From assembly GCA_963705305.1 (NCBI GenBank), contig OY970067.1, forward strand, positions 2,784,001 to 2,848,000: a DNA stretch of 64,000 bases. The letters run 5' to 3'. Positions 1 through 64,000 of this stretch are shown one piece after another. Within the stretch, counting starts at the first letter, position 1, and the number at the start of each line of letters is the position of its first letter. Under the pieces are notes generated by a model. That model was not told the origin of the DNA and ran no database searches. It saw only the letters and a program-made list of their open reading frames with translations. Made by a program: the position numbers and the translations under genes. The stretch is from an uncultured Methylomirabilota bacterium (lineage in GTDB: Bacteria; Methylomirabilota; Methylomirabilia; Methylomirabilales; 2-02-FULL-66-22).

Positions 1-119
1 AAGAACCGTTCCCTGTCCAGATGTTTCAAAAGGAGAAGGAAGCTCACCTGCCCACCGCCCACCAGGTCGGCGTATCCGGAAAGATAGAGCACTCTGCGCT
101 TTTCCGCGCTAGCCCCCAT
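1..119 (-). CDS. Glycosyltransferase family 4, N-terminal part (runs off window)
   Basis: Manual translation from ATG at 119 gives MGASAEKRRVLYLSGYADLVGGGQVSFLLLLKHLDRERF, a typical GT-B N-terminus (GG motif, 'LDRERF'); overlaps the stop of the upstream GT. Confidence 0.75.
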   Translation of the reverse strand, partial: MGASAEKRRVLYLSGYADLVGGGQVSFLLLLKHLDRERF

Positions 120-1200
120 AGAGCCGCTCTATCTCGGAGATCATCCCCTGGAGCGTAAACTTCTCGAGGAACCGCTTCCGTCCCGCCTCGCCCATGGAGC
201 GGGCGGAGGGCGGGTCGCCGAGCATTTTGGTGATGCAGTCGGCGGCTCCGGGGACATCTCCCGGCCCGCACAGAAGTCCGTTCACGCCATCGCCAACCAA
301 TTCCGGGACCCCCCCGACGCGGGAGCCGATGACCGGCTTGGAGGCCGCCATCGCCTCGAGGATGGCGCGCGACAGGCCTTCCCTTTCCAGCGACAGAAGG
401 GCCATGGCATCTTGGGCTGCCAGCGCCGGGCGCACATCGGCCAGCCGGCCGGTGAATATGGCCGGAGTCCCTGTTTCCCGCGCGCGCGCCTCCAGCTCGC
501 CACGTAGCGATCCGTCCCCTACCACGAGCAGGACCAGATTTTCCAGGCTTGTGCGAGCGATACGCACGGCCTCGAGCAGGACCGCGTGCCCCTTGTGGGG
601 TTCCAGCGAGGCCACACATCCCAGAACCAGAGCGTCTTCCCGGAGGCCCAGATGCCTGCGGGCGAACGCCCGGTCAGGCAAAGAGGGGTCCGGGATGCCG
701 TTGTAGATTACCTGGGTCCTGCGGCGAGGAATCCGCTCCTCCCGTACAACGAACTCCCGCACCGCTTCCGACACGCAGATGACCTTTGCGCTGAAGGCCG
801 AGAGCATCCGCTCAATACGGCGCTGGCGTGGCCGGAGCCAGATACCTAGCGTGTGGATGTGGGCAAACACCTGGGGGGAGCGCGCCAGAACCGCCGCTGC
901 CCTCCCGGCGGTGCAGGCCGTGTAGCCGTGGCAATGCACGGTGCGAACGCTTGCCCGACGCAGCCTGCCGGCCAGCCTGAGCAGGAAGCCCGGCGACGGC
1001 CGCTCCGCCATGTCGAAGACGTGGACTGGAACCCCGCAGGCGGCGATCTCCTGCGCGACGTCTCCCCCGCGGGCGAGGCACCAGACCTCCGGGTCGAACC
1101 GCGTTCGGTCCAGGTTAGCCACGATGTCCCGCACCACCTTCTCCAGGCCCCCCGTGCGCAGGTCCTCTACCACATGGATTACCTTGCCCGGGCGCGTCAT
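109..1200 (-). CDS. Glycosyltransferase family 4 (GT-B)
   Basis: GGLEK N-terminal motif, HKG, EGLSRAILEAMA and VGGVPE motifs. Confidence 0.92.
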   Translation of the reverse strand: MTRPGKVIHVVEDLRTGGLEKVVRDIVANLDRTRFDPEVWCLARGGDVAQEIAACGVPVHVFDMAERPSPGFLLRLAGRLRRASVRTVHCHGYTACTAGRAAAVLARSPQVFAHIHTLGIWLRPRQRRIERMLSAFSAKVICVSEAVREFVVREERIPRRRTQVIYNGIPDPSLPDRAFARRHLGLREDALVLGCVASLEPHKGHAVLLEAVRIARTSLENLVLLVVGDGSLRGELEARARETGTPAIFTGRLADVRPALAAQDAMALLSLEREGLSRAILEAMAASKPVIGSRVGGVPELVGDGVNGLLCGPGDVPGAADCITKMLGDPPSARSMGEAGRKRFLEKFTLQGMISEIERLYGG

Positions 1201-2222
1201 TGGGCACCGGTGACCGTCGCCAGGAGTTTCGCCACGCGATGGCGGTAGGTGTGGCCCGCCCGCACCTTCTCCCGTCCGCGGTCAGCGATCTCTCTGCGCG
1301 CCTCGTCGCGAGCGAGGTAATACCGGACCTTCTGCCCAAGGTCGCTTAAGTCCTTTCGGAAGATCGCCAGGTCCCGCCCGTCCTGGAAGAGTGCCCGGAC
1401 ATCCGGTTGGTCGTCGCAGAGCAGAAAACCGCCGCAGGCCATGGTCTCATAGACGCGCGGCGATGCCTGTCTGCACACCGAGCGCTGGCCGCCATCGTGC
1501 GCGCAGAGAGTGATCTTGGCCGCGCTGTATACGCGCGTCCATTCCTCCACACGGGTGTCATCGCCGCGGATCTTCGGGCGAATTGGGCTTGAGGAAGGGA
1601 TGTCGCGCGCGCCGGGACCCCAGACCGCCAGGTCGAAGTCCGCCAGGGCCTCGAGCATGGCGATCCGGTTGGGGTACATCTCTCGGTGCAGGCTTCCCAC
1701 GAAGGCGATCTCGCAGCCGTAGCGCCCTCGCTCGGCGGGTGTAAGATCGACCGGCCGGTGCAGCTCTGGATCGCACGCGAACGGGAGCCAATACGGCCCG
1801 TTTCGCAGCGCGGAGCCCCGCAGCGCCTCGATCATCTCGGTGCCACCACAGAAGACAAAGTCGAAATGCTGAGCGAGAGACACCCGCGGATCGCGAGGCT
1901 GCACGCTATCGATCGTCCAGAGCGCCGTCCGCACGCCCGCAGCCCGGGCAGCCTCCACCGTTTCGGCAAGGATTCGCTCCCCCCCCGCGCAGAGGAACAT
2001 GTCCGGGCGCTCTCGCCGGACGACACCCACTAGCCTTCGGTTCAGACGCTTCAAATCGAGGTCACCAAGTGAAGGAATCGCCTCCCGCAGTCTCCCAGGC
2101 AAGAGGAACGCCCTGTCATCGAAGCTCAAAAGGGTATGCCTGAGAGAGCGCACCGCCCGCTCGACGTATTCGGTGATCGTCGGGAAGCGCGGGTTCCTTG
2201 CCGTGACAAAAAGAATCTTCAT
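1197..2222 (-). CDS. CgeB-like glycosyltransferase (Glyco_trans_1_2 type)
   Basis: LPFACDP, IAFVGS, R-V-YE-MACGGFLL and HTYRHR motifs; ATGA overlap with the next gene. Confidence 0.85.
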   Translation of the reverse strand: MKILFVTARNPRFPTITEYVERAVRSLRHTLLSFDDRAFLLPGRLREAIPSLGDLDLKRLNRRLVGVVRRERPDMFLCAGGERILAETVEAARAAGVRTALWTIDSVQPRDPRVSLAQHFDFVFCGGTEMIEALRGSALRNGPYWLPFACDPELHRPVDLTPAERGRYGCEIAFVGSLHREMYPNRIAMLEALADFDLAVWGPGARDIPSSSPIRPKIRGDDTRVEEWTRVYSAAKITLCAHDGGQRSVCRQASPRVYETMACGGFLLCDDQPDVRALFQDGRDLAIFRKDLSDLGQKVRYYLARDEARREIADRGREKVRAGHTYRHRVAKLLATVTGAQ

Positions 2223-2232
2223 CCCAGCGGCC

Positions 2233-3159
2233 TCAGATGGCCCTCCGACGATTCCTACGCACCAGGGCGATGCCGTTCCAGATCAGGGATTTCGCGAGGA
2301 GATAGTGCGAGTTTATGCACGACCAATCGGCCCGGATCGCCTTGGCGAACTCCGGCGCAGCCCTCTCCGGCTGGTTCTGCTCGAGGAAAAAGATTCCTCG
2401 CATGGCGTAGTTGTGTGCTTTGAAGAACGGCAGCTCATCCCTCAGAATTTCATGCTCTGCTGCCAGGGCGGTCAGCCGTTGAATCCAGGAGAGTCTTGCC
2501 TCGTGGAAGCGTGCACTTTTCGAGTAATTGGAGGGGTGAGAAGTCCAGCGGGCGAATATGCCCGGCACGTAATGGAGCCTGCTTCCCGCGGCCAGGATCC
2601 TGATAAAGAATTCGGCGTCATCGAAGCCGGTTATGCGGTCGTCCGAACTGAGGCCGCCCACACGGTCGAAGGTCTGCTTCCGGATCAGCAGCGTCTGGAT
2701 GGAGAAGAGTCCGGTACTGGTTGCCAGGCAATGGAGCATTTCTTTCCGGCCCGCCTCCCGGCTCCGGAAAATGTCGATCAAATTCCCATTTTCGTCACGA
2801 CGCTCATAATCCGAGTAGACACCGTCGACCTCCGGGTTCTCTCGGAGAGTAGCCGCCTGCGCAGCAAGGCGTCCCGGGAGCATCTCGTCGTCCTGGTCCA
2901 GGATGCATATCAGGTCCCCTCGAGCGACCCGGGCCCCGCTGTTGACCGCCGGGCCCTTCCCTCCATGCGGGACCGATAGCGCCAGTATTCTCGGGTCGGC
3001 GAATGCCGCTATGATGTCGTTTGGAGGAACTTCGGATCCATCATCCACGACAACCGCTTCAAGGGTGACTCCTGCCTGCCGCAACACGCTGCGCAGGGAG
3101 AGGGGGAGCCATTCGTGGCCCCTGTAGTATGGAATTATCACCGAAACCTCAGGATCCAT
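2233..3159 (-). CDS. Glycosyltransferase family 2 with C-terminal TPR-like helices
   Basis: VSVIIPYY, VVDDGS and LDQDD (DxD) motifs. Confidence 0.9.
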   Translation of the reverse strand: MDPEVSVIIPYYRGHEWLPLSLRSVLRQAGVTLEAVVVDDGSEVPPNDIIAAFADPRILALSVPHGGKGPAVNSGARVARGDLICILDQDDEMLPGRLAAQAATLRENPEVDGVYSDYERRDENGNLIDIFRSREAGRKEMLHCLATSTGLFSIQTLLIRKQTFDRVGGLSSDDRITGFDDAEFFIRILAAGSRLHYVPGIFARWTSHPSNYSKSARFHEARLSWIQRLTALAAEHEILRDELPFFKAHNYAMRGIFFLEQNQPERAAPEFAKAIRADWSCINSHYLLAKSLIWNGIALVRRNRRRAI

Positions 3160-3198
3160 AGTTGACCAGTCGGGCCGAGATCCGTCTACGGATGCTCG

Positions 3199-4716
3199 TT
3201 AGGCCCACTTCCAAAAAACGGCCACCCTTTCCCGGGTGTGGGCGTCCAAGACCAGCCTCCACACGAGCACCGCATACACAGATGCAATCGCGAGCAGTTC
3301 AGCGATGGCGACCGGAGTAACCAGGATCTTCCCGCTGGCTGCGATTGCGCCAAATGCCAGTGAGGAGACCATGAGGGGGAGGGCTATGACCCTCACGAGT
3401 GTCCAGTAGACGCTCAGCTTTTCTCCCAGTTCGAGGCAAGAGGCGATGTGCAGCAGGAGTGCATCGACAGAGACCCGGAGGGACCATGCCGCCGCCGCCC
3501 CAGTCATGCCAAAGCTCCTGATGCAAAAATAGGCCGAAGGGATGTACAGGACAAGTTCAACGCAATGGAAAACAAGGGGGATGTGAGGTTTTCCGACAGC
3601 CTGAAGGGCCGTGACGGCCGGGCGAGCCATGGCATTGAACATGCCACCGATTGCCAAAATTGCGAGGACAAGAGCCGACCGCTCTGCAAAATCCGCACCC
3701 ATCCAAGCTGTGAGAAACTGCTTGCCCAGGAAGAGAAAAAAGGACGCGAAGAACCCGTAGGAGGCGCAGACATACAGTGTGCCCCGGTAATGCAACTCCC
3801 GGTTGTACTCCTGGCCCTTTGCCGAGAAATAGCTGTAAGACGGGAAAAGCACGGCCCCAAAGGCAGACGGGATGAACGCCAACCTGTCTATCAAGGAGAA
3901 GGGAACGGCATAGTACGTCAGCTCAGCAACGGAGATCAAGCGAGCCATAAAGAGCTTCTCGACGTTCGTCAACATAGGGCCGATGAAACTCGACAGGGTC
4001 AAGATTCCGCCGAACCTGAGGAGCCGTGTCATGCCACGCCGGCTGAATCGAGGCCTTCTCATCGCCGGCAAGAAGTGCAGGCAGAACCGCAACTGGCAAG
4101 AAAAGAGTCCGGTTTGACAGAGCAGCATGGCCCACAGCATTTCGACAAGAGAGTATCCGGTCCAAAGCAGTCCGACGCTGAGGACGATCTGCAAAGTACC
4201 AGCCACCACGGACGTAAGATTCAATATCGCGAATCGTCCCACAGACCGAAGAATTCCCGTAGTCAGCCCTATCCACATGGTGACACAGAACAGAAGCGAG
4301 CTGATGCGAAAGGCCATCACCGCCGTCGGCAGGAGTCGTGCGGGAACGCGCAGCAGGGTGGACGCGATAAACCACGCGAATACGTAGACCAAGAGCACGG
4401 AGGCAAGGCCACCGGCCACAAGCCACACCAGGCCGCTCCAGAAAGAATTGACAATTTCTTCTTGGTTGCCTTCCGCCAGGTATTGGGAGACATATTTGGT
4501 GACGGCGGCACCGAGACCGAACTCGAGAAAGGCAAAATAGCTCAATACAAAACCAGCAAGGGCGTATAAACCGTAGAGGTCAGCCTGCAGCGTCCTTACG
4601 ATATATGGAGTGGCGAGGAACGTTATTACCAGGACCCATCCCTGGCCAAAGAAATTCCAGACCACCCCAGACACAATGACATGGGACCGCTCGGTGTACA
4701 CGCTACTCATAGGCAT
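3199..4716 (-). CDS. wzx: Wzx-type polysaccharide flippase (start uncertain)
   Basis: Many TM helices, TPYIVRTL..YG motif of MOP flippases, located in an EPS locus. Confidence 0.85.
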   Translation of the reverse strand: MPMSSVYTERSHVIVSGVVWNFFGQGWVLVITFLATPYIVRTLQADLYGLYALAGFVLSYFAFLEFGLGAAVTKYVSQYLAEGNQEEIVNSFWSGLVWLVAGGLASVLLVYVFAWFIASTLLRVPARLLPTAVMAFRISSLLFCVTMWIGLTTGILRSVGRFAILNLTSVVAGTLQIVLSVGLLWTGYSLVEMLWAMLLCQTGLFSCQLRFCLHFLPAMRRPRFSRRGMTRLLRFGGILTLSSFIGPMLTNVEKLFMARLISVAELTYYAVPFSLIDRLAFIPSAFGAVLFPSYSYFSAKGQEYNRELHYRGTLYVCASYGFFASFFLFLGKQFLTAWMGADFAERSALVLAILAIGGMFNAMARPAVTALQAVGKPHIPLVFHCVELVLYIPSAYFCIRSFGMTGAAAAWSLRVSVDALLLHIASCLELGEKLSVYWTLVRVIALPLMVSSLAFGAIAASGKILVTPVAIAELLAIASVYAVLVWRLVLDAHTRERVAVFWKWA

Positions 4717-5007
4717 CCGGGAGAAATTCCCGCCTGCCTCGGTCCTGCGGGAAATATTCGGGGAGCAAGACCGCATCGATAGTCAGAGGGTCTGGAGCTA
4801 AAAGAAATCCGGAGAAGTCCCACGAACAACTCCAATACGAGCCGGCGACGGAAATCCCCTGCCTACATCGGAGCAGGCCAAGCTGTCATCGGAGCATCAG
4901 GTATCATTTTTTCCCGTCGAGACGCTGGGCAGCACACTTGGGCGGTCCCCAGGAGCCGGAAAAGGGAGTTCGGAAAGACGTTGCGAATGAAAACAACTCT
5001 AGGGCAA

Positions 5008-6429
5008 TCAACGAAGCTCCTCATGACTGGCTGTGTCAGCATCGTTCCGCGGGTTCAAAGCCAACACTGCTACGACTCCAGTCAAAAACCAGAGGGGCTC
5101 CATGATTCGGACGATGATGAAGGTGTTGGCACCGACACCGTGGACAATCATGGCCACCAAGCCAGCCATGTAGCCGAGCGTGATACCCTCGAATCGCGTT
5201 CCCCGGCTGTTCCGCACGGCGTTCCATCCCACGCGGGAGACCCGCCAGAGGAGCCACAGAAACGCACCAATTCCCAGCAAGCCCCCCTCAACGAGAACGC
5301 GAATATATTGCGCATCGATAAAACCGAAGCCGGCGACACCATAGCCAAAGATGGGGCGCTTGGTCCATGCCTCAAAGCCGGTTTTCCAGCTATCAATGCG
5401 TGCGCTGGAGGACGTGTCCAGGCGAGCCCCCGCGATTTGAACGTCGCCACGATCAACTCTTGCATTGAACGTGTAATCGTATCGATCCACGACCTGTTTG
5501 GGAAAGACCAGGGGGCCGACGATGATGAGTATTCCGATCCCGACCATCAGAATCAGCCGCCGGCGACTGAGCAGGATCAGGGTGAAGAACATCGGGACGG
5601 CCGCCATCCAGGAGGTGCGGGACAGGGTGTAGAGCAGTGGAAGGGACACGACGCCGGCAAAGGCGAACCAGCCCAGCTGGGCCTGGAATGCCCGGGCGGT
5701 CAATGCCATCCCCAGGATCAGGGCCAGCATGAACACCAGGTATCCGCCAAACGTGTTGGGCTCGCCGTACTGCCCTTCGAAGGGGGCCGCCACGCGATCT
5801 CCCGAGGGGATCTGGGCGATGCCCATGATCGCGGCGATAGCGCACGTCACGAATGCCGTTGTCAGCAGTCTTCGGACCTGGCGTTCGTCTCGGACGTAGT
5901 TGACCGTCAGGAAATACACCACCAGGTACTCGACATATTTCAGGGTGAAGAAGAATCCGCGGATGGGGCTGACGGTGCCTGCAAACACCCCCAGGAGCGT
6001 GGGGATGACCAGGCTGATGATGTAGACGAAGATGGCCCGATTGAGGGGGGTCTTCCGGACGAGGCCGAGCTCTTTGAAGATGGCCGTGCGCGCGAACCAC
6101 GCCAGCGCGACCGCGACCAGAACGAGGTCCTCGATGCGGAGAACCAGGAGGTCGCCCTTGTTCTCCGGCTTTCCGATGGAGATCCCTGCCACCCCCCCGA
6201 CGACGATTTCGGGCGAGAGGAGCATGGACAGCAGGATGACGTGCAGGGCCAGCTCGGTGTTCAGGAACCCGGCCAGCACGAGCATGAAGAGCAGCGTGGC
6301 GCCCAGGCTGAGGCCCGGCGACGCGTGAGAGATGAGCAGCCCACCTCCCACCGTGAGCAGCAGGACGAAGGCGATCAGCGGCGCCGAGCCGACAACCGAC
6401 GGGTCTGCCCGCTGCGCCATCTTCGCCAT
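5008..6429 (-). CDS. O-antigen ligase/polymerase (Wzy_C family) membrane protein
   Basis: Polytopic; EPNTFGGYL, TLSRTSW and RPIFGYG motifs. Confidence 0.85.
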   Translation of the reverse strand: MAKMAQRADPSVVGSAPLIAFVLLLTVGGGLLISHASPGLSLGATLLFMLVLAGFLNTELALHVILLSMLLSPEIVVGGVAGISIGKPENKGDLLVLRIEDLVLVAVALAWFARTAIFKELGLVRKTPLNRAIFVYIISLVIPTLLGVFAGTVSPIRGFFFTLKYVEYLVVYFLTVNYVRDERQVRRLLTTAFVTCAIAAIMGIAQIPSGDRVAAPFEGQYGEPNTFGGYLVFMLALILGMALTARAFQAQLGWFAFAGVVSLPLLYTLSRTSWMAAVPMFFTLILLSRRRLILMVGIGILIIVGPLVFPKQVVDRYDYTFNARVDRGDVQIAGARLDTSSSARIDSWKTGFEAWTKRPIFGYGVAGFGFIDAQYIRVLVEGGLLGIGAFLWLLWRVSRVGWNAVRNSRGTRFEGITLGYMAGLVAMIVHGVGANTFIIVRIMEPLWFLTGVVAVLALNPRNDADTASHEELR

Positions 6430-6588
6430 CTCGTCACCCTCCGCCCGTCGTTGGCGGCCGTCGCATCAGGCCGAAGACCGCCGAGCCGCGAAGACAGGAA
6501 ACGGAGGTGGGATCGCAGGGCGGCAAGGGCGGGAGAAGGGGAGCCGTCCGGAGGGACAGACGAGAGCGCGGCGATGAGCTTGCCGAAA

Positions 6589-8820
6589 TCATGAAAACCA
6601 GCCCGTGATTTTGCCGAGCAGCGAGCGCCGGCCGCGTGGGGCCTCCCGGAACCCTTCGCGCCGTCCTGGCTCTTGGCCGTAGGCGTACCGGTAGTACTCC
6701 ATCTCCTCGTAGTCCGGGCTGAGGTCGGCCTTGAGGCCGGTCAGCACCACGCCCAGGACCCGGCCGCGGACGTTCTCGAGAAGGGTCTTGGCCCGCTTCA
6801 GCGCAGAACGGGCAATCTTGCCCACCCGGTAGACGATGAGGGTGCCGTCGAGCTTGGCGGAGAGAATGGCCGCATCTGTGACAGGGAGGATGGGCGGGCA
6901 ATCGAAGATGATGAAGTCGAACTCCTGCCGGAAGCTGGCGATCAGCTCCGTCATCCGCTGGGAGTTCAGGAACTCGGTCGGATTCGGCGGCGGCGTGCCG
7001 CTGGTCACCAGGAAGAGTTTGTCGATGTTGGGCGCAGCCATCACGTTCTCCACGCCGAGGGGCCCCAACATCAAGTCGGTGGCGGATCGGAGGCATTCCC
7101 GCCATTCCTTGGTCCCCAGGATGATCTCGGTCAGCCCGGGGTCGCGGGGGATGCCGAAGGCGTGATGCAGGAAGGGCTTCCGCAGGTCGGCCTCCACCAG
7201 CAGGGTCTTCTGGCCCATCTGCGCGATGGTGACGGCCAGGTTGATGGCCGTGGTGGTCTTGCCCTCCATCAGGGAGGCGCTGGTCAGGCACAGCGTCTTC
7301 ACGTTCTTTTCAAGGGACAGGAACTGGACATTGGTCCGCAGCGCGCGATAGGCCTCCGCGAGGGTGGTGCGTGGGCCCAGGAGGCAAATCAGGAACGGCC
7401 GCATCCGCGCCAGCGGGCTGTCCGCCGCCTCTCCCTCCTGGGGGGCGAGGAACGCGTCGGAAGCGGGGTCGATGTTCGGGATCAGGGCCAGGACGGGAAC
7501 CTCGAGGTAGCTTTCGACATCCTCGATGGTTCCGATGGATGTATCCAGGGACTCCAGCACGAAGGCCAGAACCAGGCCGACCGTCAGACCGATGAGCAGC
7601 CCCGCAACCCCCTTGCCGGTCGTATCCGACGGGTTGAGGGGGCCGCGAGAGGGGGTCGCCGGACGGACGATGCTGACCTCGTTGACCTGCTCCTTTTCCC
7701 GGATCTGGACTTCCTGCCGTTTGGTCCGGAGCTGGGTGAGTAGGTTCTCGCTCAGCGTGGCCTCGCGCTGCAGCTGGTCGTACTGCTGGGCCAGATCCGG
7801 GAGGGTCCGCTCCACCTGGCGAGCCTGCTGGAGCTGCTGTTCCAGGGCGGCGGCCCGCTCCTTAAACGCCTGGGTCTTGAGGCGCAGCTCGCGGATGAGG
7901 TTCTCGCGGGTGGCGGCGATGCGCTCGGTAAGATCTTTCACCTGGGGATGCTGGGGGGTGAGGGTGATGAGGAGATTGTCGCGCTCCAGGCTCAGGTCGA
8001 GAAGGGTCGTGTTCAGCTTCGAGATCGTCTGGTCGTTGGCATCCGTGAAGATGCGCGGGGGGATGGACCCGGCCGTGACCCGCGGGTCCTGCAGGGCCTG
8101 GATCTGGCTGGCGGTCTCCTGCTGAGTGCGGCGAACCTTCTCCAGCTCGCTGTTCAGCTCTTTCAGTTGGCTCACCGTGGCGCTGGTCTGGTCCGCCAGG
8201 GAAACGAATCCGTACCGCAGCTTCAGGCCCCGGATCTTGTCCTCGGTTTCACGGAGCCTTCCGCCGATCTCCGCCAGTTGCGCATCGATGAACTGGCGGG
8301 CCTCGGTGATCTGGCTGCCGCGGGTCACGCTGTTCTCCTGCTGGTACGCCTCGGCCACCGCGTTGGCGATCCGGGCCGCCTGCATCGGGTCGCCGGTTTT
8401 CACGGTGACGTCGATGAGGGTCGTGTTCTCCTCGGGGACGGCCTCGACCTGGAGGCGGAGATCGGAGATGAGCTGGAGGTCGTGCGGGCTGCGCTTGATG
8501 GCATCGGAGCCCAGATCGGGAGGAATCAGGTGGAGGGACTTGGCGGCCCGCTCCAGCACGGGGAAGCTGCGGACGACGGCGGCCTGGGTCTGGATGGTAT
8601 CGCTGGGGGTGTAGGACATTGCCTCAACCAGCAGGCCGGCGAACGTCATGGAGCGCTCGTACTTCACGACCGCCGTGGTCTGATACACCGGTTGAGGGCG
8701 CTGCGCCTCGGCGAAAGCAAGGGCCATGGCGCCGAAGGCCAGCGCCACCAGGGCCACGGTCCACTTCCGCTTGCGCAAAATGCGCCAGTAGTCCCGGATG
8801 TTGAGGTCGTATTCCCGCAT
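6589..8820 (-). CDS. wzc: Wzc-type polysaccharide co-polymerase / BY-kinase
   Basis: Two TMs around a coiled-coil; Walker A SLMEGKTT, A' VEADLRKP, B IIFDCPP; Tyr cluster YEEMEYYRYAY. Confidence 0.92.
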   Translation of the reverse strand: MREYDLNIRDYWRILRKRKWTVALVALAFGAMALAFAEAQRPQPVYQTTAVVKYERSMTFAGLLVEAMSYTPSDTIQTQAAVVRSFPVLERAAKSLHLIPPDLGSDAIKRSPHDLQLISDLRLQVEAVPEENTTLIDVTVKTGDPMQAARIANAVAEAYQQENSVTRGSQITEARQFIDAQLAEIGGRLRETEDKIRGLKLRYGFVSLADQTSATVSQLKELNSELEKVRRTQQETASQIQALQDPRVTAGSIPPRIFTDANDQTISKLNTTLLDLSLERDNLLITLTPQHPQVKDLTERIAATRENLIRELRLKTQAFKERAAALEQQLQQARQVERTLPDLAQQYDQLQREATLSENLLTQLRTKRQEVQIREKEQVNEVSIVRPATPSRGPLNPSDTTGKGVAGLLIGLTVGLVLAFVLESLDTSIGTIEDVESYLEVPVLALIPNIDPASDAFLAPQEGEAADSPLARMRPFLICLLGPRTTLAEAYRALRTNVQFLSLEKNVKTLCLTSASLMEGKTTTAINLAVTIAQMGQKTLLVEADLRKPFLHHAFGIPRDPGLTEIILGTKEWRECLRSATDLMLGPLGVENVMAAPNIDKLFLVTSGTPPPNPTEFLNSQRMTELIASFRQEFDFIIFDCPPILPVTDAAILSAKLDGTLIVYRVGKIARSALKRAKTLLENVRGRVLGVVLTGLKADLSPDYEEMEYYRYAYGQEPGRREGFREAPRGRRSLLGKITGWFS

Positions 8821-8841
8821 GGGCGACTTGCGACGCTGCCC

Positions 8842-9912
8842 CTACTGCTGGAGGGCCTTGATGGTTATGATCGGCGACAGCGGCATCGTCAAGAAATCCA
8901 GCGTCGGCCGCAGCTGGGCCAGGAACGCATTCCAGTTTGCGATCTTGGTCCCCGGGATATACACAATATCGTTCGGCTGCAGGTACTGATCGACCCGCCG
9001 ATCACCCTCCAGGACAAGCTTGGCCAGATTGATGCCGATGATCTCCGAGCGGGTGGTGTCCGGCCGGATGATGCGCGCCTCCTCATACAGCGCCCCATCC
9101 AGCCAGCCGCCCGCCTGCGCGATCAACTGGCTGAGTGTCATCTGGGGGAGCAGGGGAACCGGCCCGGGATTCTTGACCTGGCCGAGCAGGAACACGCGCC
9201 CCTCTTCGCCCTGTTTGCGTTCCGGGATGAAGACCGTGTCCCCGGCGTCGAGCACGACATCCTGGGAGAGATCCCCGTTCTCGAGGTAGCGGAACAGGTT
9301 CACCGTGTAGATATTCCTCCCGCGGGTGATCTTGACCTGCTCGATCTGCGCATTGGCGGCGAATCCCCCCGCCTTCGCGATGGCTTGCGGTAGAGTGGTG
9401 CGCCCTGTGAGCGAAAGCACGCTGCTACGCGAGACGCCCCCCAGGGCGCCCAAGACGGTGACCTTCTTGCTGTTGTACTCCTTGACCAAGACCTCGACGA
9501 CGGGGTGCCGGAAGTAGGTGGACAGAGCCTCCCGCAAGGCGGTGGCCGCCTGATCGGCGGTGAGTCCCCGGACATCAACCTCCACCATGAGGACCACGAT
9601 CCGTCCGTTGACCCGGACGGGCGCCTCGAATTTTTCCTGTGTCGCGCCCCTCGTGAGGAAAATTTCCAGCACGTCCCCAGGCCCGATCCGGTACTGCGGG
9701 ACTCCGTCAATCGTGACGAAGATTTGATTCTCGGTCGTCGTCGGGGGCAGATTTTCGGCGGGCGGTGGAGTCTCCCGAACGGTACTCTGTGAGAACGTCG
9801 GCGGATTCTGGACGTTCGGCACGGGAAGGGGTGGGGTGTTGCAGGCCGTGAGGAGTATGGCGACCAGGATCTCCAGGCCCCACATCACTCCGAGCGTCTT
9901 GGGTGGTTTCAC
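8842..9912 (-). CDS. wza: Wza-like polysaccharide export lipoprotein with SLBB domains (probable GTG start at 9912)
   Basis: Lipobox LTAC, YRIGPGDVL Poly_export motif, two SLBB repeats. Confidence 0.88.
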   Translation of the reverse strand: MKPPKTLGVMWGLEILVAILLTACNTPPLPVPNVQNPPTFSQSTVRETPPPAENLPPTTTENQIFVTIDGVPQYRIGPGDVLEIFLTRGATQEKFEAPVRVNGRIVVLMVEVDVRGLTADQAATALREALSTYFRHPVVEVLVKEYNSKKVTVLGALGGVSRSSVLSLTGRTTLPQAIAKAGGFAANAQIEQVKITRGRNIYTVNLFRYLENGDLSQDVVLDAGDTVFIPERKQGEEGRVFLLGQVKNPGPVPLLPQMTLSQLIAQAGGWLDGALYEEARIIRPDTTRSEIIGINLAKLVLEGDRRVDQYLQPNDIVYIPGTKIANWNAFLAQLRPTLDFLTMPLSPIITIKALQQ

Positions 9913-9981
9913 TGCACACTGCCCTCCCTGTTCGGATGCCCTCGGTGCAGCGGCCGCACGTGTTCGCTTCTCCAAGCAAAC

Positions 9982-10011
9982 ATACTAGTAAACAGGTTTC
10001 ATATTTGTCAA
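9982..10011 (-). promoter_or_regulatory. Putative sigma70 promoter for wza (TTGACA-N18-TAGTAT)
   Basis: Perfect -35 in an AT-rich intergenic patch upstream of wza. Confidence 0.5.
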
Positions 10012-10194
10012 GTGGTTACAGCAATCTCGATAAGAATTTACCTCATGGCTGTCACCAGAGGTTGCCGTCAAGCCTTGCCCGCTATGGGTTGCCAGGTTCC
10101 GCCTCGGACCGGCGACGCATGCGAGAATTCAAGGATGTGTCAGGAATCGACAAGTGCTTTCTGGACGGGAGACTGGGGCAGGGCCGGTGGCCGA

Positions 10195-13100
10195 CTACTG
10201 CCGGAAGAGCTGGGGCTCAAGTCCATTGGCGCGTAGTTCTTGCACGAGCGGCTCTGCATCTTCAGGGGTCGCAAAAGCCCGGATCAATAGCGCTCGGCTC
10301 GAACCCTCTTTGCCATTGCGCCGCACGTCGGGAAAATACCCCAATCCGCGTGCGATCGACGAAGCGCGGGTGAGTGTCTTGGGGGCGTCGAGGCCGGGAA
10401 TCGAGACGGCGAAGGGGAGGGTCAGGACCTGCGCCTCGGTGATCTTGCCTTCGGCCAGCAGCTGCCGCTTCGTCGCTTCGGCGGCCGCGGCGGAATCCAG
10501 ACTCCCCGTGAGAACGCGATACCACGTTCCCTTGCCAGTGAGCGCGACGGGAACCGTGTAGGCGTCGAGCCCCTGCTTCCTGAGCGATCGGACGAGCGCC
10601 AAGGAGCGTGCCCGGCTGGCGTACGAGCCCACCTGCAAGGAAAAGGCGTGCGCTGGCGCCGGAGATGTCCGCGGCTGCGGAGAAGTCTCCGAGCGGCCGG
10701 GGGCATGGACCGCGGCCTCCTGAGTAAAGGTGGCTGGCGCCACGGACGCGGCTGGGGGAACCGGTGGAATTACGCTGGAGACACCGGGGGCCGGCTGGTG
10801 CCGGGGGGACGGTGCGGCGACCGGGGGTGAATGGACCTGGAGGCCCAGGCCCGGCGGGTGGAACACTGCCGGCGAGAGACCCAGGAACCACCAGGCCCCC
10901 GCGCCAGCGGCCAGGACGGCCAGCAGGCTCACGAGCAGGACAACCGCCAGGGGAAGGGAGGCTCCGAAAAAGCGCTTCACACGCTGCCAAAGGGTCCGGC
11001 CCTCCCTCCGTGGGTCCGCCCACTCCGCGGTCTTTTGCCGGCCGGCTCTACGCTCGGGCTCGTCCCCATAGACGTAGCGGTAGTAGCGCATCTCCTCGTA
11101 GTCGGGACTGATCTCCGCCTTCAGCCCCGTCAGGACCACGCCCAACACCTTTCCGCGGACATTTTCCAGCTGGATCTTGGCGCGCTTCAAGGCGGCCCGG
11201 GCGATCTTCCCGACCCGGTACACGAGGAGCGTGCCGTCCAGCCGCGAGGACAGGATGGCCGCATCCGTGACCGGCAGGACCGGCGGAGAATCGAAGATGA
11301 TGAAATCGAACTCCTGGCGAAAAGCCGTGATCAGCTCGAACAGGCGCTCGGAGTTCAGGAATTCCGTCGGGTTGGGCGGAAGGGTGCCGCTCGTCAGGAT
11401 GAAGAGCTTGTCAATATTGGGGGTGGCCATGACGCGTTCCACGCCCAGCGGGCCCAGCATCAGATCGGGGGCCGACCGCAGGCACTCGTGCCAGTCCTTG
11501 TTTCCCAGGATCACCTCGGTCAGCCCGGGATCCTTGGGGATGCCGAAGGCGTGGTGCAGGAACGGCTTTCGCAGGTCCGCCTCGACCAGCAGGGTCTTCT
11601 TCCCCATCTGGGCCATGGTGATGGCCAGGTTGATCGCCGTCGTCGTCTTCCCCTCCATCAGCGAGGCGCTGGTCAGGCACAGGGTCCGAACCCGCTTCTC
11701 CAGCGTGAGGAACTCGATGTTGGTTCGCAGGGATCGGTAGGCCTCGGCCACGGTGGAGCGCGGGCTCAGCAGCGAGACGAGGAAGGGCCGCATCTTGGCC
11801 AGGGCGCTGTCCTCCCCCTCGTCGCCGGGGGGTGCCAGCAGCGAGTCCTTGGTCACATCGATGTTCGGGATGAGCCCCAGCACGGGGGCCTCCAGGTAAC
11901 CCTCGACATCCTCGATGGTGGCGATGGAGGTATCCATGGACTCCAGCACGAACGCCAGAACCACGGCGACGACGATACCGATGAGCAGCCCCACGATCCC
12001 CTTGCTGGCAACCTCCGGAGCATTGGTGGGCCTGGTGGGAACGCTAGCCGGCCGCACCAGGCCGACATCGTTCACCAGTTCCCGCTCCTGGATCTGCACA
12101 TCCTGGAGCTTCGTCCGGAGCTGGGTGAGGAGGGTTTCGCTGAGGGTCTTCTCGCGCAGGAGCTCGTCGTTCTGCTGGATCAGGTCCGGCAGCGTCCGCT
12201 GCAGCTGGCGGAGACCCTGGATCTGGCCCTGCAGGGCTGCCATCCGGCTCAGGAGAGCCTGGCTCTTGGTGCGCAGCTCGCGGAGAAGATTATCCCGGGT
12301 GCCGGCGATCCGCTGGGCGAGCTCGCGCACCTGCGGATGCTGCGGGGTGAGGGTGATCAGCAGATTCTCCCGCTCCAGCGTGAGATCGAGGAGGGTGGTG
12401 TTCAGCTTGGCGATGGTCGGATCGCTGGCATCTGTAAAGATGCGTGGGGACGCCTTTCCCTCCACGACCTGAGGGTCCTGGAGCGCCCGGAGCTGGGCCG
12501 CCGTCTCCTCGCGAGCCCGCTGCGTCTTCTCGAGATCGGTCTCCAGCGCGGTCAGGCGGCTCAGCGATGCGTTGGACTCCTCCGTCAACGAGACGAATCC
12601 GTGCCGCTCTCGGAGCGACCGGATCTGGTCCTCGGTCTGCCGCAGCTGGTCGCCGACCTCGGCCATCTTGGCTTCGATGAAGCGGCGTGCCTCGGTGACC
12701 TGGCGTCCTTGGGCGATGCCGTTCTCCTCCTGGTAGGCACGAGCCACCGCGTTGGCGATCCGCGCGGCCTGGTCCGGGTCGCGGGAGGTGACGACGATGT
12801 CAATGAGGTTCGTATTCTCCTCGGGCGTCGTCGCGGTCTGCAGCCGCAGATCGGACAGAAGCTCGACATATCGCGGGTTTCGCCGAATGGTCTCCGAGTC
12901 CAGACCCGCGGGGATCGTCCCCAGGCTCTTGGCGGCCAGCTCCAGCACCGGAAAGCTGCGGACCGTCGCGGCTTGTACCGCCATGGCGTCACCGGACTGA
13001 AAGGTAAACGCATCCACGAGGAGGCCGGTGAGCGTGGTGGTCCGGTCATACTTCACGACCGCCATGGCCTGATACGTGGGAGTGGGCCGCTGCACCTCGG

Positions 13101-13206
13101 CGAAGGCGAGGGCGAAGACGCCGAACGCCACGGTCACGCAGGCGGCGAGCCATCGCCGCTTGCGCAGGATTCGCCAATAATCGCGGAGGTTGAGATCATA
13201 TTCCAT
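10195..13206 (-). CDS. Wzc paralogue with extra C-terminal TM, Pro-rich linker and SPOR domain
   Basis: First ~740 aa closely parallel 6589-8820, then a hydrophobic helix, P/A-rich linker and FSLQVGSY...WYRVLTG SPOR signature. Confidence 0.88.
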   Translation of the reverse strand: MEYDLNLRDYWRILRKRRWLAACVTVAFGVFALAFAEVQRPTPTYQAMAVVKYDRTTTLTGLLVDAFTFQSGDAMAVQAATVRSFPVLELAAKSLGTIPAGLDSETIRRNPRYVELLSDLRLQTATTPEENTNLIDIVVTSRDPDQAARIANAVARAYQEENGIAQGRQVTEARRFIEAKMAEVGDQLRQTEDQIRSLRERHGFVSLTEESNASLSRLTALETDLEKTQRAREETAAQLRALQDPQVVEGKASPRIFTDASDPTIAKLNTTLLDLTLERENLLITLTPQHPQVRELAQRIAGTRDNLLRELRTKSQALLSRMAALQGQIQGLRQLQRTLPDLIQQNDELLREKTLSETLLTQLRTKLQDVQIQERELVNDVGLVRPASVPTRPTNAPEVASKGIVGLLIGIVVAVVLAFVLESMDTSIATIEDVEGYLEAPVLGLIPNIDVTKDSLLAPPGDEGEDSALAKMRPFLVSLLSPRSTVAEAYRSLRTNIEFLTLEKRVRTLCLTSASLMEGKTTTAINLAITMAQMGKKTLLVEADLRKPFLHHAFGIPKDPGLTEVILGNKDWHECLRSAPDLMLGPLGVERVMATPNIDKLFILTSGTLPPNPTEFLNSERLFELITAFRQEFDFIIFDSPPVLPVTDAAILSSRLDGTLLVYRVGKIARAALKRAKIQLENVRGKVLGVVLTGLKAEISPDYEEMRYYRYVYGDEPERRAGRQKTAEWADPRREGRTLWQRVKRFFGASLPLAVVLLVSLLAVLAAGAGAWWFLGLSPAVFHPPGLGLQVHSPPVAAPSPRHQPAPGVSSVIPPVPPAASVAPATFTQEAAVHAPGRSETSPQPRTSPAPAHAFSLQVGSYASRARSLALVRSLRKQGLDAYTVPVALTGKGTWYRVLTGSLDSAAAAEATKRQLLAEGKITEAQVLTLPFAVSIPGLDAPKTLTRASSIARGLGYFPDVRRNGKEGSSRALLIRAFATPEDAEPLVQELRANGLEPQLFRQ

Positions 13207-13646
13207 CAGGCTGCTCCCGGAAAGGTGTGGCCTCTCGGTGCGCCGGGCGACAGCGGCGGGTTCCGGCGGCCGGCGGAGGATCTTCCCGGCCGACCTGTGC
13301 TGTTCGAAGTGTCTTCGGGCGCCTGTCGCCGCACCTCACCGGAAAGAATGGAAAACCAGCCCAAAAAAAGAGGCGGCAGGGGTAAGGCCATCCGAGCCGC
13401 TGCCGCTGGCGGCACGAAAACAGTTCTGGCCGTGAGATGGACGGGTCGCGAAGGCGGACGGACCAGGAGACGGGTAATGGACCGAACCCCCGCCCCGGCG
13501 CTCGTTTGGAGGCACGGACGGTGAAGGGAAGAATTGAGAGGAAGCGCTTCCCGCAGCCGCTCTGGGAGAACCCCTGGGGAGCGGAGGTCGATGCTCGCCT
13601 GGCTCCCCCCTCCGCGGGATCGAGGGGCCGGATGCCGCTCGTTCAC
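13206..13646 (-). CDS. Possible leader ORF (hypothetical)
   Basis: GGAGG RBS before GTG at 13646; stop overlaps the wzc ATG (TGATG); protein looks low-complexity. Confidence 0.3.
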   Translation of the reverse strand: MNERHPAPRSRGGGSQASIDLRSPGVLPERLREALPLNSSLHRPCLQTSAGAGVRSITRLLVRPPSRPVHLTARTVFVPPAAAARMALPLPPLFLGWFSILSGEVRRQAPEDTSNSTGRPGRSSAGRRNPPLSPGAPRGHTFPGAA

Positions 13647-13683
13647 CGACGTGTTTCCTCCAGTCGCGCGCTAAGTGGGCATA

Positions 13684-13712
13684 ACTATGGTGTACATCTA
13701 TGGAAAGGTCAA
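13684..13712 (-). promoter_or_regulatory. Putative sigma70 promoter (TTGACC-N17-CATAGT)
   Basis: Good -35/-10 with a 17-nt spacer in an AT-rich patch upstream of the wzc-SPOR gene. Confidence 0.5.
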
Positions 13713-13956
13713 GTAGAGAATTAGCGTTCCTCCCCAATTTCTCATGTGTGGCCCGCGATGCGGTTTTTGCCCCCCCTCGATCTTCCTTTTTCCTGAGATC
13801 CTCCCCGATTGCGGGGTGAAAAGCGGGAGGGCCAAGGCGACCCGGCCGAAGGCTATGGATTCTCGTAAGATCGTCCATCGGCGAGGCCGCACGGGGAGAA
13901 GAGGTGGAGCCCGGTAGAAGGGGAAGAGGCGGCGCGTTCGTTCTCGGACGGTCGGG

Positions 13957-14934
13957 CTAGGGTTTCTCGAAAAACGCGTCGGTAATATACACGAGGGTAT
14001 TCGTGGACAGGTCGAGGCGGCGCGGACTCGGCAGTGGCTCGTTCTTCGGGCCGAAGATGACTTCCACCAAGGGGCGCAGGGGAAAAGCAAGGTTCGTGCC
14101 CACCACCCGGGCCACCTCGTTCGAGCTGATCCGCACCAGGCTCCCCACCGGAAAGGCCGAGACGCCGCGGATAAATCCCTTGAGGACCCGGTCCGAGAAC
14201 CGGTGGCGCTCCGCTCCGAGCAGCTCTTTGATCACGTCAAAGACCCCCCGCACTTTCTTGAGCCGGCGGGAGTGGGTGAGGGCCTCGTATACGTCGGCCA
14301 AGCCGATGATCTTGGCGTACTCGTGAATCTCATCCCCCTTCAGGCCCTTGGGATACCCGCTGCCATCCTCGCGCTCTTGCTCTTGGAGGGCGACGTTCGC
14401 CAGCCACTCGAATTCCGGGCCCAGTCCCTGGAGGATCTTGAATCCCTGTTCCGGGTGGTGGCGCAGCTGGGCGATCTCCTCCGCCGTCAGCGGCTCGACC
14501 TTCTCCAGCAGCCGCGCCGGGATCGTGACCATGCCGAGGTCGTGCAGACAGGCGGCGAGCGCCAGCCAGGGCAGCTCCTCCTCGCGCAGGCCGAGCCCTT
14601 GCCCGATCTTGATGGCAAAGACGGCCACGTTCACCGCATGCCGTGGCAGATCCCGGTCGGTGTTCTCGCCCGCCAAGGCCTGGACAAACAGTTCGTCGCC
14701 GGTGGCCAAGGCTTTGAGCATCTCTGCCAGCACACGCTGGAGGGCGTCCACCCGAAATGGCTCCCCCCGTCCGGCCGCCTGGAAGATCCGGGAGACCTCC
14801 TGCTCGGCCGCGGGGTAATACAGGGCCTCGGACCTCTCGGAGTCCTGGGGGGGGCCGGCCGGGGGATCCGCCGAGGGATGAAAAAGCGCTCCGGAGGACG
14901 AGGTCGGCGAAGGAACGGAGGAGGGGGTCTCCAC
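13957..14934 (-). CDS. HD-GYP domain protein (degenerate HHE motif)
   Basis: LHDLG, HHP, EREDGSGYP and ADVYEALT motifs; canonical HHE is replaced by EQE. Confidence 0.88.
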   Translation of the reverse strand: METPSSVPSPTSSSGALFHPSADPPAGPPQDSERSEALYYPAAEQEVSRIFQAAGRGEPFRVDALQRVLAEMLKALATGDELFVQALAGENTDRDLPRHAVNVAVFAIKIGQGLGLREEELPWLALAACLHDLGMVTIPARLLEKVEPLTAEEIAQLRHHPEQGFKILQGLGPEFEWLANVALQEQEREDGSGYPKGLKGDEIHEYAKIIGLADVYEALTHSRRLKKVRGVFDVIKELLGAERHRFSDRVLKGFIRGVSAFPVGSLVRISSNEVARVVGTNLAFPLRPLVEVIFGPKNEPLPSPRRLDLSTNTLVYITDAFFEKP

Positions 14935-15065
14935 CCGCTCCTCTTTCTTCCTGTCGGAGCCGCCCCCCGATTTTCGGACCAGATCGCTCTGACGGACGAT
15001 GGCGGGACCTCCTTATGTGGCTCGAACCTTCGGCGCCGCTTGGGTCGGCCGGCCGCATGAGTCGC

Positions 15066-15863
15066 TCAGGTCATGCTTCCAATGACCCGCTTCACGATGG
15101 CGGCATCGATGCTCTGGGCGCCCTGAGTATATCCGTCCAGCAAACAGAGATCGCACAGGGTGTTGATGCTGCGAGGCACCCCTCGACTCTGCTGCCAGAG
15201 CAGCTGAAGCGCGGAGTCCGCGAACAGGGATCGCGTGCATCCCGCCTTCCGGAGGCGGAAAGCGATGAAGTGGAGCATCTCGGCTTGGTCCAGCGGCTTG
15301 AGCTCGTGCCGGATGGCAATCCGCTGGTTGAATTGCCGGATCCGCCCGATTATGTCCTTGATCTCGGGCTGGGCCATGAGGATCATCGTCAACAAAAATC
15401 GGTCGTTCAGCTGGAAGTTCAGCAGCATTCGGAGCTCTTCGAAGACGTCCGGGTCCCGGATGCTGTGGGCTTCGTCCACGATGAGGACCGATTCCTTTCC
15501 CTCTTGCGCGTTCTGGAGCAATCGCTCGTTGAGCGCCCGCAGCATCGCCCCCTTCTCTCCAGAGGTGAGGGTGATGCCGAATTGGAGAACGATCTCCTCC
15601 AAGAAGTCGCGGCTCGGCAGGGACGGGTTGGTCACCAGCCCCACGTCGTACCGGTCCTCCTCCAGCTCAAGAATCAGCGCCCGACTCAGCGTCGTCTTGC
15701 CGCAGCCCACATCGCCGACAAGCAGCGCCGCCCCCTTGTTGTGCTTCACCGCGTAGAGCAGGCGGGCGATGCCCTCCCGATGCTGGTCGGAGAGGTACAG
15801 GAATTTCGGGTCAGGGACGTTCTGGAATGGGGCTGCGGTCAGGCCCCAGTATTCTTCGTACAT
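15066..15863 (-). CDS. ExeA/GspA-like AAA ATPase (stand-alone)
   Basis: MYEEYWGLTAAPFQNVPDP start, Walker A GDVGCGKT, Walker B IVDEAH, GVPRSINTLCD. Confidence 0.9.
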   Translation of the reverse strand: MYEEYWGLTAAPFQNVPDPKFLYLSDQHREGIARLLYAVKHNKGAALLVGDVGCGKTTLSRALILELEEDRYDVGLVTNPSLPSRDFLEEIVLQFGITLTSGEKGAMLRALNERLLQNAQEGKESVLIVDEAHSIRDPDVFEELRMLLNFQLNDRFLLTMILMAQPEIKDIIGRIRQFNQRIAIRHELKPLDQAEMLHFIAFRLRKAGCTRSLFADSALQLLWQQSRGVPRSINTLCDLCLLDGYTQGAQSIDAAIVKRVIGSMT

Positions 15864-16423
15864 CCGGTGGTCCTCGAACAGGGGAGGCCCTTCCGCCCTC
15901 GGCTCGTCATGCGCTCTGTCCGGGTGGCACAGCCCAGCGGACCATCTGCCCTCTCGAGTTGCGCCCCTGGCTCGCTTCCAGTCGGCGCGTCTGGCGTCTC
16001 TCTGCCTCCTGGGCTGCCCTGGCAGACGCCCGCTCCGACATGAATCTTCGGAAGAGCCAGAATTCCCGCGTTGACTCCAAATCTGGGGAAACTTACCACA
16101 AGTTGTACAGGAATCAAGCAAATTTCTTTACTTGCGAGCCTCCGACGATGCGCGCCACCATTTCGGTGGGCCGGGGCCGCACCGGAGTGTGGAGCCTCGC
16201 CGGACCGCGTCGGCTCGGGCCCAGACAGGGCGGCGGACAGGTCGGCCTCCGGTGGGGAGGAGACGTCTTCCGGACGGCTCGCCCATGCCGCTGCCGGCCT
16301 GCGCCGGAAAAAAATCGAACCGTGGACCATTTTTTTCTTGCAATCGTCGCAAAATACACTATAAGCAACTCAAAAATTTCCTCGGGCGCTGCGTGTGCGC
16401 CGAGAGCGAAAGGGGGTAGTTCA

Positions 16424-16870
16424 TTGCACGCCTTGGGCCGACACCTGCTGGTCGAGCTCCATGGTTGTCACCCAGAGTCGCTGAAGAAAGTGGACGTCGT
16501 CAAGGACATCCTGGTCGGTGCTGCACGCGCCTGCGGGGCCACGATCGTCGATGTCGCGTTTCACGAGTTCAACCCCTTCGGGGTGAGTGGCGTCGTGGTC
16601 ATCGCAGAGTCCCACCTCTCCATTCACACCTGGCCGGAGTATCGGTACGCCGCAGTGGACATCTTCACCTGCGGCGAGGTCATCAAGCCCGATCTCGCCG
16701 TAGACTACGTGGCATCCCGTTTCCGCTGCAAGAACCCCTCTGTCGTTGAAGTGAAGCGGGGTCTGATTCCCGGGATCGCGGGAAAGCTGGCCCACAAGAT
16801 TTCGACTGCCGAGGATAAAGACGGCCAGGGGTTGGCCAATGCCGCCCAAGAACTATCGCTGGTTCATTGA
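16424..16870 (+). CDS. speD: S-adenosylmethionine decarboxylase proenzyme (TTG start)
   Basis: GRHLLVELHGC, and ESHLSIHTWPE pyruvoyl cleavage motif. Confidence 0.92.
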   Translation: MHALGRHLLVELHGCHPESLKKVDVVKDILVGAARACGATIVDVAFHEFNPFGVSGVVVIAESHLSIHTWPEYRYAAVDIFTCGEVIKPDLAVDYVASRFRCKNPSVVEVKRGLIPGIAGKLAHKISTAEDKDGQGLANAAQELSLVH

Positions 16871-17756
16871 GTACTTCGGACCGGAGGAGGGGCATCTGCA
16901 CGACATCCGCCAGGTGCTCTTCTCCCGCCAGACGCCCTTCCAGTCCATGGACATTCTGGAGCTGGGGAGTTACGGCAAGGCCCTCGTGCTGGATGGGCGG
17001 ATCCAGTCCGCCATCCGAGATGAGTTCATCTACCACGAAACGCTGGTCCATCCGGCGATGCTCTGCCATCCCGAGCCGCGGCGCGTATTCGTCGTGGGCG
17101 GAGGGGAGGGGGCCACGCTGCGTGAAGTCCTCCGCCACCGGAGCGTCGAGCGCGCCCTCATGGTGGACATCGACGAGGAGGTCGTGGCGCGCTGCCGCGA
17201 GCTCTTGCCCGAATGGCACCAGGGGGCCTTCGAGGACCCCCGCACCGATCTCCGGTACCTGGATGCCCGCAAGTACCTCGAGGAGACGTTGGAGACCTTC
17301 GACGTGATCCTCATCGACATCTCGGAGCCGATCGAAGAGGGACCGGCTTACCTGCTCTTCACGAAGGAGTTCTACGAGACCGTCTGGGAGCGGCTGACCC
17401 CCGCCGGGGTGGTCGCCTTGCAGGCGGGCACGGTCAGCCTGAACGACCTCACCTGCTATGCGGCCATCCAGAGCACCCTGTCGCAGGTGTTTCCGGTGGT
17501 GGCCCCCTATTGGGCCGCTATCCCCTCCTTTGCCCTACCCTGGGGATTCGTTGTGGCCTCGAAGCGGCAAGATCCCCGTCGCCTGGAACCTGACGAGGTG
17601 GAGAAGCTGATCCTGGACCGCATCAGCGGCGAGCTCCAGTATTACGACGGCATCACGCACCACGCCAGCTTTCTCCTGCCCAAGCACATCCGGAGGCGGA
17701 TCGCCCAGGAAACGCGGATCATCGAGGACAATCACCCCCTGTTCGCCTGGACTTGA
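16839..17756 (+). CDS. speE: Polyamine aminopropyltransferase (spermidine synthase)
   Basis: LDGRIQ, YHETLVHP, GGGEG and VDIDEEV motifs. Confidence 0.93.
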   Translation: MPPKNYRWFIEYFGPEEGHLHDIRQVLFSRQTPFQSMDILELGSYGKALVLDGRIQSAIRDEFIYHETLVHPAMLCHPEPRRVFVVGGGEGATLREVLRHRSVERALMVDIDEEVVARCRELLPEWHQGAFEDPRTDLRYLDARKYLEETLETFDVILIDISEPIEEGPAYLLFTKEFYETVWERLTPAGVVALQAGTVSLNDLTCYAAIQSTLSQVFPVVAPYWAAIPSFALPWGFVVASKRQDPRRLEPDEVEKLILDRISGELQYYDGITHHASFLLPKHIRRRIAQETRIIEDNHPLFAWT

Positions 17757-19369
17757 TGCCCCCCGGCGGCCTGCCGCCAGCCGGGGGCGGATCGCGAGCG
17801 ACTGCCACGCATCAGCAAGCCGGTCGTTTGGCCAGACAGTCTCGTCTCGACGTTCGCCCGGCCGCGGCGCCCGAGCGACAGTACCGGACCCCCCTCTTCG
17901 ACGCGCTGGTCAGCCTGGCAGAGGCCAAAAAGGTCTCGTTCCACACTCCGGGCCACAAGAGCGGCAAGGGGATCTCCACCCGCTTCCGGAAGTTCGTGGG
18001 GAGCAAGATCTTTTCCATCGACCTCACAACCCTGGACGAAGTCGACTGCCTCCAGAAGCCCGTCGGCGTCATCAAGGAGGCTCAGGAGCTGGCGGCGGAG
18101 GCCCACGGGGCCGACCACTCCTTTTTCCTGGTCAACGGCACGACGGTGGGCAACCACGCCATGGTCCTCTCATCGGTTTGTCCGGGGGCGGAGGTCCTGG
18201 TGGCCCGGAACGCCCATCGGTCGGTGCTGGCCGGGATCATCCTGAGCGGGGCTGCGCCGCGCTTCTTCCTGCCTGATTTCAACCCCGATTTCAGCATCGC
18301 CGCCAACGTCAGCACCCAGCGGACGGTGGAGGCCATGCGGGCGTATCCGCAGGCGCAGGTCGTGGCCCTGACCAGCCCGAACTATTACGGGATTGCCGCC
18401 AACGTGTCGGCGATTATCGCCGCCGGCCGGGACCTGGGAAAGATTCTGCTGGTGGACGAGGCCCACGGCCCCCACCTGCACTTCCATCCGGATTTGCCCT
18501 CCTCCGCCGTGGATGCGGGGGCAGACATCACGGTTCAGAGCACGCACAAGATCGTGGGGGGCATGACCCAGGCGTCCATGTTGCACCTCAAGGGGCCGCG
18601 CGTTGACCCGGCCCGCGTGGCCGGCGTGCTGCAGATGCTGCAAAGCACCAGCCCCTCCTACATTCTCATGGCCTCGCTGGATCTGGCCCGGATGCAGATG
18701 GCCACGGAGGGGCGCAAGCTGCTGGGCAAGGCGATCGAGCTGGCGGAGGAGGCACGGGCCCGCATCAACCACCTGCCGGGGCTCCGCTGTCTCACGTCGG
18801 ATCAGGTCGAGAGCTGGGGAGATGTGACGCTGGACGTCACCAAGCTCACCATCTCCGTGAAGGAGCTGGGCATCTCGGGCTACACCGCCTCGGCCATCCT
18901 CAATACCGATTTCGGCATCCAGGTGGAAATGGCCGACCTCTTCAACCTGCTGGTCATCGTCAGCATCGGGGACCGGCGTGACGACCTGGACCGGCTGGTG
19001 CGCGGGCTGGAGGGGCTCGCCCAGCGGGCCCGGGGCTCTCCGGCCGGCGGGCTCCGGGAGATTCCCGCGTTCCCCCCGCTGCGCGATGGGAGCCAGGCGT
19101 GCGCTCCGCGGGAGGCGTACTTCGCGCCGCACGCGTACGTCCCTTTGTCCCGCGCCGTGGGGCGGGTGAGCTGCGACATCATCACGATCTACCCGCCCGG
19201 GATTCCGCTGCTCGTCCCGGGCGAGACCATCTCGCAGGAGGCGGTGGAGTACCTGACCTACCTCGGCAGGCACGGCGCCCGCATTGACGGCGTCTTCGAT
19301 TCGCCTTGCGAACGCGCCGCAGAGTCGGGCGGCGCCGCGGATTCGCGGGTGCGCGTGGTGGCCGCCTGA
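17753..19369 (+). CDS. PLP-dependent Orn/Lys/Arg decarboxylase (class I; start uncertain)
   Basis: FHTPGHK, FLVNGTT, DEAHG, QSTHK (PLP lysine), STSPSY and YPPGIP motifs. Confidence 0.9.
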   Translation: MMPPGGLPPAGGGSRATATHQQAGRLARQSRLDVRPAAAPERQYRTPLFDALVSLAEAKKVSFHTPGHKSGKGISTRFRKFVGSKIFSIDLTTLDEVDCLQKPVGVIKEAQELAAEAHGADHSFFLVNGTTVGNHAMVLSSVCPGAEVLVARNAHRSVLAGIILSGAAPRFFLPDFNPDFSIAANVSTQRTVEAMRAYPQAQVVALTSPNYYGIAANVSAIIAAGRDLGKILLVDEAHGPHLHFHPDLPSSAVDAGADITVQSTHKIVGGMTQASMLHLKGPRVDPARVAGVLQMLQSTSPSYILMASLDLARMQMATEGRKLLGKAIELAEEARARINHLPGLRCLTSDQVESWGDVTLDVTKLTISVKELGISGYTASAILNTDFGIQVEMADLFNLLVIVSIGDRRDDLDRLVRGLEGLAQRARGSPAGGLREIPAFPPLRDGSQACAPREAYFAPHAYVPLSRAVGRVSCDIITIYPPGIPLLVPGETISQEAVEYLTYLGRHGARIDGVFDSPCERAAESGGAADSRVRVVAA

Positions 19370-19409
19370 CCTGTGGCCAGAATGTCCTCTCCGGCGTCCC
19401 TTTTTGGAA

Positions 19410-19424
19410 TTGGATTGCAATTTC
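19410..19424 (+). repeat. att core, left copy (TTGGATTGCAATTTC)
   Basis: Identical to 30695-30709; lies just beyond the integrase stop. Confidence 0.85.
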
Positions 19425-19447
19425 TAGGGTGGGAGACCGAGCGTGTT

Positions 19448-20656
19448 CTAACGGGCACTTACGGGGATTGAGGCGTTTTCGGTTGCGCCGGGGTTGCTTT
19501 TGGTTGCGCCGAAACCGACCTCCGGATCGTCCAGCCGGTCCACGGCCTGGCGGTTCGCCCCGGGGATCCAGTGCCCATACAGGTCCACGGTCATCTTGAT
19601 GCTCGCGTGCCCGAGCTGCCGCTGCACGTAGGCCGGGCTTTCCCCCGCCATGAGCAGCAGGCTCGCGTAGGTGTGGCGAAATTGATGGGGCCCCCGGAGA
19701 CGGAGGCCCGCCAGGGTCAACAGGGGCGTCCACACCCGCCGGGTCCAGCCCTCGTAGTCCATCGGCTTGCCGTCCAGTCCCCCGAACACCCAAGGGCTGA
19801 GAGTCTTCCCGTCCACCGTGGCCTGGATCGTGCGGCTGTTCTGGTACTCCGCCAGGGTGGCCCGAAGCTGCTGGCTCATGTCCACACAGCGGCCCTTCCC
19901 GCTCTTCGGCGTGCTCATCCGCCTCTTCGAGTAACCCCGCCGTACCAGCAGGAACCCCCGGGCAAGGTCCACGTCTTCCCAGGCCAGGGCCGATGCCTCC
20001 CCGATCCGCATTCCTGTCCGAGCCAAGGTGAGCACGAGGGGGCGGCTCTCGGGAAAATGACCCTGACACGTTGTCAGCAAGTTACGAAGCTCCTCGGCCG
20101 TAAAGATATCAAGCTGGTCCTTCTGCGAAACTTGCCGGTTCGTGGCGAAGCGGCCAGTCCGGGCGGCCGGGTTGCTGGCCAGCAGGCCGTCATCGACCGC
20201 GGCGGCCAGGACCGCCTGGAAGGGGATCAGGAAGGAGTAGACGCTCCGGGGGTCCAATGCCTTGCCCTTGCTCCGGAGGTTCCCGCCCGCCAGCATGCCG
20301 GCGATCCACCCCTTGATGTCCCCTCGGGTGAGGGTCGGCAAGGGGCGATCCCCCAGGGTGGGGTAGACGTGGTGCTGGAGGGTCCGCTGGTAGTTGGCGA
20401 CGGTGGAGGGCTTGCAGTGGACTTTCGCGTAGACCGACAGCCAGCGGTCGGCATATTCCCGGAGGGTGAGGGGCTGTTCCTGTTGCTCCAGCGCGGAGAA
20501 ATCCCCCAGCGCCAGCTTGGCCGCGATCTTGCCCGCTGCGGTCTCTGCCGCCTTCTTCTTCTGGGGACCGACACCGATCCGCTTCGCCTTCCTCCGGCCC
20601 TGGTGGTGGACGAACACCCACCAGGCGCCGTCTTTCTCCCGGACCGTCACGCCCAT
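19448..20656 (-). CDS. int: Tyrosine recombinase/phage integrase
   Basis: TGMRIGE, TPKS, HQFRHTYAS and LGH...LYGH catalytic residues; N-terminal arm-binding and SAM-like domains. Confidence 0.95.
   Translation of the reverse strand: MGVTVREKDGAWWVFVHHQGRRKAKRIGVGPQKKKAAETAAGKIAAKLALGDFSALEQQEQPLTLREYADRWLSVYAKVHCKPSTVANYQRTLQHHVYPTLGDRPLPTLTRGDIKGWIAGMLAGGNLRSKGKALDPRSVYSFLIPFQAVLAAAVDDGLLASNPAARTGRFATNRQVSQKDQLDIFTAEELRNLLTTCQGHFPESRPLVLTLARTGMRIGEASALAWEDVDLARGFLLVRRGYSKRRMSTPKSGKGRCVDMSQQLRATLAEYQNSRTIQATVDGKTLSPWVFGGLDGKPMDYEGWTRRVWTPLLTLAGLRLRGPHQFRHTYASLLLMAGESPAYVQRQLGHASIKMTVDLYGHWIPGANRQAVDRLDDPEVGFGATKSNPGATENASIPVSAR
19480..19510 (+). repeat. Putative integrase arm-type sites (GGTTGC repeats)
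   Basis: CGGTTGCGCCGGGGTTGC matches 30605-30622 at 17/18; a third GGTTGCGCC at 19502. Confidence 0.6.
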
Positions 20657-20659
20657 GGC

Positions 20660-20842
20660 TTATTTCCCTCCCCTCCGGGCCAGGTATTCGTCGATGATCC
20701 GCTGCAGGAGCGCGTTGACGCTGGCCCGCCCGCGGGCCCCCTCGCGGTCTTGCTCCGCGGCGCGCCGGAGCTTTCGCCACGTCGCCTCGTCCACCACGAC
20801 GCTGAGTCGCACCATCCCCACCTCCTCCCGCGGCTTCCGCAT
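20660..20842 (-). CDS. Ribbon-helix-helix DNA-binding protein
   Basis: RLSVVVDEATWRKLRRAA...SVNALLQRIIDEYL; GGAGG RBS. Confidence 0.75.
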   Translation of the reverse strand: MRKPREEVGMVRLSVVVDEATWRKLRRAAEQDREGARGRASVNALLQRIIDEYLARRGGK

Positions 20843-20865
20843 ACAGACCTCCAATGTGAGAGTAA

Positions 20866-20902
20866 ACGTATATTAATATATACGTCTTTGCGCTCTTGTC
20901 AA
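20866..20902 (-). promoter_or_regulatory. Promoter (TTGACA-N16-TATATT) with an overlapping palindromic operator ACGTATAT-TAAT-ATATACGT
   Basis: Perfect 8-bp inverted repeat at 20866-20885 overlapping the -10 box upstream of RHH-int. Confidence 0.65.
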
Positions 20903-20918
20903 GAGAAATCGGCAGGGA

Positions 20919-21227
20919 CTACTTCCGCAGGCCCGAGACCACCTCATCGACGATCCGGTCAACGTCGGGGGTGTGCTTGAAGGCGTCCATCCAGCGGTCG
21001 AAGTCGGAGCGGCGGACCAGGATCTTGCCGCTGACGGTTCGGAGGCGGCCGGCGCCGGTCTGGATGACGTGGGGCTCCCGCATGCGGTAGTGAGGGAGAG
21101 GGCGCTCCGGGTCGGCCAGGTAGGCGCGGAGAGACCGGACCGACAGCCCGGAGTACTTGCTCAGCGCCTCCAGGCTGAGCCAGGGGTCCAAGTCTTGCGA
21201 GATGGTCACGCCCTCCACCAGTTTCAC
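20919..21227 (-). CDS. Excisionase/AlpA-like winged HTH protein
   Basis: WLSLEALSKYSGLSVRSLRAY...GKILVRRSDFDRWM. Confidence 0.8.
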   Translation of the reverse strand: MKLVEGVTISQDLDPWLSLEALSKYSGLSVRSLRAYLADPERPLPHYRMREPHVIQTGAGRLRTVSGKILVRRSDFDRWMDAFKHTPDVDRIVDEVVSGLRK

Positions 21228-21287
21228 GCCCTGCCTCGCGTCCTACGGGCCGCCCTGCCCCGATCTCCTTTGGAAGGCTACCTACCT

Positions 21288-21536
21288 CTAGCCGCTCGCT
21301 GCCGATCGCCCAAAATTCCCCGCGCCACGTCCGTCCTGCACGGGCTGGCGGGGACGTTCCGGGTCCGCTCCGTCCAGCCTCCGCGCCAGAGCCGCCCGCC
21401 GGCGCCACGCCTTCCCCCGGCGGATGCCCGCGGCAAACTCCCGGGCCGTCAGGAGGAGCACAGCGCCCTTGGGCAACCTGACCGGAATGAGGCCAGGGAG
21501 GCTTGATTTTGGTGCAAGCGCCGCTTTCTCGTTCAC
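21288..21536 (-). CDS. Small basic hypothetical protein
   Basis: ORF LIPVRLPKGAVLLLTAREFAAGIRRGKAWRRR, in operon orientation. Confidence 0.5.
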   Translation of the reverse strand: MNEKAALAPKSSLPGLIPVRLPKGAVLLLTAREFAAGIRRGKAWRRRAALARRLDGADPERPRQPVQDGRGAGNFGRSAASG

Positions 21537-21780
21537 AAGGGCCAAGACGCCTCTCCAGGGTGCCCCAGGTTCCACGATCTCCGCTCCGCCCGTATCCGCC
21601 CATGCACTACCCGCCGCCGCCTCCACCCGAAGAGTTTGGGATGGGGAGGATAGTGGTGAGTTGCCACTTGCTGCCGTCGTAAACAAACTCAAGATCTCCG
21701 AGCGTCCCCTAATCTCCGGCTAAGAAGTTGAGGGGGATCGCGAATCACGCAGCGGCCCGCAGTGCGCGCGGCCCGCGGGG

Positions 21781-21797
21781 TTGGCATCGGCCTTGCT
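21781..21797 (+). promoter_or_regulatory. sigma54-type -24/-12 motif TTGGCATCGGCCTTGCT inside the IS
   Basis: TGGCA...TTGCT with exact GG-N10-GC spacing, ~43 nt before the transposase ATG. Confidence 0.5.
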
Positions 21798-21839
21798 TGG
21801 TTTCACCCAGTGGGTGCAAACACCACAAGGAGGAGAGCG

Positions 21840-23213
21840 ATGCCCGACACCTCGCCCCGGTTGCCGTTCGAGATCGATGACGCGATCGACCCCACGCTGG
21901 TCACGGGCCGGGCCGGGGTCCCGCTCGTGATCGAGCTGTTCCGCCAGCTCGGGGTGGCCCAGGCCGTCGACACCCACGTTGCGGTCAAGCAGCGGCAGCG
22001 CGGATTACCCCCCTCGCAGCTCGTGGAGAGTCTCGTCGCGTTGTGGACGAGCGGCGGGGACCGCTGCCAGGACCTCACGACGCTCCGGGAGGATCAGGCC
22101 CTGGCCACGCTGCTCGGCTACCCCCTGCCGGCCGCGACCACGGTCCGGGACTTCCTCGAGGCCTTCCACGTGGAGGACGGGCCGCTCTGGGTGGCCGGGC
22201 CCGCGGCCACGGTCCCCCTGGAGTCCGCCCCCTTGGCGGGCCTCGGACAGGCGAACCGGACGCTGGTCGCGGGCGTCCAGCGCGGGGCCCGGGCGGCGAC
22301 GGCCACCCTGGATGTGGACGCGACGCTCGTCGAGAGCCACAAGGACGCGGCGACCGTGGCCTACGACGGGACCCGGGGCTACCAGCCCGTCGTGGTCCTC
22401 TGGGCCGAGCACGATGTCATCGTGCACGACCAGTTCCGCGATGGCCAGGTGCCCGCCGGGTGCGGCAACGTGCGCGTCCTCGAACAGGCGGTGGCCAACT
22501 TGCCCCAGGGCGTGGACCGCATCTCCCTGCGGGCCGACAGCGCCCTCTACGAGACGGAGGTCCTCCGCTGGTGCGAGGAGAAGAAAATCGCCTACGCGAT
22601 TAGCGCCGATATGTCCGCGCAGCTCCAGGCCGAGATCCGGCGCCTCCCCGCGGCCGCCTGGCAGCTCGAGCGGGAGGAGCCCGAGGCGATCCGGGCCTGG
22701 GCCGAAGTCCCCTACGTCCCCGAGGATGGCGATCACCGGAAGGCGCGGCCGTGCGTTCGCCGCTACCTCGCGGTGCGTATCCAGCGACGCCAGGGGAGCC
22801 TCTTCGCCGACGGGAGTAGCGTGCAGTACTTCGCCGTGGTCACCAATCGGCCGGAGGATGGGCTCACGATCCTCCGGTGGCACCGGGAGAAAGCAGGGAC
22901 CATCGAGCACACCCATCACGTCCTCAAGACCGAGCTGGCGGCCGCCGCGCTGCCCAGTGGGAAGTTCGGGGCGAACGCCGCCTGGTTCCGGCTGAACGTG
23001 CTCACCTACAACCTGCTCACCGCGCTCAAGCGGTTGACCTTACCCGGAGATCTCCGGACCGCCCGGCCGAAGCGTCTCCGGTTCCTGCTGTTCAACACCG
23101 TCGGGAAGGTCGTCGCGCATGCCCGACGGACGCTCTTGCGGCTCTCGGGCGCCCTGCAGCACGCCTTGCTCGTCCGGGCGCGGCGCAAGATCGCCCGGCT
23201 GGCCACCGCTTAG
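21840..23213 (+). CDS. tnp: IS1380-family DDE transposase
   Basis: LDVDAT, GYQP, LRADSALY, IEH..HVLK and FGANAAW motifs; AAGGAGG RBS. Confidence 0.93.
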   Translation: MPDTSPRLPFEIDDAIDPTLVTGRAGVPLVIELFRQLGVAQAVDTHVAVKQRQRGLPPSQLVESLVALWTSGGDRCQDLTTLREDQALATLLGYPLPAATTVRDFLEAFHVEDGPLWVAGPAATVPLESAPLAGLGQANRTLVAGVQRGARAATATLDVDATLVESHKDAATVAYDGTRGYQPVVVLWAEHDVIVHDQFRDGQVPAGCGNVRVLEQAVANLPQGVDRISLRADSALYETEVLRWCEEKKIAYAISADMSAQLQAEIRRLPAAAWQLEREEPEAIRAWAEVPYVPEDGDHRKARPCVRRYLAVRIQRRQGSLFADGSSVQYFAVVTNRPEDGLTILRWHREKAGTIEHTHHVLKTELAAAALPSGKFGANAAWFRLNVLTYNLLTALKRLTLPGDLRTARPKRLRFLLFNTVGKVVAHARRTLLRLSGALQHALLVRARRKIARLATA

Positions 23214-24090
23214 CCGGAGATTAGGGGCGTCCCGGTTGTGTTGTCGTTTATGACAAAGGTATGCGTTCCGAAATTGTACGCGGTGCCCCAATTCATGGTT
23301 ATGGCCGTTGATTCCGGGCAGGTCACAATGAACGTGATTCGGTGCCCGGTCGTCGTATCCGTTGGATTGCTTATCGCAAACGTTCCACCCCCAGTGAAGT
23401 TGAGTTCGAAGATGTCGTAATCCACCGAGTCAATCGTGATCGTCCCGGCAATGGTGGGCTTGGTGAAGTGCCCGGTAGTGCCGCCGGTCGGAATGGTGAT
23501 GTTCGCCGTCCCGTTGAAACTCACCCCGTTGATCGTCCGGGCGGTTTGGAGTGCGGTTGCCGTTGCGGCGTTTCCCGAGGTCGAGCTGGCGACCGTGGCC
23601 GCGGGCACGGTACCCGTCACCAGGGAGCCCGGGATCGACCCTGCCGAGAGCGTCCCCACCGATGTCAGCGAAGAGTTGACCACGGTCGGGGCCAGGGTCG
23701 TACCCGTGAGGGCGCCGGCGGGGACCGCGGCCAGGGCCACCCACGCGGTTCCGCTGTCAAGGTAGACCCCCGGCGTAGTGCCGTCCGTCACATTGACCAG
23801 CCGGCCGGCGATGCCGGGCGCGGGGCACTGATTCGCCCCGGCGCCGAGGGTGCAAGAGCGGAGGGGGTTGACCAGCTGGATCGTCCCGTTGATAAGGGCC
23901 TGAAAGTTGTCGTCCAGGTAGGACAGCGGCACAGTCCCGGTTAGTGAAGAAAAGGTGTGGGGGAAGGTCACCGCCGCGTGGGCTGGCAGCACCAGGGCGA
24001 AGAGGAAGAGAACAGCGAGGGCGAATCGTCGAAACATGGGGCCTCCTTTCGGGGCGTCAGTTTGTTTCATGGGGTCTCAATCCTGTGTGA

Positions 24091-24303
24091 CCGTTACGTT
24101 TCGTTACGGGCACGCTCACGCGAAGTTACGTTGTAGGTGTCACGGCGTTACGGGCACCAGCCGGGCCTTTCCCACTCGTTCTCACGGCTTCGCTTTCCGA
24201 AACACCCGAAACACCCCGTAACCCCTTTTCGGTAAAGTCCCTTATGAGAGAAATTCATTTAAAAGTTACCGAAAAGCCGTTACGTACTGTTACGGTGTTT
24301 CGG
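24091..24303. repeat. Putative replication origin: GTTACG iterons and an inverted repeat around an AT-rich core
   Basis: GTTACG at 24093, 24103, 24125, 24147, 24279, 24289; IR CTTTTCGGTAA/TTACCGAAAAG (24225-24276); immediately downstream of the primase gene. Confidence 0.7.
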
Positions 24304-26476
24304 AATCCGGCTCCATCCTCTCCGACAACAGTCGAATCCCTACCCGCACTTTTCGGCGCGTGACGCTGTGCCGCTTGTCTGGAAACCCGCGTTCATTGAG
24401 GGCTTCCCCGAACACCGTCTGCGTCTCCGGCCGTTCTTTACCCTGCTCGCACCAGGCGACATAGGCCCGGTATAGGTCCGTCGCCCCGGCCGTCTCCTCC
24501 TCGGCCGCCTCGCAACACTCCGCCAGAAACGCCCCGATGAGGTCCTGACTGGCCCGGTATTCCGCCGTCGCCTCGCGCACGGCCTCCGGCGTGCCCAGTC
24601 CGTCCCGTTGCCAAGCAAGACACCCGTCCACCGCCCACCGCAGGATGCCCGGGAATTCCGCCCGCAACTTCCCCAGCAAGTCCTTGTCCTGCTCCGCCTC
24701 CGGGATCTCCACCACGAACGGCACCAGCCGGACGCGCCGCCAGGTTGCATGATCGGTTCCCTGGATAGTCGGCTTGTGGTTCGTCGCCAGCCACAGCTTG
24801 AATTCGGGGGCAAACTCGAAGTATTCCCCGTAGAGGAATCGCGCGGCGATTTTGTCCCCGCCCGTGAGCTGCTTTACCAGGGCCTCGGCGAGTCGCCGCC
24901 CCCCGTCCGTCTCCACCGCCGCCACCAGCCGGGCCCCGCGGAGGCGCGCCAGGTCGTTATCAGCCGCCTCGCCCCGCTTGGCGAGCAAGGTCTTTGCCGG
25001 CGTCCAGGCCGCATAGTCCCCCAGGAGGTCAATCACGGTTCGGACCAGCGTGCTCTTTCCGTTCGCCCCGGGCCCATGGAGCAACGCCCACACTTGCTCG
25101 CTCGTGATGCCGGTCAGGCAGTAACCGAGCATCCGTTGCAGGAATCCGATGGTGGACACATCCCCGGCCAGAATCCGCTGGAGAAACGCCTCCCACGTCG
25201 GCGCGGTTGCCTCCGGGTCCCACGTCACGGGCGCCAGCTTGCTGATGAAATCCTCCGGCCGATGGTCCAGCAGCAGCCCCGTCCGAAGATCCAGCACTCC
25301 GCTCTCCACATTGAGCAACCACGGATCGCGGTCAAAGGCGCTTGGCGCAATCGGGGTGCCTTCCTCCGACTTCGCCAGGTTCACCATTGCCCGGAGTTTC
25401 GCGTCGGCCTCCATCTTGAGGGCGTGACTGCCGATCTCTTTCCGGGTGTCCTTGTCGGCACAGTCCGCGGCTTCGGCGTACACCGCCCGGCTGGTATCCT
25501 TCGCCCACCGCATGACTTGCCCGCTATCATCCTTGGCCCAGCGCCGGCCGTCCCACGTCAGGAAACAGCCCCATGCCTCGCACCAGCGGAACCGATCGCC
25601 GAACCGCGCCACCAGCCGGCGGGCGTTCCCCAGGTCGGTCAAGTGTTCCACCGTGAGACTGCCCCCGGCCGGTTCGGTGCGCGGCCGGTTCGGTTGCGTC
25701 ACGACATGGGCGGCCAGCTCCGAGACTTCCCCTTCCGACAAGGGCGGATCGCAACGCGCCGCATTCTCCGCCCGCAAGGCCGCCGTAATTGCCTCCCCAC
25801 TCAGCCCCTTGAGTACGAGACTTCGCCCCAAGCGATACAGCGTATCGTTTCGGGCGCCGGTCGGGATTGTGCCGTTGCTCCCCGCAGGGACAGCGGCAGC
25901 TGGCGCGGTCAGGAGGGCCAGCAACCGGGCAGGGAGTGGGGCGAGCGGGACTTGTTCGGGACTCACCAGCCATTCATACTGTCGGCCGGATCCGTGGACG
26001 CTCGGCGGCGCCACCACGTACCCTCCAGCGCCGCGCACATCCACCCCGGGCAGGATGCCTGCGCGGTTCTCGATTGGCCGGCTGCCATTGGTGGGATACG
26101 CAAAGTAGAAATGAAAGCCCTTGCCCGTGGTGGCTGTCCAGGTCTCGCCGTTCCACCCGAGCGTTTCCTTTGCCCTGGCGAGGTCGGCAAAGTCCACGTC
26201 GAAAACCACAACCCCGGACACGGGCCCGGTCGGAATGCCGATGTTTGCCTCCGGCCAGCGGGTCCACCATTCCTCCACCTCATCCATGTGCGGGGGTTCG
26301 GTCTGATAGGCTTTCCAGCTATCCAGTTTTGGCTTTTTCCGGCTCTCTATGTTGCCCGTCCACCGCAGGGGAATGACACATAGGCCCTTGCGCCGATACG
26401 CCAGCGCCGCCTCGCGGAGGCTGCTCTCGGTTGACGTTTTTCCTTGTGGTGTGCGGGTGTCGGATGGTAAAAACAT
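24290..26476 (-). CDS. Bifunctional primase-polymerase + PriCT + P4/D5-type SF3 helicase
   Basis: NIGIPTG, DVD, GFHFYF, DVRGAGGYVVAPPS; TDLGNARR; Walker A GPGANGKS; TGGDKIAARFLY. Confidence 0.93.
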   Translation of the reverse strand: MFLPSDTRTPQGKTSTESSLREAALAYRRKGLCVIPLRWTGNIESRKKPKLDSWKAYQTEPPHMDEVEEWWTRWPEANIGIPTGPVSGVVVFDVDFADLARAKETLGWNGETWTATTGKGFHFYFAYPTNGSRPIENRAGILPGVDVRGAGGYVVAPPSVHGSGRQYEWLVSPEQVPLAPLPARLLALLTAPAAAVPAGSNGTIPTGARNDTLYRLGRSLVLKGLSGEAITAALRAENAARCDPPLSEGEVSELAAHVVTQPNRPRTEPAGGSLTVEHLTDLGNARRLVARFGDRFRWCEAWGCFLTWDGRRWAKDDSGQVMRWAKDTSRAVYAEAADCADKDTRKEIGSHALKMEADAKLRAMVNLAKSEEGTPIAPSAFDRDPWLLNVESGVLDLRTGLLLDHRPEDFISKLAPVTWDPEATAPTWEAFLQRILAGDVSTIGFLQRMLGYCLTGITSEQVWALLHGPGANGKSTLVRTVIDLLGDYAAWTPAKTLLAKRGEAADNDLARLRGARLVAAVETDGGRRLAEALVKQLTGGDKIAARFLYGEYFEFAPEFKLWLATNHKPTIQGTDHATWRRVRLVPFVVEIPEAEQDKDLLGKLRAEFPGILRWAVDGCLAWQRDGLGTPEAVREATAEYRASQDLIGAFLAECCEAAEEETAGATDLYRAYVAWCEQGKERPETQTVFGEALNERGFPDKRHSVTRRKVRVGIRLLSERMEPDSETP

Positions 26477-26563
26477 CTCACATTCTCTTCTGCCCCTCGC
26501 TGCGTATGGCCGGCCAAGCCCGCGGCGGGGGGCAAACTGTTTGCGGTCACGCGGCCTGCCGCG

Positions 26564-26758
26564 TCAAGAGCGAAGTGCCTCCAGCGTCCCCGTGGAGACG
26601 GGCTCCCGATCTTGATGTCGGCCGCCGACCAGCCGCCGAAGTTCCTCCACGGCCGGGGAAATCTTGGCGAAGAGCAGGGCGGCCTGACGCTCTTCCCGGC
26701 CATCCAAGCCACAAAGTTGGACTTGAACCCTTTTCGGGGTTACGGTGATGAACACCAT
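26564..26758 (-). CDS. Small hypothetical protein
   Basis: GGGGGTGA RBS; lies between the sigma-like gene and the primase. Confidence 0.5.
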   Translation of the reverse strand: MVFITVTPKRVQVQLCGLDGREERQAALLFAKISPAVEELRRLVGGRHQDREPVSTGTLEALRS

Positions 26759-26824
26759 ATTCGATCACCCCCTATAAGGGGGAATCGCTGGGCGGAGGAA
26801 AAATGTAAAGGGCTGTCGTCTTTT

Positions 26825-27877
26825 TTAGGAAGGATCGGTCAGGGGGGAGAGTTTCGCGAGTTTGCTCAACTTGGAAAGATAATTGTGGATCGTCTGCCGG
26901 GTCGTCTTGTGCCGCTTGGCCACCTCTTCCCACGTCAGGCCAGTAGTGTAATAGTCCAGAATCGCGTTTTCCACCTGGACAGGGACCTGCGCCTTCTCGA
27001 TAAGGTGGGCAAGCGTGATTCGGTCCTCTGTCCCCAAAAGTTCATCAGGGGCAATAGGCGTGTACGCCTCGGGGCGATTTTCTGTCCCTTCCTCTGTTGC
27101 CTCGGGCTCGTCTATCACCTGTACTTTATCAGGGAATGAGAGCGGGTTACGCCGTTCATGCTTGAAGTTGTCTATCAAGTCACGTTTAACGCCGATTTTG
27201 AGGTCCCGCGCATCAAGGGCTGGGGCCAACCTGTCGGTAATCAAACGGACGATTTGCGGCCACACCCCGGAGATCTGCTTCTCCCACAACTCAGCCTCGC
27301 TCGCCGCAAGGGGAAGCGGAAAGGAAGGGTGCGGTCCCGCCTCAAGGGCTGTGGAATCGCTGGCGGGGGCCTTAAGGAATTCCAGTACTGTAGCGAAGGC
27401 CTCCTGGTGTCGGTCTTTCTCGTCCCATTCCAGGCAATCGGCGCTCGTGGGGGTAAAGGGCCTTACGCCCATCCACCTTGCCAGCCGCTTCAAATCATCC
27501 GTGTCCGGATCTATCCCCGCCAATTGGATGGCGAAGACAAGCCGCAGGGCCACAGGCTTCTTGTCGAGGCGGGCCCAGTACTCCTCCAAGAGTGACAGTT
27601 GGTGTTCTTGGCATGCGACCAATAGGGCGAAGAGGCGCGGCTCGTAGTAGAGGCGACAAAGCTCTTTGATCTTAACGGGGGTGAGGTCGCCCGACGCTTC
27701 CAGTAGTGCTTGCCACTCGGCTTGTGTCGTTGCCGGCCAGCGGCCGGAGCCACGGAAAAGCACCAGACCGACCGCGAACGTTTCAATGAGTCGCTGCCGG
27801 AATATCCGCTCGAGGAAATCCCGGCTGGAGTCTTGAGGAAACCCGCCAACATATGGACATGGGGGAATTTCTATCAT
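26825..27877 (-). CDS. Divergent ECF sigma-like protein with a C-terminal sigma region-4 HTH
   Basis: GLTWEEVAKRHKTTRQTIHNYL HTH; region-2-like DRHQEAF and RDLIDNFKHERR; GGAGG RBS. Confidence 0.6.
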   Translation of the reverse strand: MIEIPPCPYVGGFPQDSSRDFLERIFRQRLIETFAVGLVLFRGSGRWPATTQAEWQALLEASGDLTPVKIKELCRLYYEPRLFALLVACQEHQLSLLEEYWARLDKKPVALRLVFAIQLAGIDPDTDDLKRLARWMGVRPFTPTSADCLEWDEKDRHQEAFATVLEFLKAPASDSTALEAGPHPSFPLPLAASEAELWEKQISGVWPQIVRLITDRLAPALDARDLKIGVKRDLIDNFKHERRNPLSFPDKVQVIDEPEATEEGTENRPEAYTPIAPDELLGTEDRITLAHLIEKAQVPVQVENAILDYYTTGLTWEEVAKRHKTTRQTIHNYLSKLSKLAKLSPLTDPS

Positions 27878-27965
27878 ACGTTCCTCCCGCAGGAGTCCCG
27901 ATGGGATCCCCGGCCAGGCCGTCGGGAACGGCTTTTCGGGAGCGACCCTAGGCCGGGGGGCTCTT

Positions 27966-28475
27966 CTACCGATGGGCCAGCGCTGCCGGGGACAAGATAA
28001 CCTTCGCCGGCCGCCGCTCCCGTTTACGCTCGATCGAGCGGAGGGCGTCTCGAATCTGCCGCAGGTGCGGAGGGAGATCCTTCCCATTGCCCGGGACACT
28101 CCACACGCCGAAGATCAGCCGGATCAGGCGCTCGCTGGGAGGCCCAATCGGCTCTCCGCCGGTCTCCCACCGGGTCACGCTCTCGCGCCGGACCCCCATG
28201 AGTTCGGCCAATTCCTTAGTAGTCAGCCCCATCTGCTTCCTGAGAAACCGGCACTCAGAGCCCCGAAGAGGGAGAAGTTGCTGGGCTAACCAATCCGCGA
28301 TCCATTGGTGCAACCGGAGAGGGTTGGGAAATTCGGGGTACTCTGCGCCACACTTCCGGCACCGGTAGACGGTGATCCCTCTGAGCCACAGGTCGGGGAT
28401 CCCGCTCTCTGGGTAAGGGACTGTCTGGTTCCGTCGGGCTCGCATCCGCGTGCCGCACTCTGGGCACCGCATCAT
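27966..28475 (-). CDS. MqsA/YgiT-type zinc finger + Xre HTH antitoxin
   Basis: CPECG...CRKCG zinc finger and RFLRKQMGLTTKELAELMGV..ESVTRWETG HTH. Confidence 0.88.
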   Translation of the reverse strand: MMRCPECGTRMRARRNQTVPYPESGIPDLWLRGITVYRCRKCGAEYPEFPNPLRLHQWIADWLAQQLLPLRGSECRFLRKQMGLTTKELAELMGVRRESVTRWETGGEPIGPPSERLIRLIFGVWSVPGNGKDLPPHLRQIRDALRSIERKRERRPAKVILSPAALAHR

Positions 28476-28498
28476 GGCTTCTTCTCCTCCTGAATACC

Positions 28499-28831
28499 TC
28501 AGTACGCCGTGACCAGAATCAAGCGGAAGTTTTCCTGTTCAATGCAGACGACCACGTGAAGTTCCGAGCCTTCCACGTCCGTCCCCGCGACCTCGTAGGT
28601 GTAGGTTCGGTAACCAGCCTTCCACTGGCCTGGGCGATTGACAGTTCCGTGCTCTAGGACATGGTTCACGTCCCCCATGTCCGCGTTGGCCTTGCCGAGT
28701 TCGCGTCCAAAGTGTTCGGTCCTGCTGAAGGTGCCGCCTTCGAGGAAGATGTGTCGTATGATTTCGGTTGCGTGCGCGGGAGTCAAGGGCGGGGGATGGT
28801 CCCCCGGGTGCCCCTTTGACCGGTTCATCAT
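28499..28831 (-). CDS. DUF4258-like putative RNase toxin
   Basis: TEHFGREL, DVNHVLEHG, YEVAG and C-terminal LVTAY; directly upstream of the MqsA-like gene. Confidence 0.75.
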   Translation of the reverse strand: MMNRSKGHPGDHPPPLTPAHATEIIRHIFLEGGTFSRTEHFGRELGKANADMGDVNHVLEHGTVNRPGQWKAGYRTYTYEVAGTDVEGSELHVVVCIEQENFRLILVTAY

Positions 28832-28978
28832 GACAGGCCTTATGTAACATTTCCGCACATCCCAGGTCAAGGAAAAAGAGCAGGACCCCGGGCGCACGGC
28901 GGGCAGCCGAACCCAAGGCCTCGGGAGGGCCTTTTCCTGTCGCGAACGGTAGGCCGGGGAGTGGCGGTCGCGCTAGGA

Positions 28979-29317
28979 TTACTCGGGCGCAAATCCTGCC
29001 TGCTGCATGCAGGCGCGGTACAGGTCATTTTCTGTCGATTGCCGGGCGATTTCAGTGAATACAGATAACCCAGCAGCCGCCCCCACAAGCGGCACGCTAC
29101 CGGCTTGGCCCGCTGATTGTTCTGCAGCGGCATTTCCGCGTTCGGTTGAGAGGTACTGCTGATTCGCGCTCGCCTCGGCCCAGATATGACACCGATTGTT
29201 TTCGATCACCCATGCCGAACTGCGGGACGGACCTGCGGCGCAGGAGACCAAGAGGGTTGCTAGGGTTATGTCTTGACATATCACGATGTACCACCGGATG
29301 CTGCGCCTTGGCTCCAT
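28979..29317 (-). CDS. Putative lipoprotein
   Basis: LLVSC lipobox-like motif, GAAAG segment, C-terminal YRACMQQAG. Confidence 0.6.
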   Translation of the reverse strand: MEPRRSIRWYIVICQDITLATLLVSCAAGPSRSSAWVIENNRCHIWAEASANQQYLSTERGNAAAEQSAGQAGSVPLVGAAAGLSVFTEIARQSTENDLYRACMQQAGFAPE

Positions 29318-29402
29318 GGTATCCTCCGATCCAATAATAGCCTTCACCCGCTCTCGCGGGGACGCGCACTGCACGACGCGTCCCTTGGTGGACGCATGAA
29401 GG

Positions 29403-29816
29403 CTATCGGCACGTGGTGTTGCCGAGCGGATCTGAACTGCACCGCAGGATGTTCCCATGGTTGTCGCGGTAGGTGCGATTCCCCAACGGATCGGTGGACT
29501 CGTGAATGGTGTTGCCGCGCTCGTCTCGATAGGTTTCGTTCCCCAAGGGGTCGCGGGAGCCCCGCCACGTACTACCCTGGTCATTGCGATACGTTCGATT
29601 CCCCAACGGATCGGTGGACTCGCGCGTCGTATTGCCCCTATCATCCCGCCATGTCTCGTTTCCGAGGGGGTCGCGGGAGCCCCGGATGGTGTTGCCGTGG
29701 CTGTCCCGACAGGTGGTGTTTCCGAGTGGATCGGTAGAGCAGCGAACTTGTGCTGCAGCCGGCACTGACAGAAGCGTGAGTACGAAAAGAATTATGACCC
29801 ACAGTCCCGGTTTCAT
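29403..29816 (-). CDS. Secreted repeat protein (DPLGN repeats)
   Basis: Signal peptide plus six S-x-DPLGN units at a 20-aa (60-bp) period. Confidence 0.8.
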   Translation of the reverse strand: MKPGLWVIILFVLTLLSVPAAAQVRCSTDPLGNTTCRDSHGNTIRGSRDPLGNETWRDDRGNTTRESTDPLGNRTYRNDQGSTWRGSRDPLGNETYRDERGNTIHESTDPLGNRTYRDNHGNILRCSSDPLGNTTCR

Positions 29817-30000
29817 ATGAACCCCCTTTTCTGAGAAGGTCCAGCCCAGTCCGTTCCCGCGCGCACGGCGGATGCCTTCACGCTTCCGCCCCTCGCCTCT
29901 CTCTCCTCACCCAATCCACCCGACTCCCCCTCCGTCACGGGTCTTGTGGGCCCTCGTGTATAACATAGCGCAACCCCCGTGCAGACGCCAGGCCTCTTCG

Positions 30001-30330
30001 CTACTTGCTCTCCGGCGTAAGCGGTGGATCTGTCAGGCTCACGCCCCCGCCCCGCTTGGCCCGCTTCCGCCCCGCATCCCGCCGTTTGAATCGCCCCTTG
30101 TAGGCCTTCGCGCGCCCCCGCCACCAGTCCCGGGGAGCCTGCTGGACGGTGTACCACAGCCCGTCCCGCGTGACCTGCTCGACACTCAGTCGGTAGGCCC
30201 CCGCGATACCATGAAGCTGCCGGTACAGTTCCGGTTCGACCAGCGCCTTGACGTGGCGCCATCCCGCGGCCTGGCGCGCCCGCCGGGACTTCGGCTCTCC
30301 GCTCATGGTGTTCTCTGCCGTCACGCCCAA
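30001..30330 (-). CDS. Small basic protein, possibly RHH-like
   Basis: AAGGAGG RBS; RHVKALVEPELYRQLHGIA...SVEQVTRDGL. Confidence 0.55.
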   Translation of the reverse strand: MGVTAENTMSGEPKSRRARQAAGWRHVKALVEPELYRQLHGIAGAYRLSVEQVTRDGLWYTVQQAPRDWWRGRAKAYKGRFKRRDAGRKRAKRGGGVSLTDPPLTPESK

Positions 30331-30694
30331 ACCTCCTTGTGTGAGTTAGCGATTCGCCTACGTCCATGCCCGGCTCAGAATGCCCTCTTTTCTCCCTGTA
30401 GGATCAGCGTAGAGCCGGGAATTTTCGACGATCTCCCCTGACCCGCTACCTCCCTAGCCGTCCGGGGGGGGTGACCCTGGAAATTTTGTGTGGGTGGCGG
30501 ACCAAAGGGGGGTCCGCGTATGCGCTGTTTCGGCCTTTTGCCCTCATAGAAAATCCGCCTTGCTCCCGGATGCCCCCCGCGCCTCCGGCGGCCCTCGCCG
30601 ATTCCGGTTGCGCGGGGGTTGCGTCCTGTGCTATGAAATGCCGTCCTTTGCAATCCCAGCCCCGTAAGTTCTCGTTGCCAGACCCACCCTTTTT

Positions 30695-30709
30695 TTGGAT
30701 TGCAATTTC
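30695..30709 (+). repeat. att core, right copy
   Basis: Identical to 19410-19424. Confidence 0.85.
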
Positions 30710-30728
30710 CACATAGCCTGCGTATAGT
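30700..30728 (+). promoter_or_regulatory. Putative secD promoter TTGCAA-N17-TATAGT
   Basis: Near-consensus sigma70 boxes ~100 nt upstream of secD; the -35 lies within the att core. Confidence 0.65.
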
Positions 30729-30831
30729 ACCCCGGCGGTTCAACGACGCCGATCATCGGTCGCGGGCTAGGCGATGGGGCACCTTGGCCCCGCTCCCTTA
30801 GCCCGTGCGTCATTTCCTGGGAGGTCTTCCG

Positions 30832-32433
30832 GTGCGCAAACGGATCCGGGGTCGGATACTCCTGCTCCTCTTTACGACCCTTCTCGGGGTATATTATCTC
30901 CTCCCCAGCATCGCTCCGGTCGGCAGTCTGCCCTCCCTGTTTCCCGGCCTCCTCCCCCGGTCGGAGAAGGTGAATCTGGGCCTGGACTTGCAGGGTGGGA
31001 TGTATCTTGTCTTGGAGGTCCAGACACAGGTGGCGGTCCAGAACGCCACGGAGCGGCAGATGGAGGAGGTCCGGCGAGATCTGGAAAAGGCGCAGATCGG
31101 AATCGCCAGCCTCACGCGGGAGGGCGCGACGGGCATCCTCCTGAAAGTGGGGAAGGCGGAGGAGCGGGACAAGGCCCTGCAGGCCCTGGACGACTTGACG
31201 ACCATGGACAAGGTCCCCGGGGCGACACCAGCGGAGCTGCACCTGACCATGCAGCCGCGGGAGGCCAAGCGGATCGAGGATCTGGCGGTGCGCCAGAGCC
31301 TGGAGACGATTCGCAACCGCGTGGACCAGTTCGGCGTGACCGAGCCCATCATCGTTCCAGAGGGGGACCGCCGCATCGTGGTCCAGCTGCCCGGGATCAA
31401 GGACCCGCAGCGGGCCATCAATCTGATCGGGAAGACCGCCCTGCTGGAGTTGAAACTGGTGAACAACTCCGTCAATCCTGCGGATGTAGAGCAGGGCAAG
31501 GCGACGCTGCCGCCGGACTGCGAGCTCCTCTACGAGCGGGTGTTGAACGAAAGCAAGCAGGTAATCGGCCGGCGCCCCCTGGTGGTGTTCAAGAAGCCCA
31601 TTCTCACCGGATCGTCCCTGACCTCGGCCGAGGTCCGGCCGAACGACCAGGGTGGCTGGGTGGTGGCTTTCGAACTGGACCGTGAGGGCGCACGAATCTT
31701 CAGCGACTTCACCGGCGCCAACATCGGCCAGGAGTTGGCGATTGTTCTGGACAACACGGTGTACAGCGCGCCCGTGATCCGCTCCAAGATTTCCGAAGGG
31801 CGCGGCCAGATCGAGGGCGACTTCACGGCGGATAGCGCCCGGGACCTGGCCATCGTCCTGCGGGCCGGTGCCCTCCCTGCTCCCGTGCAGGTCATCGCCA
31901 ACCTCACGGTGGGGCCAACCCTGGGGCAGGACTCGATCCGGGCGGGTGTGCGTGCCGCCATCATGGCTGGTATCCTGGTCATCCTGCTGATGGGGTTCTA
32001 TTATCGGATGTCCGGGGTAATCGCGGACTTTGCCCTGATCCTGAACCTCTTCATGCTGGTAGGGGTCCTGGCGGCGATTCGGGCCACCCTCACCCTGCCG
32101 GGCATTGCGGGTATCGCCCTGGGGATCGGAATGGCGGTGGACAGCAACGTCCTCATCCTCGAGCGGATCCGGGAGGAGTTGAAGCTCGGGAAGACGGTGC
32201 GCTCATCCATCGACGGGGGGTACGAGAAAGCCTTCGTGACGATTGTGGACTCCCACGTCACCACCCTGATCACAGCCGTCGCCCTCTTCCTCTTCGGGAC
32301 CGGGCCCATCAAGGGGTTCGCCGTCACCCTGAGCCTGGGCGTGGCCATCAACCTCTATTCCGCTCTGGTGGGGACGCGGGTTGTCTACGACTGGATGATC
32401 TCCCGGTGGGATTTGAAGCGATTGAGCATCTGA
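30832..32433 (+). CDS. secD: Protein translocase subunit SecD
   Basis: LGLDLQGG, RNRVDQFGVTEP and GMAVDSNVLILERIREE motifs. Confidence 0.96.
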   Translation: MRKRIRGRILLLLFTTLLGVYYLLPSIAPVGSLPSLFPGLLPRSEKVNLGLDLQGGMYLVLEVQTQVAVQNATERQMEEVRRDLEKAQIGIASLTREGATGILLKVGKAEERDKALQALDDLTTMDKVPGATPAELHLTMQPREAKRIEDLAVRQSLETIRNRVDQFGVTEPIIVPEGDRRIVVQLPGIKDPQRAINLIGKTALLELKLVNNSVNPADVEQGKATLPPDCELLYERVLNESKQVIGRRPLVVFKKPILTGSSLTSAEVRPNDQGGWVVAFELDREGARIFSDFTGANIGQELAIVLDNTVYSAPVIRSKISEGRGQIEGDFTADSARDLAIVLRAGALPAPVQVIANLTVGPTLGQDSIRAGVRAAIMAGILVILLMGFYYRMSGVIADFALILNLFMLVGVLAAIRATLTLPGIAGIALGIGMAVDSNVLILERIREELKLGKTVRSSIDGGYEKAFVTIVDSHVTTLITAVALFLFGTGPIKGFAVTLSLGVAINLYSALVGTRVVYDWMISRWDLKRLSI

Positions 32434-32536
32434 GCCGTGCAACCATGGGCCGTTGGACCCGGAAGGCTCCGTGCGGGAGGGATTGCTGGCCTCGCGGGGT
32501 GAGCTGCTCCGGACCCACGAAGGGAATGGGCTGACC

Positions 32537-33454
32537 TTGGAGATTCTCAGGAAGACTCATATCGATTTCATTGGCAAGCGGCATGTGGCGTATATCGTGT
32601 CCACCTGTTTGGTGCTCCTGGGGATCCTGGCCCTGGTCCAGATCTACCGCGGCGTGGCCAACATGGGCATCGACTTCGCTGGGGGAGCGGCGGTTCAGGT
32701 CAAGTTCGATAGGCCGGTGGATCTGGGGGCGGTCCGCCAGGCATTGAGCCAAGGCGGGTTCAAGCAGAGCGAGCCGCAAGAGTTCGCGGACGGGCGCACC
32801 GTGATCATCCGGCAGAAGGGGGGCGCCCAAGAGGTGACCGGAACGGCAGCGAAGGTCGAAGAGAGCCTCCGCAAGGGCTTGCCATCCAACCCCTTCATCG
32901 TCGAGTCGTCCACCGAGATCGGACCGGCCATCGGAATGGAGTTGCAGAAGAAGGCGTTGCTGGCTGTCTTCATCTCCCTGGTCGGGATCGTTGTCTACAT
33001 CGCCTGGCGGTTCGAGTTCCGATTTGGCGTGGCGGCGACCATCGCCACCTTCCACGATGTGCTGGTCGTCCTGGGGGTCGTCTTCGTCCTGCAGAAGGAA
33101 ATCACCCTGCTCATCGTGACCGCCCTGCTCACCATCGCCGGGTATTCCCTCACGGACACCGTGGTGGTCTACGACCGGATTCGCGAAAACCTGCGCGCCA
33201 GGCGGCGGGAGCCGTTGGGCGACGTCATGAACAACAGCATCAACCAGGTGCTCAGCCGAACGGTCATGACATCGCTCACCACCCTCCTGGCGACGCTCGC
33301 GCTGTTTGTCCTGGGAGGGGAAGTGCTCCACGACTTCGCCTTTGCTCTCCTCATCGGCATTGTGGTGGGGACCTATTCCTCCGTGTTCGTCGCCTCGCCG
33401 CTGATCTACGAATGGCGGACGCGGAGCGAGGCGGCACGGCGGCGTCAACGCTGA
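32537..33454 (+). CDS. secF: Protein translocase subunit SecF (probable TTG start)
   Basis: GIDFAGG, FHDV and GYSLTDTVVVYDRIRE motifs. Confidence 0.95.
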   Translation: MEILRKTHIDFIGKRHVAYIVSTCLVLLGILALVQIYRGVANMGIDFAGGAAVQVKFDRPVDLGAVRQALSQGGFKQSEPQEFADGRTVIIRQKGGAQEVTGTAAKVEESLRKGLPSNPFIVESSTEIGPAIGMELQKKALLAVFISLVGIVVYIAWRFEFRFGVAATIATFHDVLVVLGVVFVLQKEITLLIVTALLTIAGYSLTDTVVVYDRIRENLRARRREPLGDVMNNSINQVLSRTVMTSLTTLLATLALFVLGGEVLHDFAFALLIGIVVGTYSSVFVASPLIYEWRTRSEAARRRQR

Positions 33455-33471
33455 GCCCGGTCCACCGCCCC

Positions 33472-35226
33472 ATGTCGCATCCGCGGATCGGGCAGCGCTG
33501 GCAGGTGGCGGAGTCCCGCTCTGACGACGCCTGCACTCTCAGCCGCGCGCTGGGCCTTCCCGTATTCCTGGCCGACTTGCTGATCCGCCGCGGCTGCTCC
33601 ACGCCGGAAGCGGTCCGCCTTTTCCTGGAATCCCCCTTGACAGCCCTGCATGACCCCTGGCAGATGTCCGGGATGCCAGCGGCCGTGGGCCGCCTGCAGG
33701 CGGCCGTGGCGGACCGGGAGCCGATCCTCGTGTGCGGGGATTTCGATGTGGACGGGATCAGCGGCATCGTCCTCCTGGTGGAGGGGCTCCGGCATGCGGG
33801 GGCGGAGGTGGACTACGCGGTGCCGCGACGCCTGGAGCACGGCTACGGCCTGCCGGCCGACATCGTGCGGGACGCCGCGATGCGAGGATTCCGCCTCCTG
33901 GTGACGGTGGATCACGGCATCACCGCCCACGCGTCGGTGGCGCTGGCGCGGGAGCGGGGGCTGGACGTCATCGTCTGCGACCACCATCTTCCTCCCCCCG
34001 AGTTGCCCCCGGCGCTGGCAATCCTGAACCCCCGCCAAGCCGGCTGCGGCTATCCGTTCAAAGATCTGTGCGGGGTGGGGATTGCCTTCAAGCTGCTGCA
34101 GGCGTTGTTCGGACCGGGCGCCCTGGAGGAGCTCTGGCCTCTCTTGGACCTGGTTGCCCTGGGGACGATCGCCGATCTGGTTCCCCTGTTGGGGGAGAAT
34201 CGGATCTTTGCCAAGCACGGATTGGAATGGCTGGCCCGCTCGATCCGGGGCGGCCGCCCGGGGTTGGCGGCATTGGCGCAGGTCGCGGGGATCCCATCGG
34301 AAGGCCTGGGGACGGGTCACGTGGGCTTCGGCCTGGCGCCGCGCCTCAACGCCGCCGGCCGGCTGGACGATGCCTCGGCGGCGGTTCGCCTCCTGCTCGC
34401 CCAGGACGCCGGGGAGGCGCGGGAGCTGGCGGTCCGGCTCGACCGGCAGAACCGGGACCGGCAAGAACTGGAGGGGGTGATCCTGGAAGACGCCCTGGCC
34501 CGCCTCGCGGCGGATCACGATGTCCGCCAGGACAGGGCCATCGTCCTGGCCTCCTCGAATTGGCATCCCGGCGTGCTCGGAATCGTGGCGTCGCGTCTGG
34601 TAGAACGCTTCGGCCGCCCCACGGCGTTGATCAGCGTCCAGGGACAGTGGGCCCGAGGTTCGGCGCGCTCCGCCGGGGGGTGGCATGTCGCCGAGGCCCT
34701 CGGGCGCTGCCAGGACCTGCTGGTACACTACGGGGGGCACCGTGCGGCGGGCGGCTTCACCCTGGCGGCCGAGCAGATCCCGGCATTCCGCGACCGCTTC
34801 CTGTCCCTGGCCGCCGCCGAGCTTGCGGAGGAAGATCTCCTCCCCACGATGGCTGTGGATGCCGAGGTTGCCCTTCATCAAGTGGACTTGGCGATGGTCG
34901 AGGCCCTCTCCCGCCTGGCGCCCCACGGGGTGGGCAATCCCGAGCCGATACTGGTGGCTCGCCGGCTGCAGGTCATGCGTTCGGTCCGCCGAGTGGGGCG
35001 AAATCACCTCAAGATTCGCGTGCGCCAGCCGGCAACCGGAGAGCAGGTCGTCGAGGCCATCGGCTTCAACTTTGGCGGCCTCGCCGAGCGATTGGAGGCT
35101 CCTGTCAGCCCGTACGTGGACGCGGCCTTCGTTCCCGAGCGTAACGTTTGGAACGGGCGCGAGATGCTCCAACTGCGGCTGAAAGACCTTCATTTACACG
35201 GGGCGTCCGCCGGCTCGGATGCCTGA
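33472..35226 (+). CDS. recJ: ssDNA-specific exonuclease RecJ
   Basis: GDFDVDG, DHH, GTIAD, PRLNAAGR and GGHRAAGG motifs. Confidence 0.95.
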   Translation: MSHPRIGQRWQVAESRSDDACTLSRALGLPVFLADLLIRRGCSTPEAVRLFLESPLTALHDPWQMSGMPAAVGRLQAAVADREPILVCGDFDVDGISGIVLLVEGLRHAGAEVDYAVPRRLEHGYGLPADIVRDAAMRGFRLLVTVDHGITAHASVALARERGLDVIVCDHHLPPPELPPALAILNPRQAGCGYPFKDLCGVGIAFKLLQALFGPGALEELWPLLDLVALGTIADLVPLLGENRIFAKHGLEWLARSIRGGRPGLAALAQVAGIPSEGLGTGHVGFGLAPRLNAAGRLDDASAAVRLLLAQDAGEARELAVRLDRQNRDRQELEGVILEDALARLAADHDVRQDRAIVLASSNWHPGVLGIVASRLVERFGRPTALISVQGQWARGSARSAGGWHVAEALGRCQDLLVHYGGHRAAGGFTLAAEQIPAFRDRFLSLAAAELAEEDLLPTMAVDAEVALHQVDLAMVEALSRLAPHGVGNPEPILVARRLQVMRSVRRVGRNHLKIRVRQPATGEQVVEAIGFNFGGLAERLEAPVSPYVDAAFVPERNVWNGREMLQLRLKDLHLHGASAGSDA

Positions 35227-35522
35227 GAACCCTCCCCGGATCTTCCTGCGCTTTCCCACCTCGAATGCCGACCGGCTTCGGATTAAGGGTGGCCGGCCCT
35301 GGAATTCCACCATGGATGAAAAACTGGCACGTTAATGCCACATTCATGCTGCCACTCTGTCAGAATTCATTGTTGAATTTAAAATGGCGGCTGCGTGCGG
35401 TCGGATGACAAAGTGATTTCTACTTGACAAAAGCTGATACAATCGTGTACTTACGAAACCAATTGCATCTTAAGGCTTAAGATCACTGATTCATCGATAA
35501 GTGAACATGGTAGAAAGTCCTG

Positions 35523-36155
35523 ATGGGCATGGAGTTGGGCGAATTGACAAAACAGGCTGCGATCCAGAAAATGTTCGAGGACAGTGCCGCGGTGAAGCTG
35601 CGCTTCGCACAGGAGTATGCCCCGAGCATCGAGCACCTTGCTCATGGAATTGCGGATAGTCTGCGGGCCGGGGGGAAGGTGCTTTTCTTCGGCAACGGGG
35701 GCAGCGCCGCCGATTCACAGCATCTGGCGGCGGAGTTTGTGAACCGGTTCCTTCGGGACCGGCAGGCACTTCCCGCCATCGCGCTGAGCACGGACACCTC
35801 GGCGCTCACCAGCATCGGGAACGATCTGGGGTTCGACCAGGTCTTCTCCAGGCAGGTGGAAGCCCTGGCCAGACCGGGAGATATTGTGATCGGAATCAGC
35901 ACCAGCGGCAACTCTCCCAACGTCTTGCGGGCGATTCAGGCGGCGCGCGCGCTGGGCTGCACGACGGTTGCCTTCACCGGAGGATCCGGGGGGACCCTAG
36001 CCGCAGCCGCGGCCGTGGCCTTTATCGTTCCTAGTTCTGAGACGCCCCGGATCCAGGAGACGCACATCACCCTGGGGCATGCCCTATGCGCTTTGGTGGA
36101 GGATCTGCTCGTAGAGGGCGGCGGTGCTGGACGGCTGGCCGGGGGTGGGAGGTGA
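35523..36155 (+). CDS. gmhA: Phosphoheptose isomerase
   Basis: GNGGSAADSQH, STSGNS and RIQETH motifs. Confidence 0.93.
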   Translation: MGMELGELTKQAAIQKMFEDSAAVKLRFAQEYAPSIEHLAHGIADSLRAGGKVLFFGNGGSAADSQHLAAEFVNRFLRDRQALPAIALSTDTSALTSIGNDLGFDQVFSRQVEALARPGDIVIGISTSGNSPNVLRAIQAARALGCTTVAFTGGSGGTLAAAAAVAFIVPSSETPRIQETHITLGHALCALVEDLLVEGGGAGRLAGGGR

Positions 36156-36270
36156 TCCGGCGCGAAAAGTGCATTTCAGTGCGGCGGGGCCACGCGAGAC
36201 GGGTGCCCCGCCGGGTCTCTCAGGTGTTTATGTGCGATCGGGGCAACCGCGCAAAATGGAGGATGGGGGC

Positions 36271-37308
36271 GTGAAGCGGCACGTCGTCTCGCGGGTGTTG
36301 GTGTTGGGGTTTCTGGTCCTGGGCCTGGTTGGTTCCGTTCCGGCGGCTCCGAGTCGGCCCGGCTTCGTCCGCCACCATGTGCACCACCGGGGGGCTGCAG
36401 TGCACCGGGGACACTCGTCCGTCGTTCCGCCGGCGACGGAGTCCCTGGAGCTTCCGCAGCTGAGCCCCCACTTCGAGTCGTCTCCCCCGGTTCCCGTCAC
36501 GGTGAAAGCCGCGGCGGCCGTCCTCATGGACGGCAATACCGGAAGCTTCCTGTTCTCCCGAAACCCGGATGAGCCCCGGCCGCCGGCCAGCATCACCAAG
36601 ATCTTGACCGCGCTGGTCATCCTGGAGCGCGGCCACCTAGCAGATACGGTGGTGGTGAGCCCGGCCGCCGCGGGGGTCGGCGGATTTCGGCTGGGACTTC
36701 GCCAGGGGCAGCGGATCTCGCTGGGGGATCTCCTGGCGGCGGTCTTGATCCGGTCCGCCAACGACGCCGCCGTGGCGGCGGCCGAGCACGTGGGGGGGAA
36801 CCTGGCCGGGTTCGTCGCGATGATGAACGCCAAGGCCAGGCAGATCGGCATGTTGCAGAGTCACTTCGCCAACCCGCACGGGCTGGACGAGCCCGGGCAT
36901 TACACCACGGCCCGCGACATGGCGCTTTTGACCCGGGTCGCGTTGGAGCAACCGGCCTTCGCCCGCCTGGTGCGCACGCGCGAATTCACGGTCACGATCT
37001 GGAAGCCCACCCGCCGCGGCCGGCTGATTGCCACCGGCCGGCTGATTCGCACCCACAATCGGCTTTTGGGACAGGTGGAGGGTGCGGACGGGGTGAAGAC
37101 CGGATACACCGACGCGGCCGGACGATGCCTGGTGGCCTCTGCCAGCCGTGCCGACCAGCGAATGATCGCCGTGCTCCTCAACGACCCACGCCGCTGGACC
37201 GATGCCGCGTCGCTCCTGGAGTACGGATTCGAGGCTGTCGGAACTGCCGCTGCCAACGCCCCCAGCCGCCATGTGCGCGCGATGCAAGTTGCGGGCGGGC
37301 ACAGCTGA
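36271..37308 (+). CDS. D-alanyl-D-alanine carboxypeptidase (S11)
   Basis: SxxK (SITK), SxN (SAN) and KTG motifs; signal peptide. Confidence 0.9.
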   Translation: MKRHVVSRVLVLGFLVLGLVGSVPAAPSRPGFVRHHVHHRGAAVHRGHSSVVPPATESLELPQLSPHFESSPPVPVTVKAAAAVLMDGNTGSFLFSRNPDEPRPPASITKILTALVILERGHLADTVVVSPAAAGVGGFRLGLRQGQRISLGDLLAAVLIRSANDAAVAAAEHVGGNLAGFVAMMNAKARQIGMLQSHFANPHGLDEPGHYTTARDMALLTRVALEQPAFARLVRTREFTVTIWKPTRRGRLIATGRLIRTHNRLLGQVEGADGVKTGYTDAAGRCLVASASRADQRMIAVLLNDPRRWTDAASLLEYGFEAVGTAAANAPSRHVRAMQVAGGHS

Positions 37309-37336
37309 GCCGACAAGGTCTTATGGAGGAACGTCG

Positions 37337-38536
37337 ATGAAGCGGACAGCGGGGATCTGGCTGGCGGGCTTCGGGCTCTCGCTCCTGTGTCTGCCGATTG
37401 CCGCCGTGGCCGCCGAGGCCGCCGAGGCCCCGACGTCAGCCGAACAGCCGGGGACGTATGTTGTCAAGGAAGGGGATACGCTCTGGGGGATCGCCAAAGA
37501 CCTCCTGAACGATCCGGTGCTGTGGCCTCGCCTCCAAGAGGAAAACCCCTTCATCACGAACCCCAACCGGATTTATCCGGGTGACCGGTTGGCCATCCCC
37601 GGCCAGCCGGCCGCGCCGGCCCCGGCGCCGGAAGCGGCCCAGACCGCCCCCCCGGCCCCCCAGGCTGCCGCCCCCGTGGCTTCCGCACCGGCGCCGGAGG
37701 AAGAGCCGGCGGCCCCACCCGAGGCGGCTCAAGCTTCCGAGCCAGAGGCTCCCGAGCCGGCCCAGACCCCGGAGCCAGCCCCCGCACCTGCCTCCCCCGA
37801 AGTGAAGGAGACGTCGATACCGCCCGTGCCCCCCGCCAGCGCCGAGGCTATCGCGTGCAGCCCTGTTCTCTTGCCGGAGCAGCTGAAATCGGCCATGGGA
37901 ATGGGGGCAATCGTCCAAGAGGCCAGAGGCCGGACGCTCATATCCGGCGAAGATACCGTTGCCGTGGGATTGGATCCCGGACGCAGCGTCAAGGTCGGCG
38001 ATCTCCTGGCGGTGACCCGAATGGGGCACCTCGTGGCCGATCCCCGGACCGGGAAGAGCCTGGGCCGGGTCTGGCAAACGCTCGGGGTCCTCAAGATTCT
38101 GGAGGTGCGGGAGCAGGTGGCGAAAGCGCGGGTCAGCCACGCCTGCCTCCCGATGGATGTCGGAGACCGAGTCCTTCCGTATACCCCGAGTGCCTTCCCC
38201 GAGGACAAGGTGGCCCAGCCGACCTCGCGGTCGGTGGAGGGCACCATTGTGGATTCGGCGCAGTCGGAACAGTTGGTGGCGCTGCAGCAGGTCGTCTTCC
38301 TGGATGTGGGAACAGGGCAGGGGATCGTGCCGGGCGACATCTTCGCCATTTATCGGCCGAGTCGGCCGGCGGCGAATCCGGTCGGTGGGACCCTCTTTCC
38401 CATCCCGCCCGTGCGGTTGGGCGAGGCCGTGGTCATCCGGGTGACACCGGGGACGTCAACGGCCGTCATCACCTCCAGCCCCGAGGTCAGCCAGGCCGGC
38501 GATCGGGTGGTTCTGAGCCGGGCCATCCAGCCCTAG
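37337..38536 (+). CDS. LysM domain secreted protein with Pro/Ala linker
   Basis: YVVKEGDTLWGIA...NPNRIYPG; sits directly upstream of dprA, a position where such genes often occur. Confidence 0.88.
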   Translation: MKRTAGIWLAGFGLSLLCLPIAAVAAEAAEAPTSAEQPGTYVVKEGDTLWGIAKDLLNDPVLWPRLQEENPFITNPNRIYPGDRLAIPGQPAAPAPAPEAAQTAPPAPQAAAPVASAPAPEEEPAAPPEAAQASEPEAPEPAQTPEPAPAPASPEVKETSIPPVPPASAEAIACSPVLLPEQLKSAMGMGAIVQEARGRTLISGEDTVAVGLDPGRSVKVGDLLAVTRMGHLVADPRTGKSLGRVWQTLGVLKILEVREQVAKARVSHACLPMDVGDRVLPYTPSAFPEDKVAQPTSRSVEGTIVDSAQSEQLVALQQVVFLDVGTGQGIVPGDIFAIYRPSRPAANPVGGTLFPIPPVRLGEAVVIRVTPGTSTAVITSSPEVSQAGDRVVLSRAIQP

Positions 38537-38624
38537 CAGGCTGCCGAAAAGGGCCCATCTGCCGGGTACCCATCCCGATGGATGGGTGACGCCGCCTTGC
38601 ATCTAGACCTTTTTGAACCGCCTG
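38537..38624. repeat. MITE/REP-like palindromic intergenic element
   Basis: Imperfect terminal IR (CAGGCTGCCGAAAAGGG / CCTTTTTGAACCGCCTG), internal hairpin ACCCATCC-CGAT-GGATGGGT; partial copy at 51345. Confidence 0.6.
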
Positions 38625-38747
38625 GACGAAACGGGCATTTCAACATCGTTAAGAACTCTCGGGTTGTCCGGGGAGGGGAGCGAGGCCATCGTCGCGACAG
38701 GCCGCCCGTTACGCCCGCGGGACCGCACGGGCCGCACCGACAGCCGA

Positions 38748-39836
38748 GTGTCCGAGCGCGAGGCGCGCTGGGCGCTGGGATTGCTGCCGCAGCTGGGAGG
38801 GGTAGCCGTTCGAGGCCTGCTCTCGACGTTCGGCTCGGCGCTGGGGGCATGGCAGGCGTCCCGGGAGGAGCTGCTGCGGGTCCCCGGCGTCGGCCCGGGG
38901 GCGGCCGCCGCCCTGTCGCGGTCTCCCTGGGTCCGCATGCTCCGCGAGGATCAGGCCCGGGTCGAGCAAAGCGGCCTGCGCGTGCTCGTCTGGGGGGATC
39001 CGGATTACCCGGCCCGTCTCAGCCAAATCGCCTCGGCGCCCCCGGTCCTGTACCTCCGCGGGACACTGCTTCCCGAGGATGCGGCGGCCGTTGCCATCGT
39101 GGGCTCGCGCCATGCGACCGCCTATGGGTTGGCGGTGGCCGGGGAGCTGGCGCGGCGCGGGCTCACTATCGTGAGCGGCCTGGCCCGGGGCATTGACGGG
39201 GCTGCGCATGCGGGGTGCCTGGATGCCGGCGGGCGGACCATCGCCGTGCTGGGAAGCGGGCTGGATGATATCTACCCGCCGGAGCACCGGGGCCTGGCCA
39301 GCCGAGTGGCGGAGTCGGGCGGCCTCCTGAGCGAGTTCCCCCTGGGTACACCCCCGCTTCGGCCGCACTTCCCGCGCCGCAACCGGATCATCAGCGGGCT
39401 GTGCCTGGGTGTCATCGTGGTGGAGGCGGGCGTGGGGAGCGGGGCGCTCATCACGGCGAATCACGCGTTGGAGCAGGGGCGGGAGGTCTTCGCCGTCCCC
39501 GGCCGGGTGCACGCCCGCTACAGCGAAGGGTGCAACCGGCTGATCAAGGCCGGGGCCAAGCTGGTCGAGAGTTGGGAGGATGTCCTCAGCGAGCTGGTTC
39601 CGCAGCTCCGACCCCGCCGGGCGGCGCCCCGGCCGGCCGTCCCGCCGCCCCTCCTCGCGCCGGCGGAGCACCGAGTGCTCGAGCTCTTGGCCGCCCAGCC
39701 GCTGCATATCGACGTGCTCATCGCGGAGGCGGAACTCCCCGCTGGACGGGTCGCCTCTGCCCTGGTAGGGTTAGAAATGAAAGGACTCGTCCGGCAGCTG
39801 CCGGGAAAGGTCTTCGAGCGGAAGGACGGGAGTTAG
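38748..39836 (+). CDS. dprA: DNA-processing protein DprA
   Basis: AIVGSR, VSGLARGIDG, FPRRNRIISG and SGALITA motifs; C-terminal wHTH. Confidence 0.94.
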   Translation: MSEREARWALGLLPQLGGVAVRGLLSTFGSALGAWQASREELLRVPGVGPGAAAALSRSPWVRMLREDQARVEQSGLRVLVWGDPDYPARLSQIASAPPVLYLRGTLLPEDAAAVAIVGSRHATAYGLAVAGELARRGLTIVSGLARGIDGAAHAGCLDAGGRTIAVLGSGLDDIYPPEHRGLASRVAESGGLLSEFPLGTPPLRPHFPRRNRIISGLCLGVIVVEAGVGSGALITANHALEQGREVFAVPGRVHARYSEGCNRLIKAGAKLVESWEDVLSELVPQLRPRRAAPRPAVPPPLLAPAEHRVLELLAAQPLHIDVLIAEAELPAGRVASALVGLEMKGLVRQLPGKVFERKDGS

Positions 39837-39985
39837 CTTTGGGGGAGGCACGCGTGTCCGGGCACAAGACCCAAGGCGGATCCGGCCTTGGGTTTTCGCA
39901 TCTGGAGAAGAGAGTGGACGGCAGCAGATCCCGTCGGCCTGCGTCGAGCACCCGGGGGGCCGGGCACAGACCCGAGGGAGGAAAG

Positions 39986-42517
39986 TTGGCAGGAGTGGCA
40001 AAATCGCTGGTCATCGTCGAATCGCCGGCCAAGGCCAAGACGATCAACAAGTTCCTGGGCAGGAATTATCTGGTCAAGGCCTCCATGGGGCATGTGCGCG
40101 ATCTGCCCAAGAAGTCCCTGGCCGTCGATGTGCAGCACGACTTCAAGCCGGAGTTCAAGGTCGTTCCCGGACGCGAAAAGGTCCTGACCGAGCTCAAGAC
40201 GGCCGCCAAGGCCTCGGCGGCCGTCTACCTGGCGGCCGACCCCGATCGGGAGGGGGAGGCCATCTGCTGGCACCTGGCCCAGGAGCTCAAGGGGGCGCAC
40301 AAGCCGGTGCACCGGGTGATGTTCAACGAGATCACCCAACGGGCCGTGCAGGACGCCTTCACCCGCCCCGGCCGGATCGACCAGCGGAAGGTGGATGCGC
40401 AGCAGGCCCGGCGGATCCTGGACCGGCTGGTGGGCTATCAGATCAGCCCGCTCTTGTGGGAGAAGGTTCGCCGCGGCATCTCCGCCGGCCGGGTGCAGTC
40501 GGTGGCGCTGCGCCTGGTGGCGGACCGGGAGAAGGAGATCCGGGCCTTCGTCCCGACCGAGTACTGGACCATCACCGCTCAGCTGGCCCGACCTGACGGC
40601 AGCGGGCCCGAGTTCCCGGCGCGCCTCTTCCGGGTGGACGGCGAAAAGGCGGCCGTCCCGTCCCGGGCCGAGGCGGATCGGATCCTGGCCGAGATCGAGT
40701 CCGTCCGCGGCGGGTTCCGGGTGGCCAGCCTGACGCAGAAGCAGAAGCGCCGGAATCCCGTCCCGCCGTTCACCACCAGCAAGCTCCAGCAGGAGGCGGC
40801 GCGCAAGCTCCGGTTCACCGCCCGGCGGACGATGCAGGTGGCCCAGCAGCTCTACGAGGGCATCGAGGTGAGCGACGGCGAGGCCGTGGGGCTCATCACC
40901 TACATGCGCACCGACTCTACCCGGTTGGCGCCCGAGGCCCAGGCGGAGGCGCGGGACTTCATCGCCCGCCGCTACGGCAAGGAGTTCCTGCCGGATCGCC
41001 CGCCCACGTACCGCAGCGGGAAGGGGGCCCAGGAGGCCCACGAGGCCGTCCGACCGACCTCGATCCTGCGCGAGCCGGCGGCGCTGGCGCCCTATCTCTC
41101 GCGAGAGCAGTTGGCGCTCTACACGCTCATCTGGAACCGCTTCGTGGCCTCGCAGATGCGTCCCGCCCTCTTCGACACCGCCACCGCCGACATCGCGGCC
41201 GGGTGCCTGACCTTCCGCGCCAGCGGCCAGCACCTGCGGTTTGCCGGCTTCATGCAGGTCTACGTGGAGGGGCGGGACGAGGCCGCCCAGGGGGAGGCCC
41301 CGGAGGGGGAAGGGGACGAGGAGCGGGCCCTGCCGGCCCTGGCCGAGGGGGATGTCCTGGACTGTCGGGGCGTTCTGCCCGCGCAGCACTTCACGCAACC
41401 GCCGCCGCGGTACACCGAGGCCTCGCTGGTCAAGGAGCTGGAGGAGCGGGGGATCGGCCGTCCCAGCACCTACGCGGCCATCCTGTCGGTGATCCAGAAC
41501 CGGGACTACGCGGTGAAGGAGGAGGGGAAGTTCCGCCCGACGGAGTTGGGCGAGATCGTGGTGGATCTCCTGGTGGAGAGCTTCCCGCGCATCCTGGATC
41601 CGGGGTTCACGGCCCAGATGGAGACCAAGCTGGACGAGATCGAGGAGGGGAGCGTGGATTGGCTGGAGGCCATGCGGACCTTCTACGGGGCCTTCACCCG
41701 GTGGCTGGAGCAGGCCAAGCACAAGATGAAGAACATCAAGGCCATGGAGGAGCCCACGGAGGAGGCCTGCGAGAAGTGCGGCCGTCCGATGGTCGTCAAG
41801 TGGGGGCGGTTCGGCAAGTTCCTGGCCTGCTCGGGGTACCCCGAGTGCAAGAACACCAAGGAGCTGCCCGCCAACGGCGGCGCCCCGGCCGCCGGCGCGG
41901 ATGGCAGCGGCGGCATCCAGGGAGAAGGAGAGCCCTGCGAGAACTGCGGAAAGCCCATGGTGCTGAAGCGCGGCCGGTTCGGTCCCTTCCTGGCCTGCTC
42001 CGGGTACCCCGAGTGCAAGACGGTGATCCGGGTCGCCAAGTCGGCGGCGCGGCCGCCCGAGCCGACCGACCTGATCTGCGACGCCTGCGGGGCCCCCATG
42101 GTCATCCGGGAGGGCCGCTTCGGCAGGTTCTACTCATGCAGCACGTATCCGAAGTGCAAGAACGTGAAGCCCATTCCCATCGGCGTGGACTGCCCCAAAT
42201 GCGGCGCGCCCCTGACGGCCCGGCGCACCAAGCGCGGGCGGACGTTCTACGGGTGCAGCGCCTACCCGAAGTGCGACTTCACGCTGTGGGAGCGGCCGGT
42301 GGCCGAGCCCTGTCCGGCTTGCGGCGCCAAGTTCTTGGTGGAGAAGCGGCTGAAGCGCGGTGTGACCATCCGCTGCATCGCCGAGGGCTGCGACTACGAG
42401 CGGCCGGCGGATGCGACGGGGACGGGGCCGGCCGCCGTGGACGCGGGCGCGCCTGGGGAGGCGTCCGACCCGCTTGTCTCCGGTGGCGATCCCGCCAAGC
42501 GCCGCGCCAAGGGCTGA
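39986..42517 (+). CDS. topA: DNA topoisomerase I with multiple C4 zinc ribbons (start TTG 39986 or GTG 39995)
   Basis: IVESPAKAKTI, DPDREGEAI, SAGRVQS and LITYMRTDS motifs. Confidence 0.96.
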   Translation: MAGVAKSLVIVESPAKAKTINKFLGRNYLVKASMGHVRDLPKKSLAVDVQHDFKPEFKVVPGREKVLTELKTAAKASAAVYLAADPDREGEAICWHLAQELKGAHKPVHRVMFNEITQRAVQDAFTRPGRIDQRKVDAQQARRILDRLVGYQISPLLWEKVRRGISAGRVQSVALRLVADREKEIRAFVPTEYWTITAQLARPDGSGPEFPARLFRVDGEKAAVPSRAEADRILAEIESVRGGFRVASLTQKQKRRNPVPPFTTSKLQQEAARKLRFTARRTMQVAQQLYEGIEVSDGEAVGLITYMRTDSTRLAPEAQAEARDFIARRYGKEFLPDRPPTYRSGKGAQEAHEAVRPTSILREPAALAPYLSREQLALYTLIWNRFVASQMRPALFDTATADIAAGCLTFRASGQHLRFAGFMQVYVEGRDEAAQGEAPEGEGDEERALPALAEGDVLDCRGVLPAQHFTQPPPRYTEASLVKELEERGIGRPSTYAAILSVIQNRDYAVKEEGKFRPTELGEIVVDLLVESFPRILDPGFTAQMETKLDEIEEGSVDWLEAMRTFYGAFTRWLEQAKHKMKNIKAMEEPTEEACEKCGRPMVVKWGRFGKFLACSGYPECKNTKELPANGGAPAAGADGSGGIQGEGEPCENCGKPMVLKRGRFGPFLACSGYPECKTVIRVAKSAARPPEPTDLICDACGAPMVIREGRFGRFYSCSTYPKCKNVKPIPIGVDCPKCGAPLTARRTKRGRTFYGCSAYPKCDFTLWERPVAEPCPACGAKFLVEKRLKRGVTIRCIAEGCDYERPADATGTGPAAVDAGAPGEASDPLVSGGDPAKRRAKG

Positions 42518-42536
42518 CGGCCCGCCCCCTGCGGAT

Positions 42537-43925
42537 ATGCCCGAGCAGGCGATCACGGTGATCGGCGGCGGCCTGGCCGGCTGCGAGGCGGCCTGGCAGG
42601 CCGCACAGCAGGGGCTCCCGGTCCGCCTCTTCGAGATGCGGCCGCGGGCAACGACCGGGGCCCATCAGACCGACCGGCTGGCCGAATTGGTCTGCAGCAA
42701 CTCCCTCAAGTCGGAGTCCCCGGAAGACGCCAGCGGCCTGCTCAAGGCCGAGATGCGGGCGCTGGGCTCGATCATCCTGGCCTGCGCCGAGGCCCATCGC
42801 GTCCCGGCCGGCTCGGCCCTGGCCGTGGACCGGGACGCCTTCGCCGCCGCGGTGACCCGCACCATCACGGAGCACCCCCGGATCGCCGTGGTCCGGGACG
42901 AGGTGCCGGCGCTGCCGGCCGCGCGGCCCCTCATCGTGGCCAGCGGCCCCCTTACCTCCGACCGCCTGGCCGCCGACCTGGCGGCCCGCTTTGCATCGCT
43001 CCTCGGCGGGGACCCGGCCGCGCCGCAGCACGGCCGCACCGGTCAGCTGCTGCACTTCTATGACGCCATCTCGCCCATCATCTCGGCCGAATCCATCGAC
43101 CGGGAGATCGTCTTCGCGGCGGCGCGCTACGGCAAGGGGGGCGCCGACTATCTCAACTGCCCGCTGACCCGGGAAGAGTACCTGGCCTTTCGCGAGGCGC
43201 TGCTCCAGGGCGAGCGATATCCGCTCCACGACTTCGAGCGCCCGAACTACTTCGAGGGCTGTCTCCCCATCGAGGAGCTGGCGGAGCGGGGGGAGGACAC
43301 CCTGCGCTACGGCCCCCTGCGGCCCGTCGGCCTCACGGATCCCCGCACGGGCCGGGGGGCGTACGCCGTGGTCCAGCTCCGGCAGGAGAACCGGGGCCCC
43401 GACGGGCGACCCACCATGTACAATCTGGTGGGCCTCCAGACCCGGTTGCGGCGGGGGGACCAGGCCAGGGCCCTGCGGCTCATTCCCGGCCTGGGGCAGG
43501 CGGAGATCCTTCGCTACGGGAGCGCCCATCGCAACACGTTCATCGCCGCACCGCTGCTCCTCGAGGCCACGCTGCAATTTCGGGGGGACCCGGCGCTGTT
43601 CTTCGCGGGTCAGCTCACCGGCGTGGAGGGCTACCTGGAGTCGGCGGCCACCGGCCTCCTGGCCGGCCTGAACGCGGCGCGCCTGTCGCGAGGCGAGCCG
43701 CCGATGGTGCCGCCGCCCACCAGCATGCTGGGGGGGCTCCTCCGCTACCTCACGCAGGCCGATGTGCGATCGTTCCAACCCATCAACGCCAACTTCGGCC
43801 TCCTGCCCCCCCTGGATCGGGTCGTCCGCGACCGCCGCCAGCGAAACCGCCTGCTGGTAGAGCGGGGGCGGGCCGATTTCCATGGCTGGCTGCTTCCGCT
43901 GGAGGCGGCTTTGCGCCACCTGTGA
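42537..43925 (+). CDS. trmFO: tRNA m5U54 methyltransferase TrmFO
   Basis: GGGLAGCEAA, ELVCSNS, HRNTFI and AGQLTGVEGY motifs. Confidence 0.95.
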   Translation: MPEQAITVIGGGLAGCEAAWQAAQQGLPVRLFEMRPRATTGAHQTDRLAELVCSNSLKSESPEDASGLLKAEMRALGSIILACAEAHRVPAGSALAVDRDAFAAAVTRTITEHPRIAVVRDEVPALPAARPLIVASGPLTSDRLAADLAARFASLLGGDPAAPQHGRTGQLLHFYDAISPIISAESIDREIVFAAARYGKGGADYLNCPLTREEYLAFREALLQGERYPLHDFERPNYFEGCLPIEELAERGEDTLRYGPLRPVGLTDPRTGRGAYAVVQLRQENRGPDGRPTMYNLVGLQTRLRRGDQARALRLIPGLGQAEILRYGSAHRNTFIAAPLLLEATLQFRGDPALFFAGQLTGVEGYLESAATGLLAGLNAARLSRGEPPMVPPPTSMLGGLLRYLTQADVRSFQPINANFGLLPPLDRVVRDRRQRNRLLVERGRADFHGWLLPLEAALRHL

Positions 43926-44068
43926 CGGCCGCGGAGGAGTCCCGGGAGAGGCAAATCGCGCCTTTTCGCTTGATCTTTTCACCCGTCCAGCGTAGATTTC
44001 GCGCCAGGTGGCCGGTCGCCAGCTCCGTGCCGGGATGGCGGCTGGCCGTCTCGACTTTTGGGGGGAGC

Positions 44069-45052
44069 GTGCAGGCGGCCATCGCGGAGTACCTGACCTA
44101 CCTCAAGGCAGAGCGCGACGCCTCGGCCCACACCCTGCGGAACTACCGGGTGGATCTCACACAATTCCTGGAGTTCCTGCGGGACCGCGAGCCGGGCCGG
44201 GCGGTCCCCGGTCCGTCCGCGGTGGATCACCTGGCCATCCGCGGGTTTCTGGCCCGGCTGCACGCGGCCGGGTTGGCGCGGACCAGCCTGGCCAGAAAGC
44301 TGGCCACGCTGCGATCGTTCTTCGCCTTCCTCTGCCGCCGCGGCGCACTGGAGGCGAACCCGGCGGCCCTGCTCCAGGGGCCGCGTCTCCCCGCTCGGGC
44401 CACGCCGCACCTGAGCGTGGATGAGGTGTTTCAACTGCTGGCGGCGACGGGGGGCGGGAACCCGGCCGCCGGAACGACGACCCGCGGCGCGCCGGCGGCG
44501 CCGGCCCTGCGCGACCGGGCCATCCTGGAGCTGTTCTACGCCTCCGGCCTGCGCATCGGCGAGCTGGTGGGGCTGAACCTGTCGGCCGTGGATCTGCAGG
44601 CGGGCCTGGTGCGCGTGCAGGGCAAGGGCCGGAAAGAGCGGATCGTTCCGGTGGGACGCACGGCGCGGGAGGCCCTGCGGGCCTATGTCGAGGGCGGCCG
44701 GGCCGGGCGGTTGCCGGACGGCCGGACGGCCGCGGGGGCGGAGCCGCTCTTCCTGAACCGGCGCGGGGGCCGCCTCACGGCGCGAAGCGTCTCCCGCATC
44801 GTGCTGCGCCACCTCCTGGCCAGCGGGCTGGGGAAGAAGATCACCCCCCACGGATTGCGCCACAGTTTTGCCACGCACCTCTTGAGCGCGGGGGCGGACC
44901 TGCGGAGCATCCAGGAGCTTTTGGGACACGCCCGCCTGAGCACGACGCAGCGCTACACGCATGTGGGGCTGGATCGCGTGCTGCAGGTGTACGACCAGGC
45001 GCATCCCCGGGCGCGGCTGACGGCCCTGGGGGCCGGGGCGGGGAAGCGATGA
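44069..45052 (+). CDS. xerC: Tyrosine recombinase XerC
   Basis: [27 protein letters not shown] and LLGH..TTQRY motifs; context trmFO-xerC-hslV. Confidence 0.9.
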
Positions 45053-45639
45053 GCGCAATCCACGCCGGGCCGGGCGGGGAGATCGGCGGCGCCGGGGCAT
45101 CCTCCGGCCCGCGGCTGCGCGGCACCACCATCGTCTCGGTCCGGCACCAGGGAAAAGTGGCCCTAGCCGGGGACGGCCAGGTCTCCTTCGGCGACGTGGT
45201 GATGAAGCATACCGCCAAGAAGGTCCGGCGGATGTACAACGACCAGGTCATCGCGGGATTCGCCGGGGCGGCGGCGGATGCCTTCGCGCTGTTCGGCCGG
45301 TTCGAGGCCAAGCTGGAAGAGTACTCGGGGAATCTCGCCCGCGCCGCCGTGGAGCTGGCCAAGGACTGGCGGACGGATCGGGCCCTGCGGCGCCTGGAGG
45401 CCCTGCTGGCGGTGGTGGACAAGACGTCGTCCCTGATCATCTCGGGCACGGGGGACGTGATCGAGCCCGACGACGGAATCATCGGCCTGGGCTCCGGCGG
45501 CGCCTACGCGACCGCCGCCGCCCGCGCCCTGGTGCGCCACTCCGACCTCACGGCTCGGCAGATCACGGAGGAGGCCCTGCGCATCGCCGCCGGCCTGTGC
45601 GTGTACACCAACGAGCAGATCACGATCGAGGAGTTATAG
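45049..45639 (+). CDS. hslV: ATP-dependent protease subunit HslV
   Basis: TTIVSV..AGDGQV, GSGG and CVYTN motifs. Confidence 0.95.
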
Positions 45640-45644
45640 GCACC

Positions 45645-47057
45645 ATGGAGCTGGCACGCATCGCGCTCGCCAAGGCGCCGGCCCGGCGGACCGAGGTTCC
45701 GGGGCCCGGTTTGGAGGAGCGACTGACCCCCCGCCAGATCGTGGCGGAGCTGGATAAGTACATCATCGGCCAGCAGGAGGCCAAGCGCGCGGTGGCCGTG
45801 GCGCTCCGCAACCGCTGGCGCCGGCACAAGCTGCCTCCCGAGCTGCGGGACGAGGTGGCCCCCAAGAATATCATCATGATCGGCCCCACCGGCGTGGGGA
45901 AGACCGAGATCGCCCGCCGCCTGGCCCGTCTGGCCGAGGCCCCCTTCATCAAGGTGGAGGCGTCCAAGTACACCGAGGTGGGGTACGTGGGCCGGGACGT
46001 GGAGTCCATGGTCCGCGATCTGGTGGAGCTGGCGGTCAACATGGTCCGCCAGGAGAAGACCCACATGGTGAAGGCGCGGGCGCAGGAGCTGGCCGAGGAG
46101 CGTCTGCTCGACCTCCTCCTGCCGGCCTCGCGCCCCGCGGCCTACGGGCCGGCCGCGGCCCCGGACGCCGGGACGGCCCAGGACACGCGGGAGAAGCTGC
46201 GCCAGCGGCTGCGGGAAGGGGCGCTGGACGACCGCACCGTCGAGGTGGAGGTGACCAGCAAGAGCTTTCCCCTGGTGGATGCGCTGGGCGGTCAGGGCAT
46301 GGAGGAGGTGCAGGAGAACCTCAAGGAGATGCTGGGCAACTTCCTCCCTCCGCGGAGCAAGCGGCGGAAGGTCAAGGTGCACGAGGCCCGCCGGCTCCTG
46401 GTGCAGGAGGAGGCGGACAAGCTGGTGGAGAAGGAGGACGTGGTCAGCGAGGCCATCTCCCGCGTGGAAAACTCCGGCATCGTGTTCTTGGACGAGCTGG
46501 ACAAGATCGCCGGCCGCGAGGCGACCCACGGACCGGACGTGTCGCGGGAAGGGGTCCAGCGGGACCTCCTGCCTCTGGTGGAGGGCAGCAGCGTCAGCAC
46601 CAAGTACGGGCTGGTGCGGACGGACCACGTCCTGTTCATCGCGGCCGGGGCCTTCCACGTCTCCAAGCCGTCGGACCTGATCCCCGAGCTGCAGGGCCGC
46701 TTTCCGCTCCGCGTCGAGCTGCAGAGTCTGACCCAGCAGGACTTCGTCCGCATCCTGACCGAGCCGGAGACCGCCCTCACCAAGCAGTACCTGGCCCTGC
46801 TGGCCACGGAGAGCGTGGAGCTCCACTTCACCCCGGAGGCCGTCGAGGAGATCGCCCGGATCGCCACCGAGGTGAACCGGGCCGCGGAGAACATCGGGGC
46901 GCGCCGGCTCTACACCATTATGGAGCGGCTGCTGGAGGAGATCTCGTTCGAGGCACCCCACATGGCGGGCGTGCGGGTGGAGATCACGGCCGAGATGGTG
47001 CGGCAGCGGCTGGCCGCCATTGTGAAGGACCAGGATCTGAGCCGGTACATTCTGTAA
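45645..47057 (+). CDS. hslU: ATP-dependent protease ATPase HslU
   Basis: [18 protein letters not shown] and ENIGARRL motifs. Confidence 0.96.
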
Positions 47058-47138
47058 CGTCGGGACCGGGCTCCGGACCGTGCGGGTCCGGGGGGCGCCC
47101 GGACCCCGTGGGTTTCCACTTCAGACGAGCGGTGCGGC

Positions 47139-48170
47139 ATGGATACGATCCTGGTAGTGGACGACGATCGGTTGTTCCTGGCCCTGGCCCGGGACGAGCT
47201 GGAAAAGGCGGGATTCGGCGTACTGTCGGCGGAGGGGGCCAGGGAGGCGCTGGAGATCCTGGGGAAGCAGCCGGTCCAGGCGATCATCATGGACGTGGTG
47301 ATGCCCGAGATGGACGGACTGGAGCTCTTGCCCCGCCTGCGCAAGGAGCACCCCAAAACTCCCGTGATCGTGGTGAGCGGCCGCGCCTCCTTCCTCACCG
47401 GGGTGCAGGCCATGCGGCTGGGCGCGGCGGACTTCCTGCGCAAGCCCCTGAACTTCGACGAGATGGTGCGAACCGTGACGGGGGCCATCCAGCAGAGCCA
47501 GGGGGCCCTGCCCGTCCCCGAGCGGATGGCCCAGCTGGCCCGCCTCCAGAAGAGCGCCCTGGAACTGGCCAACATGATCCGGTTCGATACGCTGGGCGAG
47601 TTCCTGAAGGATAGCGGGGCGCTCTACCAGAAGGTCATTGACCTGATGGCCGTGGTGCTGGACGTGGAGATCGTCTCCCTCATGCTCCTGGACGAGTCGG
47701 AGGGGATCCTGCGCATCGTGCAGGCCCGGGGACTGGATCCGGAGGTGCAGCGGAACGCATCGAACGCGGTCGGCGAGGGGATCTCGGGCTGGGTGGCCAA
47801 GACGGGCGAGCCGCTCTTGATCCGGGACCTGTCCACCGATCCCACCTTCAACGCGCGCGAGCGGAATCCGAAGTACCGGACCAGCTCCCTGATGTGCGTG
47901 CCCCTGAAGGTGAACGGCAAGACCATCGGGGTCATGAACGCCAACAACAAGGAGACGGGCGAGCCGTTCGACGAGCACGACCTGGCGATGTTCACCACCT
48001 TCTCCTGCGTGGTCTCCCTCAGCCTGGCGACGGCCCAGCTGTACGAGCAGCTGACGTCTTCGGTGGACGAGCTGGCCGTCACCAACGCGCGCCTGGCGCG
48101 CGCCAACGTGGAGCTGGAAGCCCGGGTCAAGGAGCTGCAGAGCCTGAAGAGCAGGACCGGCCGGTTCTGA
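47139..48170 (+). CDS. Response regulator: REC + GAF + coiled coil
   Basis: VVDDD, MDVVMPEMDG, KP; GEGISGWV and SLMCVPL GAF motifs. Confidence 0.85.
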   Translation: MDTILVVDDDRLFLALARDELEKAGFGVLSAEGAREALEILGKQPVQAIIMDVVMPEMDGLELLPRLRKEHPKTPVIVVSGRASFLTGVQAMRLGAADFLRKPLNFDEMVRTVTGAIQQSQGALPVPERMAQLARLQKSALELANMIRFDTLGEFLKDSGALYQKVIDLMAVVLDVEIVSLMLLDESEGILRIVQARGLDPEVQRNASNAVGEGISGWVAKTGEPLLIRDLSTDPTFNARERNPKYRTSSLMCVPLKVNGKTIGVMNANNKETGEPFDEHDLAMFTTFSCVVSLSLATAQLYEQLTSSVDELAVTNARLARANVELEARVKELQSLKSRTGRF

Positions 48171-48179
48171 GGACGCGAG

Positions 48180-49049
48180 ATGGACATCCACTCCAGTCGG
48201 GCCGAGATCATCATCGAGGCGCTGCCGTTCATCCGCGCCTTCCACGGGAAGACTGTGGTGGTCAAATACGGCGGCAACGCCATGGTGGACGGGCGGTTGA
48301 CCACGGCCATCATCCAGGACGTGGTCCTGATGGGGCTGGTGGGGATGCAGCCCGTGATCGTGCACGGCGGCGGGCCGCAGATCGACCAGGCCATGCAGGC
48401 GTCCGGGTTGAAGCCCACGTTCGTCCAGGGGCTTCGGGTGACGGACGCCGAGACCATGCGGATCGTCGAGCGCGTCCTGGTGGGGGAGATCAATCAGGAG
48501 ATCGTAGCCCTCATCGGCCGCCTGGGAGGGGCGGCCATCGGCCTCTCCGGGAAGGATGGGGGCCTGATCCGGGCCCGCAAGGCCCCGCCGGTGGCGGGCC
48601 CCGGCGGGGAGAAGCTGGATCTGGGCCTGGTCGGCGAGGTGGCCCGCGTGGACCCCAAGGCCATCCGAACCGTGCAGGGGGCCGGCTATATCCCCGTGGT
48701 GGCGCCCACCGCCGGCGACGAGACGGGCAACACCTACAACATCAACGCGGATATCGTGGCCGGCGAGGTGGCCGCCGCCCTGGGGGCGGAGAAGCTGGTC
48801 CTCTTGACCGACACGGACGGGATCCTGGATCGGCAGGGACAGCGCCTGTCCACCCTGACCCGCCTGGAGGTAGAGCGTCTGGCGGGGGACGGGACCATCA
48901 CCAGGGGGATGCTGCCCAAGGTCCAAGCCTGCCTGATCGCCCTGCAGGGCGGCGTGCGCAAGACCCACATCATCAACGGAACCAGGCTGCACGCCCTCAT
49001 CGAGGAGCTGCTCACACCCGAGGGCGTGGGCACGGAGATCGTGGCCTGA
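48180..49049 (+). CDS. argB: Acetylglutamate kinase
   Basis: VKYGGNAM, VHGGGPQI and NINAD motifs. Confidence 0.95.
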   Translation: MDIHSSRAEIIIEALPFIRAFHGKTVVVKYGGNAMVDGRLTTAIIQDVVLMGLVGMQPVIVHGGGPQIDQAMQASGLKPTFVQGLRVTDAETMRIVERVLVGEINQEIVALIGRLGGAAIGLSGKDGGLIRARKAPPVAGPGGEKLDLGLVGEVARVDPKAIRTVQGAGYIPVVAPTAGDETGNTYNINADIVAGEVAAALGAEKLVLLTDTDGILDRQGQRLSTLTRLEVERLAGDGTITRGMLPKVQACLIALQGGVRKTHIINGTRLHALIEELLTPEGVGTEIVA

Positions 49050-49087
49050 GCGGAACCGAGCCGCGGCCGCGTCGAGGGAGCCGGAGC

Positions 49088-50284
49088 ATGACCACGCAGG
49101 AGCTGCTGGCGGCGTCGTCGAAATACCTGGCCAACACCTATGCGCGCTTTCCCATTGTGCTGATGCGGGGGCAAGGCGTCCGCGTGTGGGATTCGGAGGG
49201 CCGGGAATACCTGGATTTCGTAGGGGGGATCGCCGTGGACGCCCTGGGGCACTGCCACCCGCGCATGGTGGCGGCCATCCGGGAGCAGGCGGAGCGGTTG
49301 ATCCACGTGAGCAACCTCTACCACATCGAGCCCCAGATCCGGCTGGCCCGGCTGCTCTGTGAGAACTCCTTCGCCGACCGGGCCTTTTTTTGCAACAGCG
49401 GCGCCGAGGCCAACGAGGCCGCCATCAAGCTGGCCCGCAAGTACGCCAAAGACCGCTGGAGCAGCGATCGCACCGAGATCATCGTCATGCATCACTCCTT
49501 CCACGGCCGGACACTGGCCACCGTGACGGCCACCGGCAACGAGAAGTACTGGCACGGCTTCGAGCCCCTGATGCCGGGCTTCAAGCACGTGCCGTACAAC
49601 GATCTGACGGCAGTGGAGCGCGCCCTGGACTCCCACACCTGTGCCGTGCTGGTCGAGCCGGTGCAAGGGGAGGGCGGGGTGAACGTGCCGGGGGACGAGT
49701 ACCTGCCGGGGCTCCGCCGGCTCTGCGACCAGGCCGGCGCGCTGCTCATCCTCGACGAGGTCCAGTCCGGGATGGGGCGGACGGGGAAGCTCTTCGCCTG
49801 CCAGCACTGGGGAGTCGAGCCGGACATCATGACCCTGGCCAAGGCGCTGGCTGGCGGCATCCCGATGGGGGCCATGCTGGCGCGCGAGGCGGTGGCGGCG
49901 AGCTTCGTGCCCGGGACGCACGCCTCCACGTTCGGAGGGACGCCGTTCGTCTCGGCCGTGGCCGTGGCCGTCGTCGAGACCATGCTTCAGGAGGATCTGC
50001 CGGGGAACGCGGCGCGGGTTGGGAAGTACTTCCTGGATCGGCTGAGCGCCCTCCGGACCCGCTTCCCGCTGATCGTCGCGGTGCGGGGGAAAGGGCTGCT
50101 CTTGGGGATGCAGGTGTCGATTCCGGCCCGCAACATCGTGGCCGCCTGCATGGAGCGCGGGCTCCTCACCCTCACGGCCGGCGATCAGGTCGTCCGGTTC
50201 GCGCCGCCCCTGATCGTCAGCGAGGCGGACGTGGATCGGGCGGTCGCGATCCTCACCGAAGCGCTCGAACGGGTGAGCAAGTAA
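49088..50284 (+). CDS. argD: Acetylornithine aminotransferase
   Basis: NSGAEANE, FHGRT, DEVQSG and TLAKALAGG motifs. Confidence 0.94.
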   Translation: MTTQELLAASSKYLANTYARFPIVLMRGQGVRVWDSEGREYLDFVGGIAVDALGHCHPRMVAAIREQAERLIHVSNLYHIEPQIRLARLLCENSFADRAFFCNSGAEANEAAIKLARKYAKDRWSSDRTEIIVMHHSFHGRTLATVTATGNEKYWHGFEPLMPGFKHVPYNDLTAVERALDSHTCAVLVEPVQGEGGVNVPGDEYLPGLRRLCDQAGALLILDEVQSGMGRTGKLFACQHWGVEPDIMTLAKALAGGIPMGAMLAREAVAASFVPGTHASTFGGTPFVSAVAVAVVETMLQEDLPGNAARVGKYFLDRLSALRTRFPLIVAVRGKGLLLGMQVSIPARNIVAACMERGLLTLTAGDQVVRFAPPLIVSEADVDRAVAILTEALERVSK

Positions 50285-50285
50285 G

Positions 50286-50400
50286 CAATGCAAAACCGAC
50301 AATGAAAAATGGAAAACCGGCCGAATGGATGCAAGGGCCGGTGCCTGGCTTGCCATTGTCGGTTGTCGGTTTTCCATTGTCCGTTTTCAATTTTCGATTG
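50286..50400. repeat. Inverted array of degenerate heptamer repeats
   Basis: CAATGCA AAACCGA CAATGAA AAATGGA AAACCGG ... CCATTGT CGGTTGT CGGTTTT CCATTGT CCGTTTT CAATTTT. Confidence 0.7.
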
Positions 50401-50414
50401 ACTCGAGGTCTCCC

Positions 50415-51344
50415 ATGAATCGCCACCTGATCACCCTGGACGATCTCACGGCTGACGACGTCCAGGGGCTGTTCGATCTGGCCGCCGCGCTGAAGATGAA
50501 GCGGCGGCAGGGGTTGCCGCACGCGCTGCTCACCGGCAAAACCCTGGCCCTGATCTTCGAGAAGCCGTCGCTCCGCACCCGGGTGACGTTCGAGGCGGGG
50601 ATGACCCAACTGGGCGGACACGCCGTCTATCTGGCGCCCGCGGACATCCGTTTGGGAGAGCGGGAAACGGTGCAGGACGCCGCCCGGAACCTGGAGCGCT
50701 GGGTGGACGGAATCGTGGCCCGCACCTTCAGCCACCAGATGGTGGAGCGGCTGGCCTCGTACTCCAGCGTCCCGGTCATCAACGGCCTGACCGACGGCCA
50801 CCATCCGGTGCAGATCCTCTGCGATATGTTCACGCTGTGGGAAAAGCGGGGCGCCCTCCAGGGCCTGCACATCGTATTCGTCGGGGACGGCAACAACGTC
50901 TGCCATTCCTGGCTGCAGGGGGCGGCCAAGATGGGGATGCGCTTCACGCTGGCCTGCCCCGCCGGATACGAGCCGGATTCGATTGTAATGGAGCGCGCGC
51001 TCCACGACGCGGCGGCAACCGGCGCCCGCCTGCGGGTGACCCACGACGCCGGGGACGCCGCGCGGGAGGCCGATGTCCTGTACACCGACGTCTGGGCCAG
51101 CATGGGCCAGGAGGACGAGCGCGCCAAGCGCCTGCGCGACTTCCAGCTGTTCCAGGTGGATGCGCGGCTGGTGGGACTGGCCCGGCCCGAGGTGCTCGTC
51201 ATGCACTGTCTCCCCGCCCACCGCGGGGAAGAGATCACCGGCGAGGTCTTGGACGGGCCGCGGAGCATCGTCTTCGATCAGGCGGAGAACCGCCTGCACG
51301 TGCAGAAGGCGATCTTGGTCACGCTGATGGGCGGCACAGCCTAG
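50415..51344 (+). CDS. argF: Ornithine carbamoyltransferase
   Basis: KPSLRTR, HPVQ, SMG and HCLP motifs. Confidence 0.95.
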   Translation: MNRHLITLDDLTADDVQGLFDLAAALKMKRRQGLPHALLTGKTLALIFEKPSLRTRVTFEAGMTQLGGHAVYLAPADIRLGERETVQDAARNLERWVDGIVARTFSHQMVERLASYSSVPVINGLTDGHHPVQILCDMFTLWEKRGALQGLHIVFVGDGNNVCHSWLQGAAKMGMRFTLACPAGYEPDSIVMERALHDAAATGARLRVTHDAGDAAREADVLYTDVWASMGQEDERAKRLRDFQLFQVDARLVGLARPEVLVMHCLPAHRGEEITGEVLDGPRSIVFDQAENRLHVQKAILVTLMGGTA

Positions 51345-51420
51345 CAGGCTGCTGAAAAAGGCCCACCTGCGGCTCCGCCGACCGGCCGTACCGGTGATCG
51401 GATGTCCGGGGGATCGAACC

Positions 51421-52215
51421 ATGCGGGTTGAGGGGAAGGTTGCCGTCGTCACCGGCGGGGGGGCCGGCATCGGTCGGGCCATCGTCCTGGCGCTGGCGCG
51501 GGAAGGGGCAGATCTCCTCGTTGCCGACATCAGCGCGCCTGCAGCCGAGTCGGTGGCCGGGGAGGTGCGCGCGGCGGGTCGCCAGGCGTGGACCCTTCCG
51601 GTGGACGTGCGGAGCGAGGCGGCCGTCCGGTCGGCCCTGGCCGAGGGGATGCGCCTGGCGGGCCGGATCGATATCCTGGTGAACAACGCCGGGGTGACTC
51701 CCAACGTCGGCCTCCCCTTCACGCGGCAGGTGGAGGCGGACTGGGACAAGGTCTTCGGCGTGAACCTTAAGCCGGTCTTCTTTACCTGCAAGGCCCTGGC
51801 GCCCCACTTCATGGAGCGGAGGGCGGGCAAGATCGTGAACATCGCGTCGGTGGCGGGGCCCCTCTCCAGCTCGTCTATGCCGTCCTACAGCGTCGTGAAG
51901 ATGGGCGTGATCACCTTCACCAAGATCGTGGCCAGAGATCTGGCGCCGTACGGCGTCAACGTGAACGCCGTCTGCCCGGGACTCCTGTGGACGGACATGT
52001 GGAAGCAGCTCGGGGACGTGATGCGGGCCACTGACCCGACCTACGCCGACCTCACCCCCCGGCAGATGTTCGAGCGGCGGGTGCAGGAGTGGATCCCCAT
52101 GCGGCGGGAGCAGACGCCGGAAGACATCGGCCACGCGGTGGTGTTCCTGGCCTCGGAGGAGGCCCGCAACATCACCGGCCAGGCCTTGATGGTGGACGGC
52201 GGCATCGTTATGTAG
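51421..52215 (+). CDS. Short-chain dehydrogenase/reductase
   Basis: TGGGAGIG, NNAG and YxxxK (YSVVK) motifs. Confidence 0.92.
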   Translation: MRVEGKVAVVTGGGAGIGRAIVLALAREGADLLVADISAPAAESVAGEVRAAGRQAWTLPVDVRSEAAVRSALAEGMRLAGRIDILVNNAGVTPNVGLPFTRQVEADWDKVFGVNLKPVFFTCKALAPHFMERRAGKIVNIASVAGPLSSSSMPSYSVVKMGVITFTKIVARDLAPYGVNVNAVCPGLLWTDMWKQLGDVMRATDPTYADLTPRQMFERRVQEWIPMRREQTPEDIGHAVVFLASEEARNITGQALMVDGGIVM

Positions 52216-52275
52216 AGGCAAGGGTTCCGCGGCGCCGCGGTCGCGCGGTGCCGTGCAGGGGGGACTGGAGGCGGC

Positions 52276-53498
<1,223 letters not shown>

Positions 53499-53502
<4 letters not shown>

Positions 53503-54887
53503 ACCGGAAAAAGAAGTTGTGGGGCGGTCGCTTCCAGGCAGGCACGCATCAGCAGGTGGAGGCCTTCACGGCCTCCATCCACTTCGATCAGCAGCTGGCG
53601 CCCCAGGACATCGCGGGGAGCATCGCCCACGCCCGCATGCTGGGCAAATGCGGGATCATCGGCAAGGCGGAGGCGGAGCAGATCGAGACCGGCCTGACCG
53701 AGATCCAGGCGGAGATCGCCCAGGGTCAGTTCCGTTTCGATCCGGGCCTGGAAGACATCCACATGCACATCGAGCGACGCCTGATCGAAAAGATCGGCGA
53801 CGTGGGGGGCAAGCTCCACACCGGCCGCAGCCGGAACGACCAGGTGGCCCTGGACCTGCGCCTGTACCTGCGGGAGGCCATCCGGCAGATCCGCGAGCAG
53901 CTACGCGCCCTCCAGCGGGCCCTGGTGGGCAAGGCCGAGCTGCACCTGGACACCATCCTGCCCGGGTACACCCACCTCCAGCGGGCGCAGCCGATCCTGC
54001 TGGCCCACCATCTGATGGCCTACTTCGAGATGTTCCAGCGGGACCGGGATCGGCTGGACGAGTGCCTGCGCCGGGTGAACGTGCTGCCACTGGGGGCGGC
54101 CGCGCTGGCGGGAACCAGCCTTCCCATCGACCGGGCATACGTGGCCAAGCTGTTGGAGTTTCCCGCCGTGGCCGCAAACAGTGTGGACGCCGTGTCCGAC
54201 CGGGACTTCGCCGTGGAGTTCCTCGCCTGCGCGGCCCTGATTGCCATGCACCTGTCGCGACTGGCGGAGGAGCTGGTGCTCTGGGCCAGCGCCGAGTTCG
54301 GGTTCATCGAGCTGCCCGACGCCTTCGCCACCGGCTCCAGCATCATGCCGCAGAAGAAGAACCCGGATGTGGCCGAGCTGACGCGCGGGAAGACCGGCCG
54401 CGTCTACGGCTCGCTGATGGCCCTGCTGACGACCATGAAGGGGCTTCCGCTGAGCTACAATCGTGACCTGCAGGAGGACAAGGAGCCGGTCTTCGACGCG
54501 GTGAAGACGCTCCGCCAAACGCTGGATGTGTTCCCGCCCTTGCTCAGCACCATCACCGTGCGGGCCGACCGGATGCGGGCGGCGGCCGCCGACGGTTTCC
54601 TGAACGCGACCGACCTGGCCGATTACCTGGTCACCAAGGGGGTCCCTTTCCGCGAGGCCCACGAGGCGGTGGGGCGTCTGGTGCGGGAGTGCCTGGAAAC
54701 GAACCAGCGGCTGGAGGCGCTTCCCCTCACGCGCCTGCGCCATTTCTCGCCGGCCATCGGGCCCGATGTGTTCAAATACATCGGCCTGGAGGCCTGTGTC
54801 GAGCGTCGGCGCTCGATAGGCGGCACCAGCTCCCGCCTGGTGGGCGAGGCCATCGCCCAGGCCAAGCGGACGCTCCGCCGACCATGA
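53499..54887 (+). CDS. argH: Argininosuccinate lyase
   Basis: [15 protein letters not shown] and [12 protein letters not shown] motifs. Confidence 0.96.
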
Positions 54888-55951
54888 GCCGATCGCCCGG
54901 CCGCGGCTCCCGAGGTCTCGCGCTGGCGGGTCTGATCCTGGTGCTGTGCCTGCTGCCGGCCTGCGGGCGCAGGGCGGCACCCCTGCCCCCCTTGCCAACG
55001 GTCCCCCAGGCAGCAGGCTCCCTCGCCGCCGTGGTGGAGGAGAACGCCATTCTTGTCACCTGGGCGCGTCCCACCCGCAACCAGGACGGCACGCCGCTGC
55101 AAAATCTGGCAGCCTTCCGGCTCTTCCGCGCCATGGAAGGCCCTCCGGCGGCGCCGGCGCCGGCCAGTCCGACGTTTTCCCTGCTGGCCACCATCCGTGC
55201 CGAGCATCCGGACAATGCTGCGGTGCTGGGCGACCAGTACGCCTTTCGCGACGACACTGCCCAAGCCGGCCTGCGCTACGCGTACAAGATCCAGGCCGTA
55301 AATACCAAGGACGGGGTCGGCGCCATGTCGGCGGAGGCCGTGGTCGATTTCGCGCCCCCGCCCCCCCCGCCGGTCGACCTGAAGGCCACGGCGGGCGATG
55401 GGATGGTCGATCTCACCTGGCAGCCCCCGGCCGAGGGGGCCGGCGGCGTGGTCGGCTACAACATTTACCGCGGGACCCGGCCGGACGTCTTTGACCCGCT
55501 CCCCATCAACGGTCCTCCCGTGACCACCACCCGTTTCCGGGATGGCGCCGTGACCAACGAGACCACCTACTACTACGTGGTGCGGAGCGTAGCGTCAGAG
55601 CGGCCGCCCTGGCGCGAAAGCGTGGACTCCGCCCAGGCCTCGGCCGCGCCCCAGGACTTCACCCCCCCGGAGCCGCCGCGCGGGCTGATCGCCATCCCTG
55701 GTCCGGGGAGCGTGGCGCTGACCTGGCATGCCAACCCCGAGCCGGATCTCCTGGGGTACCAGGTCTACCGCCAAGAGCCGCCCAGCGCCAAGCTGGTGCA
55801 GCTCACCACCCAGCCGATCCCTGCAACGACATACACCGACCGCAGCGTGAAATCTGGCGGCACCTACGTCTACTCCATCACCGCCGTGGACCGCTCTCCC
55901 CATCGGAACGAGAGCGCCCCGTCCGCAGAGGTCCAGGTCCGCGTCCCATAA
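54884..55951 (+). CDS. Lipoprotein with fibronectin type III repeats
   Basis: LPACG lipobox; three FN3-like units (xTW...YNIYR...YYVV...ES). Confidence 0.85.
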   Translation: MSRSPGRGSRGLALAGLILVLCLLPACGRRAAPLPPLPTVPQAAGSLAAVVEENAILVTWARPTRNQDGTPLQNLAAFRLFRAMEGPPAAPAPASPTFSLLATIRAEHPDNAAVLGDQYAFRDDTAQAGLRYAYKIQAVNTKDGVGAMSAEAVVDFAPPPPPPVDLKATAGDGMVDLTWQPPAEGAGGVVGYNIYRGTRPDVFDPLPINGPPVTTTRFRDGAVTNETTYYYVVRSVASERPPWRESVDSAQASAAPQDFTPPEPPRGLIAIPGPGSVALTWHANPEPDLLGYQVYRQEPPSAKLVQLTTQPIPATTYTDRSVKSGGTYVYSITAVDRSPHRNESAPSAEVQVRVP

Positions 55952-56281
55952 GGCCGGCCGGGACCCCCGATCGCCGCGTTCTTTGCCAGACAAGTCGCAT
56001 GCCGGTGGGTATCCCGCGTCCGGTGCGCACGGTGCGCTGTCCCAAGGTGATGGGCCGCGCACGCATCGCCCGCTCGACCTCGCGGGTACGGCCGGCATCA
56101 GAGCGCAGCGGACATTTCGGTCGGTCAGGGAGCCTTGACAGGCGAGGACTACCGGGGAAGAATGCGCCTGGCAAGGCCGGGCACAACGCGATCCCGGAAC
56201 GGGCGGCGAGATGAGGTCTCAGCCGGTCCTCCGGTAGGCGTGGGGACGGGCGGAGGCCCTTGCAGAGCTGAGGAGGCTGTT

Positions 56282-57001
56282 ATGACGAAGCGTGCGTTCC
56301 TGTTCATCCTGGTGCTTGCACTCGCGGCACTGCCGCACGTCGCGGAGGCGCAGGCGACTGGTTCCCCGTTGAAGATCGGTCTGGTCGGTGCCGGACGAGA
56401 GGGCGGCGCACTCGGCACGCTCTTCGTGAAGGCCGGTCACCCGGTGATGTTCTCGTCGCGCCATCCCGAGGATTTGAAGGGTCTCGTCGCCGGGCTCGGG
56501 CCGCTCGCACGGGCCGGCACGGTCGACGAGGCCGTCACCTTCGGCGACGTCGTGCTGATTGTCGTCCCCTACACGGCGATGGAGCAGATCGGCCAGGCGC
56601 ATGCGACCGCCCTCGCCAAGAAGGTGCTGGTGATCGATGTGAGTAACCCGATCGCACGGCGCGATGGCGAAGACTTCGTCACGTCGGTCAACGGAGAGGG
56701 TGGACCGGGACTGATGACCGCGAAGCTCCTGCCGGGGGTGCCCCTCGTCCGCGCGTTCAATGCGATCGGCTCCGGCAGGCTGGCCGCGCTCGCCCATCGT
56801 GCAGGCGGGCCGGTCGGAGTGCCGATCGCGGGCGACGATCCGCAAGCGATCGCGGTGGCGGAGAGCCTCATTCGTGAGATCGGGTTCGAGCCCGTGCTTG
56901 TCGGCGGGCTGGCCATGGGCAAATATCTGGTGCCGGGGACGCCGCTCGCGGGCGAGCACACGCCGGCGGAGATTCACCAGATCGCCGGCGGTCTGCACTG
57001 A
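56282..57001 (+). CDS. NADP oxidoreductase, F420-dependent family, with signal peptide
   Basis: KIGLVGAG, DVSNP, VRAFN and IAGDD motifs. Confidence 0.85.
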   Translation: MTKRAFLFILVLALAALPHVAEAQATGSPLKIGLVGAGREGGALGTLFVKAGHPVMFSSRHPEDLKGLVAGLGPLARAGTVDEAVTFGDVVLIVVPYTAMEQIGQAHATALAKKVLVIDVSNPIARRDGEDFVTSVNGEGGPGLMTAKLLPGVPLVRAFNAIGSGRLAALAHRAGGPVGVPIAGDDPQAIAVAESLIREIGFEPVLVGGLAMGKYLVPGTPLAGEHTPAEIHQIAGGLH

Positions 57002-57584
57002 GGCAGTTGCGACCACGCTCGGCCCCGCCCGCCGCCTGCGCTCCTTGCCGCGCAGCAGATCCAACGCCGGACTCCAGTCGGGCGAGGTCGAGCAGGTGCG
57101 CGCCCGCGGCCTGTCGCGGTCGGGGCGGCTGGCCCCCTCTGAGTTTCTCTCGGCAAGGCCGCCGTGGCTCGTCGACCCTCCGTCCCCGTGTCGTCCCCCG
57201 GTTGCGCGGGGACTGCGCCGCCGTTCATAAGGGTGCTAACCCCACTCCGGAAAAATCTCACCGCCACGTCGCCAAGAATGGCATACGTGGAATGGGCGGA
57301 GCGCACGGGGGCCAGAACGGCCTCGAATCCCCAGAAAGCGCCCCGGGGCCAAGACTCACTGCCTCCGATCCCTGGCGATTGTGGATAGTGGCGCCATGGC
57401 GGCCAAGAGTTTCTTCTGTCCAGAGCTCATTTTCAGCTTCGCCTGGATGTAGTCGGGCATGCGCTCCCTCCCGCAAGAGCCCCGAGGGGCGCCTACGGCA
57501 ACTGCTCGGGAAGCGGCTTGTCGGCTGGCGGGCCTAGCCCTGCACAGCGGCCCGGGACTTGTCCGACCACGGGCTATACCCAGG

Positions 57585-58004
57585 TCAGCCTCCATTCCCC
57601 CGGGCTTTCACCTTGCGCATTCGCTGGTGCCCCGCGCTCGCGACGGATGCCTCGACAACGGCCAAAAGGGCCTCGGCACGAAACGGCTTCGTGAGGCACG
57701 CCGCGGCGCCGGCCTCGAAGGCCCGGTGGTTAAGGGCGCTATCCTCCACCGCCGTCAGGAAGACCACCGGGATCGGCGCGGTGAGGGGGTTCGCCTTCAG
57801 TTGCCGGCACACCTCGTAGCCGTCGAGGTCCGGCATCCGGACATCCAAGAGGATGAGGGCCGGCCGCAGACTCGCCGCCTTGGCGAGGCCCCCCGTCCCG
57901 TCGGCGGCCTCCATGGGCTCATACCCTGCGCTTTGAAGGATCTCCCGGACTGCACTGCGAAGGCCAGGCTCGTCGTCCACGATGAGCACGCACTGTCTCG
58001 CCAT
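57585..58004 (-). CDS. Single-domain response regulator
   Basis: IVDDE, LLDVRMPDLDG, T and KP residues. Confidence 0.88.
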   Translation of the reverse strand: MARQCVLIVDDEPGLRSAVREILQSAGYEPMEAADGTGGLAKAASLRPALILLDVRMPDLDGYEVCRQLKANPLTAPIPVVFLTAVEDSALNHRAFEAGAAACLTKPFRAEALLAVVEASVASAGHQRMRKVKARGNGG

Positions 58005-58021
58005 GGTCTCTCCCCGGGGGT

Positions 58022-58405
58022 TCAAGATGGGGACTGCTGTACGTCCCATGCGTTCACGGCGGCTACCACCAAGAGGGCGGCCTTGAGGCCCCGCGCCTGC
58101 TCGGGAGTCATCTCGGTGAAGACGACGCCGCTCTCGTGGGCCTTGGGCCCGAGCCTTTCGGCCATGAACTTCCTGGTGTAAGGCCGCGTCCAGGCGACCC
58201 GGCCGGGGAAGCGCACCAGCCCCAGGGCCCGGGGGAAGTCCACCACGCACCCCGCCCCCACCTCGAGGGGGTCCTCGTGCAGGATGCGCGCCCCCTTGGC
58301 GCTCAGGTCCAGGAGGGTCGCTGCCCAGAACCCCAGCTCGGGGCGGCCGAGGCGGTGCGGCACGAACAGCCGCACGACCTGGCGACGTTCGGGTATCGCG
58401 TCCAT
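58022..58405 (-). CDS. PilZ domain protein
   Basis: RxxxR (RRQVVR) and DxSxxG (DLSAKG) c-di-GMP motifs; GRVAW and GVVF. Confidence 0.8.
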   Translation of the reverse strand: MDAIPERRQVVRLFVPHRLGRPELGFWAATLLDLSAKGARILHEDPLEVGAGCVVDFPRALGLVRFPGRVAWTRPYTRKFMAERLGPKAHESGVVFTEMTPEQARGLKAALLVVAAVNAWDVQQSPS

Positions 58406-58436
58406 GGTCCCCTCCCCGTCCTTGCCGTATTCGGGG

Positions 58437-58739
58437 CTACGGGCCCCGCCGCCGCGTGAGGAGCCGGTACGCCGCGGTCCCCGCCCACGCCAGTACGCCC
58501 AGCCCGAACAGGGAAACGTAGAGGGCCTGGAGGGGGTGCCACACCCACTCGGCCGCGGGGACGCTCAGGAAGATCGCCAGGCTCCAGAGGCAGAGGAACC
58601 GCAGGCTGACCCCCTCCCAGCCGGCCCGCCGGCGGGTGATGGAGCCCCAGAGCAGCTCCACACCCACCCAGGCCAGGAGGGCGAGCGGGAGTGTCCCTAG
58701 GATGGTGGCACGGAGCGCCGCAAGGTAGGCGGAAAGCAT
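58437..58739 (-). CDS. Small membrane protein (3 TM)
   Basis: Hydrophobic helices; lies between the REC and PilZ genes. Confidence 0.6.
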   Translation of the reverse strand: MLSAYLAALRATILGTLPLALLAWVGVELLWGSITRRRAGWEGVSLRFLCLWSLAIFLSVPAAEWVWHPLQALYVSLFGLGVLAWAGTAAYRLLTRRRGP

Positions 58740-58743
58740 GGCC

Positions 58744-59172
58744 TCAGTTCCTTTCCTCGGGGACCTCGGGACTCGCCTTCCGCCCCAGGACCTGCTCGAC
58801 GGCTCGAACGACCTGCTCCGGGTCGAAGGGCTTCCGGAGGCTCAGGGTAGCGCCGGCTTCGGCCCCCTTCGCCTCCAGCTCCGGATCGTTCACCGCCGTC
58901 AGGAGGATGATGGGGATATGCTGGAGGACTCGATTAGCCCGCAGGCGCCGACAGACCTCGTACCCGTCCATCCTCGGCATCAGGATGTCCAAGAGGATCA
59001 GCGCCGGGCGCTCCTTGCTGGCGATGGCGATGCCGGCGAGCCCGTGCGTGGCCAGGACGACCCGGTAGCCGTGGGCTTCCAGGGCATCCGTGCACACGCC
59101 GAGCACGAGTCGATCATCATCGATACAGAGGATCGTCGGGCGGGCGCTTGCCGCCGGGGATTCATCCTGCAT
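58744..59172 (-). CDS. Single-domain response regulator
   Basis: CIDDD, LLDILMPRMDG and KP residues. Confidence 0.88.
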   Translation of the reverse strand: MQDESPAASARPTILCIDDDRLVLGVCTDALEAHGYRVVLATHGLAGIAIASKERPALILLDILMPRMDGYEVCRRLRANRVLQHIPIILLTAVNDPELEAKGAEAGATLSLRKPFDPEQVVRAVEQVLGRKASPEVPEERN

Positions 59173-59515
59173 GTGGTCGTCTCCTCTCCGTCTCCCCTCT
59201 CCCGTGGCGCAGGGCGGATTCCTCGCCCTCGCCAGGGTCGATCACGGCCCGCGGCGGCCCCCGGTTGAGCTTCGGGGAGACGGGATCACGCGAAGTCCTC
59301 CGCCCGGAGTCCCGTCTCCAGGTCCCGCGCCGGGCCCGCCCCCCCCGGGCCATGGTTTGCCCGCGATGGGCACTATGTGTGTCAATTTCACACCGTTGCA
59401 GTGTGCCACGAAGTCCGTTCCCTTTTTTCCCGGCGCCCGCGGGATTGCCTTCGGCAACTCGCCCGCTGCGCGGCCCGGAGCTGCGTCGTCGGCCAATTGA
59501 CCGGGGCCAGCGGCT

Positions 59516-60061
59516 TCAGGGTCGCCTCCAGATCGTCTTGCCCTCCTCGTCGAACAGGTAGAACGCCGGTCCCTCCTTGGTGACGTTCAGCCAGGCGCGG
59601 TCTTTGCCGTTCGCGTCGGCCAGTCGCAGGTTCGGCCCGTCCTTGGCCACGGCTAGCCGGGTCCGGGGCTTGCCGTTCTCGTCGTACAGGGCCAGCACCG
59701 GCCACCCTTTGTCCAGGGCCACCATCGCGCGGAATTTGCCGTCCTCGTCGGCCAGGGCGAGCGACGGCCCGCTCTCGGTCACGGTCAGCTGGACGCGATT
59801 CTTGCCATGCTCATCGAACAGCAGAAGCCCCGTCGCGTCCTTGACCACGCCCAGCGCGGCCCGCAGCGTCCCCTTTCCGTCTTTCAGGACGAACCCCTCC
59901 GCCTCCACGATCCGCGGCCTCGGCATTGCCTGGCCCATGACCAGCCCGGCCACGGCCAACACCACCACCGCAATGCCTGCTCCCCGCAACCTCCGGTTCT
60001 GCCGTTCCACCTTCGCCAGCCGGTGCGCGAGAGCTTGAATGTCATCTGACTGTGCTGGCAT
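59516..60061 (-). CDS. Membrane-anchored beta-repeat hypothetical protein
   Basis: Coiled coil + TM, then ~22-aa repeats (L.L.DE.GK.R..L). Confidence 0.7.
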   Translation of the reverse strand: MPAQSDDIQALAHRLAKVERQNRRLRGAGIAVVVLAVAGLVMGQAMPRPRIVEAEGFVLKDGKGTLRAALGVVKDATGLLLFDEHGKNRVQLTVTESGPSLALADEDGKFRAMVALDKGWPVLALYDENGKPRTRLAVAKDGPNLRLADANGKDRAWLNVTKEGPAFYLFDEEGKTIWRRP

Positions 60062-60148
60062 GGCCGCCTCCTCTTCTGGTCTGCCCTCTGCCCACGGCGG
60101 CCGGGAGCCGCCCTGTCCCCCGTCGGGTGCGGGGGCGGGACAAGGACC

Positions 60149-60610
60149 GTTACTGTGTGGTGTCCCGTGGGCGAAGCCCCCGCCCGCTGCCGTTCTGGAG
60201 TTCCCGGAGCCGGGCCCCCGCGATCAGGCCAATGACCTTCGCCTCGTCGCTGGCGTCAGCCGCCTGGGAGGCGCGCACGAGGCCCGCTTCATCTGTTGGT
60301 GCAGTGCAGCCCTTTTCGACCGCTCAGCCGCTGAGCGCCCAGTTGACCGACCCCTCGGGCTCCGCCGTGTAGCCCATGTACGTCGCGAGCTCTGGGGGGT
60401 GCCCGGCTCGGTGCAGCGGGCGAACACTGTCACGGCGACCATGGCCCCCTGGGCCCAGGCGAACCTCTCCACGCTGCCCGCCGCGAAACCCTGACGCCAC
60501 TCCGCGATCGTTTGTTCAGCTGTGGGCTTCGGCTCGGCCACCGAGGCCGCGGACCCGGCGAGGACCACCGCGCTGACGACGACCAGGACGGCCACCGTGC
60601 TGTTCCTCAT
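60149..60610 (-). pseudogene. Degraded secreted protein (Rap1a/Tai-immunity-like pattern)
   Basis: Signal peptide from ATG 60610; frameshift in the C6 run near 60394; in-frame TGA in the continuation (WALSG*AVEKGC). Confidence 0.4.
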
Positions 60611-60828
60611 CCCGCTCCCCCTCACGCCAGCACAATACAAGGGCCCTTGACCACACCGGGCCAAGGGCCTACGCTTGGAGTTGCGCCGCACCTGGTCCGA
60701 GCAGGTCGCGGTCAATTGGGGGGCCTCGTCGGTCGCACGGCGGCGCCCTTCGTATTGCTCGGGATGCTGTGACGCTACGCCTGAAGGACTGGGCCTGTCA
60801 AGCCTCCTGGTCGCGCCCTAATCTCCGG

Positions 60829-62412
60829 CTAAGCGGTGGCCAGCCGGGCGATCTTGCGCCGCGCCCGGACGAGCAAGGCGTGCTGCAGGGCGCCCGAGAG
60901 CCGCAAGAGCGTCCGTCGGGCATGCGCGACGACCTTCCCGACGGTGTTGAACAGCAGGAACCGGAGACGCTTCGGCCGGGCGGTCCGGAGATCTCCGGGT
61001 AAGGTCAACCGCTTGAGCGCGGTGAGCAGGTTGTAGGTGAGCACGTTCAGCCGGAACCAGGCGGCGTTCGCCCCGAACTTCCCACTGGGCAGCGCGGCGG
61101 CCGCCAGCTCGGTCTTGAGGACGTGATGGGTGTGCTCGATGGTCCCTGCTTTCTCCCGGTGCCACCGGAGGATCGTGAGCCCATCCTCCGGCCGATTGGT
61201 GACCACGGCGAAGTACTGCACGCTACTCCCGTCGGCGAAGAGGCTCCCCTGGCGTCGCTGGATACGCACCGCGAGGTAGCGGCGAACGCACGGCCGCGCC
61301 TTCCGGTGATCGCCATCCTCGGGGACGTAGGGGACTTCGGCCCAGGCCCGGATCGCCTCGGGCTCCTCCCGCTCGAGCTGCCAGGCGGCCGCGGGGAGGC
61401 GCCGGATCTCGGCCTGGAGCTGCGCGGACATATCGGCGCTAATCGCGTAGGCGATTTTCTTCTCCTCGCACCAGCGGAGGACCTCCGTCTCGTAGAGGGC
61501 GCTGTCGGCCCGCAGGGAGATGCGGTCCACGCCCTGGGGCAAGTTGGCCACCGCCTGTTCGAGGACGCGCACGTTGCCGCACCCGGCGGGCACCTGGCCA
61601 TCGCGGAACTGGTCGTGCACGATGACATCGTGCTCGGCCCAGAGGACCACGACGGGCTGGTAGCCCCGGGTCCCGTCGTAGGCCACGGTCGCCGCGTCCT
61701 TGTGGCTCTCGACGAGCGTCGCGTCCACATCCAGGGTGGCCGTCGCCGCCCGGGCCCCGCGCTGGACGCCCGCGACCAGCGTCCGGTTCGCCTGTCCGAG
61801 GCCCGCCAAGGGGGCGGACTCCAGGGGGACCGTGGCCGCGGGCCCGGCCACCCAGAGCGGCCCGTCCTCCACGTGGAAGGCCTCGAGGAAGTCCCGGACC
61901 GTGGTCGCGGCCTACCCGCTACACAAAGGTGTTGAAGATTCGTTTGTCAATAGGCGCGATTCCCCCGTGGTTACAGCGCATTCCGTCCTTTTCGGATTGG
62001 GCTGGCATCGAGGAAGATTTCCTCCCCGACAAGGCGTTCCGATTCGGTCAACCAATTCATGCTGTTACTAGCGAAACGCCGACCGTTATCAACACCTTTG
62101 TGTAACGGCTAGAGTCGCGGCCGGCAGGGGGTAGCCGAGCAGCGTGGCCAGGGCCTGATCCTCCCGGAGCGTCGTGAGGTCCTGGCAGCGGTCCCCGCCG
62201 CTCGTCCACAACGCGACGAGACTCTCCACGAGCTGCGAGGGGGGTAATCCGCGCTGCCGCTGCTTGACCGCAACGTGGGTGTCGACGGCCTGGGCCACCC
62301 CGAGCTGGCGGAACAGCTCGATCACGAGCGGGACCCCGGCCCGGCCCGTGACCAGCGTGGGGTCGATCGCGTCATCGATCTCGAACGGCAACCGGGGCGA
62401 GGTGTCGGGCAT
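60829..62412 (-). pseudogene. tnp: IS1380 transposase split by the MITE insertion
   Basis: Both fragments match the intact transposase translation at 21840-23213. Confidence 0.9.
61912..62112. mobile_element. 201-bp non-autonomous MITE
   Basis: 24-bp TIR CTA(C/G)CCG(C/T)TACACAAAGGTGTTGA (22/24); 9-bp TSD GGTCGCGGC/AGTCGCGGC; absent from IS copy 1. Confidence 0.9.
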
Positions 62413-63073
62413 CGCTCTCCTCCTTGTGGTGTTTGCACCCACTGGGTGAAACCAAGCAAGGCCGATGCCAACCCCGCGGGCCGCGCGCACTGCGGGCCGC
62501 TGCGTGATTCGCGATCCCCCTCAACTTCTTAGCCGGAGATTAGGGTCGCGTCCGTGCCCGACTCAGGATGCCCTGTTTCCCCGGCGTGGGACGGCATCCG
62601 GGCCGGGAAGGCTCCACGATCTCTCTCGGGTGGCTAGGTGGGGTAGCCGTCCAGACGGCTTCACCGTCGTCCAGCCCCTCGTTACCATGAGCCGCTCCTT
62701 TCGGTCTTCAGTTGCGCGGGGGCTGCCTCTCTGTGCGTCGATGTGCGATGATTTGATTTCAAACCCCGTCAGTTCGTGCTCCGGGAGCTCCCCGACTTAG
62801 CGCGAGGATGGGTCGGGCTCCTGGTTCCGTGGCCCCCCGGAGGGCGGCCTCCAGGAGCGCGCTGGAGTGCCCGCCACGAGTGAAATATACTCCCGCCTGC
62901 CCGGAGGGGCCTTTCGTCGGGAATCGCATTCGCGCCCGAGGGCCTCGGCCGAGCAGGGGCGTCAGGCCAGCAGACCTGGGCGCCCAGCGTGACGCAGTGT
63001 GCCCCTCCGGCTCGCATGGGGGGGGAGTCCCCGCAGGCGAGCGGCAAGACCGGAAAGACATGGAGGTGTGGCG

Positions 63074-63838
63074 ATGAGCAAACGTCTCGGGTGGGGAGTC
63101 GCGGTGGCCGTGCTCCTCCTCGTGGCCAGTCCCGTCCCCAGCCAGGCGCATGGACACGTCTTCATCGGCGTCACCGTTCCCCTCGGGGTGGGGCCGTGGG
63201 GATGGGGGGTGCCATACCCCTACTATGGCTATCCGTATTACCCCGCTCCCGCCGCGGTCGTCGCCCAGACCCCGCCCGTGTACGTGCAGCAGCCCCCGGC
63301 CCAGCAACCCGCCTACTGGTACTACTGCCCGAACCCCCCGGGCTACTACCCCTACGTCAAGGAGTGCCCGCCAGGCTGGATGACCGTGGCCCCGTCCCCG
63401 GCCGGCCAGCCCGGAACCCCGGCAGCGCCGTCCGGCGCTTTCGCCTACCAGGTGCCGTTCCTCACCCTCGTCCTGTCCCACGGGCAGGAATTGGGGCTCA
63501 CCCCGGACCAGCTCCAGAAGCTCCAGGAGCTGCGCACGGCCTTCGACAAGGAGGCGGTCGCCCGGGGCGCGCTCATCCGGGCGGCGCAGGGCGCCCTGAA
63601 CGCCCTCCTCGAGCAGGACCAGTGGGATCTGCCGGCCATCGACGCCAAAGTGCATGAGGTCGCCACCCTGCAGGCGGACCAGCAGTTCGCGGCGATCAAG
63701 ACGGTCGCGGCGGGGGAGGCGCTCCTCACGCCGGCGCAGCTGCAGAAACTGGACGCGATCGGGCAGTGGAGCCCGTCCCCGGGCGGCCCGAGACCCGGGC
63801 TTCCGGGGCCGGGTAGCCCGCCGCCCCTGCCGCAGTAG
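63074..63838 (+). CDS. Secreted Pro/Tyr-rich domain fused to a Spy/CpxP-like (LTxxQ) domain
   Basis: Signal peptide; YWYYCPNPPGYYPYVKECPPGW; LGLTPDQ and LLTPAQ motifs. Confidence 0.75.
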   Translation: MSKRLGWGVAVAVLLLVASPVPSQAHGHVFIGVTVPLGVGPWGWGVPYPYYGYPYYPAPAAVVAQTPPVYVQQPPAQQPAYWYYCPNPPGYYPYVKECPPGWMTVAPSPAGQPGTPAAPSGAFAYQVPFLTLVLSHGQELGLTPDQLQKLQELRTAFDKEAVARGALIRAAQGALNALLEQDQWDLPAIDAKVHEVATLQADQQFAAIKTVAAGEALLTPAQLQKLDAIGQWSPSPGGPRPGLPGPGSPPPLPQ

Positions 63839-64000
63839 GCCGTGCTGCTCCCCGTGAACAGGCGGGTCCCAGCGTATGAAGGGGAACCGTGCGTCCCCTC
63901 TGGCCCTTCGTCCTCCCCCGTGGCCCGCGCCGACAAAATGAGACCCACCGATCCGACGCGGGGAGCAGTCCGCTCAGAGGAGGGTGCGCCGAGCGGACTG

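Follow-up and report, generated by a model that had tools for sequence, protein, structure and literature searches.

The window analysed here is a 64,000-nucleotide stretch of DNA from an uncultured Methylomirabilota bacterium, a soil or sediment organism, and it contains an integrated island flanked by a gene for an Orn/Lys/Arg decarboxylase and by secD. The direct repeat TTGGATTGCAATTTC stands at both ends of the island, at 19410-19424 and at 30695-30709, and the insertion site is empty in seven of nine same-genus loci, four of which carry a single attB-like core. The island and the features surrounding the gene of interest are as follows.
19410..30709, no strand: integrated island, 11.3 kb (9.8 kb without the insertion sequence), from direct repeats and empty sites.
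19448..20656, minus: tyrosine integrase (Pfam, PHROG).
20919..21227, minus: AlpA/excisionase-like HTH protein, the marker of the island family (HTH_17).
21607..21706, minus: 3' part of the fibre gene, from the last base of codon 269 through codons 270-301 to the stop, 21607-21609 (read-through).
21707..23226, plus: insertion sequence (IS), 1520 bp, with transposase at 21840-23213 (Pfam DDE_Tnp_1_4, terminal repeats, target duplication).
23232..24037, minus: 5' part of the fibre gene, codons 1-268 plus the first two bases of codon 269 (ORF, read-through).
23234..23482, minus: C-terminal tip domain, first part, codons 186-268, cut by the IS (tip-domain HMM).
23483..23722, minus: shaft, one tail-fibre repeat with its motif at 23492-23575 (phrog_6722, residues 131-202).
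23723..23974, minus: N-module, codons 22-105 (homologues, weak match to a podovirus fibre N-domain, predicted trimer interface).
23975..24037, minus: leader, codons 1-21 (sequence, predicted helix 2-21, conservation in loci L186 and L190).
24042..24047, minus: Shine-Dalgarno sequence AGGAGG, four bases upstream of the ATG (sequence).
24092..24284, no strand: CGTTACG repeat cluster between the primase and fibre genes, candidate iterons or operators, holding four of the six copies in the whole window.
24290..26476, minus: Prim-Pol/D5-type helicase replication protein (Pfam; phrog_1156, E 1e-159).

A preliminary description of this DNA had reported a fibre-like gene, split by an IS, that reconstructs into a single frame, and this observation was confirmed as a whole. 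Excision of the IS together with one GCGTC copy reproduced the 906-nt frame, which runs from the ATG at 24035-24037 to the stop at 21607-21609 and encodes 301 aa plus stop. Each of the motifs named earlier was recovered, namely the N-terminus MFRRFALAVLFLFALVLPAHA, the segment GNAATATALQTARTINGVSFNGTANITI (codons 155-182), YLDSGTAW and EFVYDGSKW; the last had been taken for the C-terminus, which was an error, as 18 further residues follow it and the last six are glycines. Read without editing, the 5' part runs into the IS to give a product of 275 aa, for which there is an exact protein match (P0001). Of the satellite origin that the preliminary description placed beside the gene, only the CGTTACG cluster, as a candidate, was seen.

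The insertion is a genuine IS, with 18-19-bp perfect terminal inverted repeats at its ends, a 5-bp target duplication (GCGTC, at 21702-21706 and 23227-23231) and a transposase that matches DDE_Tnp_1_4 at E 2.7e-39; the genome holds at least 24 full-length copies at ~100% identity. The fibre gene, which is split after codon 268, has recently been inactivated by this actively spreading element, and the window copy is dead; because it is broken, its present function is unreadable from the window copy. Four metagenome runs yielded mostly the IS, plus short stretches identical to the fibre gene, with no contig across the IS-free junction and none spanning the IS/gene border by 31 letters, and no RNA sequencing runs holding the sequence are listed.

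The likeness of the reconstructed protein to tail fibres, proposed in the preliminary description from one recurring segment (NAATAT-LQTARTINGVSF-GTANITI), proved to be far above chance and to extend beyond that motif over the whole length. A shaft repeat of that type is present, and among 1.84 billion proteins searched exhaustively, 2556 match at E <= 1e-3. Sixteen PHROG families match the protein, ten of them annotated as tail or tail fibre, and the best is phrog_6722 (tail fibre, E 3.9e-13, residues 131-202). Further downstream, residues 188-284 of the read-through protein match an HMM (E 4.8e-6, 21.5 bits) that we built from 41 phage fibre tip domains, all taken from viral loci and with no contribution from this genome; the runner-up among the 567 ORFs of the window scored 4.2 bits. 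The N-module, which opens with a TFPHTF...PLSYLDDNF motif and contains a cysteine pair, C62/C71 (23852-23854 and 23825-23827), has a weak match to a podovirus fibre N-domain (E 0.023 with an HMM lacking this genome's sequence, E 3.6e-4 with tblastn) and is the putative tail-docking and trimerizing part.

Modeled as a trimer, the protein gave a median ipSAE of 0.77 over three runs, compared with 0.00 for the best of three controls, with a partner pLDDT of 79, contact agreement of at least 88% between runs and an interface at residues 23-185; in the calibration, which was done on pairs, 20 of 30 solved pairs and 1 of 23 single chains passed the tool's mark, counts that carry over only roughly to three copies and to an alignment of our own. 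The fibre protein is accordingly a predicted homotrimer. The sequence folded was that of the window letters unaltered, so it is without an intact C-terminal domain. The AlphaFold2 monomer (26-row alignment) had a mean pLDDT of 58 and a pTM of 0.28, and a Foldseek search of this low-confidence model against the PDB returned no match at E <= 0.001, which does not speak against a fibre fold; the sequence search against the PDB gave nothing below E 0.07. Neither the N-module nor the 268 aa had a tblastn match in 50,697 GenBank phage records; in that search the low-complexity filter may have masked the repeat. For the N-terminal region, a word-indexed search with residues 1-105 retrieved only the protein itself, as did phmmer when the N- and C-terminal parts were run separately against the first 120 matches; in the ESM Atlas the nearest clusters to residues 1-105 are viral, all under 0.9, and serve as leads only.

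Two proteins in the exhaustive search align from residue 1, P0190 and P0211. In both, the leader and N-module are 63-69% identical to those of the fibre protein and the C-termini are unrelated: P0190 carries Gly_rich_2 and a match to a tail PHROG, P0211 a probable beta-helix with no family, and the fibre protein its shaft repeat and tip. P0190 is encoded in a metagenome island (locus L186), between ilvC and a helicase gene, and the AlpA-like protein and integrase of that island are 70% and 37.5% identical, respectively, to those of the window island. P0211 is the terminal spike-like gene of a viral record (IMG/VR, G251) of 38,488 bp with 127-bp direct terminal repeats, which is a complete tailed-phage genome; it is the last large gene, following those for terminase, portal and HK97-type capsid, and from this position its product is probably a virion protein. 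Relatives of the gene upstream of P0211 were found in one unrelated arrangement. For the context of other leader-bearing fibre-repeat proteins, a scan with P0267 gave repeat matches only, with one N-terminal match (L280) internal to a 1010-aa protein.

A second group of relatives lacks the leader. At least ten viral or metagenome proteins start M-x(1-5)-FPHTF/PYTF...PLSYLDDNF and terminate in esterase, pectate-lyase-like or other domains, and these leader-less phage spike proteins begin exactly at the predicted mature N-terminus of the fibre protein. All three leader-bearing proteins keep the cysteine pair, which is absent from the leader-less relatives examined. The only DNA that the window island and the phage genome have in common is the coding part for the N-module, so no shared packaging site is seen, and relatives of the phage capsid protein were not found in this genome. 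The origin of the leader and N-module is best explained by descent from short-tailed-type phages, in a lineage where the terminal spike-like gene itself bears the same leader.

The leader itself has two arginines in its n-region, a 13-residue hydrophobic core (window mean hydropathy 2.4) and Pro-Ala-His-Ala, hence A-H-A, ahead of the predicted cut, and it is predicted to form a helix over residues 2-21, with a pLDDT of 89 over the first ten residues. By our own crude rule, which asks for a charged n-region, a hydrophobic core of at least ten residues and small residues at -3 and -1, P0190 has a leader as well; in P0211 the -1 position of the aligned cut site is Pro, a residue that signal peptidase I disfavours there. 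Common to the three leaders are M-x-R-R, the hydrophobic core and P-A-[HY]. The signal peptide proposed at the outset has been kept in the two homologues despite many synonymous codon changes (against the gene in L186, the leader codons show nine synonymous and ten non-synonymous differences), and a Shine-Dalgarno sequence precedes the ATG in two of the three genes (AGGAGG in the fibre gene, AAGGAG in L190). Judged by this conservation, the leader is real, and Sec export, leader cleavage and disulfide formation would probably follow. The host encodes Omp85/BamA and LpxC, and therefore has a periplasm. Tat export, suggested by the conserved Arg-Arg, was considered and set aside: Sec is the better fit for so hydrophobic a core and so short an n-region, and P0273 carries Lys-Lys.

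These data also bear on whether the leader is used. An additional GTG (codon 23) lies directly before TFPHTF, in this gene alone, and translation from it would give a cytoplasmic fibre beginning M-TFPHTF, like ordinary phage spikes and at the point where the leader-less relatives begin. This GTG has no Shine-Dalgarno sequence, whereas the ATG has AGGAGG; there is no start codon at this place in L186 or L190, and none past codon 11 in L190, and the amino acid sequence of the leader is conserved, such that we regard the internal start as the least probable of the readings considered here.

Turning to the island, the AlpA-like protein matches HTH_17 with 21.5 bits, under the Pfam cut-off of 27, and 38 of the 251 genomes searched in the phylum contain a match to it. 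A small size, an integrase, an AlpA-like regulator and a primase/replicase of its own are the gene content of a satellite, and the island may behave as one; the term refers to gene content alone, because Pfam and PHROG recognized no packaging, capsid, portal, terminase, tail or capsid-remodelling genes on the island, where several ORFs have no family. The fibre gene does not lie within capsid, portal, terminase or tail genes on the island, and no helper phage is in view. A membrane virus with a leader-anchored spike was rejected, as there are no membrane or ATPase genes among the other island ORFs and the phage relative is tailed.

The fibre gene is absent from all five related island loci in the genus and differs in position between the two islands that have it (the window island and that of L186); it is accessory cargo, dispensable for the island family. 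Such a distribution, in a gene with no partner genes beside it that has been broken here by an IS with at least 24 near-identical copies, is what would be expected of a neutral hitch-hiker, that is, a phage fibre gene gained by recombination between island and phage, without a role, whose loss to the IS is of no consequence. Against this stand the two related islands in which the same leader and N-module occur with other C-termini and at other positions, indicating repeated acquisition or retention, and the purifying selection on the leader and N-module; we consider a roleless gene improbable.

The preliminary interpretation offered three roles, an exported receptor-blocking decoy, an adhesin or a fibre swapped onto helper particles. 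Its foundations held in that the protein is fibre-like throughout and the leader is real. Its premise that virion fibres go without signal peptides, so that a leader speaks against a virion role, is weakened by P0211 and by the leader-less relatives: because a complete tailed-phage genome harbours the closest relative, the leader seems to be part of the fibre's design. Among the three roles the sequence evidence leans toward the helper-particle fibre, because the leader and N-module are shared with a phage spike-like gene and the C-termini differ; a like leader and anchor module with different C-termini is what would be expected of proteins that all have to fit the same kind of tail. Our preferred reading, which we rate somewhat short of an even chance, is that the gene encodes a leader-bearing phage receptor-binding fibre, captured by the island, that matures outside the cytoplasm and docks on helper virions.

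On this preferred reading, the intact product would be a homotrimeric receptor-binding fibre made up of a Sec-type leader, the N-module, one shaft repeat and the tip. It would be exported to the periplasm of the diderm host, where folding and oxidation would take place, and upon lysis by a helper phage with a matching tail it would dock via the N-module onto finished particles. Particles carrying island DNA, or the helper's own, would thereby gain the receptor specificity of the island. The full version of this scheme, in which a satellite brings its own Sec-exported, periplasm-oxidized fibre that joins helper particles only at lysis, as the spike of the helper lineage would likewise do, is unlikely as it stands.

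The same leader and receptor-binding type of tip could instead serve superinfection exclusion, with the exported trimer binding (or, in relatives with enzyme domains, degrading) a surface receptor of the cell itself, reached from the periplasm or from outside, so that incoming phages using this receptor cannot adsorb. Several features fit defence cargo of this kind: the gene varies as cargo within an island family that has a toxin-antitoxin-like pair as well, related islands do without it, and the C-termini are swapped among homologues (Gly-rich, beta-helix-like, collar) as if receptors differ. A pure blocker, however, needs no tail-docking N-module so closely matching that of a phage spike-like gene, the sequence has no lipobox or outer-membrane targeting feature, and the PADLOC models gave no match to the fibre protein, to P0190 or to P0211. 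No paper on an exported fibre-like exclusion protein came up in the portion of the literature accessible to a full-text search. We judge exclusion to be rather unlikely, though the likeliest of the alternatives.

A leader and a binding tip would equally suit a host-serving adhesin, a secreted trimeric surface fibre supplied by the island for attachment, with no phage partner. The homologues bear on this directly, since the preliminary description would have been contradicted had they been ordinary host surface proteins: none proved to be so, and 14 of 237 fibre-repeat proteins (~6%, by our crude rule) have leader-like N-termini, several of them of a Bacteroidota type with many repeats that may be located at the cell surface. 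The fibre protein shows no feature for anchoring or for export to the outer membrane, the closest homologue with full context belongs to a phage genome, no homologue of the fibre protein was found in 60 relatives, and a search of this genome and of 250 more from the phylum found no other N-module protein. An adhesin is therefore very improbable, and the helper-particle fibre remains the reading we prefer.

What is new here, at the level of sequence, is a leader and N-module common to an island fibre, a second island protein and the spike-like gene of a complete phage. In the textbook picture the cytoplasm is where a tailed phage makes all of its parts; satellites, to our knowledge, steal capsids and tails and are not known to supply host-recognition parts. 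A leader-bearing fibre common to phage and islands would show host-recognition proteins that mature in the periplasm, where disulfides can form, and would show mobile islands trading such modules, which bears on the movement of host range between elements. If a satellite does bring its own fibre in this way, tailed-phage assembly would be partly extracytoplasmic, and helper particles could be directed by satellites to new hosts. The dead copy in the window is thus a pointer to a family, comprising P0190, P0211 and the leader-less FPHTF...PLSYLDDNF proteins.

Among known systems, the P4 and PICI satellites are small integrated islands with an integrase, an AlpA-like HTH protein, a primase-helicase and variable cargo. 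The window island is alike in these features but is without a homologue of sid, psu or delta, of a small terminase or of a capsid-morphogenesis gene (Pfam, PHROG), and its att site is intergenic and not in a tRNA, unlike theirs. We know of no leader-bearing fibre gene in the P4 or PICI families, and none appeared in the part of the literature that our search covered. The g3p protein of filamentous phages is receptor-binding, carries a Sec leader, is oxidized in the periplasm and joins the particle outside the cytoplasm. The fibre protein has no sequence likeness to g3p, lacks a C-terminal membrane anchor and has tailed phages as its relatives, and inovirus assembly genes gave no Pfam or PHROG match on the island. 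The Llp protein of T5, as presented in the accessible part of its source, is an exported superinfection-exclusion lipoprotein aimed at the phage receptor (PMC9586334). Proteins of that kind, as characterized there, are receptor-directed mobile-element products that cross the inner membrane, as the fibre protein would under exclusion; they are small lipoproteins unrelated to fibres, whereas the fibre protein lacks a lipobox and would be a full trimeric fibre.

Nearer in sequence is the P0002 group of podovirus-like viral contigs (locus L034), which provides the best relatives at full length; the fibre protein shares with it the shaft repeats and tip, the N-domain being only weakly alike, and identity overall is 37-40% over 61-69% of the query. 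Members of this group are ~440 aa long, have no leader and several shaft repeats, and are phage-encoded, in contrast to the island-encoded protein here; in L034 the fibre gene stands in a module with genes for portal, capsid and an internal virion protein, and its tip matches phrog_7760 and phrog_9017. Closest of all are the two other leader-bearing proteins, both alike in leader, N-module and cysteine pair and both differing in the C-terminus: P0211, which stands in the structural module of a tailed phage, and P0190, which resides, like the fibre gene, in an island with an integrase, an AlpA-like gene and a primase.

The genome holding the window is closed (5.65 Mb, ~67% G+C). The features that define the phage-fibre-like gene, the insertion sequence (IS) that interrupts it and the island that carries it are as follows.

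24035–24037, minus strand: ATG start of the fibre gene, with AGGAGG 4 bases before the ATG
21707–23226: IS with perfect terminal inverted repeats of 18–19 bp
21840–23213: IS transposase (DDE_Tnp_1_4 match, E = 2.7e-39)
21702–21706 and 23227–23231: GCGTC on either IS flank
19410–19424 and 30695–30709: 15-bp exact direct repeat flanking the island and enclosing 11.3 kb

The fibre-gene frame is open for 268 codons and is then interrupted by the IS, giving an unrepaired product of 275 aa (P0001). When the IS and a single GCGTC copy were deleted by script, the 301-codon frame (stop at 21607–21609) claimed in the preliminary description was restored, and all the peptide strings quoted there are present in the repaired protein; EFVYDGSKW, which had been taken for the protein end, is followed by 18 further residues, the last six of them glycines. 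The window copy of the gene is dead. As the genome contains at least 24 full-length IS copies of ~100% identity, the insertion is recent and the fibre gene is one victim of IS expansion. A second IS copy in the window (60816–61912 and 62114–62545) is itself divided by ~200 bp.

Exhaustive searching identified two proteins that match the fibre protein from residue 1: P0190 (507 aa), from a metagenome contig, and P0211 (653 aa), from a viral record. The three are 63–68% identical across their first ~100 residues, and M1, R3, R4, P18, A19, the TFPHTF...PLSYLDDNF stretch and cysteines C62 and C71 are invariant. In the leader (codons 1–21), two Arg are followed by a hydrophobic core of 13 residues, and P-A-H-A precedes the predicted cut. 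Its 21 codons differ from those of the P0190 gene by 9 synonymous and 10 non-synonymous changes, and the ATG is preceded by AGGAGG in the fibre gene and by AAGGAG in the P0211 gene, in which no alternative start was found beyond codon 11. These comparisons indicate at the sequence level that the leader is real and common to a protein family. The fibre protein would thus probably be exported, and the host, which has Omp85 and LpxC, is a diderm with a periplasm. The cysteine pair, present only in the leader-bearing trio, would fit folding in an oxidising compartment. By a crude rule, a leader-like start occurs in 14 of the 237 fibre-repeat homologues whose N-terminus is complete (23 of 260 were left out, their first residue not being M, V or L). 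A lesser alternative is that the leader goes unused. Just ahead of TFPHTF lies an extra GTG codon (Val23, 23969–23971) that is peculiar to the fibre gene and could act as an internal start for a leader-less fibre; no Shine–Dalgarno sequence was found before it, and the conservation of the leader in three proteins speaks for its use.

A profile of the N-module (codons 22–105, the putative tail-docking part) retrieved five further proteins. P0273 combines a phage tail collar domain with a leader of its own, unrelated to that of the fibre protein, while P0274, P0275 and P0276 start M-x-FPHTF...PLSYLDDNFN, followed by GDSL esterase, pectate-lyase-like or beta-helix-like parts; the start of P0277 is that of P0276. 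The leader-less start is also found on viral and metagenome contigs (L187–L189, L191–L193 and L195–L198). Since these relatives start at FPHTF, the predicted mature N-terminus of the leader-bearing proteins corresponds to the position at which ordinary phage spike and fibre proteins naturally begin. More broadly, M-x-FPHTF/PYTF...PLSYLDDNF(N) recurs as the extreme N-terminus in spike and fibre proteins, ahead of very different C-terminal enzymes or binders (L187–L199 and P0273–P0276; viral contigs), and it corresponds to no Pfam family and gave no tblastn match among GenBank phage records.

The fibre protein had no Pfam match; 16 PHROGs families aligned over residues 103–248 (best E = 3.9e-13), 10 of them annotated as tail or tail fibre. 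Nearly all of its database matches (553 in a word-indexed search and 2556 at E ≤ 1e-3 in an exhaustive one) are limited to the shaft repeat. The closest near-full-length relatives, the P0002 group of podovirus-like fibres (~440 aa, 37–40% identity over 61–69% of the query), have no leader, their residue 11 aligning to residue 21 of the fibre protein; viral contigs carry their genes, grouped in one module with those for the portal, major head, fibre and internal virion proteins. An HMM trained on the C-terminal tips of such viral fibres (41 domains, all from outside this genome) matched residues 188–284 of the read-through protein (E = 4.8e-6, 21.5 bits), the next best score among 567 window ORFs being 4.2 bits. 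The viral-fibre N-domain matched weakly (HMM E = 0.023, residues 70–102; tblastn E = 3.6e-4, 33% identity over 87 aa). The suggested trimer check was favorable: three copies of residues 22–268 are predicted to trimerise with an ipSAE of 0.77 (median of 3 runs; best of 3 controls, 0.00). The cut-off of the tool was attained for 20 of the 30 solved pairs and for 1 of the 23 single chains tried, rates that are only a rough guide for three copies and a custom alignment. In the model, partner pLDDT is 79, at least 88% of contacts are common between runs and the interface spans residues 23–185. Modelled as a monomer, the protein gave a poor result (pLDDT 58) and no structural match. An adhesin, as proposed in the preliminary description, would also be exported and is a lesser alternative here.

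The island has an Orn/Lys/Arg decarboxylase gene on one side and secD on the other. Of nine loci from the same genus, retrieved by the secD flank, seven have the two flanks adjacent and two do not include the left flank; a single attB-like core copy with two mismatches is present in four of the nine. The island genes, all on the minus strand, encode an integrase, a 64-aa ORF, an AlpA-like HTH protein, the fibre protein, a Prim-Pol/D5 helicase, a 424-aa ORF, an HTH_3/MqsA-like and DUF4258 pair and poorly defined ORFs; no capsid, packaging or tail gene and no match to a PADLOC model was found among the ORFs. The HTH_3/MqsA-like zinc-ribbon protein (27966–28475) adjoins the DUF4258 protein (28499–28897) in what looks like an antitoxin–toxin pair; L222, a related island, encodes both at ~72% identity. 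The 250-bp spacer between the primase and fibre genes holds a CGTTACG cluster (24092–24284; four of the six window copies, plus looser GTTAC copies), which may represent iterons of an island origin, or operators; the whole-window count is not unusual, six being reached in 10 of 100 shuffles. At 29455–29694 are three tandem 60-nt units, and the long ORFs nearby are Arg/Gly/Pro-rich and look like off-frame translations. Elsewhere in the window, 2000–6000 has a G+C of 0.56–0.60 (versus ~0.67–0.70) with strong AT skew and may be another foreign segment.

Of the 251 genomes of the phylum, 38 have a match to the AlpA-like protein, a count that includes G075, flagged unpublished. All five related island loci (L220–L224) have integrase and AlpA-like genes, with a detectable primase match in L222 and L224, and none has the fibre gene (tblastn, E ≤ 1e-4). 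The gene is single-copy in its own genome and was found neither in 60 relatives (whole protein as query) nor in the 250 other genomes of the phylum (N-module profile). The island family carries it as accessory cargo and not as part of its core gene set. One related island, L220 (G000:C1:3817000–3818300), is a second, decayed member of the island family in the same genome, with the AlpA-like gene 83–84% identical, the 64-aa ORF 89% identical and the integrase fragmented. In L223 (G020:C6, ~2087–7554), the integrase/AlpA-like pair lies beside genes for an SbcD-like nuclease, a 1164-aa SbcC-like ATPase and a small nuclease-like protein, names read from N-termini only; the last has a leader ending ...PPSTHA|A, similar in style to the fibre leader.

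P0211 is encoded in an IMG/VR record (G251; 38,488 bp, 127-bp direct terminal repeats) together with a large terminase, portal and HK97-type major head protein. Among the large genes of the rightward structural block its own comes last, ahead of a DUF5675 gene, a position that suggests a virion protein. P0190 comes from a 40-kb contig (L186); its gene sits in a ~9.5-kb island flanked by ilvC and a helicase gene. Relative to the window island, the AlpA-like gene is 70% identical and the integrase 37.5% identical, two further conserved stretches link the two, and Prim-Pol is fused to a DnaB-like helicase. A leader and docking module that are conserved while the distal parts are exchanged, common to a phage and two islands, form the pattern of receptor-binding proteins fitting one tail kind.

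The preliminary description was thus borne out and sharpened in its observation and supported only in part in its interpretation. Our tentative reading, somewhat short of an even chance, is of a phage receptor-binding fibre, matured in the periplasm and captured by a satellite-like island, that would dock on particles of a helper with a matching tail; docking would take place once lysis mixes the compartments. Against it, no helper and no hijacking genes on the island were found, related islands do without the fibre gene, and the virion role of P0211 is putative. The main rival, an exported receptor blocker, would share the predicted export and require no helper; we judge it rather unlikely, the conserved docking module being the pattern noted for fibres of one tail kind. 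Neutral cargo, a lesser alternative, is in keeping with the gene's absence from related islands, set against that same conservation. Among the papers listed in full-text literature searches, none described a tail fibre with a leader, or a fibre of this kind encoded by a satellite. The gene, dead here, yet points to a small family, shared with a phage, that is worth experiment.
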